Shown piece by piece: positions 1 to 64,000 of a stretch of 64,000 nucleotides of DNA. The notes beneath the pieces were generated by a model that saw only the letters and a list, made by a program, of their open reading frames with translations, made no database searches and was not told the origin of the DNA. Location of the stretch: assembly GCA_046331285.1 (NCBI GenBank), contig JAXLRD010000013.1:18700-82699 (forward strand), in the 5' to 3' direction. The translations under genes and the position numbers were made by a program. Within the stretch, counting starts at the first letter, position 1, and each line of letters opens with the position of its first letter. The DNA is from Vicinamibacteria bacterium. GTDB taxonomy: Bacteria; Acidobacteriota; Vicinamibacteria; Fen-336.

Positions 1-467
1 GTTCCCCGTCGAGAACGTGGGCCGAGGAGCCCCACCTCAGCGAGGACGAGATCGAGGCGCTGTCGATCCGAAGAGGGACGCTGACCGACCGCGAGCGGCG
101 GGAGATCGAGAGCCACGTCTCCCACACCTACGAGTTCCTCCGGCAGATCCCCTGGACCGGCGAGTTCTCCCGCATCCCCGAGATCGCCTGGGCCCACCAC
201 GAGAAGCTCGACGGCACCGGCTACCCGCGCGGCATCAGGGCCGCCGAGATTCCGGTCCAGTCGAAGATGATGACGATCTCCGACATCTACGACGCCCTGC
301 GCGCGGTCGACCGACCGTACAAGAAGGCCGTGCCCCCGGAGCGGGCCATCGACATCCTCCAGAAGGACGTCCAGGCCGGCCGGCTCGACGGCGAGCTCCT
401 GCGCGTGTTCGTCGAGGCGAAGATCTACGAGCTGCCGAAGTTCATGGCCCTCCTGCGGAAACAGTGA
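1..467 (+). CDS. HD-GYP domain phosphohydrolase (probable c-di-GMP phosphodiesterase), C-terminal part; 5' end lies outside the window
   Basis: Frame 3 is open from nt 3 and reads ...RREIESHVSHTYEFL...AWAHHEKLDGTGYPRGI...ISDIYDAL, which is the HHExxDGxGYP signature. Stop TGA at 465-467. Track ORF 267-467 covers only its last 66 codons. Confidence 0.85.
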   Translation, partial: SPSRTWAEEPHLSEDEIEALSIRRGTLTDRERREIESHVSHTYEFLRQIPWTGEFSRIPEIAWAHHEKLDGTGYPRGIRAAEIPVQSKMMTISDIYDALRAVDRPYKKAVPPERAIDILQKDVQAGRLDGELLRVFVEAKIYELPKFMALLRKQ

Positions 468-1225
468 ACGTGCCGGTCCCCCTCGTCATCGCCCACCGGG
501 GCGACTCCGCCCACCGGCCCGAGAACACGCTCGCGTCGTTCGCGAGCGCCCTCGAGCTCGGGGCGACCGTGATCGAGCTCGACGTGCAGCTGACCGCCGA
601 CGACCAGGTCGTGGTCATCCACGACGCGACGCTCGACCGGACGACCGACGCCCACGGCGACGTGCGCGGCTGCACCCTGGCCGGGCTGCGCGAGGTGTCG
701 GCCGGCTACCCGAGCCGTTTCGGCGACCGCTATGCCGGCGAGCGCATCTCGACCCTCGCCGAGGTGCTCGCCTTCCTCCGCGACCGCGCGCGAGTGCTGG
801 TCGAGATCAAGACCGAGTCGGTGTCGGCCGACGCCGAGGGCGGGATCGAGGCGCGGACGGCCGCCGAGATCCGGCGCGCGGGGATGGTCGGCGCCGCCGC
901 CGTCATCTCCTTCGACCAGCGCGCCATCGTGAGGATGCGCTCGATCGCCCCCGAGATCACGCGTGGCCGCGTGTACGGCCACACGAGCGCCGACGAGGTC
1001 CTCGCGACGGCGGCCGAGGCCGGCTGCGAGATCGTGATGCCGCACAAGAGCCAGATCCAGGAGCCGCTCGTGACGCGGGCCCGCGAGGCGGGCCTCAAGC
1101 TCGCGACGTGGGTCGTCGACGAGCCCGAGGAGCTGCGGGCCCTCGCCCGCTTCGGGCTCTACGGCGTCGGATCGAACCGCCCGGGCGTCCTGCTCGAGGC
1201 GCTCGCGGACGGCCTCCTCGGCTGA
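464..1225 (+). CDS. glycerophosphodiester phosphodiesterase (GDPD family)
   Basis: GTG at 464 overlaps the upstream stop (GTGA). VPLVIAHRGDSAHRPENT...IELDVQLTADDQVVVIHD is a typical GDPD N-terminus. The first 149 codons of track ORF 17-1225 are Arg/Pro-rich out-of-frame read-through of the HD-GYP gene. Confidence 0.85.
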   Translation: MNVPVPLVIAHRGDSAHRPENTLASFASALELGATVIELDVQLTADDQVVVIHDATLDRTTDAHGDVRGCTLAGLREVSAGYPSRFGDRYAGERISTLAEVLAFLRDRARVLVEIKTESVSADAEGGIEARTAAEIRRAGMVGAAAVISFDQRAIVRMRSIAPEITRGRVYGHTSADEVLATAAEAGCEIVMPHKSQIQEPLVTRAREAGLKLATWVVDEPEELRALARFGLYGVGSNRPGVLLEALADGLLG

Positions 1226-1235
1226 GGCCTCGCCT

Positions 1236-2243
1236 CTAGGCGAGGTCGTCCGTCGACTTCGCCCGCCGCGCGCCACGGGAGGCGAAGCGCTTGAAGGCGG
1301 CGTCGGCCTGGTCCGTGAAGTCGACGACTCCGGGCACGACGACGGCGGACGTGCAGTCCTCGAGGAGGACGACCCGGCGCGCGAGGGCGGGGTCCCGGCA
1401 GACGGCCTCGTCGAGGAGGTCGTCGACGGTCCACTCGACGCAGTGGCTCTTGGCCTCGCCGGCGACGAGGATGCGGTCGAACGACAGCAGGTGGTCGAGG
1501 AGGGCCTTGTTCGGCCTCTCGACGGCGCGCCCGGAGGCGTCGGTGCCGACCTCGGGGCGCAGCACGGAGTAGTTCTCCGTCAGGGGGTTGCGGCCCTTGA
1601 TCTCGATCCGCGTCGGCGACTGGCGGGCGATCGCGTGGAAGAAGACCGCCTCCTCGACCGCCGAGACGAGCGCGTGGCCGATCCCGCCGACCATCGAGTG
1701 GTACGGCCAGACGACGAGGGGGAACTTCCCGCGGTCGGCCAGCCGCCGCACGTAGTGCAGCGCCCACTCCGCGACGTCGAATCCGGGCGCGAGGCCGACG
1801 CCCGGGGCGATCGCCGGGTTCACGCGCCACCTTTCGGCCTCGACGTCGGCCACCGTGATCACGGTGTGCGGCGCGGGGTGCCGCCCCGATGCGTCGAGCC
1901 AGAAGAGCGGGTGGAAGATCTGGGCCGCGGTGTGGGTGTCGAGGGTGACGACGACCTGCGTCACCGCGCCGAGGTTCCGGTAGAGGAACGAGGCGATCCG
2001 CGCGGTGTCTTCGAGCGCGCCGCGGCCGGACCGCCCGCCGACGTAGAGCTCGAACTCCGGCAGGCAGAACGTGTTCTGCACGTCGACGAGGAGGAGGACG
2101 GTGCGGAGGCGGTCCTCCGCCGCCGGACGGAGGCGGTGGGTGGCCGCCCACTCGCGCGCGTCGGCCGCGCGCTCGGCGTACGGCACGCGGTAGACCCGCG
2201 CCTCGGCGTCGGGGGCCGCGAACGGCGGGAGCGGAAGGCTCAC
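1236..2243 (-). CDS. isochorismatase-family cysteine hydrolase (nicotinamidase-like), 335 aa
   Basis: C-terminal 335 codons of track ORF 1236-3269. Motifs LLLVDVQNTF and VAGEAKSHCV (catalytic Cys context). GTG start at 2243, 2 nt after the DUF1015 stop. The upstream part of the ORF is low-complexity Arg/Pro. Confidence 0.75.
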   Translation of the reverse strand: MSLPLPPFAAPDAEARVYRVPYAERAADAREWAATHRLRPAAEDRLRTVLLLVDVQNTFCLPEFELYVGGRSGRGALEDTARIASFLYRNLGAVTQVVVTLDTHTAAQIFHPLFWLDASGRHPAPHTVITVADVEAERWRVNPAIAPGVGLAPGFDVAEWALHYVRRLADRGKFPLVVWPYHSMVGGIGHALVSAVEEAVFFHAIARQSPTRIEIKGRNPLTENYSVLRPEVGTDASGRAVERPNKALLDHLLSFDRILVAGEAKSHCVEWTVDDLLDEAVCRDPALARRVVLLEDCTSAVVVPGVVDFTDQADAAFKRFASRGARRAKSTDDLA

Positions 2244-2245
2244 CG

Positions 2246-3472
2246 CTACACGGCCAGCGGGTGGATGACGAGGCCGGAGGGCAGCTTCGGGTGGAAGAAG
2301 GTGCTCTTGGCCGGCATCGACTCGCTCGCGTCGGCGACGTCGACGATCTGGCGGACCGGGGTCGAGCGCATCAGCGCGGCGAGCCGGCAGCGCCCGTGCG
2401 CGATCGCCTCCTCGGCCTCGGCCTCCGAGTGCACGTACTCCACGGCGGACGGCGGGATCCCGAGGATCGGCCCGAGGACGGCCTGGTGCAGGAAGAAGGT
2501 GTCGAGGGCGCGCAGGCACGGGGCCGCGTCGGGCGGCAGCAGCTCGCCCGCGGCGGCGTCGGCCTCGACGAGCACCGCCGCGCCGCCCGGCTCGGCGAGG
2601 GCGAAGGCCCAGGCCGCCTTCGAGGCGCCGACCGAGGCCGCGGCCGAGGCGACGCTCTCGCGCGGCGACACGCGGAAGCGCCCCTTCAGCTTCGCGGCGG
2701 CCTCGGCGACGCTCGGGCCCTGCGAGAGGACGCGGTGGTACGGGAGCACGAGGAGGCCGGGCGCGTCGATTGGCGTGAAGTAGCCGAGCGTCCACGCGCC
2801 CTCGGGGCCGTTCGCGTCCCGGTAGCGCAGGGCCGTCGCGTGGCGGTGGTGGCCGTCGGCGATGTAGGCCGGCGCGTCGGCGAGGAGCGACTGGAACCGG
2901 GCCACGAGCGCGGGGTCGGCGAGCCGCCACATCCGGTGGCCGACGCCGCCGTCGTCGGTGTACTGGGCCACCGGCCGCGCGCTCATCGCCCCGAGAGCGA
3001 GGTCGGTGAAGCGCGACGCCGGGTCGGGGAACATGAGGAAGATCGGGCTGAAGTTGGCCTTGGTGGCGTTCAGCACGCGCCAGCGGTCCTCCTTCGCCGC
3101 CGCGCGCGTGTGCTCGTGGGGCAGGATCACGCGCTTCTCCGGGTCCTCGGCCCGGAAGCGGGCGAGGAGCCCGAACCGCCGCAGCGTTCGTCCCGGAGCG
3201 GCGAAGCCCTGCTCGAGCAGATAGAGCGCGGGCTCCTTCTCCCGCTCGAGGACCCCCTCGCCGAGCCACTGCGAGTAGGTCGCGCCGGCCTCGGCGTAGC
3301 CCTCGTCCCCCGGCCGGCGGTTCAGGACCACGCGCACGATGTTGTGCGGGTCGCGCGCGTAGAGCTCGTCCTGGTAGGCGGGCGGAATGACGTCGTACGG
3401 CGGCGCCAGGACGCGCGCGAGGTCCGCGTCCGCGCGGTAGCGCACGCCGTGAAAGGGCTGGATCTCGGCCAA
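2246..3472 (-). CDS. DUF1015 family protein, 408 aa
   Basis: Begins LAEIQPFHGVRY...LAPPYDVIP...YIADGHHRH, the conserved DUF1015 pattern. TTG at 3472 is preceded by GGAGGAG. The rest of track ORF 2246-4411 is antisense junk over the next gene. Confidence 0.8.
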   Translation of the reverse strand: MAEIQPFHGVRYRADADLARVLAPPYDVIPPAYQDELYARDPHNIVRVVLNRRPGDEGYAEAGATYSQWLGEGVLEREKEPALYLLEQGFAAPGRTLRRFGLLARFRAEDPEKRVILPHEHTRAAAKEDRWRVLNATKANFSPIFLMFPDPASRFTDLALGAMSARPVAQYTDDGGVGHRMWRLADPALVARFQSLLADAPAYIADGHHRHATALRYRDANGPEGAWTLGYFTPIDAPGLLVLPYHRVLSQGPSVAEAAAKLKGRFRVSPRESVASAAASVGASKAAWAFALAEPGGAAVLVEADAAAGELLPPDAAPCLRALDTFFLHQAVLGPILGIPPSAVEYVHSEAEAEEAIAHGRCRLAALMRSTPVRQIVDVADASESMPAKSTFFHPKLPSGLVIHPLAV

Positions 3473-3493
3473 GTCTCTCCTCCGGGGGAAGCC

Positions 3494-3499
3494 TATAAT
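3494..3499 (+). promoter_or_regulatory. candidate sigma70 -10 box TATAAT in the divergent DUF1015/isomerase intergenic region
   Basis: AT island gccTATAATccc in an otherwise GC-rich spacer, 24 nt upstream of ATG 3524, with AGGAGG at 3513-3518. Its complement ATTATA could also serve the minus-strand gene. Confidence 0.45.
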
Positions 3500-3523
3500 C
3501 CCACTACACCTCAGGAGGCGCCA

Positions 3524-4465
3524 ATGCCCCTCGATCGCCGCTCGTTCCTGTCGACCCTCGGAGCCTCGATCGCCGCGCCGGCCGTCCTGCGCGCGCAGGG
3601 CTCGAAGAAGCGCTACCCGATCGCGTTCTCGACCCTCGGCTGCCCGGCGTGGAGCTGGTCGAAGATCGTGGAGACCGCCGACACGCTCGGCTACGCGGCC
3701 CTCGAGCTGCGCGGCGTCGCGGGCGAGATGGACCTCACGAAGGTCCCCGAGCTGACCGGGACGCAGCAGGCGGAAACGAAGAAGATGCTGGCCGCGCACG
3801 GCCTCGTCGTGTCCGACCTCGGCGCTTCGTCGAACATGCACGTGAAGGAGCCGGCCACCCGCGCGAAGCAGCTCGACGAGGGGCGGCGCTTCATCGACCT
3901 CGCCCACGAGCTCGGCGTGAAGTACGTGCGCATGTTCGGGAACAACATCCCGAAGGACGAGCCGCGCGAGGACGTGATGAAGCGCGTCGTCGAGGGCTTC
4001 CAGGCGATGACGGCGCACGCGAAGCCGGCCGGCGTGACGGTGCTGATCGAGTCGCACGGCGACTTCACGCACTCGAAGGACCTCGTCGAGATCCTGACCC
4101 GCGTGAACGATCCCGCGTTCGCCCTCCTCTGGGACGCGCACCACTCGTTCGTGGCCGGCGGCGAGCGTCCGGCCGAAAGCTACGCCGCGCTCGGGAAGTG
4201 GATGCGCCACACCCACCTCAAGGACTCGAAGCCGGCGGGCCCCGACGCCAAGCCGGAGGACCGCCGCTACGTCCTCCTCGGCACGGGCGAGGTCCCCGTG
4301 AAGGAGCAGGTGGCCGTGCTCGCGAAGAACGGCTACAAGGGCTTCTACTGCTTCGAGTGGGAGAAGAAGTGGCACCCCGAGATCGAGGAGCCGGAGATCG
4401 CGTTCCCGCACTACGCGAAGACGATGGCCGAGTACCTGTCGGCCGCCGGCGTGAAGCCGGCCTGA
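3524..4465 (+). CDS. sugar phosphate isomerase/epimerase (xylose isomerase-like TIM barrel) with Tat signal
   Basis: MPLDRRSFLSTLGASIAAPAVLRA carries a twin-arginine leader. The TIM-barrel body has ELRG...YVRMFGN...LIESHGDF...HLKD. SD AGGAGG lies 6 nt upstream. Confidence 0.85.
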   Translation: MPLDRRSFLSTLGASIAAPAVLRAQGSKKRYPIAFSTLGCPAWSWSKIVETADTLGYAALELRGVAGEMDLTKVPELTGTQQAETKKMLAAHGLVVSDLGASSNMHVKEPATRAKQLDEGRRFIDLAHELGVKYVRMFGNNIPKDEPREDVMKRVVEGFQAMTAHAKPAGVTVLIESHGDFTHSKDLVEILTRVNDPAFALLWDAHHSFVAGGERPAESYAALGKWMRHTHLKDSKPAGPDAKPEDRRYVLLGTGEVPVKEQVAVLAKNGYKGFYCFEWEKKWHPEIEEPEIAFPHYAKTMAEYLSAAGVKPA

Positions 4466-4548
4466 CGGCCGGGGTCAGATCTTGAATCTTGAATTCGCGG
4501 CGGAGCGTGGGCCCTCGCCCCACCCCTCGCCGAGTCCAGGGAGGGCCG

Positions 4549-5532
4549 ATGTCCGAGAAGAACCCCGTCAGCCGCCGCGAGTTCCTCGAGCGGAGCGGCC
4601 TCGTGGCCGGCGCCGCGGCGGCGCTGCCGGCGCTCCCGCGCGCGCTGCCGGCGGCGGCCGACGCCGCGGCCGGCCCGATGCCCCACCGCATCCTCGGCCG
4701 CACCGGCGCGTCCGTCTCCATACTCGCGATGGGCTGCGGCAGCCGCTTCCTGATGTACCCCGAGGAGCAGGCGTCCTCCGTCGTCGAGAAGGCGCTCGCC
4801 CTCGGCATCAACTACCTCGACACCGCGGTCGGCTACGGCGACGGCGAGAGCGAGAAGCGCCTCGGCCGCGTGATGGCCGCGCGCCGGAAGGACGTGTTCC
4901 TCGCCACGAAGGTCCCCGAGCGCGCCCGCACCCGCGACCTCGCGCTCCGGGAGGTCGAGGCGAGCCTCAAGCGCCTGCAGACCGACCACGTCGACCTCCT
5001 GCACGTCCACAGCGTGGGCCGCGAGGAGGACCTCGCGAAGATCGAGGCGAGGGACGGCGTCATGAAGGCGCTCTACGAGCTGCGCGAGCAGAAGGTGGCG
5101 CGCTTCATCGGCATGACGAGCCACACGGACGGCGCGGTCATGGCGAAGGCGATCGCCGACAACGATGTCGACTGCGTCCAGCTCGCGATGAACCCGGCGC
5201 GGGTGAACGAGTTCGAGCAGCAGGCCCTGCCCGCGGCGAAGAAGAAGAACCTCGGCGTCATCCTGATGAAGGTCACCGGCCAGGAGAAGCTGCTGATCGA
5301 GGGCGGCCCCGACGTCGCCTCCCTCCTGCGCTACGCCTGGAGCCTGCCGATCTCGACCGCCGTGTGCGGCATGCCGAAGCTCGAGCACCTCGAGGCGAAC
5401 GTGGCGACCGCGCGCGCCTTCCGCGAGCCGCTGCCCGCGGTCGAAGTCGAGAAGATGCGGGAGAAGCTCGCCGGGCGGAAGTTCGTCCTGCAGGAGTTCT
5501 TCGCGGACCACCGGGACACGGGGCTCGCCTAG
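4549..5532 (+). CDS. aldo/keto reductase with Tat signal
   Basis: MSEKNPVSRREFLERSGLVAGAAAALPAL (RRxFL leader) followed by the AKR core ILGRTG...GINYLDTAVGYGDGESE...VDLLHVH. ATG chosen at codon 21 of track ORF 4489-5532, after GGAGGG. Confidence 0.85.
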   Translation: MSEKNPVSRREFLERSGLVAGAAAALPALPRALPAAADAAAGPMPHRILGRTGASVSILAMGCGSRFLMYPEEQASSVVEKALALGINYLDTAVGYGDGESEKRLGRVMAARRKDVFLATKVPERARTRDLALREVEASLKRLQTDHVDLLHVHSVGREEDLAKIEARDGVMKALYELREQKVARFIGMTSHTDGAVMAKAIADNDVDCVQLAMNPARVNEFEQQALPAAKKKNLGVILMKVTGQEKLLIEGGPDVASLLRYAWSLPISTAVCGMPKLEHLEANVATARAFREPLPAVEVEKMREKLAGRKFVLQEFFADHRDTGLA

Positions 5533-5563
5533 CCCGGCCGCCCGACCGGCGCGGGGCTTCCGG

Positions 5564-6937
5564 CTACTTCGGCAGCCCCCGCCGGCGCCCGCCGCCGCCC
5601 TTCCGGCCTCCGCCGCGGCTCCCGCGCTTCCCGCCGCCGCCCGGCCACACGAACCCGAGCGCGAGCGCGACCGCGGCGACGCCCAGCTCCCACGGCTCGA
5701 GCCAGACGCCCCGCACCGCCCCCCGCGACAGGGCGTACGCGCCGACGGCGGCGAGGGCGAGGGCCGGGAGAAGAGCGAGCAGCACGGCCCACCACCGCCG
5801 GGTGAAGGGCAGGAGCGCGAGCGGCAGCAGGAACACCCACAGCGCCGGCACCGGATGGCGCCACAAGAGCAGCCCGACGAGCCCGACGTGGACGACGCGC
5901 ACCGCGATCGCGGCGCCGCCCGCCTTCGCCGCGGCGCGCAGGCCGGGCAGGAGGGCGAGCCCGCCGATCACGAGCAGCCACACGCCGTCGACCACGGCGC
6001 CGAAGGCGGCGAGCCAGCGGGGCTCCTCGGCGGGGCCGGGCGGCGCCTGCGCGAGCGCCCGGGCGACGCCGACCACCGCGCGGCCCATGCGCTCGAGCGC
6101 GGCGGGGTCGAGCTTGTCGGCCGTGTCGGAGGCCTTGTGGTAGTCGGGGTAGAAGGCCGAGAAGGACGAGTCGGAGGCGAAGAGGGCCGGTCGGCCGGCA
6201 CGCAGGAGCGAGACGTCGTCGCCGTAGAGGCGCACCCGGAACGTGCGCGCGGCGGCCTGGACCAGGACGCCGACGTACGGGTCCATGACCCCGAGCGGCG
6301 AACCCGCGTCCCGCGCGCCGCCGAGGGCCCTCCGCACGAGCCAGCCGGGAGCGACGACCGCCCGCCCCGTCTCGCGCAGGTCCGCGTACGGGATCGGGTG
6401 CACGACGGGGGTTCCGCCCTTCCACCCCGACATCTCGACGACGAAGGCGGCGACCAGCGCCCGCGCGCGGGGGCCGAGCCGCTCGACGAACGCCTGCGAG
6501 CCGACGGCCTCGTCGCGGGCACCTCCCTCGGCCTCCTCCCCGTCGAACGACGCGAACACGATCGTCCGCGGCCGCGCCTCCTCGGCCGCCAGCACTCGCG
6601 CGGCCTCGAGCAGGACGCCCACTCCCCCGCCGTCGTCGTAGGCACCCGGCGCCGCCGGCGCGGTGTCGTGGTGAGCCGCGACGAGGACGAAGTCGTCGCC
6701 CGGCCCCCGCAGGGTGCCGACCACGTTCGCCCCCGACCGGCCGCCGCGGGTGAACGGCTGGAGCTCGACGTCGAGGCCCGCGGCCCGCATCTCGGCCGCG
6801 ACGTACTGCGCCGCCGCCGCGTTGCGCGTCGACCCCCACGGGTGCGGGCCGAGCGCGGCGAGGGCCGAGGCGTGGCGCAGGGCGGCCGCGCCGTCGAACG
6901 CGGTGGCGGAGAGGAGGAGCGCGGCGACGAGCGTCAT
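5564..6937 (-). CDS. M28 family metallopeptidase with C-terminal multi-TM region and Gly/Arg-rich tail
   Basis: Signal-like N-terminus. VAAHHDTAP...YDDGGGVGVLLEAARVL...FASFDGEE are the M28 zinc-ligand motifs. Several hydrophobic helices follow, ending in GGGGKRGSRGGGRKGGGGRRRGLPK. Confidence 0.85.
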   Translation of the reverse strand: MTLVAALLLSATAFDGAAALRHASALAALGPHPWGSTRNAAAAQYVAAEMRAAGLDVELQPFTRGGRSGANVVGTLRGPGDDFVLVAAHHDTAPAAPGAYDDGGGVGVLLEAARVLAAEEARPRTIVFASFDGEEAEGGARDEAVGSQAFVERLGPRARALVAAFVVEMSGWKGGTPVVHPIPYADLRETGRAVVAPGWLVRRALGGARDAGSPLGVMDPYVGVLVQAAARTFRVRLYGDDVSLLRAGRPALFASDSSFSAFYPDYHKASDTADKLDPAALERMGRAVVGVARALAQAPPGPAEEPRWLAAFGAVVDGVWLLVIGGLALLPGLRAAAKAGGAAIAVRVVHVGLVGLLLWRHPVPALWVFLLPLALLPFTRRWWAVLLALLPALALAAVGAYALSRGAVRGVWLEPWELGVAAVALALGFVWPGGGGKRGSRGGGRKGGGGRRRGLPK

Positions 6938-6947
6938 GGGCGCGGGG

Positions 6948-6953
6948 ATTATA
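6948..6953 (-). promoter_or_regulatory. candidate -10 box TATAAT (minus strand) 10 nt upstream of the M28 ATG; the overlapping TATAGT on the plus strand faces the cupredoxin gene
   Basis: Plus strand reads ggGATTATAGTcgg. No purine-rich SD lies between the box and ATG 6937. Confidence 0.4.
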
Positions 6954-7024
6954 GTCGGCGCCGGCTGGCCGCTCGCGCGCGGCGTTTGCTAGACTCGCGG
7001 TTCCCCCTGAGTGGAGAGCGAGCG

Positions 7025-7684
7025 ATGCGCGCAGCACGGGCGGTGGCGGCGACGGTCCTTCTCCTGGCCGCGGTGGACGCCGGCGCCGGGACGGTGCGCG
7101 GCCGGGTCGCCGTGGTCGACAAGGACGGCCGGCCGGCGAGCGACGCGGCGGAGGCCGTCGTGTGGATCGACGGCCCGAAGGTGCGGCCGCGGCCCGCCGG
7201 CGCGAAGATCGTGATGAAGGGCAAGGCCTTCGCCCCGCGGATCGTCGTCGTCCCCGTCGGCAGCAGCGTCGAGTTCCCGAACGACGACCCGGTCTTCCAC
7301 AACGTCTTCTCGGTCTCGGGCGAGAACCGCTTCGACCTCGACCTCTACAAGCGGCCGAAGAGCGGCGTCGCGCGGTTCGAGAGGCCGGGGCTCGTGCGGG
7401 TCTACTGCAACATCCACCCCCAGATGAGCGCGTTCGTGCTGGTGCGCGACAACCCGTTCTGGGCGCGCCCGGCCGCCGACGGCAGCTTCGCGATCGACGA
7501 CGTGCCGGCCGGCGACTGGGTCGTGAGGGCGTGGCACGAGCGCGCGGGCGACGGCCAGAAGCCCGTCGCGGTGCCGGCCGAAGGCGCCGTCGAGGCGAAC
7601 GTCCCTCTCGACGCGTCGAAGTGGAAGCGGGCGCCGCACAAGAACAAGTTCGGCAAGGACTACGAGACGGGCGAGAAGTACTGA
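7025..7684 (+). CDS. secreted cupredoxin-like protein with an amicyanin-type copper site
   Basis: Signal peptide MRAARAVAATVLLLAAVDAGAG. FPNDDPVFHNVFS and VYCNIHPQMSAFV give the H...C-x2-H-x2-M ligand spacing seen in amicyanin. A carboxypeptidase-regulatory-like C-terminal half follows. Confidence 0.75.
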   Translation: MRAARAVAATVLLLAAVDAGAGTVRGRVAVVDKDGRPASDAAEAVVWIDGPKVRPRPAGAKIVMKGKAFAPRIVVVPVGSSVEFPNDDPVFHNVFSVSGENRFDLDLYKRPKSGVARFERPGLVRVYCNIHPQMSAFVLVRDNPFWARPAADGSFAIDDVPAGDWVVRAWHERAGDGQKPVAVPAEGAVEANVPLDASKWKRAPHKNKFGKDYETGEKY

Positions 7685-7703
7685 GGGAGGAGACGAAGCC
7701 CCG

Positions 7704-9779
7704 ATGCGCCTGTTGCACAAGATCCTGCTGTTCGTCGCCGCGCTCGTCGTCGCCCTCGTGGGCGCGACACTGCTGTTCACGACCGCCCAGGCCGACCGCC
7801 TCGCGCGGGCGACGATCCGCCAGGGGCTCGAGGAGGCGAAGGAGATCTGGCAGACCGTCCAGGCCGACCGCTTCAACAAGCTGCGGCTCGGCGTGAGGGT
7901 CCTCGCGAACGATCCCCCCTTCAAGGCCGCCCTCGTCGAGACCGACCAGGCCACGGCCTTCGACACCATGAAGGAGCGCGGGCGCGACGTGGCCGCCGAC
8001 TTCATGCTCGTGACGAACCCGTCCGGCACGCTCCTCGCCCGCACCGACCGCCCCGGGGCCGGGCTCGAGGACCTCTCGAAGGACCCCCTCGTGAAGAAGG
8101 CGCTCGAGGGCGAGGAGTCGGCGTCGCTGTGGCGGCAGGGCGACCAGATCTTCACCGCGGTGGCGGTGCCGATGACGACCGGGGGCGAGCTCGTCGGCTC
8201 GCTGGTCGCGGGCTACGCGCTCAACGAGGCGGTCGCCTCGCAGGTGCGGAAGCTGACGCACGGCGACGTCGCGTTCGTGATCGAGGATCCCGGCCAGCCG
8301 CCGCGGGTCCTCGTCTCGTCGCTCGGCGCCCGCGAGGGAGCGCTCGGCCCGGCCCTGGCGGGATCGACCGCGGGCGCCGCGGGCGACCAGCCGTTCGAGC
8401 TGGATCTGGCGGGCGAGCCGCACGTGGCCCTCCGCCTGCCGCTGCAGGCCGCGGGCGGCCAGACGATCGGCTCGGTCGTGGCGCTGCGCAGCCTGGCCGC
8501 CGAGACGGCGGGCTTCCGCCAGTTCCGCCGCAGCCTGCTGCTCGTGGCGCTCGTCGCGCTCGTCCTCGCCCTCGCGCTGGCCTGGGTCGCGGCGGCCCGC
8601 ATCACCGGCCCCCTCCGCCGGCTCGTCGGCCTCGTCGAGCGCGTGCGCGACGGCTCCTACCGCGGCGCGGTCAGCGTCGCGAGCCGCGACGAGATCGGCG
8701 TCCTCGCCCGCGCCTTCAACGCGCTCGTGTCCGACCTGCGCGAGAAGGAGCAGATGATCGCCTTCCTGCGCGACAGCGCCACTGCCGTGCGGCAGGCGGC
8801 GCGCCCCGCGGTGGGGTCGACGATCGTCGAGGCCGGGGAGACCGCGCTCGCGCCGGGGCCGGACTCGCCCACCGTCGCGCAGGCGCCGCAGGTCACCCAG
8901 CCCGCCGCGGCGGCGGGGGCCGTCCTCCAGCGCGGCGAGACCTTCGGCGGCCGCTACGAGATCCTCGGCTCCCTCGGCCGCGGCGGCATGGGCGTCGTCT
9001 ACCGGGCCCGCGACACGCAGCTCGACGAGACCGTCGCGCTGAAGCTGCTGCGACCGGACGCCATCCAGACCGACCCGTCGCTCCTCGAGCGCTTCAAGCA
9101 GGAGATCCGCCTCGCCCGGCGGATCACCCACCGAAACGTCCTGCGCACCCACGATTTCGGCGACGCCTCGGGCGTCCCTTACATCTCGATGGAGTACGTG
9201 GACGGCGTCAACCTGAAGGACCTCCTCCGCAGCCGCGGCGCGCTGCCGCTGGGGGTCGGCCTCTCGGTCGCGAAGCAGATGTGCCACGGCCTCGCCGCCG
9301 CGCACGAGATGGGGGTCGTCCACCGCGACGTCAAGCCCCACAACATGATGATCCTGCCCGAGACGGGCGACCTGAAGATCATGGACTTCGGCATCTCGTG
9401 CATGCAGTCGGTGGGCTCGAGCGCGGCGGGCATGACCCTCGCGGGCACGGTCATGGGGACGCCCGACTACATGCCGCCCGAGCAGGCGCAGGGCCGCGCG
9501 GTCGACTTCCGCGCCGACCTCTACTCGCTCGGAGTGGTGCTGTTCGAGGTGTTCACGGGCCGCCTGCCCTTCGCCGGCGAGGCGCCGACGGCGGCCCTCA
9601 TCGCCCACATCCAGAAGCAGCCGCCGCGGCCGCGGTCGATCGCGGCCGCCCTGCCGGCCGAGCTCGAGGCCGTCATCCTGCGCGCGCTGGAGAAGGACCC
9701 GGCCCGCCGGTGGCAGACGGCCGACGAGATCGTCCAGGCGCTGAGCGCCATCTCGGAGCAGAGCCAGGCCGCGGCCTGA
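7704..9779 (+). CDS. membrane sensor Ser/Thr protein kinase: periplasmic sensor domain - TM - HAMP - Hanks kinase
   Basis: TM1 at residues 6-25 and an extracytoplasmic domain of about 250 aa. The second TM is followed by HAMP (ITGPLRRLVGLVERVRDGSY...DEIGVLARAFNALV). The kinase follows (GRGGMGVVYRA...VALK...HRDVKPHN...DFG). SD GGGAGGAG at 7685. Confidence 0.9.
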   Translation: MRLLHKILLFVAALVVALVGATLLFTTAQADRLARATIRQGLEEAKEIWQTVQADRFNKLRLGVRVLANDPPFKAALVETDQATAFDTMKERGRDVAADFMLVTNPSGTLLARTDRPGAGLEDLSKDPLVKKALEGEESASLWRQGDQIFTAVAVPMTTGGELVGSLVAGYALNEAVASQVRKLTHGDVAFVIEDPGQPPRVLVSSLGAREGALGPALAGSTAGAAGDQPFELDLAGEPHVALRLPLQAAGGQTIGSVVALRSLAAETAGFRQFRRSLLLVALVALVLALALAWVAAARITGPLRRLVGLVERVRDGSYRGAVSVASRDEIGVLARAFNALVSDLREKEQMIAFLRDSATAVRQAARPAVGSTIVEAGETALAPGPDSPTVAQAPQVTQPAAAAGAVLQRGETFGGRYEILGSLGRGGMGVVYRARDTQLDETVALKLLRPDAIQTDPSLLERFKQEIRLARRITHRNVLRTHDFGDASGVPYISMEYVDGVNLKDLLRSRGALPLGVGLSVAKQMCHGLAAAHEMGVVHRDVKPHNMMILPETGDLKIMDFGISCMQSVGSSAAGMTLAGTVMGTPDYMPPEQAQGRAVDFRADLYSLGVVLFEVFTGRLPFAGEAPTAALIAHIQKQPPRPRSIAAALPAELEAVILRALEKDPARRWQTADEIVQALSAISEQSQAAA

Positions 9780-9783
9780 AGCC

Positions 9784-9805
9784 GGCGCGCGGCGGGACGC
9801 GCGCC
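9784..9805. terminator. GC hairpin between convergent genes (possible bidirectional terminator)
   Basis: ggcgcgc-N8-gcgcgcc forms a 7-bp stem in the 30-nt gap between stop 9779 (+) and stop 9810 (-). There is no U tract. Confidence 0.35.
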
Positions 9806-9809
9806 GACC

Positions 9810-11054
9810 CTAGAGGCGGACGCCCTCCGCCTCGGCCGGAGCCGTCGCCTGCGCGTGCGCACCCTCGAGCGCCTGCTCGAGGTCCCGCCACAGGTCCTCG
9901 GCGTCCTCGAGGCCGACCGAGAGGCGCAGCAGGCTCGCCGAGATCCCGCTCGACGCCTTCGCCTGGTCGCTCATGCAGCGGTGCGTGAGGCCGGCGGGGT
10001 GCTGGATGAGCGTGTCGGTCGAGCCGAGGCTCACGGCCGAGACCATGATCCGCACGCGCTCGAGGACGCCGCGCGCCGCCTCGAAGCCGCCGGCCACCTC
10101 GAAGGAGAGGACGCTGCCGGGGCCGGCCATCTGGCGGCCGAGGAGTCCCCGCGGGTCGGCGCCGGCGAGGCCCGGGTAGTGGACCTTCGTCACGTGGCGG
10201 TGGCGCGCGAGCCGATCCGCGATCATGCGCGCGCCGTCCTGCGCGGCCTTGACGCGGACGGGCAGCGTCGGCAGGCCACGGTGCAGGAGGAACGCCGCCA
10301 TCGGGTGGAGGAGCCCGCCCGTCGAGATGCGCACCTTGCGCAGCCGCTGCGCCCACGCCTCGCTCGACGCGACGATCCCGGCGATCACGTCGCCGTGGCC
10401 GCCCAGGAACTTCGTCGCGCTGTGGAGGACGAGCGCCGCGCCGAGCTCGAGCGGACGCTGCAGCACGGGGGTCATGAAGGTCGAGTCGACGACGACCGGG
10501 ACGTCGCCCGCGTCCTTCACCGCCTGGGCGATGTCGACGAGGTCGAGCGTCGGGTTGCCGGGCGTCTCGAGGACGACGAGGCAGGTGTCGGGACGGACGG
10601 CCGCGGCGACGCCGGCGGGGTTCGTGAACGTGACCTCGTGGCCGAGGAGGCCGCCGGCGAGGAGCGCGTCGCTCCCGCCGTAGAGCGGCCGCACGGCGAC
10701 GACGTGGTTCTTGCCCTTCTCGCGGGCGGCGAGGAGAACCGCGGTGAGCGCGGCGAGGCCCGACGCGAACGCGACCGACGCCTCGGCCCCCTCGAGGGCG
10801 GCGAGGGCCTTCTCGTAGCGGGCGACGGTGGGGTTGAAGAAGCGCGCGTAGATCGGGCTGCCGGTCGGCTCGCCGCCCTTGCCCATCGAGTCGATCGAGG
10901 CTGTCGCGTCGGCCAGGTCGCCGGTGGGGTAGGTCGTGGAGAGGTCGATCGGCGGCGCGTGAACGCCGATCTCGCCGAAGTCCTCGCGTCCGGCGTGGAC
11001 GGCGAGGGTCTCGAGCGACAGGGCCTCGTGACGAACGTCGTTCGGCTTCTTCAT
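9810..11054 (-). CDS. PLP-dependent Cys/Met-metabolism enzyme (methionine gamma-lyase / cystathionine gamma-synthase family)
   Basis: Last 414 codons of track ORF 9810-13349. PIYARFFNPT, VVVDSTFMTP and the lysine motif HSATKFLGGHGD are present. ATG at 11054. Confidence 0.85.
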   Translation of the reverse strand: MKKPNDVRHEALSLETLAVHAGREDFGEIGVHAPPIDLSTTYPTGDLADATASIDSMGKGGEPTGSPIYARFFNPTVARYEKALAALEGAEASVAFASGLAALTAVLLAAREKGKNHVVAVRPLYGGSDALLAGGLLGHEVTFTNPAGVAAAVRPDTCLVVLETPGNPTLDLVDIAQAVKDAGDVPVVVDSTFMTPVLQRPLELGAALVLHSATKFLGGHGDVIAGIVASSEAWAQRLRKVRISTGGLLHPMAAFLLHRGLPTLPVRVKAAQDGARMIADRLARHRHVTKVHYPGLAGADPRGLLGRQMAGPGSVLSFEVAGGFEAARGVLERVRIMVSAVSLGSTDTLIQHPAGLTHRCMSDQAKASSGISASLLRLSVGLEDAEDLWRDLEQALEGAHAQATAPAEAEGVRL

Positions 11055-11117
11055 GCGCCAATGCTGCCGATTCGGTGTATCGTCCGTCAATCGAATCATC
11101 TTCGGAGGATCGACGAA

Positions 11118-11624
11118 ATGGCCGCCCTGAACCGAACGGACTTCGCCATCCTGGCCGCCTTGCAGAAGGATGCTCGGCTCTCGAACAAGGAGCTCGCCGC
11201 GAAGGTCGGCCTCGCGGCGTCGAGCTGCCTCGAGCGCGTGCGGCGGCTCCGGGAGACCGGCGTCCTCACCGGCTTCCGCGCCTTCGTCGACCCGGGCGCT
11301 CTCGGCATCGCGATCCAGGCCCTGGTCTTCGTCCGCCTCGCCCGCCACGCCCGAAAGCAGGTGCGCGAGTTCCGCGAGCACGCGCTGTCCCTCCCGGAGA
11401 CGATCGGCCTCTACCACGTCGCCGGCCAGCACGACTTCATCGTCCACGTCGGCGTCCGCGACGCGAACCACCTCCGCGACCTCGCGATGGACGCCTTCAC
11501 GAGCCGCCACGAGGTCGCCCGCATCGAGACGCACCTCATCTTCGAGCACGTGCCGAAGCCGGAGCTGCCGGTGCTGCGCGAGGCGGAGCTCCGCGGACGA
11601 CCGGCCCGGAGTGACGGCCGCTAA
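11118..11624 (+). CDS. Lrp/AsnC family transcriptional regulator
   Basis: MAALNRTDFAILAALQKDARLSNKELAAKVGLAASSCLERVRRLRETGVL (HTH) plus an RAM domain. It is divergent from the PLP enzyme. SD GGAGGA lies upstream. Confidence 0.9.
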   Translation: MAALNRTDFAILAALQKDARLSNKELAAKVGLAASSCLERVRRLRETGVLTGFRAFVDPGALGIAIQALVFVRLARHARKQVREFREHALSLPETIGLYHVAGQHDFIVHVGVRDANHLRDLAMDAFTSRHEVARIETHLIFEHVPKPELPVLREAELRGRPARSDGR

Positions 11625-13366
11625 ACCGCCACCCGCGCCAGGTCCGCTTCCAGCGACTCCAGCGACCCCGACAGCTCCCGCGGGAGCCGGTCCCCGAAGC
11701 GCTCGAAGAACGCGCGGATCTCGGGAATCTCCGCGGACCACTCGTGGCGGTCGACCGAGAGGAGAAGCTTCCGCTCGGCCGGCGACAGGTCGAGGCCGTC
11801 CCAGTCGAGAGCCGACTCGGTCGGGACGAGGCCGATCGGGGTCTCGGTCGCGGCGCCCTTGCCGGCGACGCGGGCCGCGATCCACAGCAGCACGCGCAGG
11901 TTCTGGCCGAAGCCGGGCCAGACGAAGCGGCCGCGCTCGTCCGTGCGGAACCAGTTGACGTGGAAGACGAGCGGCGGGTGCTTGACCTCGCGGCCGACGC
12001 GGAGCCAGTGGGCGAAGTAGTCGCCCATGTTGTAGCCGCAGAACGGGAGCATCGCCATGGGGTCGCGGCGGACGACCCCGACCGCGCCGGTGGCCGCGGC
12101 CGTCGTCTCCGAGCCCATCGTCGCGCCGACGAAGACGCCGTGCGCCCAGTCGCGGCTCTGGAACACGAGCGGGGCGACCCGCGCGCGGCGGCCGCCGAAG
12201 ACGATCGCCGAGAGCGGCACGCCCTGCGGGTCCTCCCAGCGGGGCGACATCGACGGGCACTGCCGCGCGGCGACGGTGAAGCGCGAGTTCGGGTGGGCCG
12301 CCTTGCCGCCGCCGTCCCAGGGCTTCCCCTGCCAGTCGACGAGGTCCTTCGGCGGGCTCTTGTCCTTGCCCTCCCACCACGGCACGCCGCCGGGCGTGAC
12401 GGCCACGTTCGTGAAGATCGTGTCGTGGGAGATCGTGGCGAGCGCGTTCGGGTTGGTGTCGGGCCCCGTGCCGGGCACGACGCCGAAGAAGCCGGCCTCG
12501 GGGTTCACCGCCCAGAGCCGGCCGTCGGGCCCCTGGCGCAGCCACGCGATGTCGTCGCCGACCGTGCGGACCCGGATGCCCTGCGCCTCGAACGGCGAGA
12601 CGAGCATCGCGAGGTTCGTCTTGCCGCAGGCCGAGGGGAACGCCGCGCCGATGTAGTGCGTCTCGCCGCCCGGCAGCTCCAGCTCGAGGACGAGCATGTG
12701 CTCGGCGAGCCAGCCCTGGTCGCGGGCCATCGTGGACGCGATGCGCAGCGCGAAGCACTTCTTGCCGAGGAGCGCGTTGCCGCCGTACCCCGAGCCGACG
12801 CTCCAGATCCTCCGCTCCTCGGGGAAGTGGACGATGAACCGGCGGTCCGGGGAGAGGTCGCCGAGCGAGTGGAGGCCGGGGACGAAGTCCTCGCCCGCCC
12901 CGAGCTGGTCGAGAGCGACCCGGCCCATCCGCGTCATGATCCGCATGTTCGCGACGACGTACGGGCTGTCGGTGACCTCGACGCCGACGCGGCTGAAGGG
13001 CGACCCCGGCGGGCCCATGACGTAGGGCACGACGTACATCGTCCGGCCCTTCATCGCCCCGGAGAAGAGCGGCCAGACGCGCTGGCGGGCCTCCTCCGGC
13101 GACATCCAGTTGTTGGTCGGCCCCGCGCCCTCGCGGGTGCGGCTGGCGATGAACGTCAGGTGCTCGGTGCGCGCCACGTCGGAGGGATGGCTGCGGTGGA
13201 GGTACGAGCCGGGCGCGACGGTCGGGTCGAGCGGCTGGAGCGTCCCGTTCTCGACCATGCCCGCGACGAGGCGCGCGTTCTCCGCGTCCGAGCCGTCGCA
13301 CCACTCGACCCTCGCCGGCCCGAGGGTGGCGGCGACCTCGTCGACCCATCGCTCGACTGGCTTCAT
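11621..13366 (-). CDS. pckG: phosphoenolpyruvate carboxykinase (GTP)
   Basis: 581 aa with clear GTP-PEPCK similarity along the full length (FPSACGKTN kinase-1a loop, WMSPEE, GYGGNALLGKKCFALRIAS). Confidence 0.95.
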   Translation of the reverse strand: MKPVERWVDEVAATLGPARVEWCDGSDAENARLVAGMVENGTLQPLDPTVAPGSYLHRSHPSDVARTEHLTFIASRTREGAGPTNNWMSPEEARQRVWPLFSGAMKGRTMYVVPYVMGPPGSPFSRVGVEVTDSPYVVANMRIMTRMGRVALDQLGAGEDFVPGLHSLGDLSPDRRFIVHFPEERRIWSVGSGYGGNALLGKKCFALRIASTMARDQGWLAEHMLVLELELPGGETHYIGAAFPSACGKTNLAMLVSPFEAQGIRVRTVGDDIAWLRQGPDGRLWAVNPEAGFFGVVPGTGPDTNPNALATISHDTIFTNVAVTPGGVPWWEGKDKSPPKDLVDWQGKPWDGGGKAAHPNSRFTVAARQCPSMSPRWEDPQGVPLSAIVFGGRRARVAPLVFQSRDWAHGVFVGATMGSETTAAATGAVGVVRRDPMAMLPFCGYNMGDYFAHWLRVGREVKHPPLVFHVNWFRTDERGRFVWPGFGQNLRVLLWIAARVAGKGAATETPIGLVPTESALDWDGLDLSPAERKLLLSVDRHEWSAEIPEIRAFFERFGDRLPRELSGSLESLEADLARVAV

Positions 13367-13372
13367 GCGCGG

Positions 13373-13378
13373 ATTCTA
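13373..13378 (-). promoter_or_regulatory. candidate -10 box TAGAAT 6 nt upstream of the pckG ATG (leaderless-type arrangement)
   Basis: Minus strand reads cgtcgTAGAATccgcgcATG. No SD is present. Confidence 0.45.
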
Positions 13379-13406
13379 CGACGACGGCGCCCGGCCGCCG
13401 CGCCGC

Positions 13407-14702
13407 CTACTCGAGCGGCGTGAACGGGTCGGCCACCGCCATCGCGAGGCGGCGCGCGAGCAGCTCCGCCGCCGGGCGGGACGCCTCGTCGCGGCTCAGC
13501 GCCTGCCGCACGACGGTCTCGACCGCGGGCGGGACGCGCGGGTTGAGCGCCCGCAGCGGCGTCGGCTCCTCCTCGGCCTGCATCGCGACGAGGGCGAGCG
13601 GGTCGGCCGAGGCGGTCATGAACGGCAGCCGTCCGCTGAGCATCTCGTAGAGCATCACGCCGACGCTGTAGACGTCCGACTTCGGCCCGTACGGGCCGCG
13701 CCGGAACCGCTCCGGCGCCATGTAGGCCGGGGTCCCGAGCAGCGAGCCGTCGAGCGTCAGCTTCTGCCCTATCGCGCTCTCGCCGACCAGCCGCGCGATC
13801 CCGAAGTCGAGGATCTTGGGCACCTCGCCGCTCGGCGTCGTGTGGAGGAACACGTTCGACGGCTTGATGTCGCGGTGCACGACGCCGACGCGGTGCGCGG
13901 CGGCGAGCGCGGCGCACACGGGGACCACGATCTCGGCCGCGCGCACGGCGGTGAGCGGACCGCGGTCCTCGATCTCCTTCTCCAGCGAGTGCCCCCGCAG
14001 GAGCTCCATCACCAGGTAGGCGATGCCGGCGTCGGTGACGCCGAAGTCGAGGACGGCCACCGCGTTCGGGTGCTGGACGCGGCAGGCGGAGGCGCCCTCG
14101 CGGCGGAAGCGGGCGAGGGCCTCGGGATCGGCCCCCGCGCTCGTCGCGAGGACCTTCACCGCCACGTCGCGGCCGAGCTCGAGGTGGCTGGCCTTGTACA
14201 CGGTGCCGAAGCTGCCCCCGCCGATCGCGGCCTCGAGCCGGTAGCGGCCGCCGAGGACCGTCCCCGGCCCGGCCTGGGCCGGCACGCGGGGCTCGATCGG
14301 GGCCGCCTCGACCCGCGCCGCGCTCCTCGTGCGCAGGTGCGCGCGGATCCGCGCGAGGGCCACCGGGAAGTCGACCGGCTTCGTGACGTAGTCGTTGGCC
14401 CCGAGCGAGAGCGCCTCGATCACGTCCTCGCTCTCGGTCTTCGCGGTGACCATGATGACCGGCAGCGAGGCCTCGGAGCGGCCGATGCGGACGCTGCGCA
14501 GGACGTCGATGCCGGTCATGCCCGGCATCATGATGTCGAGGAGCACCAGGTCGACGCTCGTCCGGCGGAGCACGTCGAGGGCCTCCTCGCCCCCGGCCGC
14601 GCAGACCACCTTGAAGCCGGCCCGCTCCAGCCGCCGGGCCAGCAGGTCGCGGTTCGCCGGCAGGTCGTCGACGACGAGGATGGTCGACGGGCCCTCGGTC
14701 AC
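13407..14702 (-). CDS. response-regulator receiver domain fused to a Hanks-type Ser/Thr kinase
   Basis: ILVVDD...DLVLLDIMMPGMTG...VIMVTAK...YVTKP form a complete REC domain. The kinase follows (GGGSFGTVYKA...AVKVL...HRDIKPSN...DFG...GTPAYMAPE). GTG 14702 overlaps the upstream stop (GTGA). Confidence 0.9.
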   Translation of the reverse strand: MTEGPSTILVVDDLPANRDLLARRLERAGFKVVCAAGGEEALDVLRRTSVDLVLLDIMMPGMTGIDVLRSVRIGRSEASLPVIMVTAKTESEDVIEALSLGANDYVTKPVDFPVALARIRAHLRTRSAARVEAAPIEPRVPAQAGPGTVLGGRYRLEAAIGGGSFGTVYKASHLELGRDVAVKVLATSAGADPEALARFRREGASACRVQHPNAVAVLDFGVTDAGIAYLVMELLRGHSLEKEIEDRGPLTAVRAAEIVVPVCAALAAAHRVGVVHRDIKPSNVFLHTTPSGEVPKILDFGIARLVGESAIGQKLTLDGSLLGTPAYMAPERFRRGPYGPKSDVYSVGVMLYEMLSGRLPFMTASADPLALVAMQAEEEPTPLRALNPRVPPAVETVVRQALSRDEASRPAAELLARRLAMAVADPFTPLE

Positions 14703-15616
14703 GCGCCTCCGCCCTGGGGGACGAAAGGCCCCGCCCGGAGCCAGCGGGACGGCAGCGCGCGGCCGAGCCGGGCCTCGAGCGACCGCGACGCCGCGGCGAC
14801 CGCCGCGACGTCGACGCCGGTCTCGATGCCCATGCCGTCGAGCATGTGGAGGAGGTCCTCGGTGGCGAGGTTGCCCGCGGCGCCGGGCGCGTACGGGCAG
14901 CCGCCGAGGCCGCCGGCCGAGCTGTCGACGACGGCGACGCCCTCGTCGAGAGCGGCGAGGACGTTGGCGAGCGCGGTCCCCCGCGTGTCGTGGAAGTGGG
15001 CGGCCAGCGACACGCCGGGCAGCGCTTCGCCGAGCGCGCCGAAGACGTCCGAGGCTCGTGTGGGCACCGCGACGCCGATGGTATCCCCGATCGACACCTC
15101 GTCGCATCCCGCCGCGGCCAGCCGCCGGGCCACCTCGACGACGCGCGCGGTCGGCACGTGGCCCTCGAAGGGACAGGCGAAGGCGGTCGACACGTAGCCG
15201 CGGACCCGGAGCCCCTCCCTCTTCGCCTCGGGGACGAACTCGGCGAATCGGGCGAAGGTCTCGTCGATCGAGGCGTTCGTGTTGCGGCGCGAGAACGTCT
15301 CGCTGGCCGCGGTGAAGACCGCGATCTCCCGCGCCCCGGCCGCCCGCGCCCGCTCCCAGCCGGCGCGGTTCGGCACGAGCACCGGCAGGCGCACGCCGGC
15401 GTGGCCGGCCAGGCGGCGCAGCACCTCGTCCGAGCCCGCCATCTGCGGGACCCACTTCGGGGAGACGAAGGCGCCCGCCTCGACGACCGGGAGGCCCGCC
15501 GCGATCAGCCCCTCGCAGAAGGCGACGCGCGCGTCGACGGAGAGGGAGGCCGCCTCGTTCTGCAGGCCGTCGCGCGGGCCGACCTCGACCACGGTGACGC
15601 GGCGCGGCCGGCTCAC
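14699..15616 (-). CDS. liuE: hydroxymethylglutaryl-CoA lyase
   Basis: VEVGPRDGLQNE...FVSPKWVPQM...HFHDTRGTALAN...GGLGGCPYAPGAAGN are the canonical HMGL motifs. GTG 15616 overlaps the upstream stop. Confidence 0.92.
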   Translation of the reverse strand: MSRPRRVTVVEVGPRDGLQNEAASLSVDARVAFCEGLIAAGLPVVEAGAFVSPKWVPQMAGSDEVLRRLAGHAGVRLPVLVPNRAGWERARAAGAREIAVFTAASETFSRRNTNASIDETFARFAEFVPEAKREGLRVRGYVSTAFACPFEGHVPTARVVEVARRLAAAGCDEVSIGDTIGVAVPTRASDVFGALGEALPGVSLAAHFHDTRGTALANVLAALDEGVAVVDSSAGGLGGCPYAPGAAGNLATEDLLHMLDGMGIETGVDVAAVAAASRSLEARLGRALPSRWLRAGPFVPQGGGA

Positions 15617-16092
15617 GGCTCGATCTCGAGGAGAGCCCGTCCGGGCGCGACCATGTCGCCGGGAGCCACGTGCACCGCCCGCACGACGCCGTCGCGGGGC
15701 GCGCGCAGCGCGTTCTCCATCTTCATGGCCTCGACGACGAGGAGCTCCTGGCCGCGGACGACGCGCTCCCCCGCGGCGACGTGGACGGCCGCCACCCGGC
15801 CCGGCATCGGCGCCTCGAGCCCGCCGGCGTCGTGGCGCGAGGAGGCGCGGCCGCCCTCGCGCTCTTCCTCGAGGGTGTAGGCGACGCCGTCCCAGAACGC
15901 GTGGACGGAGCCGCCGTCCCGCGCGAGGTGGAGCACTCGGGCGCAGCCCTCCGCGCGCACGAGGTAGACGCCCTCGTCCAGCCTCTCGAGACCGAGGGCG
16001 AGGGCGTCGCGGCCGAGGGCGACCTCGACCCCGGCGCCCTTCACGCGGACCACGGGCTCGAACACTCGGTCGCCGCAGCGGAGCCGGGTCAC
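15613..16092 (-). CDS. liuD: methylcrotonyl-CoA carboxylase alpha, C-terminal BT/biotinyl-carrier part (separate frame)
   Basis: 159 codons ending in the biotinyl domain LEAPMPGRV...LLVVEAMKMENALRAP. GTG 16092 overlaps the TGA of the BC ORF. It is normally fused to the BC part. Confidence 0.7.
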   Translation of the reverse strand: MTRLRCGDRVFEPVVRVKGAGVEVALGRDALALGLERLDEGVYLVRAEGCARVLHLARDGGSVHAFWDGVAYTLEEEREGGRASSRHDAGGLEAPMPGRVAAVHVAAGERVVRGQELLVVEAMKMENALRAPRDGVVRAVHVAPGDMVAPGRALLEIEP

Positions 16093-17594
16093 GCCCCGCC
16101 CCCGATCCGCCAGTGGCCGAGGCTCGACCACGGGTCGTCGGTCGCCGCGCCGCCGCCTCCTCCCGCCGGCCGCGCGCCAGCGGCGCGCAGCGCGGCGGCG
16201 ATCGCGGCGACCGCGACGGCCGGGGGGCAGGGCCCGGGCGTCAGCTCCGAGAGGTGCTCCTCGATGAAACCCGTGTGCAGCGCTCCCGCGGCGAAGGCCG
16301 GGTGCTCGACGATCGCGCGCAGGCGCGCGAGGTTCGTGCGCACGCCGAGGACGACCGTGTGCCGCAGCGCGTCGCGCATGCGCTCGACCGCCTCGGCGCG
16401 GCCGCCGCCCCAGGTGATCACCTTGGCGAGCAGCGGATCGTAGTGGACCGACACCTCGGCGCCGCGCGCGAGGCCCGAGTCCACGCGCACCCCGGGCCCC
16501 GCGGGCTCCGAGAGGTGCAGCACCCGGCCCGGCGAGGGCAGGTCGTCCCTCTCCGGGTCCTCCGCGTAGAGCCGGCACTCGAGGGCGTGGCCCCGCCGGA
16601 CGAGGCCGTCCTGCTCGAAGCCGATCGGCCGACCGGCCGCGACCTCCAGCTGGAGGCGCACGAGGTCGAGTCCCGTCACCGCCTCGGTCACCGGGTGCTC
16701 GACCTGGAGGCGCGTGTTCATCTCGAGGAAGGCGAAGGCGCCGTCGGGCCCGAGCAGGAACTCGACGGTGCCCGCGTTGACGTAGGCCGTCGCGCGCGCC
16801 GCGGCCACGCCGGCCGCGCACAGGGCGTCGCGCGACCGCGCGTCGAGGGCCGGGCTCGGGGTCTCCTCGACGACCTTCTGGTGGCGGCGCTGCACCGAGC
16901 ACTCGCGCTCCCCGAGGTGGAGCGTCCGGCCGCTCCCGTCGGCGAGCACCTGAACCTCGACGTGCCGGGGGCGCTCGACGAACCGCTCGAGGACCATCGC
17001 GTCGTCGCCGAACGCGGCCTTCGCCTCGCGGCGGGCGGAAGCGAGGGCCGCGGCGAAGTCGGCCTCCCCGCGCACGACGCGCATGCCCTTGCCGCCGCCG
17101 CCGCGCGAGGGCTTGATCATCAGCGGCCAGCCGACGCGGCGCGCCTCCGCGGCGAGGGTCGCGTCCTGCTGGTCGTCGCCGTCGTAGCCCGGGAGCACGG
17201 GCACGCCGGCCGCGGCCATCATCCTCCGGGCGGCCTTCTTGTCGCCCATCCGGCGGTGGACGTCGCCCGGAGGCCCCACGAACACCAGCCCGGCGTCCCG
17301 TACCGCGTCGGCGAAGTCGCCGTTCTGGCTCAGGAACCCGTAGCCGGGGTGGACCGCGTCGGCGCCCGTGCGGCGCGCCGCGGCGAGGATGGCGTCGATC
17401 GAGAGGTAGGACCGCCCGGCCTCCGCGGGCCCGATCTCCACCGCCTCGTCCGTCTCGCGCACGTGGCGGGCGCCCCGGTCGGCCTCGGAGAAGACGGCGA
17501 CCGTCGGCAGCCCCATGACCCGGCAGGTCCGCGCGACCCGGACCGCGATCTCGCCGCGGTTCGCGATCAGGACCTTGCGGAAGGGCCGGGCCAT
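16089..17594 (-). CDS. liuD: methylcrotonyl-CoA carboxylase alpha, biotin carboxylase part
   Basis: MARPFRKVLIANRGEIAVRVARTC...GGGGKGMRVV...EMNTRLQVEHPVTE. 501 aa, ending at a G-rich run just before the BCCP frame begins. Confidence 0.9.
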   Translation of the reverse strand: MARPFRKVLIANRGEIAVRVARTCRVMGLPTVAVFSEADRGARHVRETDEAVEIGPAEAGRSYLSIDAILAAARRTGADAVHPGYGFLSQNGDFADAVRDAGLVFVGPPGDVHRRMGDKKAARRMMAAAGVPVLPGYDGDDQQDATLAAEARRVGWPLMIKPSRGGGGKGMRVVRGEADFAAALASARREAKAAFGDDAMVLERFVERPRHVEVQVLADGSGRTLHLGERECSVQRRHQKVVEETPSPALDARSRDALCAAGVAAARATAYVNAGTVEFLLGPDGAFAFLEMNTRLQVEHPVTEAVTGLDLVRLQLEVAAGRPIGFEQDGLVRRGHALECRLYAEDPERDDLPSPGRVLHLSEPAGPGVRVDSGLARGAEVSVHYDPLLAKVITWGGGRAEAVERMRDALRHTVVLGVRTNLARLRAIVEHPAFAAGALHTGFIEEHLSELTPGPCPPAVAVAAIAAALRAAGARPAGGGGGAATDDPWSSLGHWRIGGGA

Positions 17595-17601
17595 GCCGCG
17601 C

Positions 17602-19260
17602 TCAGCTCGTCTCCGGCCCGCCGAGCCACCGCGCGACGAGCACGGTCACGTCGTCGTACTGGGGCACGTCGGCCGCGAACTCCTCGACGCGGTCGACGAG
17701 GCCGCGGACGAGCGCGGCCGGGGGCGCGCCGGCCGAGGCCGCGAGGTGCTTCTCGAGGCGGAGGACGTGGAACTCCTCGCCCGCGGGGCTGCGCGCCTCG
17801 ACGACGCCGTCGGTGTAGAGGACGAGGGTGTCGCCCCGGCCGAGCCGCGCGGTCGCCCCGCGGTACTCCTGGCCCTCGACCGCCCCGAGCGCCGGCGCGG
17901 AGGGCTCGCCGAACACGACGAGCCGCCCCTCCCGGTCGAGGCGGTACGGCGGGTTGTGGCCGGCGTTCACGTACTCGAGCTCGCCCGTCGCGAGGTCGAG
18001 GCGGGCGACGAAGGCGGTGACGAACATCGCGCGGTCGTTGTCGCGCGCGAGCTCCGCGTTCATCCGCTCGACCGCGGAGGCCACGGTCGCGGCGCCCTGG
18101 GCGACGGCGCGGAAGAGCGTCTTCGTCACCGCCATGAAGAGGGCGGCCCCGACGCCCTTGCCGGAGACGTCGCCGATCATCAGCCAGACGCGCCCGCCGT
18201 CGCCGAGGACGTCGTAGAGATCGCCGCCGACGGAGCGCGCCGGCCGGAGGTTCGCCGCGACCTCGATCTCCGGCCGGTCCGGGAACGCCCGCGGCAGCAT
18301 CGCCATCTGGATGTCGTGGGCGAGCTCGAGCTCGCGGTCGAGGAGGCGCCGCCGGGCCGCCTCCTCGGTGAGGGCGATGTTGCGGATGCGGAGGGCGGCG
18401 GCCGAGGCCAGCGCCACGAGCAGCTCGAGGTCGCCTTCCTCGAAGGGACGCGGCCGGTGGGCGCAGCCGAGGGCGATCATGCCGAGGCAGCCCTCGTCGT
18501 CGAGAAGCGGGGCCGCGATCAGGGTGCGGACGCCGGAGATGACGAGGCTCTCCGACGCGGCGAAGCGCTCGTCGAGCCCGGTGTCGACGACGAGCGCGGC
18601 GACGCCCTTCTCGGTCACTTCCTGGGCGAGCCGCCGCGAGTAGCCGAAGTCGTCCTTCGTCCCCGGCGAGCGCCGGCTGGCCGCGCGGTCGAACGTGCCG
18701 TCCGGCCGCCGCAGGAACACGGCCCCCTGGTCGGGCGCGAGGTGGGTGAAGGCGCTCTCGAGGATGAGCTCGAGGAGCGCCTCGAGGGTGATCGGCGAGG
18801 CCAGGCGCTTGTGGACCTCGTTGAGGAGGCGCAGCCGGCCCGCCGCGCGCGCGTCGGCGGTGGGGGCCACTCCATCCTCCGAGGAGAGGAACACCGAGGC
18901 GTGGCGCAGGACCGTGCGGCCCGACAGCTCGCCGGCCTCGAGCCCGTCGTCGCCGCGCGCGACGGCCTCTTCGTCCTCGACCACGATGCGGCTCTCCGCG
19001 AGGCGGATGACGTCGCCGGCGCGGACGACCGTCGCCTCGCCGAGCGGCCGATCGTTGAGGTACGTCGTGTTCCGCGACCCGAGGTCCTCGAGGAACCACC
19101 CGCCCTCGCGCCGCGACAGCCGCGCGTGGAGCCGCGAGAGGAAGCGGTCGTTGACGACCACGTCGGCCTTGCTCGAGCGGCCGAGGACGAGCGAGTCGCC
19201 CTCGAGGGAGCGGACGAACGGCTCGCCCTCGCGCGGCTCGATCCGCAGGCGCAGGACCAC
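17602..19260 (-). CDS. FHA - GAF - PP2C (SpoIIE/RsbU-type) protein phosphatase
   Basis: FHA (LVLGRSSKADVVVNDRFLSRLHARL...NTTYLN), then GAF, then PP2C (VGGDLYDV...IGDVSGKGVGAALFM...NAGHNPP...LYTDGVVEA). GTG 19260 lies 2 nt after the STAS stop. The start is uncertain. Confidence 0.85.
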   Translation of the reverse strand: MVLRLRIEPREGEPFVRSLEGDSLVLGRSSKADVVVNDRFLSRLHARLSRREGGWFLEDLGSRNTTYLNDRPLGEATVVRAGDVIRLAESRIVVEDEEAVARGDDGLEAGELSGRTVLRHASVFLSSEDGVAPTADARAAGRLRLLNEVHKRLASPITLEALLELILESAFTHLAPDQGAVFLRRPDGTFDRAASRRSPGTKDDFGYSRRLAQEVTEKGVAALVVDTGLDERFAASESLVISGVRTLIAAPLLDDEGCLGMIALGCAHRPRPFEEGDLELLVALASAAALRIRNIALTEEAARRRLLDRELELAHDIQMAMLPRAFPDRPEIEVAANLRPARSVGGDLYDVLGDGGRVWLMIGDVSGKGVGAALFMAVTKTLFRAVAQGAATVASAVERMNAELARDNDRAMFVTAFVARLDLATGELEYVNAGHNPPYRLDREGRLVVFGEPSAPALGAVEGQEYRGATARLGRGDTLVLYTDGVVEARSPAGEEFHVLRLEKHLAASAGAPPAALVRGLVDRVEEFAADVPQYDDVTVLVARWLGGPETS

Positions 19261-19262
19261 GG

Positions 19263-19601
19263 CTACCCGGCGAGCCGCGCGAGCGCCTGCGGCCGCGCCG
19301 CCTCGATCGCGAACAGCGGCAGGAAGCCCGCGAGCTCGAGGACACCCTTCACCGCCGGCCCGAGGCCGCACAGGACGAGGGCGGCGGGAGGCTCCTTCAG
19401 CCGCTTCGCCGCCATCAGCAGCACGCGCAGGCCGGCGCTGCTGACGTACTCGACGCCGGCGAGGTCGAGCACCAGCCGGCGCTGGCCGGCGTCGATCCGC
19501 GTCACCACGAAGCGCTCGAGCTCGCTCGAGCTCACCGAGTCGAGGCGGCCGAGCGGCGCGATCACCAGCGCCCGCTCCGCCCGCTCCTCGTCGATCCGCA
19601 T
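19263..19601 (-). CDS. STAS-domain anti-sigma-factor antagonist (RsbV/SpoIIAA-like)
   Basis: 112 aa. LVLDLAGVEYVSSAGLRVLL contains the conserved phosphorylatable Ser context. ATG 19601 overlaps the upstream stop (TGATG). Confidence 0.88.
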   Translation of the reverse strand: MRIDEERAERALVIAPLGRLDSVSSSELERFVVTRIDAGQRRLVLDLAGVEYVSSAGLRVLLMAAKRLKEPPAALVLCGLGPAVKGVLELAGFLPLFAIEAARPQALARLAG

Positions 19602-20056
19602 CACCCGCCCTCCTGGCCCTCGATCGCGACGAGACGCCGCCGCAGACGCAGGCGGTTCGTCCCGCCGGCGCGCTCGTAGACCACCTCGTCCATCAGACGC
19701 CGCACGAGCGCGATGCCGAGCCCGCCGATCGGACGCTCCTCGACCCCCAGCGCCGTGTCGGGCGCAGCCGCGGAGAGCGGGTCGAAGGCCGGGCCGTCGT
19801 CTTTCACCACGACCTCGCACGCCGGCGCCCCGGCCGACGCGTCGAGCGCGAACTCGACCTCGACCCTCGCGTCCGCGCGCCCGCCCGCGCCGTGGTGGAC
19901 GACGTTGGCCAGCACCTCGTCGAGCGACACCTCGACCGGCCAGGTCACCGCCTTCGAGAGGCTGGCGGCGGCGAAGAGGGCCGCGAGGGCATCGAGCGCC
20001 TCGCGGACACCCTCGTCGCTGGCCGGCACGCTGAGGCGTCGGGTCTCGAGCGACAT
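19601..20056 (-). CDS. RsbW/SpoIIAB-like HATPase_c serine kinase (anti-sigma regulatory factor)
   Basis: LDEVLANVVHHG (N box), VKDDGPAFDP (G1) and IGGLGIALVRRLMDEV (G2). ATG 20056 chosen because GAGGAG lies 6 nt upstream. The track ORF begins 13 codons earlier. Confidence 0.85.
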   Translation of the reverse strand: MSLETRRLSVPASDEGVREALDALAALFAAASLSKAVTWPVEVSLDEVLANVVHHGAGGRADARVEVEFALDASAGAPACEVVVKDDGPAFDPLSAAAPDTALGVEERPIGGLGIALVRRLMDEVVYERAGGTNRLRLRRRLVAIEGQEGG

Positions 20057-20173
20057 CCCGCTCCTCGCGACGGAGGAAAAAGTGGAGGGCATCATACAAC
20101 GGCGCCTCCGCGGGGCGCGGCTCGGCCGGATGTGCTAACGTCGCGCCAACTTTCCCTCGGCCTTCCGGTACTT

Positions 20174-20713
20174 ATGGTGGATGACGCTCCGGACAACGCT
20201 CTCGTCGCGCGCTGCCTCACGGGAGACGTCGAGGCCTTCGCACCTCTCGTGCGCCGCTACGAGCGCGTCCTCTACAACGTCGCCCTGCGGATGCTCGGCG
20301 ACCGGGAGGAGGCCCGGGACGTCACCCAGGACGCTTTCCTCAAGGCCTTCCAGAAGCTCGACACCTTCGACCCGAGCTACCGCTTCTTCAGCTGGATGTA
20401 CCGGATCGTGGTGAACGAGTCGCTGAACGCGCGGGGCCGCCGGGCGCCGGTGGCCCCCCTCGAGATCGACCTGCCGGCGGCCGCCCGCGCCGACGACGGC
20501 CTGAGGGAGCGCGAGGTGCGGGACCGGGTGCAGGCGGGGCTCGCGCGGCTGGCTCGGACCGACCGCGAGGTGATCGTCCTGAGGCACTTCGCGGAGCTCA
20601 GCTACGCCGACATCGCGGTGTCGCTGGGCATCGCCGAGAAGACGGTGAAATCGCGGCTCCACGAGGCGCGCCAGCGCCTCGGACGCGCCCTCGAACAGGG
20701 GATCCACGGATGA
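20174..20713 (+). CDS. ECF (sigma-70 family, group 4) RNA polymerase sigma factor
   Basis: Region 2 is FAPLVRRYERVLYNVALRMLGDREEARDVTQDAFLKAF...FFSWMYRIVVNESLN. Region 4 is REVIVLRHFAELSYADIAVSLGIAEKTVKSRLHEAR. Confidence 0.92.
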   Translation: MVDDAPDNALVARCLTGDVEAFAPLVRRYERVLYNVALRMLGDREEARDVTQDAFLKAFQKLDTFDPSYRFFSWMYRIVVNESLNARGRRAPVAPLEIDLPAAARADDGLREREVRDRVQAGLARLARTDREVIVLRHFAELSYADIAVSLGIAEKTVKSRLHEARQRLGRALEQGIHG

Positions 20714-21825
20714 GCGGCAAGACCCTCGAAGAGCTGATCGACGGCGAGGTCGAGGGGGCGAACACGCCCCTGGAGTCGGCCCGCCTCCGGGAGTGGGCCG
20801 CCCGCGAGCCGGCCGTCGCCGAGCGCCTCGAAGTCCACCGGAGGGCGGCGGCCGCGCTGGCCGAGGCCGCCCGGGAGAACGCCCCCGCGGGCCTCCGGGA
20901 CACGGTCCTCGAAAAGGTTCGAGCCGGGGGCTCGGAGAGCCAACTTTCCCCCGCGTCCAATGTACTGGTCGATAGCACCCCATCTGACGGGAACTGGGCC
21001 GGTCGGCGAGGCCGTGGAGGATCGAGCATGGCGACGAGCAGGAAGGTCTTGGTGGGCATCGCGGCGGCGGCCGTCCTCGCGATCGGCTACTTCGCCGTCA
21101 ACGGCTTCCCGCCGGTCGGCCCGGGCGCCGAGGGAACGGTCGGCGCGGCCAAGCGCTACCAGTCCGAGCAGATGAACGCCGGCGACGTGACGGTCCAGGA
21201 CGACGGTGTCCAGGCCCTGCTCCAGAGCGACGACTTCCGCCGCGTGGTCGCCGACAAGGAGACGCGGGCGATCCTGACGAGCCGCGAGTTCCAGAGGGCC
21301 GTCTCCGACGCCTCGGTGCAGGCCGTCCTCCACCAGCTCGCCACCGACAAGTCGTTCGCGGACAGCATCCGACTCGCCGCGGCCGACGGCGCGGCGCAGA
21401 AGCTGTTCGCCGACGCGGCTCGCAGCGCGGCGGCGGCTGATGCCGCTCGCTCCGGCGCGGCTGACGCGGCTCGCTCGGGTGCGGCTGATGCGGCTCGCTC
21501 CGGCGCGGCCGATGCCGCCCGCTCCGGCGCGGCCGACGCCGCTCGCTCCGGCCTGCTGAGCCTCGCCTCGCACAACCAGGCGTTCGCGCAGCTGGCCCGC
21601 AACGAGGCCTTCGCCAAGGCTCTCCAGAACGGCGCCTTCGCCAGCCTGCTGTCGAACCAGAGCTTCGCCGGATCTGATCAGCAACCCGGCCGCCGCCGGA
21701 CTGCTCTCGAGCGGCGCCTTCCAGCAGGCCATCGCGAGCGGCGCGGTGCAGAAGGCCGTCGACGCGGCCGCGGGCGGAGCGGCGGGCGGAGCGGTCGCCC
21801 GCTAGACCGGCAACGCCGGGCCTGA
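20710..21825 (+). CDS. putative single-pass anti-sigma factor with a repetitive extracytoplasmic domain
   Basis: ATGA overlap with the ECF gene. Cytoplasmic N-terminus of about 70 aa, TM VLVGIAAAAVLAIGYFAV, then an Ala/Phe-rich repeat region with (AADAARSG)x5. The last 50 codons look frame-shifted; an alternative frame ends at 21805. Confidence 0.6.
   Translation: MSGKTLEELIDGEVEGANTPLESARLREWAAREPAVAERLEVHRRAAAALAEAARENAPAGLRDTVLEKVRAGGSESQLSPASNVLVDSTPSDGNWAGRRGRGGSSMATSRKVLVGIAAAAVLAIGYFAVNGFPPVGPGAEGTVGAAKRYQSEQMNAGDVTVQDDGVQALLQSDDFRRVVADKETRAILTSREFQRAVSDASVQAVLHQLATDKSFADSIRLAAADGAAQKLFADAARSAAAADAARSGAADAARSGAADAARSGAADAARSGAADAARSGLLSLASHNQAFAQLARNEAFAKALQNGAFASLLSNQSFAGSDQQPGRRRTALERRLPAGHRERRGAEGRRRGRGRSGGRSGRPLDRQRRA
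21433..21552 (+). repeat. 24-bp tandem repeat x5 (plus a degenerate unit at 21409-21432), in frame, encoding AADAARSG
   Basis: gcggctgatgccgctcgctccggc and four near-identical units run head to tail. They differ mainly at third codon positions. Confidence 0.9.
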
Positions 21826-21840
21826 GGGTCCGGGTCGCTC

Positions 21841-21870
21841 GAGGAGCGCCGCCCGCGGGCGGCGCTCCTC
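21841..21870 (+). terminator. perfect 13-bp GC hairpin after the anti-sigma gene
   Basis: gaggagcgccgcc-cgcg-ggcggcgctcctc, followed by gacgcgTTTc. It lies 16 nt after stop 21825 and 32 nt before the next start. Confidence 0.6.
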
Positions 21871-21901
21871 GACGCGTTTCGACGGCTCGAGGAAGGAGAG
21901 C

Positions 21902-24844
21902 GTGGCCCACCCCCGAAGAGCGCTGCTCGCCGCCGCACTGCTGCTGACCGCCGCCGCCTCGCCCGCCCGCGCCCAGCTCAAGGAGCTGGAGACGAAGGAC
22001 CTGCGGCTCGTCTACTTCGACCCCTCGCTCGCCTACCTCACGCCCCACGTCGGCCGCTGCTTCGAGAACGCGCTCGCGTTCCACCGGAACCTCTTCGACT
22101 ATCGGCCCTCGGGCAAGGTCACCCTCCTCCTCGACGACTTCACGGACAACGGCAACGCCGCCGCGACGGCGGTCCCGCGGCCGTTCGTGAAGATCGACGT
22201 GGCGCCGCTGTCGTTCGCCCTCGAGACGATCGTGGCCAACGAGCGCGTGAACTGGCTCATGAACCACGAGCTCGTCCACGTCACGGCGAACGACGGGGCG
22301 GCGGGGGCCGACCGCTTCTTCCGCGGCCTCTTCCGGGGGACGGCGACGGCCGTACCGGCGCAGCCCGAGAGCATCCTGTACTTCTACCTGACGGCCCCCC
22401 GCGCGGCGGCGCCCCGCTGGTACCAGGAGGGCCTCGCGGTCTTCGTCGAGACCTGGATGGCCGGCGGCCAGGGGCGGGCGCAGGGCGCCTACGACGAGAT
22501 GGTCTTCCGGTCGATGGTGAGGGACGGGGCGCGCTTCTACGACCCGCTCGGCCTCGTCTCGGAGGGCGTCAAGGTCGACTTCCAGACCGAGGTGAACTCG
22601 TACCTCTACGGCACGCGCTTCGTGAGCTGGCTCGCGCGGACGCGCTCGCCGGAGGACGTCGTGAAGTGGGGCGCGCGGGGCCGGGACAGCCGCGCCTACT
22701 ACTCGTCCCAGTTCCGCCACGTCTTCGGCGTGCCGCTCGAGAAGGCGTGGCAGGACTGGGTCCTGTGGGAGAAGGGCTTCCAGGAGAAGAACCTCGCGGC
22801 GATCCGGCGCTACCCGACGACGCCCTGCGAGGACCTCTCGAAGCAGCCGCTCGGGTCGATGTCGCAGGCCTTCTACGACGCGCGGCGGAAGGTCCTCTAC
22901 GCCGGCGTCAACTACCCGGGCGTCGTCTCGCACGTCGCGGAGATCTCGACCGAGACGGGCGCCGTGCGGCGGATCGCCGACATCAAGGGCCCGAGGATCT
23001 ACACCGTCACGTCCCTCGCGTACGACCCGACGGCCGGGCGGCTCTTCTACACCGCCGACAACAACGCGTACCGCGACCTCGTGTCGCTCGACCCCGCCAC
23101 CGGGAAGCAGAGGATGCTCCTGCGCGACGCCCGCATCGGGGAGCTCGTCTTCGACGCCGCCACGGGATCGCTGTGGGGCATCCGCGCCCTCAACGGGATC
23201 GTCACCCTCGTGAGGATCCCGCCTCCCTACAAGGACTACGTCTCGGTCCACACCTGGGCCTACGGCGAGGTCGTCTACGACCTCGACGTCTCGCCCGACG
23301 GCACGCTCGTCTCCGCCTCGTTCGGCGACGCGGCCGGCCGGCAGTCGCTCCGCGTGATGAAGACGGAGGCGCTGGCGAAGGGCGACGCGACGCCCGTCGC
23401 GACCTTCGACTTCGGCGCCGCGATCCCCTCCGACTTCGTCTTCGCGCCGGACGGGAAGTCGCTCTACGGCAGCTCCTACTACACGGGCGTGTCGAACGTG
23501 TTCCGCTACGACCTCGCGAGCGGGAAGCTCGACGCGATGAGCAACACCGAGACCGGCTTCTTCCGGCCGGTCCCGGTGGGCGGCGACGAGCTCGTCGTCT
23601 TCCGCTACACGGGCCGGGGCTTCGTCCCCGCCCGCGTCCACGCGGCCCCGCTCGAGGACGTGAACCCGATCACGTTCCTCGGCGCGGAGATCGCCGAGGC
23701 CCACCCGGTCGTGAAGGGCTGGAAGCTCGGCTCGCCGGCCACGGTGCCGCTCGACTCGCTCGTCGTGCGCCGCGGGACCTACCACTCCGTCCGCCGCATC
23801 GGCCTCGAGTCGATCTACCCGGTGGTGCAGGGCTACAAGGACTTCGCCGCGTACGGGCTGCGCGCGAACTTCTCGGACCCGGTGATCCTCAACCGCGCGT
23901 ACCTCACCGCCACCTACACGCCCGACTCCGCCCTCCCGGCGAACGAGCGCTACCACGTCCAGGGCGAGCTGCAGCGCTACGACTGGACGGTCGGGTTCCA
24001 GGTGAACGGGGCGGACTTCTACGACCTCGTGGGGCCGACCCGCACGAGCCTCAAGGGCTACGGCATCGGCACGAGCTACAAGCGCACCCTCGTCTACGAC
24101 CAGCCGCGGCAGATGGACCTGAAGGTGGGCGTCACGTACTACGGCAACCTCGACCGCGTGCCGGACTACCAGGGCGTCGCGACGAACTTCACCGACGAGC
24201 TCGCGGCGCGGGCGCGGCTGAGCTACCGGAACTACAAGCACTCGCTCGGCTACGTGGACGAGGAGAAGGGGATCGGCTGGGACCTCGGCTACTCGGGGGA
24301 CCGCGTGAAGGGCGACGTGTTCACGCGCTTCTTCGGCAACCTCGACCTCGGCGCGCCCCTCCCGATCCGCCACTCGTCCGTCTGGCTGCGCACCTCGGCG
24401 GGCTGGTCGCCGGACGACCGGCAGGAGCCGTTCGCGAACTTCTACTTCGGCGGGTTCCGCAACAACTGGGTCGACTGGCGGGAGGAGAAGCGCTACCGCG
24501 ACCCCGAGTCGTTCCCCGGGCTCGACATCAACGAGGTCGGCGGGACGAGCTACGGCCGGGCGATGGTCGAGTGGAACCTGCCGCCCCTGCGCTTCCGCCG
24601 CGCCGGGACGCCCGGCTTCTACCTCACCTGGGCGCGGCCGGCCCTCTTCGCCTCGACCCTCGTCACGAACCCGGGCTCCTCTGCCTTCCGCCGCACGATC
24701 TCGAACGTCGGCGGGCAGGTGGACTTCCGCTTCGGCATCCTGTCCCGCCTCGAGCTGACCCTCTCGGCCGGCTACGCGGCGGCGTTCGAGAGCGGGCGGA
24801 AGACGAAGAACGAGGCGATGGTCTCGCTCAAGATCCTGCGCTGA
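21902..24844 (+). CDS. secreted 980-aa protein: HExxH metallopeptidase-like domain - beta-propeller-like middle - C-terminal beta-barrel-like region
   Basis: GTG after GGAAGGAGAG. Signal peptide ...AAASPARA/QL. NWLMNHELVHV plus WYQEGLAVFVE. Repeated ...PDG(T/K)... strands. The C-terminal 350 aa show alternating aromatic/Gly-rich strands (YGLRANF, YGIGTSY, GYSGD, VDFRFG). Confidence 0.7.
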   Translation: MAHPRRALLAAALLLTAAASPARAQLKELETKDLRLVYFDPSLAYLTPHVGRCFENALAFHRNLFDYRPSGKVTLLLDDFTDNGNAAATAVPRPFVKIDVAPLSFALETIVANERVNWLMNHELVHVTANDGAAGADRFFRGLFRGTATAVPAQPESILYFYLTAPRAAAPRWYQEGLAVFVETWMAGGQGRAQGAYDEMVFRSMVRDGARFYDPLGLVSEGVKVDFQTEVNSYLYGTRFVSWLARTRSPEDVVKWGARGRDSRAYYSSQFRHVFGVPLEKAWQDWVLWEKGFQEKNLAAIRRYPTTPCEDLSKQPLGSMSQAFYDARRKVLYAGVNYPGVVSHVAEISTETGAVRRIADIKGPRIYTVTSLAYDPTAGRLFYTADNNAYRDLVSLDPATGKQRMLLRDARIGELVFDAATGSLWGIRALNGIVTLVRIPPPYKDYVSVHTWAYGEVVYDLDVSPDGTLVSASFGDAAGRQSLRVMKTEALAKGDATPVATFDFGAAIPSDFVFAPDGKSLYGSSYYTGVSNVFRYDLASGKLDAMSNTETGFFRPVPVGGDELVVFRYTGRGFVPARVHAAPLEDVNPITFLGAEIAEAHPVVKGWKLGSPATVPLDSLVVRRGTYHSVRRIGLESIYPVVQGYKDFAAYGLRANFSDPVILNRAYLTATYTPDSALPANERYHVQGELQRYDWTVGFQVNGADFYDLVGPTRTSLKGYGIGTSYKRTLVYDQPRQMDLKVGVTYYGNLDRVPDYQGVATNFTDELAARARLSYRNYKHSLGYVDEEKGIGWDLGYSGDRVKGDVFTRFFGNLDLGAPLPIRHSSVWLRTSAGWSPDDRQEPFANFYFGGFRNNWVDWREEKRYRDPESFPGLDINEVGGTSYGRAMVEWNLPPLRFRRAGTPGFYLTWARPALFASTLVTNPGSSAFRRTISNVGGQVDFRFGILSRLELTLSAGYAAAFESGRKTKNEAMVSLKILR

Positions 24845-24869
24845 AGCGGCGGTCGGCGGCCGTGCGAGA

Positions 24870-26684
24870 ATGCCTCGCTCCATGCCGCGCACCCTTCCCT
24901 CGAGCCCCGAGCGGCCGTTCCCGCTCGTCCTGACGAGCCACGCCGGCCATGGCTGCGACGAGCGCAAGCTCGCCGTCTTCCCCGCCGGGATCGGCGCGCG
25001 CTTCGCCGTCCAGGACATGGGGGTTCACGCGAGAGAGACGCTCGGGGCCTTCGAGGACTGGACGCCGGTCTTCGAGGGCCCTCTCGTCCCGGGGCCTGAC
25101 GCGTTCGGCCCGTGCCTCCTCGGTGACTTCTCCGCGCTGGCGACGCCCGGCCTCTACCGCGTCGTCGTGCCCGGCACCGACGCCCGCTCGGTCCACTTCC
25201 CCGTCCACGACGGCGTCCTCGCCCCGCTGCCGCGTCTTCTGCTCGACTCGGTCCACCGCTCGCGGTGCGGCGACTTCGAGGACGAGACGCGGGGGCCGTG
25301 CCACCTCGACGACGGCGTCCTGAGCGAGAGCGGGCGGCCGGTCGACGCCACCGGCGGCTGGCACGACGCCGGCGACACGCGGAAGTGGATGGTCCACACG
25401 CTCGTCCCCCTGCTGGGATTCGCCGAGCTGCGCCGGCGCCTCGGGTGGCGGCCGGGCGCGCACTGGGCCCGCGCGCCGTGGGACGACGACGTCGCCGACG
25501 AGGTCGCCTGGGGCGCCGCCTTCGCGCTGAAGATGCAGGACCCCGCGACGGGGATGATCTGGGAAGACGTCGGCGGGGGCGGCGGCGCGCGCCTGGCGGC
25601 GGTGCGGTGGTGGTACGAGAACCACGCCGGCTGCGGCGGAGACAACTCGGAGAACCGCTTCACCGACAACGTCCGCGGCTCGGGCGACGAGCGCCGCGTG
25701 CGCGAGCAGTACAACCCGATCGCGCAGTACGTCGCCGTGAGCGTGCTCTGCCGCGCGGCGTCCCTCGTCGAGGCGGGCGACCGCGAGATCGCGGCGCGGT
25801 ACCGCGCCGCGGCCGGGCGGGCCTGGACCTTCGTACGCGGCCGCCGCGGCGACGACTTCCACGGGTGGACGTCCGTCCGCTCCTGGCGCGTCCACGCGGC
25901 GCTCGACCTCGCCGCGGCCGGCCTCGGGCCCGCCGACGAGCCGGTCGCCGCCGTCGCCCATCTCCTCGACCTCGCGGACCCGGAGACGTCCTTCTTCTTC
26001 AACGACACGACACGCCGCCAGCCGTTCCGCGGCATCCTGCACTCCGCGCAGCCGCTCGCCGCGCTCGCGGCGTTCGCCGAGGCGAACCCCGGCCACGCGA
26101 TGGCCGAGGTCGCGCGTGCGTTCCTGGCCCGCGCCTTCCGCGAGTACGTGGAGCCGCTGCGCTCGCTCTCGCCTTTCGGCATCGTCCCCTTCGGCCTCTA
26201 TCGGGATCCGCCGGCCACGCGCGACCGCTACCGGCCGTGGCGCGACTCCCTCTTCGTCCGCTTCCTCATGCCCGACGACTCCGAGACGCGCATCAACCAC
26301 GGCCTCGCCGGCCACTGGACGAGCTGGGCCCACGCCCTCGCCGCCGGGGGCCGCCTGCTCGGAGAGACCGCCTGGCGCGAGGCGGCGCTCGACCAGCTGC
26401 ACTGGCTGCTCGGCCGCAACCCGTTCGGCGCGAGCTTCGTCACGGGCGTGGGCCTCGGCCACCCGCTCCCGCACAGCTCCTACGACGGCGTCCGCCTCGG
26501 CGGGGTCATGAACGGCCCGCGCGGCGCCTGCGACGACCAGCCGTTCGCCGACCTCGAGCTGCGCTGCGACTGGGGCAGCGGCGAGTACTGGAACCTCCCG
26601 CTCGGGAACCTGCTGCAGGCCCTCGCCCACCTCCTCCCCGCGCGCGTCCCCGCGGCCCGCAAGCTCGGCCGGCGGGAGCGCTGA
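24870..26684 (+). CDS. glycoside hydrolase family 9 (endoglucanase/glucosaminidase-like) with N-terminal Ig-like domain; no signal peptide
   Basis: DATGGWHDAGDTRKW is the GH9 signature. The N-terminal 100 aa resemble the CelD_N Ig-like fold (LYRVVVPG). An (alpha/alpha)6-type remainder follows. Confidence 0.8.
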   Translation: MPRSMPRTLPSSPERPFPLVLTSHAGHGCDERKLAVFPAGIGARFAVQDMGVHARETLGAFEDWTPVFEGPLVPGPDAFGPCLLGDFSALATPGLYRVVVPGTDARSVHFPVHDGVLAPLPRLLLDSVHRSRCGDFEDETRGPCHLDDGVLSESGRPVDATGGWHDAGDTRKWMVHTLVPLLGFAELRRRLGWRPGAHWARAPWDDDVADEVAWGAAFALKMQDPATGMIWEDVGGGGGARLAAVRWWYENHAGCGGDNSENRFTDNVRGSGDERRVREQYNPIAQYVAVSVLCRAASLVEAGDREIAARYRAAAGRAWTFVRGRRGDDFHGWTSVRSWRVHAALDLAAAGLGPADEPVAAVAHLLDLADPETSFFFNDTTRRQPFRGILHSAQPLAALAAFAEANPGHAMAEVARAFLARAFREYVEPLRSLSPFGIVPFGLYRDPPATRDRYRPWRDSLFVRFLMPDDSETRINHGLAGHWTSWAHALAAGGRLLGETAWREAALDQLHWLLGRNPFGASFVTGVGLGHPLPHSSYDGVRLGGVMNGPRGACDDQPFADLELRCDWGSGEYWNLPLGNLLQALAHLLPARVPAARKLGRRER

Positions 26685-26685
26685 G

Positions 26686-27729
26686 GTGGCCGGCGTCACC
26701 CTGAACGTCGCGGCCGCGCTGCTGCCGGTGCTGCTGTTCCTGGCCCTGCTCGTCCTCCTCGACAGCTTCAAGCTCCTCTCGCTGCGGTCGGTGCTGCTCG
26801 CCCTCACCGCGGGCGCGGCGGCGGCCCTCCTCGGGGCGCGCCTCAACGTCGCGCTCCTCGACGCGAGCGGGCTCTCGACGACGGCCTACTCGCGCTACGC
26901 GGCGCCCCTCGTGGAGGAGCTGCTGAAGGCCGTCTGGTTCGTCGTCCTCCTGCGCCGCGGCCGCGTCGGGTTCCTCGTCGACGCCGCGATCCTCGGCTTC
27001 GCGATCGGCGCCGGCTTCGCGCTCGTCGAGAACGTGGAGTACCTGCGCGCCATGGCCGAGCCGCGCGTGCTGCTGTGGCTGGTGCGGGGCTTCGGCACGG
27101 CTCTCCTGCACGGGGCCACCACGGCCATCCTGGCGATGATCGCGAAGAGCCTGATCGACCGCCGGCCCCTGCCGCCGGCCCTCGCCGTCGTCGCCGGCCT
27201 CCTCGCGGCGGCGGCGATCCACTCCGCCTACAACCACTTCTTCCTGCCGCCCGTGGCCGCCGCCGCGGTGCTCCTCGTCGCCGTGCCGCTGCTCGTCGTC
27301 TTCGTCTTCGACCGCAGCGAGCGGGCAACCCGCGAGTGGCTCGGCACCGGCATCGACAGCGACCTCGAGATCGTCGAGTCGATCGTCACCGGCCGCTTCC
27401 TCGAGACGCGCCTCGGCGGCTACCTGCGCTCGCTGCAGGCGCGCTTCCCCGGCGAGGTCGTCGCCGACATGCTGTGCCTCGTGCGGCTGCAGGCCGAGCT
27501 GTCGATCCGGGCCAAGGGCCTCCTCCTCGCGCGCGAGGCCGGCCTCGACGCGCCGGTCGGCGAGGACGTGCGGGCGAGCCTCCAGGAGCTGCGCTACCTC
27601 GAGACCTCGATGGGGCCGACGGGGCGGCTCGCCCTCAAGCCGCTCTTCCGCGAGCGGGCCCGCGCCGCCTGGCAGGTGTTCCTGCTCGAGGAGGCGGGCG
27701 GGAGCGCCTCCCGGGCGAGCGCTCGTTGA
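26686..27729 (+). CDS. prsW: PrsW-family intramembrane metalloprotease with C-terminal cytoplasmic domain
   Basis: VEELLKAV (EExxK), [28 protein letters not shown] and IHSAYNHF are the PrsW motifs across multiple TM helices. GTG lies 1 nt after the GH9 stop. Confidence 0.85.
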
Positions 27730-27772
27730 CCGGCCTTCGCCGAGGCCGTACCATGCCCGTCCTCGACCCCAG

Positions 27773-29950
27773 ATGATCGGCCAGACCTTCTCGCACTACC
27801 GGATTCTCGACAAGATCGGCGGCGGCGGGATGGGCGTCGTGTTCCGCGCCGAGGACACGCGCCTCGGCCGACAGGTGGCGCTGAAGTTCCTTCCGGACGA
27901 GCTCGCGAGGGACGCGCAGGCGGTCGAGCGCTTCAAGCGCGAGGCGCGGGCCGCCTCCGCCCTCAACCACCCGCACATCTGCACGATCCACGACGCCGAC
28001 GAGGACCAGGGCCGTCCGTTCATCGCGATGGAACTGCTCGAGGGCCAGACGCTCAAGAGCCGCCTCGACGGCCGGCCGATGCCGACCGACGAGCTCGTGG
28101 AGCTCGCGATCCACGTCGCCGACGCGCTCGAGGCCGCGCACCGCAAGGGCATCGCGCACCGCGACATCAAGCCGGCGAACCTGTTCGTCACCGAGCGCGG
28201 CCAGGCGAAGATCCTCGACTTCGGCCTCGCGAAGCTGCTCGAGAGCCGCCGGGCGGGCGAGCCGGTCGACTCGGCGATGCCGACGGGCGAGTTCGCCACG
28301 AGCGCGGGCTCGACCCTCGGCACCGTCGCCTACATGTCCCCGGAGCAGGCCCGCGGCGAGGAGGTCGACGCCCGTACCGATCTCTTCTCCTTCGGTGTCG
28401 TCCTCTACGAGATGGCGACCGGCACCGCGCCCTTCGCCGGCGGCACGACGGCGACCGTGTTCGAGGCCATCCTCAACCGGACGCCGCCCTCGCCCTCCGA
28501 GCTCAACCGCTCCCTGCCCGAGGCCCTCGCGCAGATCGTCGACAAGCTGCTCGAGAAGGATCGCCGGCTGCGCTACCAGTCCGCGACCGAGCTGCGGGCC
28601 GACCTCCAGCGCCTCAAGCGGGAGCTCGACTCCGGGCGCACCGCCCCGGCCGCGGGCCGCGACCGTTCCGTCGCGGTCCTCTACTTCGAGAACCTCAGCG
28701 GGGCGAAGGAGGACGAGTACTTCCGCGACGGCATGACGGAGGACGTGATCACCGAGCTGTCCAAGGTCCGGAACCTCCGCGTCTTCCCGCGGGCGGCCGT
28801 CGTCGCGTTCCGCGACCAGTCCGTGACGGGGCCCCACGTGGGCCAGCAGCTCGGAGCCCAGTACGTCCTCGGCGGCTCTCTCCGCCGCGCCGGCAACCGG
28901 CTGCGCATCACGGCCCAGCTCGTGGAGGCCAAGACCGGCACCGCCGTCTGGGCCGAGCGTTACGACCGCGAGCTGAAGGACGTCTTCGAGGTCCAGGACG
29001 AGATCGCCCGCAACATCACGCAGGCCCTGCGGATCACGCTGACGCCGCAGGAGGAGAAGGCGCTCGCGGCCAAGCCCACCGGCGACCCGCGGGCCTACGA
29101 TCACTTCCTGAAGGGCCGGGCCTACTCGCGCCGTCTGACCCGCTCCGATCTCGAGCTGGCCCTCCAGATGTTCGAGCACGCCATCCTGCTCGACTCGGGC
29201 TTCGGCCTCGCCCACGCCGCCATCGCGAACGCGTGCGGCCTCGTTTTCGAGTGGCACGACTCCGACCCGAGGTGGCTCGACCGGGGCCGCGCCGCGAGCG
29301 AGCGCGCCCTGGCCCTCGACCCGAGCCTGCCGGAGGCTCTCGTGGGGCGGGCCCGCCTCCTCTACGCACAGAAGCGGTACGACGACGCGATCCGCGACGT
29401 CCGCCGGGCGATCGAGATGAAGAAGGACTGCGACGGGGCCTACAACATCCTCGCGCGCTCCCTCTTCGAGAGCGACCGCTGGGCCGAGGCGATCGAGACG
29501 GTCGACCAGGCCGTCGCGCTGAACGGCGACGACTACAACCTCTACGTGGCCTACATCAACATCTTCGACGGCCTCGGCCGCCGCGAGGACGCCGAGCGGC
29601 TGCGGGCGCGGGAGATCGCGGTGCTCGAGCAGCAGCTCCGGGACGTGCCCGAGGACGTTCGCGCGCGCATCCTCCTCGCCGCCGACTACGCGTCCGTGGG
29701 GCGCGAGGACGACGGCGTGCGCGAGCTCCAGAAGGCGGTCGACCTCCGCCCGAACGACTCGAACATCCTCTACAACGCCGCGTGCGCCTACGGCGTGATG
29801 AAGCGCAAGGCGGAAGCGATCGACCTCCTCCGCCGCTCGAAGGCGGCCGGCTACGCGAATCCCGACTGGGTCCGGCGCGATCCCGATCTCGCGTGCCTGC
29901 ACGGCGAGCCGGAGTTCGAGCGGCTGTTCGAGCCGTCGTCGCGGGGCTGA
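27773..29950 (+). CDS. Ser/Thr protein kinase with TolB_N-like and TPR domains
   Basis: [23 protein letters not shown]...ALKFL...HRDIKPAN...DFGLAK. Then [11 protein letters not shown]...[12 protein letters not shown] and TPR repeats extending to the C-terminus. Confidence 0.92.
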
Positions 29951-29969
29951 CGCCCCGGCCCACCGGCCG

Positions 29970-30752
29970 CTAGCCGCTCCAGCCGGGCTTGCGCTTCTCG
30001 AGGAAGGCCCGCAGGCCCTCCCGGCCCTCTTCGGTCGCTCGGCGCTCGGCGATCCGCGCGGTGGTGAGGCCGCGGACGTCCGCCGGCGCGCGGCCGGCGA
30101 CCTCGCGCACGAGGGCCTTCGCCGCGGCCACCGCTCCCGGCGCGGCCTGCAGGAGCTCGCGCACGCGGCCCTCGACGGCCGAGTCGAGCTCGCTCGCCGG
30201 GACGACGCGGTGGACGAGGCCGATCGCGAGCGCCTTGTCGGCCGAGAAGCGCTCGCCGGTCAGGAAGAGCTCGCGGGCCGCCGAGACGCCGATCCGGCGC
30301 AGCACGAACGGCGAGATCACCGCGGGGACGAGGCCGAGACGGACCTCCGAGAAGCCGAACTGCGCCTCGGCCGAAGCCACCGCGACGTCGGCCGCGGCGA
30401 CGAGGCCGCAGCCGCCGCCGAGGGCCGCGCCCTGGACGCGGGCGACGACCGCCTTCGGCGAGAGGTCGATCGCCTCGAAGAGGCCCGCGAGCGACTCGGC
30501 GTCGCGCCGATTCTCTTCCGGCGTGAAGGCGGCGACGGCCTGCATCCAGGCGAGGTCGGCCCCGGCGCTGAACACCGGCCCGTGCCCGCCCAGGACGATC
30601 ACCCGCACGTCCTCGCGCGCGCCGGCCGCGGCGACCGCCTCGCGCAGCGCGACGACCGTCGCGCCGTCGAAGGCGTTGCGGACGTCGGGCCGCGCGAGGA
30701 ACACCCGCGCGACCGCCCCGTCGACCCGCACCTCGACGCGATCGCCGCTCAT
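29970..30752 (-). CDS. enoyl-CoA hydratase/isomerase family, probably methylglutaconyl-CoA hydratase
   Basis: Crotonase fold: RNAFD...FSAGADL...GAALGGGCGL...FGFSEVRLGL. The liuC-like assignment is inferred from the liu genes nearby. Confidence 0.8.
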   Translation of the reverse strand: MSGDRVEVRVDGAVARVFLARPDVRNAFDGATVVALREAVAAAGAREDVRVIVLGGHGPVFSAGADLAWMQAVAAFTPEENRRDAESLAGLFEAIDLSPKAVVARVQGAALGGGCGLVAAADVAVASAEAQFGFSEVRLGLVPAVISPFVLRRIGVSAARELFLTGERFSADKALAIGLVHRVVPASELDSAVEGRVRELLQAAPGAVAAAKALVREVAGRAPADVRGLTTARIAERRATEEGREGLRAFLEKRKPGWSG

Positions 30753-30759
30753 CGACGGC

Positions 30760-30765
30760 AGTATA
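30760..30765 (-). promoter_or_regulatory. candidate -10 box TATACT 7 nt upstream of the hydratase ATG
   Basis: Minus strand reads ccgTATACTgccgtcgATG, within the 22-nt gap after the EamA stop. Confidence 0.35.
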
Positions 30766-30774
30766 CGGCCGGGG

Positions 30775-31641
30775 TCAGACCCCCGCCCGGCGCGGCGCCA
30801 CGATCACCGCCACGCCGGCCAGCAGCACGAGGGCGCCCAGCAGGTAGACCGGCCGGAGGACCGCGCCCTCGAACAGGTAGGCCCACAGGTTGGCGAGGGG
30901 CGGGTTCAGGAAGAGGAACGCCGCGACCTCTCCCGCCGGCAGCCGCTTCAGGGCCCAGATCCAGCCGGCGTAGGCGACGAGCGTGCACGGCACCGCGAGG
31001 TACAGCGCGGCGCCGATCGCCCCGGGATGGGCCCAGAGCGTCCGCGCGAGCGACGGGCTCGCGAGGAGGACGATCGGCAGGCTGCCGACGAAGAGGAGCG
31101 CGTACGTCGAGTCGAGCGCGTCGGCCTCGCGCGGCAGGCCCCGGCCCACGACGTTGTACACGGCCCAGCTGAGCGGGGCCATCGCGAGGACGAGGGCGCT
31201 CGAGAGATACGGCCAGTCGACCGGCTTGTCCGTGCCGTAGCGGACGACCACGAAGACGCCGGCCAGCGACAGCGCGAGGCCGAGCGCCTTGCGGCGGCCG
31301 AACGGCTCGCCGAGGAAGAGGCGCGCGAAGACGGACGTGAAGACCGGGTTCAGGGCGATGATGAGCGCCGCGGTGCCGGTCGGCACGGTCTTGAGGCCGT
31401 GCAGGAAGAGCAGGTTGTAGACCGGGACCCCGAGGACGCCGAGGACGAGGATCCGCCACCACGACGCGCGCGGCAGGCGCAGCGGACGGCGCGCGACGAG
31501 GAGCGCGGCCGAGCCGACGGCCACCGGCACGAACCGGGCGGCGAGGGCGTCGAGGAGGCCGAGGTCCTGTCGCAGCCGCGCCGCGGCGAGGAACGAGAAC
31601 GACCACAGCAGCAGGGTCCCGAGGATGACGAGGTGGGCCAG
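30775..31641 (-). CDS. DMT/EamA family transporter (start codon uncertain)
   Basis: Ten hydrophobic helices. ILGTLLLWSFSF..., IIALNPVFTSVFA and FLFLNPPLANLWA are typical EamA repeats. No ATG/GTG/TTG lies upstream of TM1 before the MFS stop; only CTG (31641, 31653) or ATC are available. Confidence 0.7.
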   Translation of the reverse strand: MAHLVILGTLLLWSFSFLAAARLRQDLGLLDALAARFVPVAVGSAALLVARRPLRLPRASWWRILVLGVLGVPVYNLLFLHGLKTVPTGTAALIIALNPVFTSVFARLFLGEPFGRRKALGLALSLAGVFVVVRYGTDKPVDWPYLSSALVLAMAPLSWAVYNVVGRGLPREADALDSTYALLFVGSLPIVLLASPSLARTLWAHPGAIGAALYLAVPCTLVAYAGWIWALKRLPAGEVAAFLFLNPPLANLWAYLFEGAVLRPVYLLGALVLLAGVAVIVAPRRAGV

Positions 31642-31649
31642 GGCGGGCC

Positions 31650-32957
31650 TCAGGCGCGGGGCGGCGCGGCCGGCTGCACGTAGTCGCGCACGACGGGCGC
31701 CGCGACGGCGACCCCCGCGGCGAGCAGGACGGTGGCGACGCCGCCCGACACGACCGACACCGTCGCCCCGACGGCGGCGGAGGCGAACAGGGACGCCACG
31801 ATGCCGGCCTCGAGCTCTCCGAGCTGCGGCCCGCCCATGAAGAAGATCATGTTGACGGACGTCATCCGGCCCCGCAGCGCGTCCGGCGTGAGGAGCTGCC
31901 GCAGCGTCTGCCGGATCACGGTCGAGACGAGGTCGGCGAGCCCCGAGAGCGCGAGGGCGAGGAACGTGAGCCAGTAGCTGCGCGACAGGCCGTAGCCGAC
32001 CGTGGCGACGCCGTACGCGGCCACCGCGCCGAGCAGGAGGCGGCCCTGCCGCGCCGGCAGGTGGCGCACGGAGGTGTAGATCGACCCGGCCAGCGCGCCG
32101 AGGGCCGGCGCGGCCACGAGCCAGCCGTAGCCGGCCGGCCCGGAGTGGAGCACCTGGTCCGCGATGATGGGCAGGAGCGACAGCGAGCCCGCGAAGAAGG
32201 TCGCGACGAAGTCGAGGCCGGTGGTCCAGACCATGATCGGCGTGCGGAAGACGAAGCGCAGGCCGTCGCGGAGGGCGGAGAGCGGCGGCTCGGGTGCGCC
32301 GCCGGCGGCGACGACGCCCGGGGTGCGCATGAGCACGAGGGCGACGAGCACGCCGACGAACGACAGCGCGTTCAGCGCGTAGATGAGCGCGAGGCGCGTC
32401 GTGTCCTCGGAACCGCCGGCCCCGGCGAGCGCGCGCAGCCCGGCCGAAGGCACGCCGACCCCGGCGATGACGAGGCCGGCGAGGGCGGGGCCTCCGATCA
32501 TGGCCGCCTGGAACATCGTCAGGTTCATCGAGAGGGCGGACGCGATCTCGGCCGTCGGAACGAGGCGCGGCACCAGGGCCTGGCGGGCCGGGTTGTCGAA
32601 CGCGGTCGCCGCCGCGAGGAGGGCGTTGGCGCCGTAGAGGAGGGGGAGGCTCTCGCGCCCCGAGAGGGTGGCCACGGCGAGGGCCGCGGCCCCCGCCAGC
32701 ATCACCGACTGCGTCGCGAACATGACCCGCCGCCGGTCGTAGCGGTCGGCCGTCACCCCGCCGAACAGGGAGAAGGCGAGGATCGGCAGGACGCGCGTGA
32801 GGCCGAGGGCCCCCAGGGCGAGGGGAGACCGGGTGATGAGGTACACGTGCCAGTGCAGCGCGACCGTCTGCATCTGCGAGCCCGTGAGGGACACGAACTG
32901 CGACAGCCAGAGCAGGCGGAAGTCGCGGTGGCGAAGGACGTGGTAAGGCCGGCTCAA
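31650..32957 (-). CDS. MFS transporter (EntS/MFS_3-like)
   Basis: HRDFRLLWLSQFVSLTGSQMQ...GGVTADRYDRRRV, with 12 predicted helices. TTG start. Confidence 0.85.
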   Translation of the reverse strand: MSRPYHVLRHRDFRLLWLSQFVSLTGSQMQTVALHWHVYLITRSPLALGALGLTRVLPILAFSLFGGVTADRYDRRRVMFATQSVMLAGAAALAVATLSGRESLPLLYGANALLAAATAFDNPARQALVPRLVPTAEIASALSMNLTMFQAAMIGGPALAGLVIAGVGVPSAGLRALAGAGGSEDTTRLALIYALNALSFVGVLVALVLMRTPGVVAAGGAPEPPLSALRDGLRFVFRTPIMVWTTGLDFVATFFAGSLSLLPIIADQVLHSGPAGYGWLVAAPALGALAGSIYTSVRHLPARQGRLLLGAVAAYGVATVGYGLSRSYWLTFLALALSGLADLVSTVIRQTLRQLLTPDALRGRMTSVNMIFFMGGPQLGELEAGIVASLFASAAVGATVSVVSGGVATVLLAAGVAVAAPVVRDYVQPAAPPRA

Positions 32958-32994
32958 GAGTCCCCCAGTATCCCACGCCGGCCGCGCGGCCTGC

Positions 32995-33000
32995 TATTCT
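32995..33000 (+). promoter_or_regulatory. candidate -10 box TATTCT 9 nt upstream of the methyltransferase ATG
   Basis: ctgcTATTCTccgcgaacgATG, with no SD. Confidence 0.3.
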
Positions 33001-33009
33001 CCGCGAACG

Positions 33010-34134
33010 ATGCCGCTCATAAAGCCGCTCGCGCCGCTCGTGGACCTCTCGTCCCGCCGCGGCTCGTTCCGCTTCCGCAGCCGCGTGCGCGAGGCGAGCC
33101 GCCACGTGTTCGCGGTCGACGTCTACTCCCACCTGCGCGAGCGCCACCCCGAGACGCACGTCGGCTACTGGGTCTTCCCCCTCCCCGAGGGCGAAGCCGA
33201 GACCACGATCGGCCTCGACCTCACGACGATCGGTCCCGGCTCCGTCTGGAAGGAGACCCCGGGCGGACGCGAGGCCGCGATCGACTCGTGGTCGAACCCC
33301 GGGTACGTGTTCGACCCGGTCCTCGGCATCCAGCTCGTGCTGCGGAGGGACGGCCGCGTCCTCGAGAACCGCTTCGTCACCGGCCGCGTCGGCGGGGTCG
33401 AGGTGCTCAAGCGCTACTACCACGACGTGCACGCGCAGGAGGGCTACACGCCGAGCGAGCCCTTCCTCTTCGAGCTGCACGACGCGATGCTGCGGCGGCT
33501 GGAGCGGCTCTGGCTGAAGCACGTGCCCCGCGGCGGGCGCGTCCTCGACGCCGGCTGCGGCCGGAGCCTCTTCACCGAGGTCCGGCCCGACTGGCCCTTC
33601 CGGATCGTGGCCGGCGACGTCGACTACGACCTCATCGCCTCGCGCAAGCGCGAGTTCCCCGCCGTGCGCTGGTTCCTGAGCCACGCCGACGTGCTGCCCT
33701 TCCGCGACGCGAGCTTCGACGCTCTCTTCGCCGGCGAGCTCATCGAGCACCTCGACGACCCGGCCCGCGGCCTCCGCGAGTTCCGCCGCGTGCTCAAGCC
33801 GGGCGGCCGGCTGATCCTTACGACGCCCAACCGCCTGCGCCTCGCGAACGTGGCCGACGGCTCGGAGCGGCCCTACGGCCCCGACCACCTGAGCGAGCTG
33901 TCCTACGACGAGCTCCTCGCCTTCTTCCCCGCCCAGGGCTTCACCCTCGTCGAGAAGACGGGCGTCCACCTCGAGCTCTTCCTGAACTGGCTCTCGCCGC
34001 TGCCGAAGCTCGACCGGCTGCAGCGAACGTGGAACCGCCGATGGGCGATCCCGCTCATGCGGGCGATGCTCGCGGCGGGCGCCCTCGCGCCGCGGTACGC
34101 CCTCGACCTCATCTTCGTCGCGAAGCGGGACTAG
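33010..34134 (+). CDS. class I SAM-dependent methyltransferase with an N-terminal extension of about 170 aa of unknown function
   Basis: Motif I RVLDAGCGRSLF, motif post-II FDALFAGELIEHL and LKPGGRLILTTPN. I do not recognise the N-terminal half. Confidence 0.8.
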   Translation: MPLIKPLAPLVDLSSRRGSFRFRSRVREASRHVFAVDVYSHLRERHPETHVGYWVFPLPEGEAETTIGLDLTTIGPGSVWKETPGGREAAIDSWSNPGYVFDPVLGIQLVLRRDGRVLENRFVTGRVGGVEVLKRYYHDVHAQEGYTPSEPFLFELHDAMLRRLERLWLKHVPRGGRVLDAGCGRSLFTEVRPDWPFRIVAGDVDYDLIASRKREFPAVRWFLSHADVLPFRDASFDALFAGELIEHLDDPARGLREFRRVLKPGGRLILTTPNRLRLANVADGSERPYGPDHLSELSYDELLAFFPAQGFTLVEKTGVHLELFLNWLSPLPKLDRLQRTWNRRWAIPLMRAMLAAGALAPRYALDLIFVAKRD

Positions 34135-34152
34135 CCGCTCCGGCGCGGCGGC

Positions 34153-35760
34153 CTAGAAGCGGAAGACGCCGAACTTCGTCTCCGGGAAGGGCGCGTTGAG
34201 AGCGGCCGAGAGCCCCAGGGCCAGGACGGTCCGGGTGTCGGCGGGAGCGATGATCCCGTCGTCCCAGAGCCGCGCCGTCGAGTAGTACGGGCTCCCCTCC
34301 TCCTCGTACTTGGCGAGGATCGGCGCGCGGAGGGCCTCCGTCTCCTCCGCGCTCATCGGCTTTCCCTGCCGGGCCCGCTGCTCCTGCTTCACCTGGGTCA
34401 GGACCGACGCCGCCTGCTCGCCGCCCATCACGCTGATGCGGGCGTTCGGCCACATCCACAGCTGGCGCGGCTGGAACGCGCGGCCGCACATGCCGTAGTT
34501 GCCGGCCCCGAAGCTGCCCCCGATCACGACGGTGAACTTCGGCACCGCGGCGTTCGCGACCGCGTGGACCATCTTGGCCCCGTCCTTCGCGATCCCGCGC
34601 TGCTCGTACTCCCGGCCGACGATGAAGCCGGTGATGTTCTGGAGGAAGACGAGCGGCACGCGCCGCTCGCAGCACATCGAGACGAAGTGCGTGGCCTTGA
34701 GCGCGCTCTCGGAGAAGAGGACCCCGTTGTTGGCGAGGATTCCGACCGGGTAGCCGGCGATGCGGGCGAAGCCGGTGACGAGCGTCGCGCCGTAGAGCTC
34801 CTTCCACTCGGAGAAGCGGCTGCCGTCGACGATCCGCGCGATCACTTCGCGCACGTCGTAGGCGCGGCGCGCCGCGCGGGGCACGACGCCGCCGAGCTCG
34901 GCCGGGTCGTAGGCCGGCTCCTCCGGCTCCTCGACCTCCCACGGCGGCGACTTGCGCGACGTGAGGGTGCCGACCACGTCGCGGGCCCGCGCGAGCGCGT
35001 CCTCCTCGTCGTGGGCGCAGTGGTCGGCGACGCCGCTCGTGCGGGCGTGCACGTCGGCTCCCCCGAGATCCTCGGCCGTCACCTCCTCGCCGGTCGCCGC
35101 CTTCACGAGGGGCGGCCCGCCGAGGAAGATCGTGCCGCGGCCCTTCACGATGATCGTCTCGTCGCTCATCGCCGGCACGTACGCCCCGCCGGCCGTGCAG
35201 GAGCCGAGCACGACGCTCACCTGAGCGAGGCCGGCCGCGCTCATGCGCGCCTCGTTGTAGAAGATCCGGCCGAAGTGGTCGCGGTCGGGAAAGACCTCGG
35301 CCTGCATCGGCAGGAAGGCCCCGCCCGAGTCGACGAGGTAGACGCAGGGCAGGCGGTTCTCGAGCGCGATCTCCTGGGCCCGCAGGTGCTTCTTCACGGT
35401 GAGGGGGAAGTACGTCCCGCCCTTCACCGTCGCGTCGTTCGCGACGACCATCACCTCGCGGCCGCGGACGCGGCCGACGCCGCACACGATCCCGGCCGAC
35501 GGCGCCTGGCCCTCGTAGAGGTCGAATGCGGCGAGGGCGCCGATCTCGAGGAAGGGCGTCCCAGCATCGAGAAGGCGCTCGATCCGCTCGCGGACGAGCC
35601 CCTTGCCCTGCGCCCGGTGCCGCGCGACCGCCTCCTCCCCGCCGCCCTGCCGCGCCTCGGCCAGGCGCTCGCGCAGCCGCGCCACGAGGCCGTCCATGTG
35701 GGCGGCGTTCTCGCGGAACTCGGCGGACGAGCGGTCGACGCGGGACTCGAGGACCGCCAC
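34153..35760 (-). CDS. liuB: methylcrotonyl-CoA carboxylase beta (carboxyltransferase) subunit
   Basis: [56 protein letters not shown]...[16 protein letters not shown] is the diagnostic MCCase-beta pattern. Confidence 0.93.
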
Positions 35761-35763
35761 GCG

Positions 35764-36885
35764 TCAGTCCCCGAGGCAGATCCCGAGCTCGCGCGCGGTC
35801 AGGATCGTGTCGCAGTCGAGGGGAACGACCTTCATCCGGGCGGTGGCCTCGGCGAGCGGCACGTAGCGCACGGTGGGCGGGTCGAGGGCGACCATCACGC
35901 CCGTCTTGCCGGCCCGCAGCGCGCGGACGGCTGCCGCGCCGAAGCGCAGGGAGATGAGGCGGTCGAAGGTCGTCGGCGAGCCGCCGCGGAGGAGGTGGCC
36001 GAGGACGACCACCCGCGTGTCGTGGCCGGTCGCCGCGCGCACGGCCTCCGCGACCTTCTCGCCCGCCCCGCCCAGCCGCTCGGCGGAGCCGGCCTTCTTC
36101 TCGACGACGGAGAAGCCGCCGCCCTTCGGCCGCGCCCCCTCGGCCACCACGACGATCGCGAACCCGCGTCCCTGCGAGTAGCGCTCCTGGATCTTCGCCG
36201 CCACCACCTCCATGTCGTACGGGATCTCGGGGATGAGGATGACGTCGGCGGTGCCGGAGACGCCCGCGTTGAGCGCGATCCAGCCGGCGTAGCGGCCCAT
36301 CACCTCGACGACCATCACGCGGCGGTGGGACGCGGCCGTCGAGTGCAGCCGGTCGAGGCACTCGGTCGCGAACGAGACCGCGGTGTCGAAGCCGAACGTC
36401 GCGACCGTCTTGCTGAGGTCGTTGTCGATCGTCTTCGGGACGCCGACGATCCGCACGCCCTTCTGGGCGAGCGCGTTCGCGATCGTGAGCGAGCCGTCGC
36501 CGCCGATCGCGACCACCGCGTCGATCCCGTTCGCGCGGAGCTTCGCCGCGAGCTCCTCGGTGCGGTCGGTCTCGACGACGGTGCCGTCCGGCTGCCGGAC
36601 GGGGTACTTCATCGGGTTGCCGGCGTTCGTCGTCCCGATGATCGTCCCGCCGAGGTGGGTGATCCCGCGCACGGCCTTGGCGTCGAGGGGAATGAGCCCG
36701 CCGTCGGGATACTGCTCGGGCAGGAAGACGCCGTTGTAGCCGTCGCGGATGCCGACGACCTCCCAGCCGACGTCGCGCGCGGCCAGCACGACCGAGCGGA
36801 TGACGGCGTTGAGGCCCGGGGCGTCGCCTCCTCCGGTGCTCACGCCGATGCGGCGAATGCCCTCGTGGCCGGCGGACTTTGTCAT
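35764..36885 (-). CDS. pfk: 6-phosphofructokinase (ATP/PPi specificity unclear: GGDGS but PKTIDND)
   Basis: GGGDAPGLNAVIR...AIGGDGSL...VGVPKTIDNDL...VMGRYAGW. Its stop lies 3 nt before the liuB start. Confidence 0.9.
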   Translation of the reverse strand: MTKSAGHEGIRRIGVSTGGGDAPGLNAVIRSVVLAARDVGWEVVGIRDGYNGVFLPEQYPDGGLIPLDAKAVRGITHLGGTIIGTTNAGNPMKYPVRQPDGTVVETDRTEELAAKLRANGIDAVVAIGGDGSLTIANALAQKGVRIVGVPKTIDNDLSKTVATFGFDTAVSFATECLDRLHSTAASHRRVMVVEVMGRYAGWIALNAGVSGTADVILIPEIPYDMEVVAAKIQERYSQGRGFAIVVVAEGARPKGGGFSVVEKKAGSAERLGGAGEKVAEAVRAATGHDTRVVVLGHLLRGGSPTTFDRLISLRFGAAAVRALRAGKTGVMVALDPPTVRYVPLAEATARMKVVPLDCDTILTARELGICLGD

Positions 36886-36895
36886 CGCAACCTCT

Positions 36896-38251
36896 CTAGT
36901 CGAGCCCCAGCTCGGGGGCCTTCTTGAAGACCGCGAGGCCGAGCAGGCACCCGATCGCCAGGTAGGAGTAGGACTGCACGAAGGCGCGCAGGAAGCTTCC
37001 CGCGAAGGGCACGAGGCCGAGAGCCGTCCCCGCCGCCAACTCGACGAGCGCGAGCGCGGTGTAGAGGAGCATCGCGGTCCAGTACGTCGATCCCATCCGG
37101 CGCATCGCGTCGAGCCCGACGAGGGGGTTGAGCGTCCGCACGAAGGAGCGGGAGATGGCGCCGGCCACGAGCGCGATCGGCGAGTACACGAGCTTCCACA
37201 GGAGGGCGAGCACGTAGGCGCCGATCGCCCAGGCGGGCACGAGCGGCTCTTCCGGGCCCCCCGCGTCGTCGGGTACGGACGGCTCGGCTCCGGAGTGATC
37301 GGCCTCGGGCGCGGCCGCCTCCTCCTCGCCGGCCTCGCTCCCGGCCCCGTCGTCGCCGACGGCCGCGGCGAGCGCCGGGGGGACGGTCGGCTCGGGGGTC
37401 GGCGAGGGCGTCGCCTCGATCACCGCCGCCGCACGCTCCCCGGCCACGACGCGGGCGACGTCGGACGGCGGGTAGAGGAAGGAGAGCGCGACGAGGGGGC
37501 CGGAGCTGACGAGGAGGGCGGCGATCCCGACCCGCAGCGGACCCGCGAGATCGGCGATGTCGCCGATGTCCGGCATGAAGCCGCTCAGGTCGCCGCCCGA
37601 CACGCGGTTGATCGCGGTGAAAGCGTACGCGTAGAGGAGCCCCTGCGAGAAGACGATGCCGAACCCTCCGCCGAGAGCCGCGATCGAAGCGGCGACGGCG
37701 AACACGCCGACGACGATCGCGAACAGGACGAAGGCGACCGGGTCCGTGAACGGGTAGCGGAGGATCGCACCCGTCTCCGCGGTGAGCGGCCGTGCGCGCT
37801 GGCGGGCCCTCGCCTCCTTCGCCTCGCGCTCCGCCGTCGGGACGCAGAGCGCGTCGCAGCTCGAGCACATGACGGCGGTGCCCTGCCGGCGGAGGCACTC
37901 CGCGCACCAGCCCCTGCCGCAGGCCCCGCAGACGGCTTCCGACGGACGATCGGCGTGGGCGGCGCAGCGGCGCCAGCCCGACGTGCGGGCCGGGGACGGC
38001 AGGCGCGGGGGCGGTGCGGGCCGCGGCGACGGAGCGAGGGGCGACGCCGCGGGCCTGGGCGACGGAGGCCGCGGTGCGGCGGCCGTCTCGGGCGGGCGAG
38101 GCGCGGCCGCCGGCGGCGCGGGGGCCAGGCTCGCCTCGGCCACGGCGAAGGAGGCTCCGCAGCCGCCGCACTTCGCGCGGAGGCCCGGGACCTTCTCCTT
38201 GTCCGGGGGCACGCGAATCGCGCGACGGCACCCGGGGCACAGAACGGTCAT
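36896..38251 (-). CDS. MJ0042-type zinc ribbon + B-box-like Cys cluster + polytopic membrane domain protein
   Basis: MTVLCPGCRRAIRVP...AKCGGCGASFAV (CxxC...CxxC). A Pro-rich linker, then CAAH...CGACGRGWCAECL...CSSC. Then 6 or more TM helices interrupted by an acidic Pro/Glu-rich loop. Confidence 0.75.
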   Translation of the reverse strand: MTVLCPGCRRAIRVPPDKEKVPGLRAKCGGCGASFAVAEASLAPAPPAAAPRPPETAAAPRPPSPRPAASPLAPSPRPAPPPRLPSPARTSGWRRCAAHADRPSEAVCGACGRGWCAECLRRQGTAVMCSSCDALCVPTAEREAKEARARQRARPLTAETGAILRYPFTDPVAFVLFAIVVGVFAVAASIAALGGGFGIVFSQGLLYAYAFTAINRVSGGDLSGFMPDIGDIADLAGPLRVGIAALLVSSGPLVALSFLYPPSDVARVVAGERAAAVIEATPSPTPEPTVPPALAAAVGDDGAGSEAGEEEAAAPEADHSGAEPSVPDDAGGPEEPLVPAWAIGAYVLALLWKLVYSPIALVAGAISRSFVRTLNPLVGLDAMRRMGSTYWTAMLLYTALALVELAAGTALGLVPFAGSFLRAFVQSYSYLAIGCLLGLAVFKKAPELGLD

Positions 38252-38284
38252 CGGCCGCCCTCCGCGCGGCGATTATAGCCGCCG

Positions 38285-39052
38285 CTAGAGGATCGTCCGC
38301 TTCTCGAAGCTGCGCGCGCCGAGGTAGACGAAGAGCACGAGGAAGAACGCGAGGCCGCCGAGGAGGAGCGGCAGCGGCATGTGCGGCCCGGCCGGCGTGA
38401 CGGCGAGGCGCATCGCCTCGCTGATGAACGTGAGCGGGTTCAGCAGGAAGAGGTACTGGAACGGCCCGATCGCCGAGAGCTGCGCGTAGGGATAGTAGGC
38501 GCAGCCGAAGAGCATCATCGGCCCGAGGACGACGGCGAAGAGCAGCCCCGCGAAGCGCGGCTGGACCTTCGTCCCGAGCGTGAGCCCGAACGCCGCGGAG
38601 ATGAGGCCGCAGACGGCCACGAGCGGCAGCAGGAGCGACCACGTCGGCCGTACGTCGCCCATGCCGACGCCGTGCATCAGGAGGATCATCGCCGGCCCGG
38701 CCACGAGGCCCGCGGCCGCGGCGTGGATCGCGCCGGCCACCACGCGCTCGAGCGACACGCCGAGCACGCTGATCGGCGCGAGCAGGCGCTCGTCGACCTC
38801 GCGCGTGCCGGAGAGGTCCTGGGTCAGCGGGATGAGGACGCCCTGCACGCCGGCCATCAGGACCGCGATCGCCATGAGCCCGGGGAGCATCACCGTGCCG
38901 AAGCCGGCCGCGACCAGCCCGAGGCGCGGGAGGATGTTGCCGAACACGAGGATGACGAGGACCGGCTGGGTGAGGGTCGAGGCGAGCAGGTAGACGACGT
39001 GGCGCGAGGCGACCACGAGGTCCCGCCGCAGGAGGGCGAGGAAGGCGGTCAT
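38285..39052 (-). CDS. ABC-2 type transporter permease
   Basis: 255 aa with six helices and an ABC-2 pattern. ATG 39052 overlaps the stop of the ATPase gene. Confidence 0.85.
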   Translation of the reverse strand: MTAFLALLRRDLVVASRHVVYLLASTLTQPVLVILVFGNILPRLGLVAAGFGTVMLPGLMAIAVLMAGVQGVLIPLTQDLSGTREVDERLLAPISVLGVSLERVVAGAIHAAAAGLVAGPAMILLMHGVGMGDVRPTWSLLLPLVAVCGLISAAFGLTLGTKVQPRFAGLLFAVVLGPMMLFGCAYYPYAQLSAIGPFQYLFLLNPLTFISEAMRLAVTPAGPHMPLPLLLGGLAFFLVLFVYLGARSFEKRTIL

Positions 39053-40032
39053 TCGCGGAGCCCCCTTCCGGTGAGGTGGATGTAGACGTCTTCGAGGCTC
39101 GGCTGCGCGAGGTTCACGTGCTGGAGGTCCGCCCCGCCGTCGCGCACGACCCGCAGGACGCGGTCGAGGAGGCCATCGGCGGGATCGACGAACAGGCGCA
39201 GCCGCTCGACGCCCTCGTCTCCGCTCTCCGAGGCGCTCTTCTCCACCGCCTCGAGGTTGAGGACGCCCGGCACCTCGCGCAGCCGCGGCGCGAGGGACTC
39301 CCTCGCGTGGACCCACAAGTCGAGGACCTGCCCGCCGGGCAGCCCGCGCTTGAGGGCCGCCGGGGTGTCGAGGGTGAGCACTCTGCCGTGGTCGACGACC
39401 GCGAGGCGCTGGCAGAGCCGGTCGGCCTCCTCCATGTAGTGCGTCGTCAGGATGAACGTGACGCCGCGCGCGTGGAGCGCGCGCAGCGTGTCCCAGAGGA
39501 GACGGCGCGCCTGCGGGTCGAGGCCCGTCGTCGGCTCGTCGAGGAGCACCACCTTCGGGTCGTGCATGAGAGCGCGGGCGATCATCACGCGCTGCTGCTG
39601 CCCGCCCGAGAGGGTGAGGGGCTTGGCGTCCGCCTTGTCGGCGATCTGGAGCTCGTCGAGGAGCCGGCTCGCCCGGGCCTCGCGCTCGGCGGCGGCGAGG
39701 CCGAAGTAGCGGCCGTGGTACGTGAGCACCTCGCGGACCGTGAGGTCGCGGTCGAGGTTGCGGTTCTGCGGCACGACGGCGATGCGCCGCTTCGCTCCGC
39801 TCGGGTCCTTCACGACGTCGACGCCGCCCACGAGGATGCGGCCCGAGGTCGGGCGGACGAGCGTCGAGATGCAGCCGAGGGTCGTGCTCTTGCCCGCGCC
39901 GTTCGGGCCGAGGAGGCCGAAGAACTCGCCCGGCTCGACCGAGAAGGACACGCCGCGGACGGCCTCGACCGGCGGGGCCTTGCGCGTCCCCGGGTACGTC
40001 TTCACCAGGCTCTCGACGCTCAGGATGCTCAT
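39049..40032 (-). CDS. ABC transporter ATP-binding protein
   Basis: Walker A GLLGPNGAGKST, signature LSGGQQQRV and Walker B VVLLDEPTTGLD. ATG 40032 forms an ATGA overlap with the upstream frame-B stop. Confidence 0.92.
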   Translation of the reverse strand: MSILSVESLVKTYPGTRKAPPVEAVRGVSFSVEPGEFFGLLGPNGAGKSTTLGCISTLVRPTSGRILVGGVDVVKDPSGAKRRIAVVPQNRNLDRDLTVREVLTYHGRYFGLAAAEREARASRLLDELQIADKADAKPLTLSGGQQQRVMIARALMHDPKVVLLDEPTTGLDPQARRLLWDTLRALHARGVTFILTTHYMEEADRLCQRLAVVDHGRVLTLDTPAALKRGLPGGQVLDLWVHARESLAPRLREVPGVLNLEAVEKSASESGDEGVERLRLFVDPADGLLDRVLRVVRDGGADLQHVNLAQPSLEDVYIHLTGRGLRE

Positions 40033-41158
40033 GCGCGGGAAATCGATGCTAGCACGGCCGTCGCGGGCGCCTCCTCGCACGGGCCCAGCCGGTCGGCGAG
40101 GGCCTGCGGATCGGCGAGGTGCGCCAGCAGCAGATCCGCGCGCCGCACCGCCTCGACGAAGGTCGCGTCGTCGGGCGATCCCCCGCCCGCGTCCCGGCCG
40201 AGCTCGGCGCGCAGCACGGCGAGCGCCACCGCGAGGCCGAGGGCGGTGCTGCGCAGGCCGCGGCCCTGCAGCGCCAGCCAGCTCGCGAAGGCCCGCGCCG
40301 AGCCAGCGCCGCGCGGGCCCGTGGAGGGACGAGGGCAGCGGGCGGCGTCGATCGGCGGACGCGCCGGGCCGGGTGCCCGGCCGGGACCGTGCCCGCGACC
40401 AGAGCCCCGCCCGCGGCGGGATCGAGCTCCGCCCAGGCCGCCGCCGCGGCGACGGCGGCCGGCTCGGGCGAAGCCAGCGCGCGTTCGAAGGCCGCCTCGA
40501 AGGGCCCGCGCTCGGGCCGCCAGGCGCGGGCCGACTCGGCGGCGGCCCCGATCCGCGCGACGGCCGCGGTCGGCGAGAGCGACTCGTCGGCGAGGACCGC
40601 GACCGCCTTCGTCTCCCACCGCTCGAGGGCGGGCCAGCTCGCGAGAACCCCCGGGCGCAGCAGCGGCGGAAGGGCCTCGCGGGCGTCGAGGCCCTCGAAC
40701 GGCCACGACGCCGGGAAGGCCGGCGGGGACTCGACGATCGAGAGCGGCACCGGACGGAGGAGGAGCGCGGCCGCGGTCGGGCAGTAGTGCGACAGCGTGA
40801 CCGACACGCCGAGCGGCGTCAGCGTCGCGACGCGCGGGAACTGCCGGCAGGCCGACGCCAGCGCGTCCTCGCCGAGCCGCGCGTGGACGGCGCAGCGGCT
40901 CTTCGGGCCGGGCTCCTGGAACACGCAGCGCCCGCTCGCCGCGTCACGCGCGAGGACGACGCGCGCGCCGTGCGGCAGGCCGGCCCGGGGCCGCAGGGCC
41001 TCCGCCGGGAGGAGGATGCCCGCGGCGAGGGCGCGGCGGATCCCGGCCTCCGCCTCCGGCTCGACCGGGATGTCCCACCCGGAGGCGCAGCAGACGCCGG
41101 TGTCGCCGCAGCGGTACGACGCGTGGAGCGACAGCGAGCGGACGCGCGGGAACGGCAC
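40029..41158 (-). pseudogene. YkgJ/FliB-like Cys-cluster protein gene interrupted by a frame change (or indel error)
   Basis: N-terminal 260 codons in the frame of ORF 40049-41158 (HASYRCGDTGVCCASGWDIPVE...). After about 40390 that frame becomes Arg/Pro junk. The frame of ORF 40029-40706 gives a protein-like tail (SARAFASWLALQG...FVEAVRRADLLLAHLADP) that ends in ATGA coupling with the ABC gene. Confidence 0.6.
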
Positions 41159-41165
41159 GCGCGCC

Positions 41166-42452
41166 TCAGGCCTTCGGCGAGCGCGGGACGAGCCGCCCGT
41201 CGTCGACGACGACGCGCCCGCCCTTGACGACCGCGCGAATCGCCGGGACGCCGACGCGCACGAGGTCGAGGAGGCGCGGCGAGCGCAGAACGACCATGTC
41301 GGCCCGTTTGCCGGGCTCGATCGAGCCCGCCTCGCCGTCGAGGTCGAGCGAGAAGGCCGCGTTCACCGTCACCGCCGCGAGCGCCTCCTCGAGCGAGAGG
41401 CCCATCGCGAAGCAGCCGATGGCCATCGCGAACGGCAGCGAGGGCGAGAGCCCGCCGCCGGGGTTCACGTCGGTGGCGAGAGCCACGGGCGCGCCGGCCT
41501 CGACGAGGGCGCGGGCGGGGGCGAAGCGGCCGAGGCGGAGGTAGAACGCGGCCGGGGGCAGGAGCGTCGCGACGCAGCGCGCCTCGGCCAGGGCCTTCAT
41601 GCCGGCCTCGGAGACGAAGACGAGGTGGTCGGCCGAGCGCGCGCCGAGCTCGGCCGCGAGCTCCGCGCCGCCCGTCGAGACGAACTCGTCGGCGTGGATC
41701 CGCAGCTTCATCCCGTGCTCGCGCGCGGCGAGGAGGATGCGCCGGCTCTCGTCCACGGTGAAGACGCCGCGCTCGCAGAACACGTCGGCGAACGACGCGA
41801 GGCGGCGGCGGGCGACCTCGGGCACCATCTCGCCGACGAGCGCGTCGACGTAGCGCTCGCGGTCGGCGCGGTGCTCGCGGGGGACCTCGTGGGCGCCGAG
41901 GAACGTCGGCACGACGGTCGAGGGGTGACGCGAGGCCGCCAGCCGGATCGCCTCGAGGCTGCGCAGCTCCGCCCCGGTCTCGAGGCCGTAGCCGCTCTTC
42001 ACCTCGGCCGTCGTCGTGCCGCAGAGCAGCATCTCGTCGAGCCGGCCCTCGACGAGCGCCGCCAGCTCGTCGACGGACGCGGACCGCGTGGCCTCCACGC
42101 TGCGGACGATGCCGCCGCCGCCGGCGGCGATCTCCTCGTAGGTGGCCCCGGCCAGCCGCCGACGGATCTCGTCGTCGCGGTCCCCGGCGAAGGCCAGGTG
42201 CGTGTGGGCGTCGACGAAGCCGGGCACGACGGCGGCGCCGGCGACGTCGAGAACGCGCGCGCCGGGAGCGAACGTCACCGTGCGGTCCACTTCGCCGTCG
42301 TCGCCGACCCACGCGATGCGCCCGCCCGCCACCGCCACCGCGGCGTTCTCGCGCAGGCCCAGGTCCCGCATCGCCGCGCCCGTGCGCGGCGCGGGGCCGG
42401 CGAGGGTCGCGAGCCGGCCGATGTTCCGCACGACGAGCGAGGCGGCGATCAC
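41166..42452 (-). CDS. hutI: imidazolonepropionase
   Basis: PGFVDAHTHL...TTAEVKSGYGL...LRIHADEF...ATDVNPG. GTG 42452 overlaps the yggU-like stop. Confidence 0.9.
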   Translation of the reverse strand: MIAASLVVRNIGRLATLAGPAPRTGAAMRDLGLRENAAVAVAGGRIAWVGDDGEVDRTVTFAPGARVLDVAGAAVVPGFVDAHTHLAFAGDRDDEIRRRLAGATYEEIAAGGGGIVRSVEATRSASVDELAALVEGRLDEMLLCGTTTAEVKSGYGLETGAELRSLEAIRLAASRHPSTVVPTFLGAHEVPREHRADRERYVDALVGEMVPEVARRRLASFADVFCERGVFTVDESRRILLAAREHGMKLRIHADEFVSTGGAELAAELGARSADHLVFVSEAGMKALAEARCVATLLPPAAFYLRLGRFAPARALVEAGAPVALATDVNPGGGLSPSLPFAMAIGCFAMGLSLEEALAAVTVNAAFSLDLDGEAGSIEPGKRADMVVLRSPRLLDLVRVGVPAIRAVVKGGRVVVDDGRLVPRSPKA

Positions 42453-42739
42453 GCGCCGAGCCTCGCGAGCGCGGCGGCCGTGGTCACCCCGGCCACGGCC
42501 ACCCGCTTGTCGCGCCCGGTCGCCCCCGCCACGACCCGCACGGCGGAGGGCGGCACGCCGAGGAGGCGCCCGAGGAAGCGCGCGAGGGCCTCGTTGGCCT
42601 TCCCCTCGACGGGCGGCGCCGTGAGCCTCACGACGAGGGCCCCCTCGCGCTCGCCGCCGAGCGCCTCCTTCGAGGCGCGCGGCTGCACCCGCACCCGCAG
42701 GATCACGCCGCCGTCGCCGTCGCGGACGTCGAGGGCCAT
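42449..42739 (-). CDS. yggU: DUF167 (YggU) family protein
   Basis: 96 aa. LRVRVQPRASKEAL...RLTAPPVEGKANEAL...FLG is the canonical DUF167 pattern. Confidence 0.88.
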   Translation of the reverse strand: MALDVRDGDGGVILRVRVQPRASKEALGGEREGALVVRLTAPPVEGKANEALARFLGRLLGVPPSAVRVVAGATGRDKRVAVAGVTTAAALARLGA

Positions 42740-42742
42740 CCC

Positions 42743-43246
42743 CTACTGCCCCGAGGCCTCCTCGCGGCGCTTCAGGAAGCGGAGGTTGTCCTCGAGCTCG
42801 GCCTCCTCCTGCAGGTCGAGGACGTGGGTGAGGCGCTGGAGGAGGGCGCGGATGTCGGTGCGGATGCCGGTGCGGTGAGCGCGCAGCTCGAGGATCCCCC
42901 GCTCCACCTCGTGCGCGCGGGCCTGGGCGAGCTCCAGCAGGCGGTCGCCCTGGATCTCGGCCTGCTTGACGACGGTGTCGGCCTCGCGGCGGGCGCTCTC
43001 GCGGATGTCCTCGGCCGCCTTCTGCGCGGTGAGGAGGGTGTTCTTGAGGATCGCCTCGCGCTCGCGGTGCTCGCCCACGATCTGCTCGAGGTGCCGCAGC
43101 TGCTGGTCGATCTGCTCCTTCTGCCGCTGGAGCAGCGCCATCTCCTCGGCCACCGCGGCGAGGAAGGCGCGCACCTCGTCCGGGTCGAACCCGCGGAACT
43201 TCGTCCCGAAGGTCTGCCGCTGGACGTCGGAAGGGGACAGCTTCAT
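42743..43246 (-). CDS. divIVA: DivIVA domain protein
   Basis: MKLSPSDVQRQTFGTKFRGFDPDEVRAFL followed by a coiled coil. Confidence 0.9.
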   Translation of the reverse strand: MKLSPSDVQRQTFGTKFRGFDPDEVRAFLAAVAEEMALLQRQKEQIDQQLRHLEQIVGEHREREAILKNTLLTAQKAAEDIRESARREADTVVKQAEIQGDRLLELAQARAHEVERGILELRAHRTGIRTDIRALLQRLTHVLDLQEEAELEDNLRFLKRREEASGQ

Positions 43247-43259
43247 GTCGTCCTCCGGC

Positions 43260-43592
43260 TCAGCCGATCACGACGGGGCCCGACCGGCCCCGGAGCACCA
43301 TGGCGTACTCGAGGATCGAGGGCACGATCGCGTACTGCGCGAACACGATGAGGCCGAGAAGCACGAGGAAGGCCACGTCGAGCGGGAAGTAGCGCAGGCT
43401 CGTCGGCAGCCGCCGGCGGATGAGCCGCATCGGCGGCTCGGTCACCGCGTAGAGGAAGCTCACGATCGGGTTGCGCGGATCGGCGCTGACCCACGAGGTC
43501 ACGGCACGGCCGAGGAGGATCCACCAGTACAGCCAGAGGACCATGTCGAGGACCTTCGCCAGCCCGACCAGGACGTTCGCCAGGACGAACAC
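43260..43592 (-). CDS. yggT: YggT family membrane protein
   Basis: 110 aa. WWILLGRAVTSWVSADPRNPIVSFLYAVTEPPMRLIRR is the YggT signature. GTG follows GGGGAGGAG. Confidence 0.88.
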   Translation of the reverse strand: MFVLANVLVGLAKVLDMVLWLYWWILLGRAVTSWVSADPRNPIVSFLYAVTEPPMRLIRRRLPTSLRYFPLDVAFLVLLGLIVFAQYAIVPSILEYAMVLRGRSGPVVIG

Positions 43593-43608
43593 GCCTACTC
43601 CTCCCCTC

Positions 43609-44307
43609 TCAAGCCGCCTTCTCCCGCTCGCCGAAGATCGCGGTGCCCACGCGGACGATCGTGGCGCCCTCCTCGACCGCCGCCTCGAAGTCGTGGCTCA
43701 TGCCCATCGACAGCTCACGGCCGTCGAGAAGCCCCGCTTCGCGGGCCTTCTCCGCCAGCGCCCGCAGCCGGCGGAAGTACGGCCGCACGGCGTCCACGTC
43801 GTCGAGGAACGGCGGCAGGAGCATGAGCCCCTCGACCGCGAGCCCGCTCGCGCGGCGGAGGGCCTCGAGCCCGGGCAGCAGCAGGCTCTCGTCGAGCCCG
43901 AACTTCGTCTCCTCCCCCGCGAGGTCCACCTGCACGAGCGCGCGGAGAGTGCGGCCGGCCTCGGCCGCGTGCCGCCCGAGCCTCTCGCCGAGGTCCACCG
44001 AGTCGACCGACTGCACGACGTCGAACAGGCTGGCCGCGCGGCGGGCCTTGTTCGACTGCAGGTGGCCGACGAGATGCCAGCGGAGCCCGGCCGCGGCGAG
44101 GTCCGCCGCGGCCTCGATCTTCCCCTCGGCCTCCTGCACCCGGTTCTCTCCGAAGTCGCGGACGCCGGCCGCGAACGCCTCGCGCACGGCCGACGTCGGG
44201 TGCGTCTTGCTCACCGCGACGAGGGTGACCCCGCCCGGCGGCCGTGCCGCGCGCTCCGCCGCCCGGGCGATGCGCTCCCGGACGGCGGCCACGCGATCGG
44301 CGATCAC
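43609..44307 (-). CDS. yggS: YggS family pyridoxal-phosphate homeostasis protein
   Basis: LVAVSKTHP...FGENRVQE...HLVGHLQSNK...LSMGMSHDFE. Confidence 0.92.
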   Translation of the reverse strand: MIADRVAAVRERIARAAERAARPPGGVTLVAVSKTHPTSAVREAFAAGVRDFGENRVQEAEGKIEAAADLAAAGLRWHLVGHLQSNKARRAASLFDVVQSVDSVDLGERLGRHAAEAGRTLRALVQVDLAGEETKFGLDESLLLPGLEALRRASGLAVEGLMLLPPFLDDVDAVRPYFRRLRALAEKAREAGLLDGRELSMGMSHDFEAAVEEGATIVRVGTAIFGEREKAA

Positions 44308-45224
44308 TTCTTGATGGCCTTCAGCAGCCCCTGGGCCGTGGCCACGTTCTGCGCCTCGGTCGGGTTCAGGCTGAGGTACTTCTCGAGGTTCGTGATCGCC
44401 TCGGGGATCTTGTTCTGGCCGACCATCAGCGTGCCCAGGCGGAAGTACGCCTCGGCCATGTTCGGGTCGGCGGCGACCGCCGCCTCGAAGGCCTTGATCG
44501 CGTCCTCGCTCTGGTTGGCGTTGAGGAGGTAGATGCCCTTGTTGAACTGCGCCTTCGGGTCGTTCGGGTTCTCTCCGGCCGCCTTCGTCATCAGCGCCAT
44601 GGCCTTGTCGCCCTGGCCGCTCTCGCGGTAGACGGCGGCGAGCGACGCGGTGATGTCGGCGGAGCCCGGGCGGAGCTCGAGGGCCTTGGTGTACGCCGCC
44701 TCGGCCGCGGGGTAGTCCTTCTTCTGCAGGTAGATCGAACCGAGGTTCTGGTGGACCTCCGGGACGTCGGGGCTCGTCTGGAGGATGACCTTGTACATCT
44801 CGGCCGCCTCGTCGAGCTTGCCGTCGCTCTGGGCCTTCACCGCCTCCATGAACTTCGTCTTCAGCTCGACGTTCTCGCCGGCGGCCTGGGAGGCGGGGGC
44901 GAGCTTGAACTGGGGCAGCTCGGTGGCGTCGCCGAGGCCGATGCGGTTCTCGCTGACCGCCGGGGCGAAGCCCTCCTTGGCCACGGTGAAGCGGTACGGC
45001 CCGGGCTGCATGCCGACCTGCATGAACTCGCCCTTCTTGTTCGTCTTCGTCTCGAACTTCCGCGTGATGCCGCCCTGGTACTCGATCGTGACCTTCGCGT
45101 CGACGACCGGCTGGCCCTTGTCGTCGACGACCTTGCCGCGGCAGGAGCCGGTCTGGGCCGAGGCGGGCGCGGTCACGAAGCCGAGGCCGATGAGGAAGAG
45201 GACGGCGACGAGTGCACGCTTCAT
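44304..45224 (-). CDS. secreted CarboxypepD_reg-like + TPR repeat protein
   Basis: ATG 45224 lies 7 nt after GGAGGA. Signal peptide MKRALVAVLFLIGLGFVTAPASA. CRGKVVDDKGQPV...beta-sandwich followed by 5 or more TPRs. It is Lys-rich and visibly lower in GC than its neighbours. Confidence 0.85.
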   Translation of the reverse strand: MKRALVAVLFLIGLGFVTAPASAQTGSCRGKVVDDKGQPVVDAKVTIEYQGGITRKFETKTNKKGEFMQVGMQPGPYRFTVAKEGFAPAVSENRIGLGDATELPQFKLAPASQAAGENVELKTKFMEAVKAQSDGKLDEAAEMYKVILQTSPDVPEVHQNLGSIYLQKKDYPAAEAAYTKALELRPGSADITASLAAVYRESGQGDKAMALMTKAAGENPNDPKAQFNKGIYLLNANQSEDAIKAFEAAVAADPNMAEAYFRLGTLMVGQNKIPEAITNLEKYLSLNPTEAQNVATAQGLLKAIKK

Positions 45225-45260
45225 GATGCGTTCCTCCACAAATGTGGCTCTAGTGTCTCA

Positions 45261-45935
45261 TCAAGCCGTTTCGTAGGGAATCGGGTCGGGGACCCCCGCC
45301 TCCCGGAACCCCCGCAGCCGCAGGCGGCAGGACTCGCAGCGGCCGCAGGCCTTCTCCTCGCCCTGGTAGCAGGACCACGTCAGCTCGAACGGCACGTGCA
45401 AGCCGAGACCGGTCTTGACGATACGGGCCTTCGTCATCTCGATGACCGGCGTCTCGACGACGATGGCCGCCTCCTTCTTCGTCCCCAGCCGGGCCGCCTC
45501 CTCGAAGGCGCGGTAGAACTCCGGCCGGCAGTCCGGGTAGCCGGAGGAGTCCTCCCACACGGCCCCGACGAAGACGGCCCGCGCCCCGAGGACCTCGGCC
45601 CAGGAGACCGCGGCCGAGAGGAGGTGCGCGTTGCGGAACGGGACGTACGAGGACGGCACGACCCCGTCGACCGGCTCCCCCTCCCGCACCGGGATCGAGC
45701 GGTCGGTCAGGCTGCTGCCCCCGATCTGCCGCAGCGCCGAGAAGTCGACGACCAGGCGCGCCACCGCTCCCATGCGATCGGCGAGCGCGTGGAAGCAGGC
45801 GAGCTCCCTCGCCTCGGTGCGCTGCCCGTAGTTCGCGTGGAGGAAGGCCACGCGGTGCTCGCGCGCGGCGAGGGCCGCGGTCACGGCCGAGTCCATCCCG
45901 CCGCTCACGCACACGACGGCGAGCGGTCGCTCCAT
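45261..45935 (-). CDS. queC: 7-cyano-7-deazaguanine synthase
   Basis: VVCVSGGMDS...SYVPFRN...CYQGEEKACGRCESCRLR. Confidence 0.93.
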   Translation of the reverse strand: MERPLAVVCVSGGMDSAVTAALAAREHRVAFLHANYGQRTEARELACFHALADRMGAVARLVVDFSALRQIGGSSLTDRSIPVREGEPVDGVVPSSYVPFRNAHLLSAAVSWAEVLGARAVFVGAVWEDSSGYPDCRPEFYRAFEEAARLGTKKEAAIVVETPVIEMTKARIVKTGLGLHVPFELTWSCYQGEEKACGRCESCRLRLRGFREAGVPDPIPYETA

Positions 45936-45936
45936 G

Positions 45937-46590
45937 TCACACCCCCCGCGTGGCCCGCGGCCACAGCAGCTTGTGCAGCTGCACCTGCAGCCGCACGGGA
46001 AGGCCGTCGTCGAGGATCCAGCGCCCGAGGTCGCCGGGGTCGAGGACGCCGTGCACGGCGGAGAAGAGCACCGTCGTGCGCTCCGCGAGGCCGCGCTGCC
46101 GGACGAGGTCGCGCGACCACTCGTAGTCGGCGCGGCCGTCGATCACGAACTTCGCCTCGTCCTTCGGCCCGAGGCGCTCGAGGTTCGCCCAGTGCATGCG
46201 GTGCGACTCCCCCGAGCCCGGCGTCTTCACGTCGAGAATCACGGCCGCCCGCGGGTCGAGCGGGGCGACGTCGACGTGGCCCGAGGTCTCGACCGTCACC
46301 TCCCAGCCCGCGTCGGCCGCGCGCCGGACGAGCTCGAACGCGCGGGGCTGGGCGAGCGGCTCGCCGCCGGTGAGGCAGAGAAGGCGCGTCGGAAGGGCCG
46401 CGATCTCGGCGAGCACGTCGTCCGTCTCGCGCCGGCGACCCTCGTGGAAGGCGTACGCCGTGTCGCACCAGACGCAGCGCAGGGGGCACCCGGTGAGGCG
46501 CACGAAGGCGCACGGCCGGCCGGCCCGCGTGCCCTCGCCCTGGATCGAGAAGAACACCTCGTTGACGACCAGGGGCGCGGAGGCGCTCAC
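45937..46590 (-). CDS. queE: 7-carboxy-7-deazaguanine synthase (radical SAM)
   Basis: NEVFFSIQGEGTRAGRPCAFVRLTGCPLRCVWCDT...LTGGEPL. GTG 46590 overlaps the queD stop (GTGA). Confidence 0.9.
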   Translation of the reverse strand: MSASAPLVVNEVFFSIQGEGTRAGRPCAFVRLTGCPLRCVWCDTAYAFHEGRRRETDDVLAEIAALPTRLLCLTGGEPLAQPRAFELVRRAADAGWEVTVETSGHVDVAPLDPRAAVILDVKTPGSGESHRMHWANLERLGPKDEAKFVIDGRADYEWSRDLVRQRGLAERTTVLFSAVHGVLDPGDLGRWILDDGLPVRLQVQLHKLLWPRATRGV

Positions 46591-47014
46591 GGCCGGAAGG
46601 TCGCGCTGCAGCCCGGCGCCTCCCACACCCGCACCCGCACCAGGCGCTCGCCCTCCTGGCCCATCGCCTTCCTCACCTCGTCGAAGAAGTAGCGGGCCAC
46701 CGCCTCGGCCGACGGGCTCTGGCCGGCGAAGTGCGGGTGCGAGGTGAAGTCGCCGTAGTGGAAGCGGCGGCAGACCCCCTGCGTCGCCTCCTTCAGGTGC
46801 TCGAAGTCGACGACGACGCCGAGCGCGTCGAGGGTCGGACCCGCCGCCACCACCTCGACGCGCCAGTCGTGGCCGTGGTTCGGCTCGATCGCGCGCCCCT
46901 GGTCGTGGAGGACGTGGGTGGCGCAGAACGTCGTCTCGTAGGCGACTTCGAACAAGGGGGCCCTCCGACCCATCATGGTGCCGCCGCGGCACGGGCCTGT
47001 CCAGCCCGGAGACG
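46450..47014. repeat. direct repeat copy A (about 565 bp): 5' 141 nt of queE + queD + upstream spacer
   Basis: Aligns base for base with 48905-49468, with scattered mismatches (mid-90s % identity by eye) and one 1-nt indel. Confidence 0.85.
46587..46976 (-). CDS. queD: 6-carboxy-5,6,7,8-tetrahydropterin synthase
   Basis: MMGRRAPLFEVAYETTFCATHVLH...PNHGHDW...SAEAVARYFF. 129 aa from ATG 46976. Confidence 0.9.
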   Translation of the reverse strand: MMGRRAPLFEVAYETTFCATHVLHDQGRAIEPNHGHDWRVEVVAAGPTLDALGVVVDFEHLKEATQGVCRRFHYGDFTSHPHFAGQSPSAEAVARYFFDEVRKAMGQEGERLVRVRVWEAPGCSATFRP

Positions 47015-47015
47015 C

Positions 47016-47021
47016 TAGAAT
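47016..47021 (+). promoter_or_regulatory. candidate -10 box TAGAAT 6 nt upstream of the GH92 GTG
   Basis: gacgcTAGAATgcgcccGTG, immediately after the end of repeat copy A. Confidence 0.35.
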
Positions 47022-47027
47022 GCGCCC

Positions 47028-48904
47028 GTGAGCTCGCGGCGCGCCGTCGCCATCGCCGCCGTCCTCCTCGGGGCCGCCGCGAGCGCCAGGGCCGCGCCGC
47101 CGCTCGTGCCGCTCGTCGATCCGCTCGTCGGCACGGCCCGCCGCGACCAGTCGATCGGCGCCGCGAACAGCGGGCAGACGTTCCCAGCTCGGCATGCCGT
47201 TCGGCATGACCCACTGGACGCCCCAGACGCAGGCGAGCGAGGACAAGTGCGTGGCCCCGTTCTACGCGCAGGACGACCGTTTCCAGGGCCTGCGCGCGTC
47301 CCACTGGTGGAGCGGGTCGTGCACGCAGGACTACGGCAGCGCGACCCTCGCCGCGACGACGGCCCTGCGGCTCGCGGCCGCGGCGCGGGGCGCGCCGTTC
47401 TCCCGCGCGGACGAGACCGCGACGCCGGCCTACTACGCGGTGACCCTGCGCTCCGAGGGCCTGAAGCTCGAGGTCACCGCGACCGCGTGCCCGCGGGCGT
47501 CGTGCGGGTGACGGCGCTGCGCGAAGCGGAGGTGACGCTCGCCCTCGGCGCGAACCGCCGCACGCGGGGCGCGATCGCAGGCGGCCGGGCGCGGGTGCGA
47601 CCCGGCGGCCGGACGCTCGCCCTCTCGAACCCCCGTCCAGCGGATCTACGCGGGCAGCGGGAAGCCGGCCGGCTTCGCCGGGCACGTCGTGGCGCTCGTC
47701 GACGCGCCGCTCGCGTCGTTCGGCGCGTGGCGGGGCGCGGCGGTCCTCCCGGGCGAGGCCGTCGCCGAGGGCGAAGGCGACGCGTTCGGCGCGTTCGCCC
47801 GGGTCCGGCCGCGCCGGCGAGTCGCTCGTGGTGCGGGCCGGCACGTCCTTCACGAGCGTCGAGGCCGCACGGCGCAACCTCGACGCCGAAGTCGCCGGCC
47901 GCGGCTTCGACGGGTGCGCGCGGAGACGGAGAGGGCGTGGGAGGAGGCCCTGTCCCGGGTGCGCGTCCGCGGCGGGACGCTCGAGGAGCGGCGCTCGTTC
48001 TACACGGCCCTCTACCACGCGCTGCTGCTCCCCCGACTGGCGAGCGACGTCGACGACGCCTACCCGCGCTTCGGCTGGCGGGAGGGCGACGCGCCCGCGG
48101 TCGAGCAGGGCCGCCGGCTTCGACTACTACGACGACTTCTCGCTGTGGGACACGTTTCGCGCCGAGCACCCTCTCCTCGTCCTGCTGCAGGGAGAGCGCG
48201 TGCCCCACCTCGCGCGCTCGCTCCTGGCCAAGGCCGAGCAGGGCGGATGGCTGCCCAACTTCCCGGCGTGGGGCAGCTACACGAGCGCGATGATCGGCGA
48301 CCACGGCGCGGCGGTCCTCGCCGACGCGTGGGCTAAGGGCGCCCGCGGCGCTGGGCGGTGAGGCCGCGCTGCGGGCCTCGTGCGCAACGCGACCGAACGG
48401 CCCGGCGACGCCGACTACGCGGACGGCCGGGGCCGCCGCGCGCCGCCGACTACCTCCGGCTCCGGCTTCATCCCGGTCGAGCAGGAGGTGGCCGAGGCGT
48501 TCCATCGGCGGGAGCAGGTCTCGCGGACGCTCGAGTACGCCTACGACGACTTCGCGATCGCGGCGCTCGCCCGGGCCCTCGGCCGCGCGGACGTCGCCGC
48601 GGAGTTCACGCGCCGGTCGCGGAACTGGCGGAACGTGCTCGACCCCGCGACCGGGTTCGTGCGGGGCCGCCACGCGGACGGCCACTGGGTCGACGCCGCC
48701 GACCCGGCCGCCGAGCAGCCGTGGATCACCGAGGGGACGCTGGCACTACACCTTCTTCGTCCCCCACGGCCTTGGCCGGCCTCGTCGAGGCGATGGGCGG
48801 CCGCGAGCGCTTCGTCGAGCGGCTCGACCAGCTTCTTCGCGGAGAAGCGCTACTGGCACGGCAACGAGCCGTCGCACCACATCGCGTACCTCTACGACTA
48901 CGCC
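47028..48904 (+). pseudogene. GH92 alpha-mannosidase-like gene, multiply frame-shifted and 3'-truncated
   Basis: GH92 blocks appear in alternating frames: signal + VDPLVGT..GQTFP (f0); MPFGMTHWTPQT (f1); SFTSVEAARRNLDAEV (f2); RSFYTALYHALLLP (f1); YDDFSLWDTFRAEHPLLVLL...MIGDHGAAVLADAW (f2); VSRTLEYAYDDFAIA (f2); GLVEAMGG (f1); HGNEPSHHIAYLYDYAG (f2). It stops abruptly at the repeat junction. Confidence 0.8.
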
Positions 48905-49045
48905 GGCGTACGCCGTGTCGCACCAGACGCAGCGCAGGGGGCACCCGGTGAGGCGCACGAAGGCGCAGGGCCGGCCGACCCGCGTGCCCTCGCCCTGGAT
49001 CGAGAAGAAGACCTCGTTGACGACGAGGGGCGCGGAGGCGCTCAC
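48905..49045 (-). pseudogene. queE 5' fragment (first 47 codons only)
   Basis: VSASAPLVVNEVFFSIQGEGTRVGRPCAFVRLTGCPLRCVWCDTAYA, after which similarity to queE ends at the junction with the GH92 remnant. Confidence 0.8.
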
Positions 49046-49468
49046 GGCCGGTAGGTCGCGCTGCAGCCCGGCGCCTCCCACACGCGCACCCGCACGAGGC
49101 GCTCGCCCTCCTCGCCCATCGCCTTCCTCACCTCGGTGAAGAAGTAGCGGGCCACGGCCTCGGCCGACGGGCTCTGCCCCGCGAAGTGCGGGTGCGAGGT
49201 GAAGTCGCCGTAGTGGAAGCGGCGGCAGACCTCCTGCGTCGCCTCCTTCAGGTGCTCGAAGTCGACGACGACGCCGAGCGCGTCGAGGCTCGGCCCCGCC
49301 GCCACCACCTCGACGCGCCAGTCGTGGCCGTGGTTCGGCTCGATCGCGCGCCCCTGGTCGTGGAGGACGTGGGTGGCGCAGAACGTCGTCTCGTAGGCGA
49401 CTTCGAACAAGGGGGCCTCCGACCCATCATGGTGCCGCCGCCGTCCGGGCGTGTCCAGCCCGGCGACG
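48905..49468. repeat. direct repeat copy B (partner of 46450-47014)
   Basis: See copy A. The left junction falls inside the GH92 reading frame, and the right end fades out about 30 nt before the next gene's stop. Confidence 0.85.
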
Positions 49469-49476
49469 GCCGCCAC
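49042..49476 (-). CDS. queD: queD paralogue (second copy); N-terminus altered by a 1-nt deletion
   Basis: About 125 codons, with 5 aa differences from copy 1. The ATGATG start of copy 1 is out of frame here (gggggcctcc versus gggggccctcc), so the only open frame begins at an upstream GTG (49476). Confidence 0.6.
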   Translation of the reverse strand: MAAVAGLDTPGRRRHHDGSEAPLFEVAYETTFCATHVLHDQGRAIEPNHGHDWRVEVVAAGPSLDALGVVVDFEHLKEATQEVCRRFHYGDFTSHPHFAGQSPSAEAVARYFFTEVRKAMGEEGERLVRVRVWEAPGCSATYRP

Positions 49477-49498
49477 GGACGCGCCGTGAGGACCCGGC

Positions 49499-50263
49499 TC
49501 AGCCCCAGAGGCCGGTCACGCGGGCGATGCGCCCGTCGGCCGCGAGCTCGAAGACGTTCGTCCCGCGGGCGCGCTCGGCGCCGTCGGGCCCCTTCGCCAC
49601 CCAGTCGACGAGGGCCGTACCCTGGCACTGCCGCGCCTCGCCCAGTCGCTCGAGCACCACGCCAGGCATGAAGCGCTGGGCGGCGGAAACGTGCGCGTCG
49701 AGATCGTCCCGGCCCTCGAGGCACGAGTACGGATCGCGGAACGCCACGTCCGGCAGCACGAGCGCCTCGATCGCGGCCCGGCGCCGCGACGGGTCCGTCT
49801 CGGCCCACAGGGCGAAGAAGCGGTCGGCGACGGCGGACGCCCCGGCGTGCGCCTCGAGCGCCACGACGTGAGCGAACACCGAGAGGTGGTACCGCCAGCC
49901 CTGGACGTGCGCCTCGGCCGCCTGCGCCGACGGCAGCTCGTGCCGCAGCCGCAGGATCGTGCCGCGCGGCGACTCCTCGAGGCGGATGGTGACGCGCGAG
50001 CCGCCGATCGGCACCGGGTCGCCGCTCGCGTAGCCGAAGGTGAAGACGATCCGGTGCACCGGCTCGATCTCGACGACCGCGCCGCCGGCCTCGACGCCGT
50101 TCGGGTAGCGGATGCGGACGGCCCCGCCGGGCCGCGGGTCGATCGTCGAGCCTTCGCCCCACCACGCGGCGAAGCGCGCGGAGTCGGTGAAGAAGCCGAA
50201 CACCGTCTCCCGCCGCGCCGCGATCGTCACCGTGCGCTCGACGACGTGCTCCCGTCCCTTCAT
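49499..50263 (-). CDS. SRPBCC (AHSA1-like) domain fused to a SnoaL/NTF2-like domain
   Basis: RTVTIAARRETVFGFFTDSARFAAWWG... (AHSA1 fold), then a C-terminal 110 aa that is NTF2-like. ATG 50263 forms an ATGA overlap with the ArsR stop. Confidence 0.75.
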   Translation of the reverse strand: MKGREHVVERTVTIAARRETVFGFFTDSARFAAWWGEGSTIDPRPGGAVRIRYPNGVEAGGAVVEIEPVHRIVFTFGYASGDPVPIGGSRVTIRLEESPRGTILRLRHELPSAQAAEAHVQGWRYHLSVFAHVVALEAHAGASAVADRFFALWAETDPSRRRAAIEALVLPDVAFRDPYSCLEGRDDLDAHVSAAQRFMPGVVLERLGEARQCQGTALVDWVAKGPDGAERARGTNVFELAADGRIARVTGLWG

Positions 50264-50640
50264 CGGCGGCTCCCCTTTCCGGAGCGGCGAGGCGCGCGCT
50301 CCGCGGCGCGGCGCGGCCGGCGCTCGTCCGGCGCCTCCCGCCGCTCCTCGCTCTGCGCGAGGCGGGCGAGGCGGGCCAGGGCGTCGTCCCACATCGCGTC
50401 GACCCAGTCGCGCAGCGGCCGCAGACCCTCCATGCGGAAGGCGTAGATGCGGCTCCGCCCGTCCTTCCTCACGCTCACGAGCCCGGCGCCCTCGAGGACG
50501 CCGAGGTGCTGCGACACGGCCCCGAACGTGAGGTCGCCGAGGGCCTCGTGGATCTCGCCCGCGCTGCGGTCCTTCCTCCGGACGACCTTCAGGATCTCGC
50601 GGCGGCGGGGAGCGGCCAGGGCGTGCAGCAGCTGGTCCAT
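50260..50640 (-). CDS. ArsR/SmtB family transcriptional regulator
   Basis: LHALAAPRRREILKVV...SAGEIHEALGDLTFGAVSQHLGVLEGAGLV is a winged HTH. Confidence 0.9.
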   Translation of the reverse strand: MDQLLHALAAPRRREILKVVRRKDRSAGEIHEALGDLTFGAVSQHLGVLEGAGLVSVRKDGRSRIYAFRMEGLRPLRDWVDAMWDDALARLARLAQSEERREAPDERRPRRAAERAPRRSGKGSRR

Positions 50641-50646
50641 GCGATT

Positions 50647-50676
50647 ATTTTAGTTGTCGCTAAAGCTATAAGTCAA
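50647..50676 (-). promoter_or_regulatory. near-consensus sigma70 promoter (TTGACT-N18-TAAAAT) ending 6 nt before the ArsR ATG, with the inverted repeat TTTAG-N6-CTAAA in the spacer
   Basis: Minus strand reads TTGACTtatagctttagcgacaacTAAAATaatcgcATG. The region is strikingly AT-rich for this sequence. Confidence 0.55.
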
Positions 50677-50713
50677 GCCTCGGCGGAGCCGGCGCGAGGG
50701 AGGCCGGGGACCT

Positions 50714-50719
50714 TAGAAT
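50714..50719 (+). promoter_or_regulatory. candidate -10 box TAGAAT 9 nt upstream of the EamA ATG
   Basis: ccTTAGAATcggtgacgcATG, with no SD. Confidence 0.4.
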
Positions 50720-50728
50720 CGGTGACGC

Positions 50729-51655
50729 ATGCCCGAGGGAGGAAGCTCGACGGCGATGGCGGTCGACATGCGGAAGGGCGCCCTCTACATGGTCGCCTCC
50801 GCGGTCCTCTTCGCGTCGATGGCGGCGTCGGTCCGCGTCGTCTCGCGCGAGCTGCCGAACGCGCCGATCGTGTTCTTCCGGCACTTCATCATGCTGGGGT
50901 TCCTGCTGCCGTGGCTCGCGCGCCAGGGCCGCCACGCGCTCGACACCGACGACCTGCCCGGCCACCTCGTCCGCGGCCTCGCGGGCGTGTCGGCCGTCGC
51001 CTGCTACTTCTACGCGATCGCCCGGCTGCGCCTGGCCGACGCGGTGCTGCTCAACCAGTCGATGCCGCTCTTCATCCCGCTCGTCGAGCGGCTCTGGCTG
51101 GGCGAGACGGTGCCCCGGCGGCTGTGGGGAGTCCTGGCCCTCGGCTTCGTCGGCCTGCTGTTCATCCTGAAGCCCGGCAGCGGCGTCTTCGAGCCCGCCG
51201 CCCTCGTGGGCCTCTCCTCGGCCGTGCTCGCCGCGATCGCCCAGGTCGGGATCCGCCGGCTCACGCGCACCGAGCCGGTGACGCGGATCGTCTTCTACTT
51301 CGGGCTCGTGGCCTCGGTCGTGGCCCTGCCCCCGGCTCTCTACAGCTGGCGGAGCCCCTCCCCGGCGGGCTGGGCCGTGCTGCTGCTGATGGGCGTCTTC
51401 GCGACGGTCGGCCAGCTCACCCTGACGCGCGCGTACGTCCACGCGCCGGCCGCGCGGGTCGGGCCCTTCCTCTACGTCGGGCCGGTCTTCGCGGGCGTTC
51501 TCGACTGGGCGCTGTGGGGGCGGCTGCCGGATCCGCTCTTCGTCGTCGGCGCGGTGCTCGTCGTGTCGGCGGCGACCCTCGCCCTGAAGCTGCGGCCGCG
51601 GGTGCCCCCGGCCCCGCCCGCGGCCACGCCGGAAGCGCCGAGCCCCGCGGCCTGA
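50729..51655 (+). CDS. DMT/EamA family transporter
   Basis: Ten helices in two EamA repeats (ALYMVASAVLFASMAA..., LLNQSMPLFIPL...). It is divergent from the ArsR gene. Confidence 0.85.
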   Translation: MPEGGSSTAMAVDMRKGALYMVASAVLFASMAASVRVVSRELPNAPIVFFRHFIMLGFLLPWLARQGRHALDTDDLPGHLVRGLAGVSAVACYFYAIARLRLADAVLLNQSMPLFIPLVERLWLGETVPRRLWGVLALGFVGLLFILKPGSGVFEPAALVGLSSAVLAAIAQVGIRRLTRTEPVTRIVFYFGLVASVVALPPALYSWRSPSPAGWAVLLLMGVFATVGQLTLTRAYVHAPAARVGPFLYVGPVFAGVLDWALWGRLPDPLFVVGAVLVVSAATLALKLRPRVPPAPPAATPEAPSPAA

Positions 51656-51679
51656 GCGGCGGGGCCCGGCGAGCGGGAC

Positions 51680-54406
51680 CTACGGCGCGAGCGTCTTCGC
51701 CGGGCCGGTGATCTCGACGCCCTGCGTGAGCACCATGGTCGTCCTCGCGTCGGCCGATCCGGTCTGCCCCGGCTGCTTGCCACCCACCGCGACGGTGTAC
51801 TTCCCGGGCTCGACGACCCGCTGGCCGTCCGCGGCGACGAGCGAGAACGCGCGCTCGTCGAGGGCGATCCGGACGAGGCGCTTCTCGCCGGGCTGGAGCG
51901 TCACCCGCTGGAAGCCCTTCAGCGACCGCACCGGCGCGTCGCCCTTCGGCTCGCTCGCCGCCACGTACACCTGCACCACCTCGTCGGCCTCGGTGCCGCC
52001 CTCGTTCTCGACCAGCACGGAGACGGCGGAGGCCGCGCCGGCCGCGAGCTTCTTCGGCGCCGACAGCTTCGAGTACTTGAAGCGGGCGTAGCTCAGGCCG
52101 TGGCCGAACGGGTAGAGCGGCTGGCCCGTGAAGTAGCGGTACGTGCGGCTCTTCATCGAGTAGTCGTCGAAGGGGGGAAGGTCCTCGACCGACCGGTAGA
52201 ACGTGACGGGCAGGCGCCCGCCGGGGCTCGTGTTGCCGAAGAGCACGTCGGCCACCGCGGTGCCGGCCGCCTGCCCGGGGTACCACGCCTCGAGGATCGC
52301 CGGCACGTTCTGGTCCGCCCATCCGAGGGACACCGCGGAGCCGCTCATCAGGACGAGCACGACGGGCTTGCCCGCGGCCGCGGCCACGACCTTTTCCATC
52401 AGCTCCTGCTGGACCTTCGGCAGCTCGAGGCTCGTGCGGTCGCCGCCGGCGAAGCCGTCGATCCGCAGCGGCATCTCCTCGCCCTCGAGCCGGGCGCTGA
52501 GGCCCATCACCATGACGACCGCGTCGGCCGACTTCGCCGCCGCCACCGCCTCGGCCGCCTCGTCGCCGCGGCCGGACGGCGTCTGCCACACGAGCTGCGC
52601 GATCGCGTCGTACTTCTCGTGCTCGAGCTCGACGCGGACCGGGTACGCGCGCCCCGCACGGAGGGTGAGCGGCGCGGTGATCGTGGCCGTCTCGTGGTCG
52701 CTGCGGCCCTGCGCCACCTGCTTGTCGTCGACGAAGAGCCGGCACTGGGTGGCGCAGGTGACGCCCACGACGTAGGCCCCCGTCTCCGGCGCGACGATCG
52801 CTCCCGTCCACCGCACGCTGAACGAGTCGTCGGCGAGGGCGGGGATCGGCGACTTGTCGGCCCAGTCGAAGTCGAGGGCGGCGTCGACGCGCCGCATCAC
52901 CGGCGAGCCGTCGAAGTGGCCGGCGAAGTAGGCGGCGTTGAGGCCCGGCTGCCGGTCGGGGCCCGCGCCCGTGAAGAGGACCGACGACGGCACCGGCCGC
53001 AGGTCCGGGACGCCGACGGCGCGGGGGCCTCCGCGGGCGTAGACGACTTTCGTGCCGCCGGCGGCGGCCGCGGCCCGGATCCCGGCGAGGAGGGTGACCG
53101 GGGCGAAGGGCGTCCCGTTGTAGTTGCCGACGAGCACCTCGGGGTCGTCCGCGTTCGGCCCGACGACCGCGATCGTGCCGCCGCCGCGGCGCAGCGGCAG
53201 CGTGTCCTTCTCGTTCTTGAGGAGCACGATCGACTTGCGCGCCGCCTCGAGCGCCGCCTGCTGGTGCTTCGCCGAGTTCACGACGGAGGCGTAGGTGTAG
53301 CCGGCCCAGGGCAGCTTCGCCGGCGGGTCGTAGACGCCGAGCTTCATCTGGGCGCGGAAGAGCCGGCGCAGGGCCCTGTCGACGTCGGCCTCCTTCACGA
53401 GGCCCTGCTTCACCGCCGCGTCGAGCTGCAGGTACGAGTCGGGATCGCCGGGCTCCCACGAGCCCGCCCCGCACTCGAGGTCCGTGCCGGCGAGGAGGGC
53501 CATCGCGGCGCCCTCGGCCGCGGTCCTCCGCGCGCGGTGCCCGCCGCTGATGTCCATGACCGCGCCGCAGTCGGACACGACGTAGCCCTGGAAGCCCCAC
53601 TCGCCGCGGAGGACCTTCCCGAGGAGCTCGTCGTTGCCGCAGGCGGGCTGGCCCCTGACGGCGTTGTACGAGCACATGACCGACTCCGCCCTGCCGTCGA
53701 CGACGAGGGCGCGGAAGGCCGGCAGGTAGGTCTCGCGGAGGTCGACCTCGCTCGGCCGCACGTCGGCGGAGTGCCTCGTCGACTCCGGACCGCTGTGGAC
53801 GGCGTAGTGCTTCGCCGTCGACACGGTCTTCAGGTAGCGGGGGTCGCTCCCCTGCATGCCCTTCACGAACTGCGTGCCCATCGCTCCGGTGAGGAAGGGG
53901 TCCTCGCCGTAGGTCTCCTGCCCCCGGCCCCATCGCGGGTCGCGGAAGATGTTGATGTTCGGCGACCAGAAGACGAGCCCCTGGTAGAGGTTCCGCTTGT
54001 CCCGCTTCAGGGAGTCGTTGTTCATCGCCCGCGCCTCGTCGGAGATCGCGGTCGCGACGCGCAGCATGAGCGGCTCGTCCCACGTCGCGGCGAGGCCGAT
54101 CGCCTGGGGGAACACGGTGGCCCGGCCCGCGCGGGCGACGCCGTGGAGCGCCTCGTTCCACCACGGGAAGCGCGGGATGCCGAGCCGCTCGACCGGGGCC
54201 GCCCGCTCGACCATCAGCGAGATCTTCTCGTCGAGGGTGAGCCGGCCGATCACGTCGTCGATCCGCTGCTCGATCGGCAGATCGGGGTTGCGGAACGGCA
54301 GGTCGGCCGGGGCGGGGTCCGGAGCCTGGGCGCGGGCGCCGAGCGGCACGACCGCGGCGAGGGCGAGGAGCGCGACGACGAGCGGCAGGGACCGGCGAGG
54401 GGTCAT
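51680..54406 (-). CDS. glycoside hydrolase family 3 (beta-glucosidase/xylosidase type) with a PA14 insertion; secreted
   Basis: Signal peptide ...PLGARAQA. LTLDEKISLM, WNEALHGV, RDPRWGRGQETYGEDP and GYVVSDCGA. A PA14 domain lies in the middle and an Fn3-like domain at the C-terminus. SD GGAGGA. Confidence 0.92.
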   Translation of the reverse strand: MTPRRSLPLVVALLALAAVVPLGARAQAPDPAPADLPFRNPDLPIEQRIDDVIGRLTLDEKISLMVERAAPVERLGIPRFPWWNEALHGVARAGRATVFPQAIGLAATWDEPLMLRVATAISDEARAMNNDSLKRDKRNLYQGLVFWSPNINIFRDPRWGRGQETYGEDPFLTGAMGTQFVKGMQGSDPRYLKTVSTAKHYAVHSGPESTRHSADVRPSEVDLRETYLPAFRALVVDGRAESVMCSYNAVRGQPACGNDELLGKVLRGEWGFQGYVVSDCGAVMDISGGHRARRTAAEGAAMALLAGTDLECGAGSWEPGDPDSYLQLDAAVKQGLVKEADVDRALRRLFRAQMKLGVYDPPAKLPWAGYTYASVVNSAKHQQAALEAARKSIVLLKNEKDTLPLRRGGGTIAVVGPNADDPEVLVGNYNGTPFAPVTLLAGIRAAAAAGGTKVVYARGGPRAVGVPDLRPVPSSVLFTGAGPDRQPGLNAAYFAGHFDGSPVMRRVDAALDFDWADKSPIPALADDSFSVRWTGAIVAPETGAYVVGVTCATQCRLFVDDKQVAQGRSDHETATITAPLTLRAGRAYPVRVELEHEKYDAIAQLVWQTPSGRGDEAAEAVAAAKSADAVVMVMGLSARLEGEEMPLRIDGFAGGDRTSLELPKVQQELMEKVVAAAAGKPVVLVLMSGSAVSLGWADQNVPAILEAWYPGQAAGTAVADVLFGNTSPGGRLPVTFYRSVEDLPPFDDYSMKSRTYRYFTGQPLYPFGHGLSYARFKYSKLSAPKKLAAGAASAVSVLVENEGGTEADEVVQVYVAASEPKGDAPVRSLKGFQRVTLQPGEKRLVRIALDERAFSLVAADGQRVVEPGKYTVAVGGKQPGQTGSADARTTMVLTQGVEITGPAKTLAP

Positions 54407-54423
54407 GAGTCCTCCGCGAACCG

Positions 54424-54438
54424 CCGGAAGTTACTTCC
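54424..54438. promoter_or_regulatory. perfect 15-nt palindrome CGGAAGTtACTTCCG in the GH3 leader region (candidate operator)
   Basis: It lies 18-32 nt upstream of ATG 54406. The stem would leave a 1-nt loop, so a DNA-binding site is more likely than an RNA hairpin. Confidence 0.35.
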
Positions 54439-54446
54439 GCCGCGCG

Positions 54447-54547
54447 ACGGAGGCAACAGGGACGGACCGACGGCCCTTCGGCTTGGGGACGGACATGAGG
54501 AAACGGATAACGGACAACGGACAACAGAAACGGACACGAACAACGGA
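54447..54547 (+). repeat. low-GC island with eight direct ACGGA pentamers (plus extra GGA motifs)
   Basis: ACGGA occurs at 54447, 54462, 54489, 54503, 54510, 54517, 54530 and 54543. The core reads aaACGGAtaACGGAcaACGGAcaacagaaACGGAcacgaacaACGGAtc. Confidence 0.8.
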
Positions 54548-54553
54548 TCTTCG

Positions 54554-54612
54554 CTGATCTCGAACCCTGCGCCGGCCCGCCAGTCGGCGGGCCGGCGCCC
54601 CTTCGAGATCAG
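54554..54612 (-). terminator. 59-nt near-perfect hairpin 10 nt downstream of the fadL stop
   Basis: ctgatctcgaa-ccct-gcgccggcccgcc-agtc-ggcgggccggcgc-ccc-ttcgagatcag, i.e. 11 + 13 bp stems. A T-rich stretch follows on the minus strand. Confidence 0.7.
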
Positions 54613-54621
54613 CTCAGGGCC

Positions 54622-55911
54622 TTAGAACCTGTACCCCAGTGCGATGCCCAGCGAGAAGCCCTTCGTCTGGTAGAGGCCGCTGTAGTCGTAGCGGTTCAGG
54701 TCCAGGGTCGAGCGGTCGCGGTACAGGAGGTAGCGGGCGACCCCGTCGACCCGCAGGTTCTCGTACTTGTACGACGCGCCGATCGAGAAGCCGTGGCGGT
54801 CCTCGTCGTGGAGGAACGGCGAGAGCGTCGGCGTCGGCTGGGGGCTGTGGTCGTAGCTGTAGCCGCCGCGGATCTCCCAGTCGTCGCCGACGAGGTACTC
54901 GATGCCGATCGCGCCCCGCCACGTGCTCTCGTAGTCCTGCGGCAGCGAGGTGTCGAGGGCCGGGGTGCTCGGGAAGGTGAAGGCGACCGCGTCGAACTGG
55001 CTCCAGAAGGTCCACGTCACGTCCGCCTCGACCGTCCAGTAGCGGCGGCGCAGGGCCGCGCCGGCGGTGAAGCTCGCCGGGTAGATGAACTGCGCGTTCG
55101 CGATCTGGCTGGCCGGCAGGCCCTTGCGGACGGCCTCGTCGACGGCGGTCACCCCGGTGAGGATCTGGACGAAGTCCGCCTGCGCCTCGTGGTCCATCTT
55201 CACCTTGTGGCGGTAGGACAGGCCGAGGGAGAAGTCCTCCGACGGGCTCGCGAGCAGGCCGACGTTGAAGCCGACGCCCACCTTGTTCCCGCTCTCGAAC
55301 GTCATCTCGGCGACGTCCGTGGGGACCGGGAACGGGTTCGGGTCCGCGCCGAGGCGCCGCACGTGCTTGAACTTCGAGAAGCGCACGTCGACGCCGGCGC
55401 CGATCGCGAGGCGGTCCTCGATCTTCCAGGCGAAGGTGGGGTTGATCGCGAAGGCGCGCACGCGGCAGTCCACGCACACGAAGCGGCCGGTGAACTGGTC
55501 CGGGGCGTCCCACTCGCTGCGGAAGCCGAACGGCACGTTGACGCCGACGCCGAAGGCCGCGCTCTCGCCGATCGGGTGGGAGTAGTAGACGGCCGGCAGC
55601 GCCCCGAGGCCGCGGCTCGAGTGCTCGAGCGTGCCCGCGGCGGGGTACGGCCCCGAGCCCGTGAAGTCGGTCGACAGTCCGCCGAAGAGCCCGCCGACGT
55701 AGATCCGCTGGCCCTTCAGGAAGGCGATCCCGGCCGCGTTGTAGTAGATCGCCGACGGGTCGGACGCCTGCGCGACGTACGCTCCGGCGAAGCCCATCGC
55801 GCGCGCGCCCTGGCTCTCGAGCGCGAAGCCCGACGCGTGGACCGAGGCGGGGACGGCGAAGAGCGGCAGCGCGAGGAGCGCCCGCAGCGTGCGTCGACGG
55901 AACGGGATCAT
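54622..55911 (-). CDS. fadL: outer-membrane long-chain fatty acid / hydrophobic compound transporter (FadL/OMPP1 family)
   Basis: Signal peptide, then SGFALESQGARAMGFAGAYVAQASDPSAIYYNAAG, beta-barrel strand periodicity and a C-terminal ...IALGYRF. Confidence 0.9.
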   Translation of the reverse strand: MIPFRRRTLRALLALPLFAVPASVHASGFALESQGARAMGFAGAYVAQASDPSAIYYNAAGIAFLKGQRIYVGGLFGGLSTDFTGSGPYPAAGTLEHSSRGLGALPAVYYSHPIGESAAFGVGVNVPFGFRSEWDAPDQFTGRFVCVDCRVRAFAINPTFAWKIEDRLAIGAGVDVRFSKFKHVRRLGADPNPFPVPTDVAEMTFESGNKVGVGFNVGLLASPSEDFSLGLSYRHKVKMDHEAQADFVQILTGVTAVDEAVRKGLPASQIANAQFIYPASFTAGAALRRRYWTVEADVTWTFWSQFDAVAFTFPSTPALDTSLPQDYESTWRGAIGIEYLVGDDWEIRGGYSYDHSPQPTPTLSPFLHDEDRHGFSIGASYKYENLRVDGVARYLLYRDRSTLDLNRYDYSGLYQTKGFSLGIALGYRF

Positions 55912-55971
55912 CGAACCTCCTTGACTGTGTGCGACGGACGGAGCGGTATCGGCACGAAGCGGAGCCTGGGC

Positions 55972-55980
55972 AGTATATCA
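55972..55980 (-). promoter_or_regulatory. candidate extended -10 promoter TGaTATACT for fadL
   Basis: Minus strand reads ...CTATCCaCTATCCggtggacTGATATACTgcc, about 60 nt upstream of ATG 55911. Confidence 0.4.
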
Positions 55981-56056
55981 GTCCACCGGATAGTGGATAG
56001 CCTGGATGCGACGCCCCAATCGGTGGTGTCGAAGCCGCCGAGCCGCGGGCGAGGGC

Positions 56057-57970
56057 TCAGGCGCGCCCAGACATGAAGCGCGCGACCTCCTCGATGTCGT
56101 GGACGAGGCGCGCCGGGGGCAGGCTCTCGAGGAAGCGCTTGCCGTACTGCTTGCGGACGAGGCGGCTGTCGAGGACGGCGAGGATGCCCCGGTCCCTCGC
56201 GCTGCGGATGAGGCGCCCGAGCCCCTGCTTGAGCATCAGCACCGCGACCGGCACCTGGTACTCGCCGAAGGCGTTCGCGCCGCGGCGGCGCAGGCGGTCG
56301 ATGCGCGCGGCGACGACGGGGTCGCCCGGCGAGGCGAAGGGGAGCTTGTCGACGATGACGCACGAGAGCTGCTCGCCCGCCACGTCGACGCCCTGCCAGA
56401 AGCTCGCGGTCGCGAGGAGCACCGCGTGCCGGGTCCGCCGGAACGTGTCGAGCAGCTGCGCCTTCGGCGCCTCGCCCTGCATCAGGAGCGGGAACTCCAC
56501 GCGCCCGGCGAGCCGCTCGGCGACGGCGTTCATGTTGGCGTACGAGGTGAACAGCACGAACGCGCGGCCGTGCGACAGCTCGAGGAGGCGCACGATCTCG
56601 TCGGCCGCCCGGTCGACGAAGGCCGGCTCGACCGGCTCGGGCATCCGGCCCGGCACGTAGAGGATCGCCTGCTCCTCGTACCGGAACGGCGACGGGAGCA
56701 TGAGCTCGGCCGTCGGCTCGATGCCCAGCCGGTCCTTCACGTACGCGAAGCCGCCGTCGACGGCGAGGGTCGCCGAGGTGAGGACCGCCGAGCGCACGTC
56801 GTCGACGAGCAGCTCCTTCAGCCGTCCCGCGACGTCGATCGGCGTCGCGCGGAGGTACACGCCGCGGCCGCGGGTCTCGACGAAGTAGACGTGGTCGTCG
56901 GCCTCGGCCTTCATCACGAACGCGAGCTCGCCGCCGAGGGACTGCGCGCGGGCGGCGAGCCCGGACAGGGGCTCGGGGCGGTCGGGCACTCCGAGGAGCG
57001 CGGCGCGCAGGCCCTCGACCCGCTGGAGGAGGCCCAGCGCGGGCTCCGCGGCCGCGCCCGTCACCCAGTCGGGCGTCAGCTTGCCGGGCCGGGCGCGCGC
57101 GAGGTGGCCGAAGAAGCGGTCGGCCCGCCCGCGCAGCCCCTCGACCTCGGCGCGGAGCTCGCGGGCGTCGAGGCTCGCCGCCTTCAGCTCGCGCTCGACG
57201 TCGCGGCAGAGGTCCTCGACGCGGTGCGACGACACGCTCACCCCGAAGTACTGCGTCGCGACGTCCTCGATGAGGTGCGCCTCGTCGAGGATCAGCGTGT
57301 CGTAGGGCGGGATCACCTGGCCGTAGCTGCCGTCCTTCACCGCGAGGTCGGCGCAGAGGAGGTGGTGGTTCACGACCACGATGTCGGCCTCGAGCGCCCG
57401 CTGCCGCATCCGCGTCACGAAGCACGAGTCGAAGAGCGTGCACGAGGAGCCGATGCAGTTCTCGCTCGCGGCCGAGACCTCGCGCCAGAAGTCGACCGTG
57501 TCCGGCATGTCCTCGATCTCGACGCGGTCCCCGGTCTCGGTGTGCGGCGCCCAGCCCTCGACGGCCCGGAAGACCGGAAGCTCCTCGAGCCTCCGGAAGG
57601 TGCCGGCCTTGCCGAACGAGGCGAACCGCAGGAGGCAGAGGTAGTTCGCCCGGCCCTTCATCACCGCCACGTTCAGGGTGCGGCCGAGCGCCTTCGCGAG
57701 GAGCGGGATGTCCTTCGAGACGAGCTGCTCCTGCAGGTTCTTCGTCCCGGTCGAGACGACCACCCGACGCCCGACGTCGACCGCGGGCAGCAGGTACGCG
57801 AGCGTCTTGCCGGTTCCGGTGCCGGCCTCGGCGAGGAGGAGCCCGCCCTGGTCGAGCACGTCGGCGACCGCCTCCGACAGCTTCCGCTGCGAGGGCCGCT
57901 CCTCGTAGCCCGGCAGCACGCGGGCGAGCGGCCCCTTCGGGGCGAAGAAGGCGGAGGGTAGCGTCGACAC
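56057..57970 (-). CDS. dinG: DinG/Rad3-family ATP-dependent DNA helicase
   Basis: AEAGTGTGKTLAYL (Walker A), ILDEAHLIED (DEAH), Cys residues for an FeS cluster in the arch region, and a helicase C_2 C-terminus. GTG start. Confidence 0.88.
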   Translation of the reverse strand: MSTLPSAFFAPKGPLARVLPGYEERPSQRKLSEAVADVLDQGGLLLAEAGTGTGKTLAYLLPAVDVGRRVVVSTGTKNLQEQLVSKDIPLLAKALGRTLNVAVMKGRANYLCLLRFASFGKAGTFRRLEELPVFRAVEGWAPHTETGDRVEIEDMPDTVDFWREVSAASENCIGSSCTLFDSCFVTRMRQRALEADIVVVNHHLLCADLAVKDGSYGQVIPPYDTLILDEAHLIEDVATQYFGVSVSSHRVEDLCRDVERELKAASLDARELRAEVEGLRGRADRFFGHLARARPGKLTPDWVTGAAAEPALGLLQRVEGLRAALLGVPDRPEPLSGLAARAQSLGGELAFVMKAEADDHVYFVETRGRGVYLRATPIDVAGRLKELLVDDVRSAVLTSATLAVDGGFAYVKDRLGIEPTAELMLPSPFRYEEQAILYVPGRMPEPVEPAFVDRAADEIVRLLELSHGRAFVLFTSYANMNAVAERLAGRVEFPLLMQGEAPKAQLLDTFRRTRHAVLLATASFWQGVDVAGEQLSCVIVDKLPFASPGDPVVAARIDRLRRRGANAFGEYQVPVAVLMLKQGLGRLIRSARDRGILAVLDSRLVRKQYGKRFLESLPPARLVHDIEEVARFMSGRA

Positions 57971-57976
57971 CGCGCC

Positions 57977-57982
57977 ATCTTA
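57977..57982 (-). promoter_or_regulatory. candidate -10 box TAAGAT 6 nt upstream of the dinG GTG
   Basis: Minus strand reads gcgttgTTAAGATggcgcgGTG. Confidence 0.35.
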
Positions 57983-58028
57983 ACAACGCGGCGTGGACAG
58001 GCCGGGACCGATGCGCGAGCATCCGCGC

Positions 58029-59480
58029 ATGCCGACACTCCGCCGCCCTCCCGCCCTTCTCGCCGCCCTCCTCCTCGCCGTCCCCGTGGCCGCGGGCCCC
58101 GGGGACGCCGGCCCGCCGCCCCTCCGCGTCGGCAACGTCTTCCCCCACATGACGGTGATGGCGCCGGGCGTCGGCAGCGACAGCGAGACGGGCATCGGCG
58201 CGCTCGTCGCCTGGGCGGACCGGCTGTGGGCCATCGGCTACGTGGCCCACGTCAAGGGCGAGGGCATCGGCCTCTACGAGATCGGCGAGGACATGTCCTT
58301 CCGCCGCCATCCCGCGTCGGTGACGGGCACGTTCGCGAACCGGCTCGTGCACTGGGAGTCGCAGCAGGCGTTCATCGGCCCCCACGCGATCGACCCGCAG
58401 GGCCGCGTGCGCACGATCGAGGACCTGAAGGGTCAGCGCCTCACCGCGACGGCGCGCCACCTCGTCGACCCCGCCGGCCGGGTGTACGTGCTGACGATGG
58501 AGGGCCTCCTCTACGAGGTCGACGTGAAGACGCTCGCCGCGACGCGGCTCTTCGACCTCAACCGCGAGCTCGGCCTGCCGCCGGGCGCGCAGCCGCACTA
58601 CAAGGGCGCCTTCACCGCCCAGGGCCGCCTCGTGGTCGCGAACAACACGTACGAGGAAGAAGAGGCGCTCGGCCGGCGCGCGGCGGGGCGCCTCGCCGAG
58701 TGGGACGGCCGGGGGCCGTGGCGGGTCCTCGAGACGAACCCGTTCGTCGAGGTCTCGGGCAAGCAGAACCCGAGAGTCGGCGAGCGCTACGGCAACACGC
58801 TCTACGCTCTCGGCTGGGACGACCGCTCGGTGATCCTGCGCGTCCTGCACGGCGGCGAGTGGACGCGCTACCGCCTGCCCCAGGGCAGCCACTCGTTCGA
58901 CCACACGTGGAACACCGAGTGGATGCGGATCCGCGAGGCGCAGACCGAGCGCTACCTGATGGACGCCTTCGGCCTCTTCTACGAGCTGCCGCCGCTCGTC
59001 TACGGCGGGAAGGTGTGGGGGATCCGGCCGATCGCGACCCACCTGCGCATCGTCCCGGACTTCTGCTACTGGCGCGGGCTGTTCGTCATGGCCGGCGACC
59101 AGGCCGACAACGCGAGCGGCCAGCCGCAGTCGGGCCTCTGGTTCGGCAACGTCGACGACCTGTGGTCCTTCGGGAAGCCGTCGGGCTGGGGCTCGGTCTG
59201 GAAGCGCACGAGCGTCGCGGCCGGCGAGGCGTCCGACCCCTTCCTGATGACCGGCTTCGACGGCAAGACGCTGCACGTCGCGCAGGACGGCGGCGCGGCG
59301 CTCACCGTCGACGTCGAGGTCGACTTCACGGGCGACGGCGCCTGGCGCCGCTACGGGTCCGTCGAGGTCCCGGCCGGCGGCTACGCGCACCACGTGTTCC
59401 CGCCCGGCTACGGCGCGCACTGGGTGCGCGTGCGGGCGCGCGAGGCGGCCGTCGCCACCGCGACGTTCGTCTACGAGTGA
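58029..59480 (+). CDS. secreted protein of unknown function (483 aa, beta-rich)
   Basis: ATG at codon 13 of the track ORF. Signal peptide MPTLRRPPALLAALLLAVPVAAGPG. I recognise no motif. Trp/Gly-rich conserved-looking blocks are present (FDHTWNTEWMRIRE, LWFGNVDDLWSFGKPSGWG). Confidence 0.7.
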   Translation: MPTLRRPPALLAALLLAVPVAAGPGDAGPPPLRVGNVFPHMTVMAPGVGSDSETGIGALVAWADRLWAIGYVAHVKGEGIGLYEIGEDMSFRRHPASVTGTFANRLVHWESQQAFIGPHAIDPQGRVRTIEDLKGQRLTATARHLVDPAGRVYVLTMEGLLYEVDVKTLAATRLFDLNRELGLPPGAQPHYKGAFTAQGRLVVANNTYEEEEALGRRAAGRLAEWDGRGPWRVLETNPFVEVSGKQNPRVGERYGNTLYALGWDDRSVILRVLHGGEWTRYRLPQGSHSFDHTWNTEWMRIREAQTERYLMDAFGLFYELPPLVYGGKVWGIRPIATHLRIVPDFCYWRGLFVMAGDQADNASGQPQSGLWFGNVDDLWSFGKPSGWGSVWKRTSVAAGEASDPFLMTGFDGKTLHVAQDGGAALTVDVEVDFTGDGAWRRYGSVEVPAGGYAHHVFPPGYGAHWVRVRAREAAVATATFVYE

Positions 59481-59599
59481 GCGGCGCGTGGAGCGTGCGG
59501 CCCACGCTTCGCGCGCTCGGCTGATGCCTTCGCATCACCCCGCGCGGGTGTGACACAAGTCTGACGATCGCGCGCCGCGCGCGCTGCTACAACGCGGCC

Positions 59600-61352
59600 A
59601 TGGAACGGCCGCTCCCTCCTCGGCACCCTCTCGGCTCCCGCGCGCGCGTGCTCCTCGCGAGCGTCTTCGGCCCGTACGCGCAGGACGACGCCTTCGGCTC
59701 GCGGGCCATCAACCCGATGGAGCTGTACCACAACCAGGTCACGCGCGTTCAGGGCGGCTTCTCGCTGCGGATGTTCCACCGCTCGTGGGGCCTGATGATG
59801 ATCCAGGCGAACCTCGAGGCTCCGGCGACGCTCCTCGACTTCCCCACCCTCGAGCGATTCGAGGAGGAGCTGCGCGCGGTGCCCTACGACGTCGTGGGCA
59901 TCAGCGGGATCACGCCGAACGTCGGCAAGGTGCGCCACATGTGCGCGCTCGTCCGGCGAATCCAGCCCCGCGCGACGATCGTCGTGGGCGGCCACGTGGC
60001 CAACCGCCCCGGCCTGCGGGACCTCGTCGACGCCGATCACGTCGTGGCCGGCGAGGGCATCTCGTGGTTCCGCGCCTTCCTCGGCGAGGACGAGGGCGCG
60101 CCGGTGCGCCACCCCGTGGTCGACTCGGCGTTCGGCGCGCGGACGATGGGAGTGCCCTTCGGCACCGGGCCGGGCGAGACCGCGGCGACCGTCGTCCCGT
60201 CCGTCGGGTGCCCGCTCGGGTGCAACTTCTGCTCGACCTCGGCGATGTTCGGCGGCAAGGGCCGTTCGGTCGCGTTCTACGAGGACGGCGACGCCCTCTT
60301 CGAGGTGATGCTCGGGATCGAGAAGGCCACGGGCACGCGCGCCTTCTTCGTCATGGACGAGAACTTCCTCCTCTTCCGCGAGCGCGCGCTGCGCCTGCTC
60401 GCCCGGATGCGGCGGGCACGGGAAGAGCTGGGGCCTCTACGTCTTCAGCTCCGCGAACGCGCTCGCGCGCTACTCGGACGACGAGCTCGTCGGCCTCGGC
60501 GTGTCGTGGGTGTGGCTCGGCCTCGAGGGAAAGGGGAGCGCCTACCCGAAGCTCCGCGGGAAGGACACGCCCGCTCTCGTCGCACGGCTCCAGTCGCTCG
60601 GCATCCGCGTCCTCGGCTCGTCGATCGTGGGCCTGCCCGAGCACGACGCCGCGACGATCGACGACGCCATCGACCACGCCGTCGCCCACGACACCGAGTT
60701 CCACCAGTTCATGCTCTACACGCCGGTGCCGGGCACGCCGCTCTACGCCGACCACGCCGCGGCGGGCACCCTGCTCCCGGCCGACGAGTGCCCCGACGCC
60801 GACACGCACGGCCAGCTCCGCTTCAACTACCGGCACCCGCGGATCCGCGCGGGCGAGGAGACGGAGTACCTCCTCCGCGCGTTCCGCCGCGACTTCGAGG
60901 TGAACGGGCCGAGCGTGGCGCGGATCGCCCGCACGCTCCTGAAGGGCTACCGCGCGCTCCGGGACCACCCGGACCCGCGCGTGCGGGAGCGCGTCCACTT
61001 CGAGACGAAGGGGCTGCCGACGGAGTACGCCGGCGCCCTCTGGGCCTCGGAGCGGTGGTTCGGCCGCGGGAACCCGCGGCTCGCCGCCCGGCTTCGCTCG
61101 ACGCGCCGGGAGATCGAGCGCGCGTTCGGCTGGAAGGCGCGCGTGGCGGCGCGTGTCGTCGGCCCGGTCGTGCTCGCGACGCTGTGGCGCGAGGAGAGAC
61201 GGCTGCGGCGGGGCCGCACCTACGAGCCGCCGACGTTCTACGAGGCGAACGCGGCGGCGCTCGCGCGGCCCGAGGTGACCGGCCGCGGCGCCGAGCCGTG
61301 CCGCTGGGTCGAACCGCCGGCGCGCGCGGAGAGGGCCGAAGCCGTCGCCTGA
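59600..61352 (+). pseudogene. B12-binding-domain radical SAM enzyme, split by a +1 frame change near 60416-60422 (or indel error)
   Basis: Frame 2 gives YDVVGISGITPNVGK...IVVGGHVA (B12-binding) and VPSVGCPLGCNFCST (CxxxCxxC), up to ...LLARMRRA. It continues in frame 0 as GKSWGLYVFSSANAL...VSWVWLGLEGK...HQFMLYTPVPGTPLY. The other halves of both track ORFs are junk. Confidence 0.7.
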
Positions 61353-61359
61353 AGCGCGC

Positions 61360-62568
61360 TCAGGCGGCCGGGGCCGGGGCGGGCCGCATCAGCTCTCGCG
61401 CGATCCAGCCGCCCCACAGGGCCATCAGCACGGGGGCCGCGCGAACGCCACCGGAGCCGACCGGAACCCAGGCCGTCTCGAGGAAGAGGGCGGGCACGAC
61501 CAGCGCCGCGAGGAGGAAGGCTCTCGCGCCCGCGGGGCGCGACGCGCGGAGCCACGCGTGGAAGGGCGCCGCCACCGCGAGGAGCAGCAGGGTGTCGTAG
61601 AAGTAGAGGTGCGGCGTGAAGAAGACGGTCAGGAGAAGGCTGGCGGCCACTCTCCGGTCGTCGAGGGGAGCCGTCGGCGGCTCGCGGACCCACAACAGGG
61701 CGACGACGGCGAGCGCGGCCGCGAGACCGACGCGCGTCAGGGTGATCGTGAGCGGCGGGGCGACGCCGAGCAGGGCCAGGAAGCCGCGGAAGTTGTACAT
61801 GTGGGCCGGGTACACGAGCTGGTAGTCGTACGTGACTTCGAGCGCCCGCGTCACCGCCAGGAAGTCCCGCCAGGGCCCGACGCCGACGACGGCGACCGTC
61901 CCGAGCGCCACCACGGCGGAACCGGCCGCGAACCAGGCGAGGGCGCGGCCGCGTCGGCGCAGCGCCGTGACGAGGAGCGGCGCCAGGAAGAGCTGCGGCT
62001 TCACCGCGAAGGCGACGAGGCACAGGCCGCTCGCGCGATCGTCGCCCCTGCGCAGGCCGCGCCACCAGCCCAGGAGGGCGAGGAGGACGAGGAGGGTCAC
62101 CTGCCCCTTGTACAGGGTCACGAAGAGCATCGGGAACGCGAGGGTGGCGGCCAGGCCGAGCGCCCGCTCGCCGGGCCGCTCGCCCGCCGCGCGCCAGGCG
62201 CCGCGGCCGAGCGCCGCGGCGAGGGCGAGCTGGAGGACGCTCCACACGCGGTGGGCGGCGTCGATGGGCAGCGCCGCCAGCGGAAGCAGGGCCACGGCGA
62301 CGCTCGGCGGGCTCACGAACGGCAGCGGCCCGCCGCGCAGGGGCAGGAACCCGAGAAGCGCGGCCTGGTAGGCCGCCTGCAGCCGCAGGTCGTAGAGCCG
62401 CGCGCCGAACCCGTCGCGGACGATCGCGGCGCCCGTGTAGAACGCGTCGAAGTCGACGGGCTGGAACCGGCCGGCGCGCGCGAGGCCCGTCCACCACGCG
62501 ACGTACGAGCCCCCGGCGACGAGGGCGAGGGCGGCGAGCGCGACGTCCGTCCGCCGCTCGGGAGTCAT
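61360..62568 (-). CDS. GT87/DUF2029-like polytopic membrane glycosyltransferase
   Basis: About 11 helices. An early PVDFDAFYTGA loop and the KPQLFLAP motif are typical of the DUF2029 mannosyltransferase family. Confidence 0.7.
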   Translation of the reverse strand: MTPERRTDVALAALALVAGGSYVAWWTGLARAGRFQPVDFDAFYTGAAIVRDGFGARLYDLRLQAAYQAALLGFLPLRGGPLPFVSPPSVAVALLPLAALPIDAAHRVWSVLQLALAAALGRGAWRAAGERPGERALGLAATLAFPMLFVTLYKGQVTLLVLLALLGWWRGLRRGDDRASGLCLVAFAVKPQLFLAPLLVTALRRRGRALAWFAAGSAVVALGTVAVVGVGPWRDFLAVTRALEVTYDYQLVYPAHMYNFRGFLALLGVAPPLTITLTRVGLAAALAVVALLWVREPPTAPLDDRRVAASLLLTVFFTPHLYFYDTLLLLAVAAPFHAWLRASRPAGARAFLLAALVVPALFLETAWVPVGSGGVRAAPVLMALWGGWIARELMRPAPAPAA

Positions 62569-62576
62569 GGCCCGCT

Positions 62577-62582
62577 ACTATA
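62577..62582 (-). promoter_or_regulatory. candidate -10 box TATAGT 8 nt upstream of the GT87 ATG
   Basis: Minus strand reads gcgTATAGTagcgggccATG, in the 22-nt gap after the upstream stop. Confidence 0.3.
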
Positions 62583-62590
62583 CGCGGCCG

Positions 62591-64000
62591 TCAGCGCGGA
62601 GACGCCGCCGCCGCGAGCTCGTCCGCGCGCCGCCTGGCGAGGGCGGCCGCGCGCGGCTCCCCGGCCGCGGCGAGGGCGTCCGCGGCGAGGCCGTAGAACT
62701 CCGCGTAGGCGCGCGCGCAGCCGCGATCGTCCTCCGTGGCGGCGAGCACCCCCGGGCGGAGCGAGCGCACCGCCTCGGGCTCGCGCTCGAGCGCGCGCAG
62801 CGCGACCCCGGCGGCCTCGCTCCAGCGTCCCGCTTCGGCTGCGGCGCGGTACCGGGGCCCGTAGACGAGGGCGAACGGGACCTGGCAGTCGCTCGCGCGG
62901 AGAAGGGAGCGCCCCGCGGGAAGGGGACGCCCGACCCACGCGCCGAGGAGAGCGGTCGCGAGAACGGCCGCGACGGCGGCGGCGCGGCGGCCCGACGCCG
63001 CGAGACGGACGACGCTCACGAGGGCGAACGCGGCGAACGGGATGAGGGCGGCCAGGAGCGGAGCCCGGAAGCGCGAGAGCGGGTAGAAGACGAGCATCGC
63101 CGCCACGTTGCCGGCGGCGACGAGGGCGAGAGGCCACGCGGGCCGGTGCCGGAGGGCGAGGACGAGGCCGACGAGTCCGGGCGGCGCGACGACGAGAAAC
63201 GTCACCGGCAGCGCGAGGATCGGGGCCGCCGCGCGATACGCGTAGAAGTTCGCGTTGTTCGGGATCTCGTACCAGTGGAAGACGGCGGCGAGCTTGCGGC
63301 CGAGCTGGCCGAGGTAGCTCGCCGCTCCCGGGTGGGTGCGCAGCGCGGCGACCGCGGAGGGGAGCAGCCGGCCGTCGGCGTCGGTCACGATGCGGCCGGC
63401 GTGGCGGCTCACGAAGGCGCCGACGTCGCCCGGGAAGTCCTCGGCGTTCGCGTTCACGAAGGTCATCGCGCCGACGCCCGAGAGGGCGAGCGCCGGAGCG
63501 CCGACCGCCACGTTCCGCGCCACGACGGGCGCGAGCACGATCACGGCGCCGAGGGCGGTCGCCGCCGCGCGGGCGAGGGCCTGTCGCGCGCCCCTCCGGT
63601 CGGCGAGAGCGCGGAGCGCGAGCGCGGGCAGCAGCCACAGGGCGAGGCTCGTCTTCAGGAGGAAGGCGAGGGCGGCGGCGGCACCGAGCGCCACCTCACC
63701 CCGCGCGCCGCGGGGAGGCGCCGCGAGCCAGAAGGCCAGGAGCAGGCTCGCCGCGACGAGCAGCGACTCGCGCAGCAGCTGCATCTCGAAGTAGAGAAGC
63801 GTGCCGCAGAGGACGGCGAGAAAGGCGGCGACGGCGGCGGCGAGGTCGCCGAAGGCGCGGCGGGCCGCGAGCCAGACGAGCGCGTTCGCGAGGACGCCGA
63901 CGAGGAGCTGCCAGGCGAACACGTGGCGCACGTCGCGTCCCGCCGCGGCGTACGTCAGGCCGACGAGCCACGGGTAGAGCGGCTCCTGGTGGTAGGTGGC
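62591..64000 (-). CDS. ArnT/PMT_2-like (GT39/GT83-type) membrane glycosyltransferase with a helical-repeat C-terminus; 5' end outside the window
   Basis: The frame is open to nt 64000 (ATYHQEPLYPWLVGLTYAAAGRDVRHVFAWQLL...). Multiple TM helices follow, then a soluble Ala/Arg-rich TPR-like tail. Confidence 0.75.
   Translation of the reverse strand, partial: ATYHQEPLYPWLVGLTYAAAGRDVRHVFAWQLLVGVLANALVWLAARRAFGDLAAAVAAFLAVLCGTLLYFEMQLLRESLLVAASLLLAFWLAAPPRGARGEVALGAAAALAFLLKTSLALWLLPALALRALADRRGARQALARAAATALGAVIVLAPVVARNVAVGAPALALSGVGAMTFVNANAEDFPGDVGAFVSRHAGRIVTDADGRLLPSAVAALRTHPGAASYLGQLGRKLAAVFHWYEIPNNANFYAYRAAAPILALPVTFLVVAPPGLVGLVLALRHRPAWPLALVAAGNVAAMLVFYPLSRFRAPLLAALIPFAAFALVSVVRLAASGRRAAAVAAVLATALLGAWVGRPLPAGRSLLRASDCQVPFALVYGPRYRAAAEAGRWSEAAGVALRALEREPEAVRSLRPGVLAATEDDRGCARAYAEFYGLAADALAAAGEPRAAALARRRADELAAAASPR

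Follow-up and report, generated by a model that had tools for sequence, protein, structure and literature searches.

A seven-gene block of a Vicinamibacteria contig is probably a lineage-specific fusion of a partner-switching unit and a leucine-catabolic unit

The seven-gene minus-strand block at positions 20056-13407 of the window, which is the whole 64,000-nt stretch of Vicinamibacteria contig JAXLRD010000013.1 that was analysed (a high-GC member of the Acidobacteriota, not an actinobacterium), is best explained, with a probability of roughly 0.6, as a head-to-tail fusion, specific to this lineage, of two autonomous units found in soil Vicinamibacteria. Module A encodes an RsbW-like kinase, a STAS antagonist and an FHA-GAF-PP2C phosphatase, and module B encodes a split MCCase alpha, an HMG-CoA lyase (HMGL) and a REC-Hanks kinase. 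The block is probably not a dedicated control circuit for leucine catabolism. This reading is suggested by the separability of A and B among about 45 related loci (L-numbered; mostly contigs of MAGs or metagenomes, of which some carry frameshifts), together with a -10-like element belonging to B that is degenerate only in the window.

The GC3 of the seven open reading frames was 0.93-0.99 each in the claimed frame, and the junctions were, in gene order, -1, +2, +7, -4, -4 and -4 nt. The RsbW-like/STAS junction is a TGATG, the STAS/PP2C and PP2C/BC junctions are the two short gaps, and GTGA overlaps join BC to BCCP, BCCP to HMGL and HMGL to the REC-kinase. The seven genes named in the original prediction, with their domains, coordinates and junctions, were borne out by Pfam, GC3 and the reading of the junctions, and the domain calls likewise placed no sigma factor gene within the block. 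Between 13300 and 20140 the minus strand has only four TANNNT hexamers, two of them inside BC and HMGL; the two intergenic ones are exactly the boxes that had been pointed out before. The -10-like box TATGAT (20091..20096, minus strand) is the likely promoter of the seven-gene unit, and TATGAT or TATCAT lies upstream of the RsbW-like gene in eight relatives (L001, L003, L005, L006, L007, L008, L203, L204). The TAGAAT box (13373..13378, minus strand) lies 6 nt 5' of the ATG of pck, in leaderless geometry, and is kept upstream of pck in L202 and L203. A consensus scan of the minus strand from 11000 to 22000 identified no sigma-70-like or terminator-like sites, an Rfam scan gave no match, and the junction regions folded no better than shuffled sequence, all in agreement with the earlier observation of no hairpin or -10-like site inside the block. 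Leaderless geometry is common in the window, where eight genes lack a Shine-Dalgarno and carry a TANNNT between -12 and -16 relative to the start codon. It is plausible that the seven genes form one transcription unit in the window genome.

Module A begins with an RsbW-like serine kinase or anti-sigma-type protein of 151 aa (19601..20056, minus strand; HATPase_c_2, 91 bits), which has weak NCBIfam matches to the RsbW equivalog, aligns to B. subtilis RsbW (6m36) and retains the N-box (EVLANVVHH), G1 (DDGPAFD) and G2 (GGLGIAL) motifs. The STAS anti-sigma-factor antagonist of 112 aa (19263..19601, minus strand; STAS 60 bits, TIGR00377 67 bits against a cutoff of 53) carries Ser55 in VSSAG, aligned with the phosphorylated Ser58 of SpoIIAA. 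The third protein is a phosphatase of the SpoIIE/RsbU type, 552 aa in length (17602..19260, minus strand; Pfam FHA, GAF and SpoIIE at 66, 50 and 180 bits), with the pThr-binding residues GR, SxxH and N of its FHA domain intact and Rv1364c as the best PDB match of its phosphatase domain. The FHA-GAF-PP2C architecture was present in more than 100 metagenomic clusters at 51-84% identity. The FHA domain is restricted to the Vicinamibacteria version of the phosphatase, and in this lineage Hanks kinases lie on both sides of the cassette; the 64-kb window holds three, and FHA-GAF-PP2C orthologues were also found without an adjacent REC-kinase. In the proposed mechanism, that of a canonical partner switch, the RsbW-like kinase would phosphorylate Ser55 of the STAS protein, the phosphatase would dephosphorylate it upon engagement of the FHA domain by a pThr ligand, of the GAF domain by a small ligand, or of both, and unphosphorylated STAS would capture the kinase and free the kinase's partner.

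Module B opens with the BC part of MCCase alpha, 501 aa (16089..17594, minus strand; Biotin_carb_N, CPSase_L_D2 and Biotin_carb_C). Its best PDB matches were 9yx0_D (535 bits), whose deposited name is 'biotin carboxylase', and P. aeruginosa MCC alpha 3u9s (522 bits), with query residues 3-496 aligned on chain residues 6-498. The BT and BCCP part of 159 aa (15613..16092, minus strand; Pfam Biotin_lipoyl, biotinylation motif EAMKMEN) aligns to residues 529-651 of P. aeruginosa MCC alpha, and its orthologue in L205 has a weak match to PF21139 BT_MCC_alpha. The split between the two parts, with its 4-nt overlap, is kept in relatives and is fused only in L217, and a frameshift reading of the split MCCase alpha was rejected in favour of this conserved, genuine split. 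The HMG-CoA lyase of 305 aa (14699..15616, minus strand; HMGL-like 162 bits, NF004283 392 bits against a cutoff of 246) scored 304 bits against human HMGCL 2cw6. The last gene encodes a REC-Hanks Ser/Thr kinase fusion of 431 aa (13407..14702, minus strand; Response_reg 105 bits, Pkinase 168 bits), with receiver motifs DD, LLDIMMPG, IMVTA and YVTKP and kinase motifs GGGSFG, VAVK, HRDIKPSN, DFG and APE. Module B is internally welded. In all relatives checked the BC/BCCP overlap is 4 or 1 nt and the BCCP/HMGL and HMGL/REC-kinase overlaps are 4 nt (the last kept in six relatives), with the exception of 13-20 nt before HMGL in L204 and L207, as measured on called genes. B would act as a translationally coupled leucine/isovalerate-catabolic operon, and its kinase, the fourth gene, probably regulates metabolism downstream of a histidine kinase. 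The GTP-dependent PEP carboxykinase gene pck (11621..13366, minus strand; NCBIfam NF003253, 874 bits) is next after the REC-kinase in L001, L042, L043, L202, L203 and L217. MCCase beta, the carboxyltransferase (34153..35760, minus strand; Carboxyl_trans 506 bits), is outside the block, 14 kb from the alpha genes and unlinked to them; it scored 775 bits against human MCCB, 769 against P. aeruginosa MCC beta and 459 against geranyl-CoA carboxylase beta.

A and B are two separable modules. The adjacency of PP2C and BC on which the original prediction leaned was upheld in part by the survey of homologues: B directly follows A in the window and in nine relatives (L001, L002, L005, L202, L203, L204, L205, L207, L221), with PP2C identities of 61-84%, but it is broken in at least four (L219, L007, L206, L216), where an extra gene, or an insertion of 5-6.6 kb, intervenes, and is absent in six. 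These six (L003, L004, L006, L008, L208, L223) have A without B, and what follows A is gyrB, glutamate dehydrogenase, an M28 peptidase, a beta-lactamase or Metallophos/Lon. The reverse, B in the absence of A, was seen in L042, L122, L211 and L217. In L042 and L217 the Hanks kinase with TPR repeats that forms the conserved outer flank of the cassette (STK-TPR; 27773..29950 in the window, plus strand; Pfam) abuts BC at 85-88% identity, and the whole cassette from PrsW to ECF and from RsbW through STAS to PP2C is gone; a degenerate RsbW remnant without N and G2 boxes is left in L217. The STK-TPR identity was 85-89% across L005, L042, L205, L207, L217 and L223, and 98% in L224.

The boundary between the modules (17595..17612, minus strand) consists in the window of the PP2C stop, a 7-nt spacer and a degenerate -10-like remnant, as recognised by comparison with 12 relatives. 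Each of the 12 distinct relatives examined has a -10-like element 6-7 nt upstream of the GTG start of BC; its form is TGTGnTGAAsT in 11 and, in register with the others, a canonical TAGACT in L206. The 11 include L042, in which a divergent unit begins with BC. The element varies at the 'n' position and at -8, a pattern that an extended -10 element would show; as a point against it, a G at -11 takes the place of the near-invariant A. The spacing of 6-7 nt fits a leaderless transcript, and the element may be a promoter; B would be transcribed in the relatives from its own element as a leaderless mRNA. In the window, the sequence before BC is CGAGCTGAGCG-CGGC-ATG, degenerate here and not in the relatives, and an ATG has replaced the GTG start codon. 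Internal starts had been named by the original prediction as evidence against a single operon; the relatives provide such a conserved candidate start, but in the window it has degenerated. The PP2C/BC spacer measures 7 nt in the window and has shrunk to 9 nt in both L202 and L204. Given the decayed element and this spacer, B is probably transcribed in the window genome only by read-through from TATGAT. Against a fusion by drift, the persistent adjacency and the shrinking spacer could reflect selection for co-expression.

The other neighbour of module A is a plus-strand cassette headed by an ECF sigma factor of 179 aa (20174..20713; TIGR02937 106 bits, cutoff 43). Upstream of its gene lies an ECF-type promoter motif, CCAACTT-N16-GTACT (20145..20172, plus strand), one of two matches in the window, where 0.01 would be expected. 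This motif is kept with a variable spacer in L003, L004, L005 and L007, and AAGTTGG is visible in each relative aligned upstream of the RsbW-like gene, except L006, where the stretch is masked by N. The next gene encodes a membrane anti-sigma protein, an in-frame fusion of an anti-sigma domain and a TM-repeat protein (20710..21825, plus strand), with weak NCBIfam anti-sigma matches over residues 7-169, a TM helix and five AADAARSG repeats; in L229 and L226 the counterpart of the stretch beyond about residue 100 is encoded by separate genes. The second ECF-type motif (20939..20966, plus strand) lies inside this frame, upstream of Met107, and is kept in L001, L005 and L007 with a variable spacer. 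CCAACTT-N16-GTAyT is absent upstream of modules A and B and was found only in two places, 5' of the ECF gene and within the anti-sigma frame. An exported protein of 980 aa (21902..24844, plus strand; signal peptide, HExxH motif NHELVH) had no Pfam match and was found always with ECF/PrsW genes; the gene of the PrsW-family intramembrane protease (26686..27729, plus strand; PF13367, 66 bits) adjoins it in most loci. Unit A would form part of this larger accessory cassette with the ECF sigma, the membrane anti-sigma, the 980-aa protein and PrsW.

Partner-switch genes stand beside ECF/980-aa/PrsW genes in at least five arrangements, in genomes of 50-74% GC. In Vicinamibacteria, PP2C-STAS-RsbW is divergent from the ECF gene, and this holds in all orthologous loci with enough sequence, with a shared RsbW-like/ECF intergenic region of 117-350 bp. 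Elsewhere, RsbW-STAS-ECF-anti-sigma are co-directional, with a 36-nt gap before the ECF gene (L229); STAS adjoins ECF with no RsbW nearby (L230-L233, L244); GAF-PP2C-STAS lies beside the TM-repeat, 980-aa and PrsW genes with neither ECF sigma nor RsbW (L225, L226); STAS-RsbW-PP2C is convergent, after PrsW (L239); and RsbW adjoins ECF (L240). Blastocatellia have a tight operon of REC-PP2C, Hanks kinase, RsbW and STAS. Of the two outputs proposed in the original prediction, comparative genomics favours the divergent ECF sigma and not leucine catabolism, and the output of the switch is most probably the ECF pathway rather than the metabolic genes.

The original prediction also suggested that the block may be one integrated circuit, in which the REC-kinase would generate a pThr ligand for the FHA domain of the phosphatase and so set the RsbW/STAS switch, with leucine catabolism or its link to the ECF sigma as output. 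The probable single transcript of the window genome, the A-to-B order in nine relatives and the intact FHA, kinase and receiver motifs are consistent with this, and the Hanks kinase inside the Blastocatellia operon makes cross-talk from kinase to switch plausible in Acidobacteria. Wiring to leucine catabolism is nevertheless not supported in view of the independent occurrence of A and B, the start element of B conserved in all relatives, and the two genomes in which the ECF and switch cassette was deleted beside an intact B. FHA-GAF-PP2C orthologues (47-54% identity; 65% in L223) are also followed by unrelated genes or have no B within range, and with three Hanks kinases in 64 kb the proximity of a kinase comes cheaply. 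Across taxa, it is the ECF/PrsW cluster and not the set of leucine-catabolic genes that is conserved as the partner of the switch, and nothing points to an RsbW-type protein binding MCCase or HMG-CoA lyase. We consider the circuit unlikely. Less likely still is that the close spacing has no function, the units being expressed separately through an internal promoter or processing and the adjacency being inherited synteny of no selective value. The internal start element of the relatives, the frequent rearrangement of the PP2C/BC boundary by insertions, an extra gene or deletions, and the poorly known promoters of Acidobacteria would favour it, but the 7-nt gap holds no TANNNT, ECF-type motif or terminator-like hairpin, and the ancestral element is visibly degraded, with the change of start codon. 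BC in the window moreover lacks a suitably spaced Shine-Dalgarno, which points to a reliance on translation from upstream.

One particular form of the fusion reading, a sigmaB-style switch transplanted onto an ECF sigma, is doubtful. Here the RsbW-like protein would be a second, cytoplasmic anti-sigma that binds the divergent ECF sigma and is released by STAS and the phosphatase. The divergent RsbW-like and ECF genes of every orthologous locus, the sigmaB-like gene order on one strand in L229, the adjacency in L240 and the joint loss of ECF genes and switch in L042 argue for it. On the other side, RsbW/SpoIIAB targets known are group-3 sigma factors, and the membrane anti-sigma and PrsW protease that the ECF sigma has of its own leave no need for a second, RsbW-type anti-sigma. 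STAS is kept where RsbW is absent, beside the ECF gene or with PP2C where neither ECF nor RsbW is present, which makes STAS, not RsbW, the constant companion. The ECF classification paper contains no RsbW-type regulation of an ECF sigma, and the partner switcher encoded beside BtrS, an ECF sigma of Bordetella, acts via a non-anti-sigma route (PMC7498569).

The ECF sigma, membrane anti-sigma and PrsW of the window resemble the sigmaW/RsiW/PrsW envelope signalling system. The novelty suggested in the original prediction was overstated for switches that lack a sigma factor; such switches have already been described, and one of them, at the Bordetella btr locus, lies beside an ECF sigma and metabolic genes.

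Seven open reading frames (ORFs) follow one another on the minus strand from 20056 to 13407. They encode an RsbW-like kinase, a STAS protein, an FHA-GAF-PP2C phosphatase, a biotin carboxylase (BC), a BCCP protein, an HMG-CoA lyase (HMGL) and a fusion of a receiver (REC) domain and a Hanks-type kinase (REC-kinase). The ORFs were found at exactly the coordinates of the original prediction, with a GC3 of 0.93-0.99 in the claimed frame of each (the GC content of the window is 73.7%), and a sliding frame plot changed frame at every junction. The Pfam analysis identified, in gene order, HATPase_c_2; STAS; FHA, GAF and SpoIIE; three biotin-carboxylase domains; Biotin_lipoyl; HMGL-like; and Response_reg with Pkinase. 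The junctions consist of a TGATG (-1 nt), gaps of +2 and +7 nt, and three GTGA overlaps (-4 nt). Only four minus-strand TANNNT hexamers are present between 13300 and 20140. Two of them are intergenic and neither of these is inside the block: TATGAT (20096-20091) lies 5' of the RsbW-like gene, where a TATGAT or TATCAT box was also found in eight relatives, and TAGAAT (13378-13373) lies 5' of pck. A consensus scan found no minus-strand promoter-like or terminator-like sites, an Rfam search found no structured RNA or riboswitch at the junctions, and the junctions folded no better than shuffled sequence, with no stable hairpin. Together with the verified ORFs and domains, these results confirm the block and the absence from it of an internal hairpin or promoter-like site.

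The related loci compared with the window, mostly from metagenome-assembled genomes (MAGs) or metagenome contigs, are designated by L numbers. The relatives were MAGs of Vicinamibacteria (Acidobacteriota), and an actinobacterial affinity, hinted at by the GC content of 74%, was rejected because all of them belonged to this group. Exact-sequence database look-ups with the window's PP2C and BC proteins returned no record.

The original prediction that the seven genes form a single operon stood in part. The shared strand, the junctions of -4 to +7 nt and the lack of an internal site favour it in this genome, but a block free of internal starts is not conserved in relatives. A -10-like element was present directly 5' of BC in 12 of 12 distinct relatives. 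The boundary between the first three genes (module A, RsbW-STAS-PP2C) and the last four (module B, BC-BCCP-HMGL-REC-kinase) was interrupted in nine or more loci, through insertions, deletions or an additional gene. In six loci (L001, L002, L005, L203, L205 and L207), a spacer of 28-71 nt holds the element. In L202 and L204, the window's closest relatives (PP2C 82-84%), the spacer is 9 nt and the PP2C stop codon falls within the element. In the window, the spacer is 7 nt, the element is degraded to CGAGCTGAGCG and the BC start codon is now ATG. This graded series, available from a dozen relatives, allows the junction to be read as a recent operon fusion. The seven genes are probably one operon in this genome, as predicted from their arrangement, but as the end point of that fusion, module B probably being started independently in all relatives. 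Expression of module B would now depend on the promoter of module A. A lesson for genome scans is that the close spacing of genes in a single genome is a weak indication that they are functionally wired together.

The element reads TGTG(C/G)TGAA(C/G)TAG, 3-5 nt before the GTG start codon of BC, in ten loci (L001, L002, L005, L007, L042, L043, L202, L204, L205 and L207). L203 carries TGTGTTGAACTAAC at BC, and L206 has a canonical TAGACT in the same register as the element of the other loci. The exact pattern occurs once per locus and always at BC; a scan of 185,579 species genomes for the element with the BC start returned 13 stretches, 11 of which were this locus. Variation is confined to the 'n' of TGTGn and to hexamer position -8, and the hexamer is separated from the BC start codon by 6-7 nt. 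In L042, BC opens a divergently transcribed unit, which leaves only the short spacer for its promoter. A similar geometry is seen at eight other window genes, including pck, which have a TANNNT at -12 to -16 from the start codon and no Shine-Dalgarno sequence (6938-6953, 13367-13378, 30753-30765, 32995-33009, 50641-50652, 50714-50728, 57971-57982 and 62569-62582). From the variation, the spacing, the L042 arrangement and this shared geometry, we infer that the element is a putative extended -10 forming a leaderless promoter of module B; at position -11 it has an atypical G. Readings of the 14 nt as a three-codon upstream ORF or a palindromic operator were rejected, since the pattern of variation and the TAGACT of L206 fit a -10 box better. 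The eight boxes suggest that leaderless mRNAs are common in this organism, and a widespread leaderless promoter geometry is a lead for a poorly studied, mostly uncultured soil class.

The census of related loci was seeded with the PP2C, the REC-kinase, the BCCP ORF and the element upstream of BC. The loci seeded with the REC-kinase are those among the matches listed, from which the absence of the kinase from a genome cannot be deduced, and the BCCP-seeded scan was swamped by a generic biotinyl motif and gave few useful loci, including L122-L124. Module A is directly followed by module B in the window and in L001, L002, L005, L202, L203, L204, L205, L207 and L221 (PP2C identity of 61-84%). An extra SpoIIE gene separates the modules in L219, and 5-6.6 kb of unrelated genes do so in L007, L206 and L216. 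Module A occurs without B in L003, L004, L006, L008 and L208 (47-54% identity) and in L223 (65%, with no B gene in the 3.4 kb present); where it was identified, the gene after A in the B-less loci was gyrB or encoded glutamate dehydrogenase, an M28 peptidase, a beta-lactamase or Metallophos/Lon. Module B occurs without A in L042, L122, L211 and L217. In L042 and L217, an orthologue (85-88% identical) of the TPR-repeat kinase encoded at 27773-29950 of the window, beyond PrsW, directly adjoins BC, and BC-BCCP-HMGL-REC-kinase-pck is intact, which indicates that the whole cassette, PrsW/980-aa/anti-sigma/ECF and the divergent RsbW-STAS-PP2C, has been removed. The neighbourhood survey of the PP2C and REC-kinase homologues, a check named with the original prediction, yielded two separable modules. 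The proposal that the switch is wired to leucine catabolism was not borne out, as A and B each occur alone and the cassette has been deleted beside an intact B.

In L217, a lone, degenerate RsbW-like ORF (L217:1149-1544) separates the TPR kinase gene from that of the fused MCCase alpha. Its N-box Asn/His and its G2 box are gone, and it apparently remained when the cassette was deleted.

The best PDB match of BC was 9yx0_D (535 bits; deposited as 'biotin carboxylase'), and the protein matched the MCC alpha chains of P. aeruginosa (3u9s, 522 bits, with an alignment reaching residue 498) and human (517 bits). The 159-aa BCCP ORF aligned to residues 529-651 of P. aeruginosa MCC alpha and contains the biotinylation motif EAMKMEN; BT_MCC_alpha was weakly detected in an orthologue of this ORF. 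Judged by these alignments, the two ORFs (BC of 501 aa and BT-BCCP of 159 aa; 15613-17594, minus strand, 4-nt overlap) together are MCCase alpha, and the break lies in the BT domain or ahead of it. The split is common to the Vicinamibacteria relatives and is found in some other phyla (L125, L133, L143 and L167), and L217 is the only relative with a fused alpha, a single 633-aa protein (L217:1607-3508). A frameshift or pseudogene was rejected as the origin of the split, because the ORFs lie in different frames and overlap by 4 nt or 1 nt in every relative checked. The HMG-CoA lyase matched NF004283 with a score of 392 (cutoff of 246; residues 1-295 of 300) and human HMGCL with 304 bits. The MCCase beta gene is neither inside the block nor adjoining it, but 14 kb from the alpha genes (34153-35760, minus strand), directly downstream of a phosphofructokinase gene (35764-36885, minus strand), and no other leucine-catabolic genes were found near it. 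Its product matched human MCCB (775 bits) and P. aeruginosa MCC beta (769 bits), compared with 459 bits for geranyl-CoA carboxylase beta and at most 282 for typical propionyl-CoA carboxylase beta, one entry deposited under that name scoring 772.

The REC-kinase (13407-14702, minus strand) contains a receiver domain (PF00072, 105 bits; VVDD, LLDIMMPG, IMVTA and YVTKP present) and a kinase domain (PF00069, 168 bits; GGGSFG, VAVK, HRDIKPSN, DFG and MAPE present). In every relative checked for overlaps, that of BC/BCCP is 4 nt or 1 nt and those of BCCP/HMGL and HMGL/REC-kinase are 4 nt; in two loci with called genes, L204 and L207, there are 13-20 nt 5' of HMGL. The firm association of the REC-kinase, as these overlaps show, is with the leucine-catabolic genes rather than with the switch. 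Module B, with the unlinked beta, would carboxylate 3-methylcrotonyl-CoA and then convert HMG-CoA to acetoacetate and acetyl-CoA, and its kinase would probably couple a His-Asp phosphorelay to the phosphorylation of metabolic targets. Literature searches on REC-Hanks kinase fusions tied to leucine catabolism, and on the control of bacterial MCCase by kinases, gave no specific result, and the translational coupling of such a kinase to leucine-catabolic enzymes is a lead of this locus.

The catalytic motifs of module A are intact. The RsbW-like kinase matched the full PF13581 profile (91 bits), is alignable to B. subtilis RsbW (6m36) and has intact N (EVLANVVHH), G1 (DDGPAFD) and G2 (GGLGIAL) boxes. 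The STAS protein is a single-domain member of the anti-sigma-antagonist superfamily (TIGR00377, 67 against a cutoff of 53), in which Ser55 aligns with the phosphorylated Ser58 of SpoIIAA. The phosphatase contains, in addition to a GAF domain, a full SpoIIE domain (PF07228, 180 bits, profile positions 1-191 of 192) with the motifs GDVSGKG, YTDG and DDVT, and an FHA domain (PF00498, 66 bits). The residues of the latter that recognise phosphothreonine (pThr), assigned by alignment to GarA/OdhI and 1uht, are kept as GR, SxxH and N (LGRS, SRLH and RNTTYLN). There is no group-3 sigma gene (sigmaB/sigmaF type) in the seven-gene block, and a tblastn search of the window with its ECF sigma as the query gave no further ECF-type sigma gene. 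Well-documented partner switches that lack a neighbouring sigma gene include HsbR/HsbA and SiaABC of Pseudomonas, SypE/SypA of Vibrio and RbaVWY of Rhodobacter.

The divergent side of the locus encodes an ECF sigma (from 20174; TIGR02937, 106 against a cutoff of 43; orthologues with Sigma70_r2 and Sigma70_r4_2), an anti-sigma-like protein (20710-21825), a 980-aa protein (21902-24844, plus strand) and PrsW (26686-27729; PF13367, 66 bits against a cutoff of 23.5), as well as a GH9-like protein and the Hanks kinase with TPR repeats. The anti-sigma-like protein had weak NCBIfam anti-sigma matches (E = 1e-7, below cutoff), no Pfam match and a single-pass transmembrane (TM) helix. The ECF-type motif CCAACTT-N16-GTAyT occurs twice in the window (0.01 expected), 5' of the ECF gene and inside the anti-sigma ORF, and both copies are conserved with variable spacers. 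The window scan did not find the motif 5' of either module, and the block thus seems not to be driven by the ECF sigma; an ECF-dependent promoter for the switch or the leucine genes was sought and rejected, the motif being confined to the two ECF-side sites.

Several further features of this cassette were observed. The 980-aa protein has a signal peptide, is exported, contains the HExxH motif NHELVH, belongs to no Pfam family, and is kept at 42-92% identity beside PrsW in approximately 45 loci from genomes of 50-74% GC. The internal motif copy (20939-20966, plus strand), GCCAACTTTC-N-TGTACT, lies just 5' of the in-frame Met107 (nt 21028) of the 20710-21825 ORF and is kept with a variable spacer in L001, L005 and L007. 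From approximately residue 100 onwards (TM helix and repeats), this ORF corresponds to a separate gene in L229 and L226. It thus resembles a fusion of an anti-sigma domain with a TM-repeat protein, the TM-repeat part of which may also be made alone from the putative internal promoter. Its periplasmic part contains five tandem AADAARSG repeats (residues ~240-280), which differ in orthologues (VREALAKAD in L226 and FRQALASD in L229). An extended -10-like box, TGTGCTAACGT, is present at 20131-20141 (plus strand), 5' of the ECF-type promoter, with the counterparts CGTGCTATGGT in L001, TGTGCTATAAG in L003 and TGTGGTATAAG in L008. Besides the autoregulated promoter, the ECF gene may have a putative housekeeping one.

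In all loci with an FHA-GAF-PP2C orthologue that were long enough, the RsbW-like gene is divergent from the ECF sigma gene, which is followed by the anti-sigma, 980-aa and PrsW genes. A metagenome scan seeded with the 980-aa protein added more distant clusters (42-61% identity, 50-72% GC) in which the arrangement differs. L229 has a co-directional RsbW-STAS-ECF-anti-sigma-TM-repeat-980aa-PrsW order; a lone STAS gene is divergent from the ECF gene in L230-L233 and L244, as is RsbW in L240; PP2C-RsbW-STAS lies convergent, just after PrsW, in L239; and in L225 and L226, GAF-PP2C-STAS is divergent from TM-repeat-980aa-PrsW, with no ECF sigma and no RsbW. A neighbourhood that persists through rearrangement is a classical sign of functional coupling. 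This persistence, with the co-deletion in L042 and L217, indicates that the switch belongs with the ECF/PrsW envelope cassette. The original prediction had offered two outputs for the switch, leucine catabolism and the ECF sigma, and the latter is the better candidate, given the conserved adjacency across arrangements and the co-deletion. The main text of the ECF reclassification makes no mention of RsbW-type or STAS-type regulators (PMC7826278), and an action of such proteins on ECF sigmas is raised in a Leptospira review as speculation only (PMC12655853). The persistent attachment of a partner switch to an ECF/PrsW envelope cassette is thus a lead, being a mode absent from the main text of PMC7826278; if the switch controls the ECF sigma, RsbW/RsbV-type regulation extends beyond group-3 sigma factors.

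From established knowledge of the protein families, the RsbW-like kinase would phosphorylate Ser55 of the STAS protein, and the FHA-GAF-PP2C would reverse this when activated through FHA (by a pThr ligand made by a Hanks kinase) and/or GAF. Unphosphorylated STAS would then sequester the kinase and free its partner, for which the best candidate would be a component of the ECF pathway, either the sigma itself (cf. the gene order of L229) or the anti-sigma.

The original suggestion that the co-encoded Hanks kinase makes the pThr read by the phosphatase FHA domain is possible but unsupported. The FHA recognition residues are intact, the domain is confined to the phosphatase of the Vicinamibacteria (L226 and L239 encode a GAF-PP2C without it), and Hanks kinases lie on both sides of the cassette. 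A tight Blastocatellia operon also combines REC-PP2C, a Hanks kinase with an FGE-sulfatase domain, RsbW and STAS. However, the 64-kb window encodes three Hanks kinases, namely a dCache-HAMP-kinase (7704-9779, plus strand), the REC-kinase (13407-14702, minus strand) and the kinase-TPR (27773-29950, plus strand), and module A is found without a nearby REC-kinase, as is the REC-kinase without A. Should the FHA link exist, the TPR kinase and the REC-kinase are equally good candidates for it. A more elaborate reading makes the switch an undescribed cytoplasmic layer of a sigmaW-like cassette, transcriptionally welded to the leucine operon in this Vicinamibacteria lineage, in which pThr made by the REC-Hanks or TPR kinase is read by FHA, and branched-chain amino-acid catabolism and a His-Asp phosphorelay feed envelope sigma control; we consider it improbable.

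The Blastocatellia cluster (L020:9503-13788, and L013) comprises REC-PP2C, the Hanks kinase (FGE-sulfatase domain C-terminal), the RsbW-like gene (4-nt overlap with the preceding gene) and STAS, and thus embeds a Hanks kinase in a partner-switch operon in another acidobacterial class. For the TPR kinase, conservation was unusually high, with 85-89% identity (98% in L224) in loci whose PP2C stood at 61-67%.

The most useful products of the analysis are the operon-fusion series, the association of the switch with the ECF/PrsW cassette and the coupling of the REC-kinase to leucine catabolism; the locus as a whole is a variant of already known kinds of system. Module A shares its three protein families, the phospho-Ser and the intact catalytic motifs with the Bacillus RsbU-RsbV-RsbW-sigmaB and SpoIIE-SpoIIAA-SpoIIAB-sigmaF modules. 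It differs from them in that no group-3 sigma is adjacent, the order is W-V-U, the phosphatase inputs are FHA and GAF rather than the RsbU N-domain or the SpoIIE membrane domain, and the conserved neighbour is an ECF sigma with its own putative membrane anti-sigma. Module B resembles the bacterial liu or MCCase-HMG-CoA lyase genes (P. aeruginosa MCC, 3u9s) in that BC and BCCP are collinear with MCC alpha and that MCC beta and HMG-CoA lyase are clear orthologues. In contrast to liu systems, alpha is split, beta is unlinked, the operon has no isovaleryl-CoA dehydrogenase or hydratase gene, and a fourth, translationally coupled gene encodes a REC-Hanks kinase. The logic of the proposed kinase-to-FHA link, in which a Hanks kinase pThr and an FHA reader connect amino-acid status to metabolism, is that of actinobacterial PknG/PknB and GarA/OdhI. 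GarA and OdhI are among the best PDB/NCBIfam matches of the phosphatase FHA domain, which is fused here to a partner-switch PP2C and not to a metabolic enzyme inhibitor.

The cassette resembles sigmaW-RsiW-PrsW of B. subtilis in its ECF sigma, putative single-pass membrane anti-sigma and PrsW-family site-1 protease, and SigW models were among the better named NCBIfam matches of the ECF sigma, all below their cutoffs. In contrast to the B. subtilis system, the cassette itself contains the PrsW gene and that of a 980-aa exported HExxH protein. Its putative anti-sigma domain is joined to a TM-repeat protein, with a copy of the ECF-type promoter motif inside the ORF, and a partner switch is attached. 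In the Bordetella btr locus, the ECF sigma BtrS, the anti-sigma BtrA, the switch BtrU/BtrW/BtrV and metabolic genes occur together (PMC7498569). The btr system controls type III secretion in a proteobacterial pathogen (PMC7498569) and is without the FHA/GAF inputs, PrsW, 980-aa protein, leucine-catabolic genes and Hanks kinase that are all present here. It nevertheless shares with this locus a PP2C, RsbW-like kinase and STAS trio placed in the locus of an ECF sigma with its own anti-sigma and interspersed with metabolic and transport genes, in which the target of the switch is other than a classical sigma (PMC7498569).

Follow-up and report, generated by a model that had tools for sequence, protein, structure and literature searches.

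The window, that is, the whole stretch of 64,000 nucleotides that was analysed (Vicinamibacteria bacterium, GCA_046331285.1 JAXLRD010000013.1:18700-82699), contains a group of genes (Table 1) that are real and belong to a gene cluster of several double-membrane phyla, in which a stress sigma factor is linked to a protease of the inner membrane and a peptidase of the outer membrane. The cluster is composed of a partner-switch trio (PP2C phosphatase, STAS protein and RsbW-like kinase), an ECF sigma factor with a class-I anti-sigma factor, a signal-anchored periplasmic repeat protein (the anchor protein), an outer-membrane protein of about 980 aa and a PrsW-family protease with an extra cytoplasmic domain. 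In the comparison set of 83 genome loci and 80 metagenome loci it is present in Acidobacteriota, Eisenbacteria, Gammaproteobacteria, Zixibacteria, KSB1, Ignavibacteria and Bacteroidota. It apparently has no earlier account: none was found in the searched literature on PrsW with ECF, STAS or Omp85 and on WD40-Omp85, and PrsW, STAS and RsbW go unmentioned in the main text of the ECF re-classification paper.

Table 1. Genes and sequence elements of the locus (positions counted from the first letter of the window).
Feature	Position	Strand	Evidence or remark
FHA-GAF-PP2C (SpoIIE-type) phosphatase, RsbU-like	17602..19260	-	SpoIIE 7e-53, FHA 4.6e-18, GAF 5.2e-13
STAS anti-sigma-factor antagonist, RsbV-like, 112 aa	19263..19601	-	TIGR00377 67.1 bits, cut-off 53.45
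HATPase_c_2 serine kinase/anti-sigma, RsbW-like	19601..20095	-	PF13581 9.2e-26
P1, ECF-type promoter motif	20147..20171	+	CAACTTT-N14-GTAC; ends 3 nt before sigma ATG
ECF sigma factor, 179 aa	20174..20713	+	Sigma70_r2 (PF04542) 6.5e-17, r4_2 (PF08281) 2.5e-15, Sigma70_ECF
Anti-sigma protein fused to anchor repeat protein	20710..21805 (ORF as read to 21825)	+	profiles, orthologue comparison
P2, second ECF-type promoter motif	20941..20965	+	inside anti-sigma ORF, codons 78-86
Shine-Dalgarno GGAGGA and internal ATG (Met107)	21016..21030	+	sequence read
Perfect palindrome (stem-loop), 17-nt arms	21839..21872	+	between anchor/anti-sigma gene and outer-membrane protein gene
Outer-membrane protein, 980 aa	21902..24844	+	signal peptide, AF2 model, weak Pfam matches across family
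GH9 glycoside hydrolase without signal peptide	24870..26684	+	PF00759 1.1e-21, HDAGD motif
PrsW-family intramembrane protease, 347 aa	26686..27729	+	PF13367, conserved motifs
Ser/Thr kinase with TPR repeats	27773..29950	+	Pkinase 3.1e-48

The sigma factor (GC3 0.93) contains regions 2 and 4 without region 3 in about 180 aa and matches TIGR02937 with 106 bits against a cut-off of 42.9, so that it is a member of the ECF (group 4) sigma-70 factors, as the original prediction had it. The SigW and SigM models are among its best matches, all below their cut-offs, and it does not reach the SigW equivalogs (PRK09641, 112 bits against 209; TIGR02948, 105.6 against 243). The predicted 4-nt overlap (ATGA) with the next ORF is also present. 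The ECF-type promoter motif occurs twice in the window against an expectation of 0.02. P1, from which the mRNA is probably leaderless, has counterparts just upstream of the ECF gene in 32 of 45 loci across phyla, and the motif is kept even where the STAS gene is directly upstream on the same strand. P2 lies 192 nt upstream of the codons of a juxtamembrane motif described below, and its equivalent is found 187-214 nt upstream of that motif in 14 of 15 loci, including those with a separate anchor gene; in the related loci, 57 matches fall in these zones and 14 elsewhere in 1.3 Mb. No ECF promoter is present directly upstream of the outer-membrane protein gene, where one was to be looked for; the two motifs lie instead before the sigma gene and within the anti-sigma ORF. 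A promoter in the 76-nt gap before 21902 was rejected, because the gap has room for a hairpin and a ribosome-binding site only.

The protein encoded after the sigma factor has a class-I-like anti-sigma domain at residues 1 to about 75, a linker, a transmembrane segment at 113-130, a juxtamembrane motif (G-T-V-G-A-A-K-R-Y, 21133-21159) and then helical repeats of 9 aa and 8 aa, among them five tandem copies of a 24-nt unit at 21409-21551 that encodes AADAARSG. The juxtamembrane motif is conserved across phyla and leaves remnants in distant homologues. The ORF has an ATGA overlap and a single transmembrane segment, as an anti-sigma gene would; the profile support for the anti-sigma domain is weak, the NCBIfam anti-sigma matches (1.2e-7 and 3.7e-6) being far below cut-offs and Pfam giving no match to the ORF. 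Relative to the 95%-identical contig L084 there is a +1 insertion near 21670, which puts about 50 codons at the end of ORF 20710-21825 into the wrong frame. Translated in the shifted frame, 21671-21805 agrees with the C-termini of the orthologues in L084 and L001, and therefore the real stop is 21803-21805. That is to say, the anti-sigma-like ORF proposed earlier keeps its start, its one transmembrane segment and its repeats, but not its end.

Comparison of the orthologues indicates that the protein encoded here is a fusion of the anti-sigma domain with the anchor protein. The distance from the end of the ECF gene to the juxtamembrane motif falls into two classes, 270-520 nt in the fused class, which occurs in Acidobacteriota and some Gammaproteobacteria, versus 790-1040 nt in the split class; in addition, the ORF is continuous, its indels relative to L001 are in frame, and stand-alone anchor genes exist in L002 and L045. 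Lineages of the split class have a separate anti-sigma gene with its own transmembrane segment and periplasmic domain, and therefore the anchor protein is not itself the anti-sigma factor there. The stand-alone anchor proteins of other phyla begin at a Met equivalent to Met107, and the internal start at Met107 could give a short isoform without the anti-sigma domain.

The perfect hairpin announced at the end of this gene is present, but its arms are 17 nt long rather than 13 bp, with a minimum free energy of -39.9 kcal/mol. Most loci have a strong hairpin at this place (median -29.0; coding controls, -18.2), and in several AT-richer genomes a T-run follows it. In the window no T-run follows it, and because of this a simple terminator scan does not call it; it is likely an intra-operon attenuator or 3′ stabiliser.

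The outer-membrane protein is made up of three parts: a zincin-like HExxH…E domain (residues 26-301), a TolB-like β-propeller (309-580) and a 16-strand Omp85-like barrel (634-978). Its AF2 model has a pLDDT of 80 and a pTM of 0.78. Foldseek places TolB structures at the top (E 3.7e-9 to 3e-7) and PD40 weakly matches 29 of 38 family members, by which the propeller is assigned as TolB-like. In the first domain, HELVH is found at residues 122-126, H122, E123, H126 and E176 are invariant, and the HExxH…E arrangement is kept even in 30%-identical members. In the modelled barrel, the strands are long and a long loop (836-882) between strands 11 and 12 is conserved, with invariant residues. The Omp85 and peptidase assignments rest on this one AF2 model together with sub-threshold Pfam matches: Omp85_2 (PF19143) in 22 of 38 members, all below cut-off (best 4.9e-4), Peptidase_MA_2 at best in one distant member (1.7e-5; 25.1 bits, cut-off 32.4), and BSP weakly in 6 of 38 members (best E 0.001). 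PDB profile searches with the full protein, the N-domain, the barrel and PrsW gave no meaningful matches; the fold search of the full model is dominated by the propeller, its peptidase and barrel parts returning nothing, and the N-terminal domain modelled alone (pLDDT 46) is too poor for a fold search. Since the barrel is Omp85-like, the peptidase and propeller would by analogy face the periplasm. The HExxH motif, propeller and barrel first read in the 980-aa protein are retained, while the description of it as secreted is replaced by a probably periplasm-facing placement. The family is large: clustering at 90% identity gives more than 4,500 protein clusters, at least 590 species genomes contain relatives, and among the best 120 matching clusters none carries a functional name from its source. 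The protein evolves very slowly (at least 49% identity across phyla), as would be more natural for an enzyme or a machine than for a sensor that varies.

A barrel of this type raises the idea of export, in which PrsW would release the anchored repeat protein, the barrel would translocate or process it as in two-partner secretion, and the fused anti-sigma domain would report export flux in the manner of FlgM/sigma-28. Such a scheme would account for the 16-strand barrel with its conserved loop, for a repeat protein that varies in length and is nevertheless a constant neighbour, for the hairpin that separates the anchor gene from the downstream genes, and for a PrsW::outer-membrane-protein fusion with an internal signal peptide, which is found in one lineage on two independent contigs. 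However, no POTRA domain matches, the N-terminal region being the helical HExxH domain and the propeller, so that the barrel bears a peptidase and a propeller instead; there is no TPS-like secretion domain; and the anchor protein shows no conserved C-terminal signal, its terminal residue being Arg in just 16 of 40. Export in this form, an idea drawn wholly from analogy, is very unlikely.

PrsW is a clear member of its family (PF13367, 66.2 bits against a cut-off of 23.5), in agreement with the original call. Its motifs EExxK, FxxxEN, H142 and HxxxN are conserved in 73 orthologues, and the same 73 keep a conserved cytoplasmic C-terminal domain of about 140 aa. It is not the B. subtilis-type equivalog: NF033739, which stands for proteins of about 210 aa without an extra domain that score above its cut-off, gives 21.6 bits against 225. 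In B. subtilis, PrsW is the site-1 protease of the anti-sigma factor RsiW.

On the other strand, the partner-switch operon noticed earlier is real, and STAS or RsbW adjoins the cluster in 45 of 48 loci. The phosphatase, whose 552-aa start was taken from the L084 orthologue, has a PP2C counterpart in 22 of 45 related loci; the SSAGL phospho-serine motif of the STAS protein is conserved in 25 orthologues; and the best NCBIfam matches of the kinase are RsbW models, all far below cut-offs, with a conserved G-box. With PP2C, a STAS protein bearing a phosphorylatable Ser and an HATPase_c_2 kinase in one operon, the trio is an RsbU/V/W module. Downstream of PrsW, the Ser/Thr kinase gene has its own sigma-70-like promoter at 27726-27754; the kinase is a possible input to the FHA domain, and its membership in the cluster is uncertain, such genes being near the cluster in a minority of loci only.

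Between the outer-membrane protein and PrsW lies the GH9 gene. Its identity is firm (PF00759, 78.1 bits against 27.7, with HDAGD read), and the absence of a signal peptide was rightly noted, there being no hydrophobic N-terminus. The gene is absent from all 83 genome loci and all 80 metagenome loci, is found elsewhere only in L084 (95% nucleotide identity), and its two neighbours abut in relatives with gaps of about 0-80 nt. From this comparison, GH9 is judged a recent lineage-specific insertion into the operon and not a cluster member. A foreign origin is not supported by its composition (GC3 0.96, host-like). According to the earlier proposal all five genes act together: a polysaccharide signal would be produced or sensed by the secreted protease and the GH9 in the cytoplasm, and PrsW would then bring about the release of sigma; the host-like GC3 and the gaps of 25 nt and 1 nt between the last three genes, which were correctly given, would agree with it. 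The absence of GH9 from 163 related loci and the abutting of its neighbours in relatives contradict the proposal for the family and make it scarcely credible; of the five genes, the ECF pair, the outer-membrane protein and PrsW are the conserved ones; GH9 is not a member, and a role for it as signal generator is not supported.

As for the rest of the cluster, PrsW is present in 72 of the 77 loci of the outer-membrane protein and, according to gene maps, directly downstream in 69; the anchor protein is found in 59 of 63 and ECF in 42 of 48. A reverse scan that started from PrsW finds the outer-membrane protein immediately upstream in 59 of 68 loci, and most of the others contain the same cluster with rearranged gene order. 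The predicted co-localisation of the ECF pair, the large HExxH protein and PrsW is therefore borne out, and the opposite case, in which PrsW and the ECF pair never meet in relatives, does not apply. Because the arrangement recurs across phyla, it is more than chance. Its deepest core consists of three members, the anchor protein, the outer-membrane protein and PrsW. They stay together in a 33%-identical homologue, with a histidine kinase alongside, the fusion of PrsW to the outer-membrane protein on two independent contigs is a further sign of the depth of this core, and ECF-less loci retain the three under sigma-70-type promoters or with other regulators. Therefore, the role of PrsW cannot be anti-sigma cleavage alone; the trio must also serve a purpose that does not depend on sigma release, and it could be output rather than input.

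The last point is the basis of an alternative in which the trio is an envelope maintenance or quality-control machine that merely belongs to the ECF regulon; sigma activity would then be set by other means, for example by the partner switch or by a protease unlinked to the locus, and the anti-sigma protein would not be cut by PrsW. The control of the trio through P2, its survival without ECF, the enzyme-like conservation of the outer-membrane protein and the constant presence of the partner switch, which is retained in ECF-less loci as well, are all consistent with it. On the other hand, it is precisely the anchor that carries the fused anti-sigma domain in Acidobacteriota and some Gammaproteobacteria, by which sigma sequestration is physically tied to PrsW's constant partner, and PrsW-family enzymes are known as anti-sigma site-1 proteases. 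Such a purely downstream role is rather unlikely.

The stretch is accordingly read, with a probability somewhat better than even, as one copy of an autoregulated envelope-signalling module in which PrsW cleaves the anchor/anti-sigma protein. The gene identities, their linkage, the promoter motifs, the fusion, the intact catalytic motifs and the exclusion of GH9 are observed; the proposal concerns who cleaves whom, what the signal is and in which direction information flows. Since PrsW's constant partner here bears an anti-sigma domain, its cleavage by PrsW is reasonable to suppose. In this lineage the anchor protein would have gained an N-terminal class-I anti-sigma domain, translationally coupled to the ECF sigma factor, which would drive its own operon from P1 and, from P2, the anchor part, the outer-membrane protein, the inserted GH9 and PrsW. 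A signal passing through the periplasmic repeat domain and the outer-membrane peptidase/propeller may expose the anchor protein, so that PrsW cuts near the G-T-V-G-A-A-x-R-Y motif as site 1; the remainder would be removed by a site-2 protease encoded elsewhere and by cytoplasmic proteases, and the sigma factor would then be freed. Feedback might be provided by P2-driven anchor protein without the anti-sigma domain and by more anti-sigma from P1. The partner switch would be the cytoplasmic input, with the sigma factor or the cytoplasmic domain of PrsW as candidate targets.

A bolder version makes the trio a trans-envelope proteolysis/export device: PrsW would free the periplasm-spanning repeat protein, the outer-membrane protein would process or translocate it, RsbU/V/W would gate PrsW through its cytoplasmic domain and not by binding sigma, and the grafted anti-sigma domain would turn flux into a transcriptional signal in a FlgM-like manner. 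This version is distinctly unlikely. With the promoters, a candidate cleavage motif and the catalytic residues now defined, the question is directly testable.

Among known systems, the proposed module resembles sigma-W/RsiW/PrsW/RasP of B. subtilis in its ECF sigma factor with a co-translated single-pass anti-sigma protein, its PrsW-family protease with EExxK, FxxxE and HxxxN intact, its AAC…(C/T)GTA-type promoter, the SigW models among its best sigma matches and an Ala-rich anti-sigma transmembrane segment. Unlike that system, the host here has two membranes, PrsW is in the same operon, has an extra conserved cytoplasmic domain and is not the B. subtilis equivalog, the ectodomain of the anti-sigma protein consists of 9-aa/8-aa helical repeats and has a conserved juxtamembrane motif of its own, and there are an obligatory outer-membrane partner and a partner-switch neighbour. 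To our knowledge, experimental work on the site-1 cleavage of anti-sigma factors by PrsW-type enzymes has been confined to Firmicutes. The PrsW subfamily described here, whose fixed partners across at least five double-membrane phyla are an outer-membrane protein and an ECF system, would extend that mechanism to a new envelope architecture if the preferred reading is true.

FecA-FecR-FecI and sigma-E/RseA/DegS/RseP likewise have an outer-membrane β-barrel, an inner-membrane anti-sigma factor with a periplasmic domain and an autoregulated ECF factor, encoded together, and release of sigma by proteolysis, which is presumed for the module here. The cluster differs in that an Omp85-like barrel with a peptidase and a propeller stands in place of a TonB-dependent transducer; a FecR domain and a DegS-type PDZ protease are both missing, and the candidate site-1 protease is of the PrsW type. 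The PP2C, STAS (with phospho-serine motif) and HATPase_c_2 set is that of RsbU-RsbV-RsbW (sigma-B/sigma-F) and of the non-sigma variants BtrUVW, SypE/SypA and HsbR/HsbA; here it forms one operon that adjoins a sigma gene. The adjacent sigma factor, however, is an ECF (group 4) factor that already has a class-I anti-sigma factor, and the trio stays with the membrane proteins where ECF is absent. We know of no characterised case of a partner switch beside an ECF factor.

Finally, the outer-membrane protein is like PlpD-type Omp85 proteins in carrying an enzyme domain at the N-terminus. By description it is also like the 'WD40-Omp85' subfamily of the Omp85/TpsB superfamily, defined by sequence clustering only, in which an Omp85-type barrel follows a TolB-like propeller and not POTRA (Heinz & Lithgow 2014, PMC4104836). 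It differs from that subfamily, as described in the part of the account considered here, which mentions neither a peptidase domain nor the gene neighbourhood of the cluster, in its invariant HExxH…E domain and in sharing an operon with PrsW and the anchor protein as fixed partners. The propeller-bearing Omp85 proteins, an orphan class, would thereby acquire a functional context as well as a probable catalytic domain.

Since the G+C content of the window is about 73%, long spurious ORFs are abundant in it, and the real genes were distinguished from these by third-position GC. The STAS gene, enclosed in a longer spurious ORF, was for that reason missed in the first reading. The 4-nt overlap of the ECF gene with the anti-sigma-like ORF and the gaps of 25 nt and 1 nt between the later genes were confirmed on the ORF coordinates. 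The hairpin behind this pair, first described as a perfect 13-bp stem, is indeed present as a stem-loop (21839-21872), and its arms are 17 nt of perfect complementarity rather than 13 bp.

Genes and ECF-type promoter motifs of the cluster in the window
Feature	Position	Strand	Assignment or remark
Biotin carboxylase	16089-17594	minus	
FHA-GAF-PP2C phosphatase	17602-19260	minus	Pfam/NCBIfam
STAS protein	19263-19601	minus	Pfam/NCBIfam
HATPase_c_2 kinase	19601-20095	minus	Pfam/NCBIfam
P1, ECF-type promoter motif	20147-20171	plus	ends 3 nt 5' of ECF ATG
ECF sigma factor	20174-20713	plus	Pfam/NCBIfam
Anti-sigma-like ORF	20710-21825 (as read)	plus	
P2, ECF-type promoter motif	20941-20965	plus	within anti-sigma ORF
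980-aa ORF (outer-membrane protein)	21902-24844	plus	
GH9	24870-26684	plus	Pfam/NCBIfam
PrsW	26686-27729	plus	Pfam/NCBIfam
Ser/Thr kinase with TPR repeats	27773-29950	plus	Pfam/NCBIfam

For a comparison of the neighbourhood, 83 loci, each with a homologue of the 980-aa protein (49-97% identity), were taken from Acidobacteriota, Eisenbacteria, Gammaproteobacteria, Zixibacteria, KSB1, Ignavibacteria and Bacteroidota; they were scored with the window's proteins and counted only where there was enough flank. PrsW lies near the outer-membrane protein in 72/77 loci, directly downstream in 69, and an ECF gene in 42/48, so that the co-occurrence expected from the original prediction is found in relatives. 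A TM-anchored repeat protein (the anchor protein) is encoded upstream in 59/63 loci. The partner-switch operon beside the ECF gene, divergent in the window, is likewise confirmed, with a STAS or RsbW-like gene in 45/48 loci and a PP2C gene in 22/45. The genes share a single orientation in Gammaproteobacteria and Eisenbacteria, in the order PP2C, RsbW, STAS, ECF, anti-sigma, anchor, outer-membrane protein and PrsW. When 80 metagenome loci were scanned outward from PrsW, the outer-membrane protein was directly upstream in 59/68, and most of the remaining loci have a rearranged order, as in L009. Three loci with the cluster (L026, L029 and L081) come from MAGs labelled Bifidobacterium breve, Bifidobacteriaceae and Levyibacteriota, in which such a protein is unexpected, and they are probably binning contamination.

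GH9, which had been counted as part of the signalling unit, must be removed from it: it is near the outer-membrane protein in 0/83 loci, is absent from all 80 metagenome PrsW loci, and was met only in L084, a contig 95% identical to the window at the nucleotide level. In L001, the next relative, just 2 nt separate the gene of the outer-membrane protein from that of PrsW; therefore, GH9 is a recent insertion into the operon.

Pfam and NCBIfam gave no above-threshold match for the 980-aa protein, yet its family is large and very uniform: clustering at 90% identity gives over 4,500 clusters, nearly all of about 980 aa and unnamed, and clustering at 50% identity gives 2,700 representatives, with relatives in at least 590 species-representative genomes. 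The AlphaFold2 model, built from 38 homologues (pLDDT 80, pTM 0.78), contains a signal peptide, a helical domain (26-301), a beta-propeller (309-580) and 16 long beta-strands (634-978), a long loop joining strands 11 and 12. In structure comparison of the model, the propeller matches TolB structures (E 3.7e-9). Below threshold, PD40 (29/38), Omp85_2 (22/38) and the BSP peptidase (6/38) recur in the family, and one distant member matches Peptidase_MA_2 at 1.7e-5. H122, E123, H126 and E176 (the last in the motif RWYxEG) are invariant, are retained by 30%-identical members, and correspond at the level of sequence to the gluzincin pattern HExxH…E. If the protein is oriented like other Omp85 proteins, its N-terminal domains would be on the periplasmic side. 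The protein fits the description that Heinz and Lithgow (PMC4104836) give, from sequence clustering alone, of a 'WD40-Omp85' subfamily with a TolB-like N-terminal propeller, and adds to it a probable peptidase domain.

The anchor proteins share a short basic N-terminus, one TM segment, the conserved juxtamembrane motif G-T-[IV]-[GA]-[AP]-A-x-R-Y and a variable array of helical repeats, each 9 residues long and of the type xDxFRxALx; that of the window has, besides, 8-residue AADAARSG units. The corresponding 24-nt tandem repeat (21409-21551) is present in 5 copies in the window, 4 in L084 and about 9 in L001, that is, the ectodomain repeat number differs between close relatives. Two classes can be told apart. 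Many lineages belong to the split class, where the anti-sigma protein (anti-sigma domain, TM and a periplasmic domain of about 120 aa) has its own gene between those of the ECF and the anchor. In the fused class (the window, L001, L003-L006, L022, L028, L084 and two gammaproteobacterial loci), the anti-sigma part is reduced to a domain of about 75 aa, in-frame with the anchor protein, and the juxtamembrane motif follows the end of the ECF gene at 270-520 nt, as against 790-1040 nt in loci of the split class. That the fusion is real is supported by indels that keep the frame when compared with L001. The last 45-50 or so codons of the window ORF are arginine-rich and out of frame; after a +1 shift at about 21670 (21665-21675), relative to L084, the C-terminus agrees with those of the L084 and L001 orthologues, and the stop is at 21803-21805. 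Either an error in the assembly or a genuine mutation could underlie this frameshift. The TM segment (21046-21099) is Ala-rich (GIAAAAVLAIG). In RsiW and RseA, alanine-rich cryptic degradation tags are exposed after site-2 cleavage, and the resemblance to these tags may serve as a lead.

The window PrsW is above the Pfam threshold and below the equivalog cut-off of the NCBIfam PrsW model, which has 210 positions. EExxK, FxxxEN, H142 and HxxxN are kept in it and in 73 orthologues. It also has a conserved C-terminal domain of about 140 aa, which B. subtilis PrsW is not known to have. In the partner switch, the STAS protein scores above the cut-off of the anti-sigma-antagonist model, with its SSAGL motif intact, and the G-box of the kinase is likewise retained. 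The Ser/Thr kinase directly 3' of PrsW (region 27726-29950) has its own sigma-70-like promoter, TTGACC-17-TACCAT, and such genes are near the cluster in some loci only; together with the FHA domain of the PP2C phosphatase, it hints at a phospho-threonine input. As for the flanks, L001 has HMG-CoA lyase, biotin carrier and biotin carboxylase on one side (1469-4376) and enoyl-CoA hydratase and carboxyltransferase on the other (12809-17764), and in the window biotin carboxylase and enoyl-CoA hydratase were checked (16089-17594, 29970-30752). These look like genes of a leucine / methylcrotonyl-CoA pathway, and the signalling cluster appears to be inserted into such an operon.

In aligned upstream regions, CAAC(T/C)TT-N~14-GTA(C/T) stands directly before the ECF start in most loci, even where a same-strand STAS gene is directly upstream. 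It has exactly two matches in the window against 0.02 expected; across loci, the 3.6 kb before the outer-membrane protein gene hold 57 coding-strand matches, against only 14 elsewhere in 1.3 Mb. By the strict pattern, P1 occurs in 32/45 loci and P2 in 20/45. The end of P1 so near the ATG suggests a leaderless or nearly leaderless mRNA. An extended -10-like element, TGTGCTAACGT (20131-20141), stands just upstream of it; this element is conserved in several Vicinamibacteria loci, where it reads TGTGCTAnnGT, and may give the sigma gene a basal housekeeping promoter. In 14/15 loci, the codons of the juxtamembrane motif come 187-214 nt after P2. Behind P2 in the window are GGAGGA and, at 21028, an ATG (Met107). 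Stand-alone anchor proteins start at this position, which makes a short isoform without the anti-sigma domain plausible. The ECF-type promoter sought upstream of 21902 was not found there in the motif scan of the window. A strong hairpin separates the anchor and outer-membrane protein genes in most loci (median MFE -29.0 kcal/mol versus -18.2 for coding controls), with T-runs 3' of it in several AT-richer genomes, and may act as an intra-operon attenuator or 3' stabiliser.

Taken together, an autoregulated ECF envelope module is the best-supported reading. The sigma factor would be held by an anti-sigma domain grafted onto the constant partner of PrsW, the anchor protein; PrsW would most likely cut this protein near the conserved juxtamembrane motif, and the outer-membrane peptidase/propeller would sense, gate or trim the periplasmic repeat domain. 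In the main rival reading, anchor protein, outer-membrane protein and PrsW are the output of the sigma factor and not its input. Versions without ECF bear on this. In L085, whose outer-membrane protein is a 33%-identical homologue, this protein and PrsW are still accompanied by a signal-anchored protein of 305 aa, beside a histidine kinase. In a Bacteroidota-like lineage, PrsW and the outer-membrane protein form a single 1,365-aa ORF with an internal signal peptide (two independent contigs, L086 8001-12098 and L087 4839-8936), again preceded by the anchor protein; a TTG start just 5' of that signal peptide is possible. Four Vicinamibacteria loci (L007, L019, L024 and L036) lack ECF; about 1.0-1.2 kb before the gene of the outer-membrane protein, PP2C-STAS-RsbW is divergent from the trio, which has a promoter TTGACT-N17-CATATT. 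That is to say, the partner switch adjoins ECF, yet stays with the trio where ECF is absent. Since ECF-less and fused versions alike keep the trio, it is the constant unit to which the regulators are additions, and the ECF-less versions show that it has a function of its own. A further possibility is that the trio serves for release by PrsW and handling by Omp85; the fused anti-sigma domain would then read out the flux of this device, and the partner switch would act on PrsW. For the autoregulated module, the proposal that PrsW acts on the anti-sigma protein appears strengthened by the comparative evidence, and the original observation holds with these corrections.

In the literature searched, no description of an ECF-PrsW-Omp85 peptidase cluster was found, and the main text of the ECF re-classification paper is silent on PrsW, STAS and RsbW. 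The components are of known kinds; the novelty lies in their conserved combination, in an Omp85-like protein with a probable peptidase domain, in a PrsW subfamily that carries a cytoplasmic domain, in the internal promoter and in the link to a partner switch. In B. subtilis, RsiW is cut by PrsW, and the proposed cut of the anchor/anti-sigma protein would parallel this cleavage.
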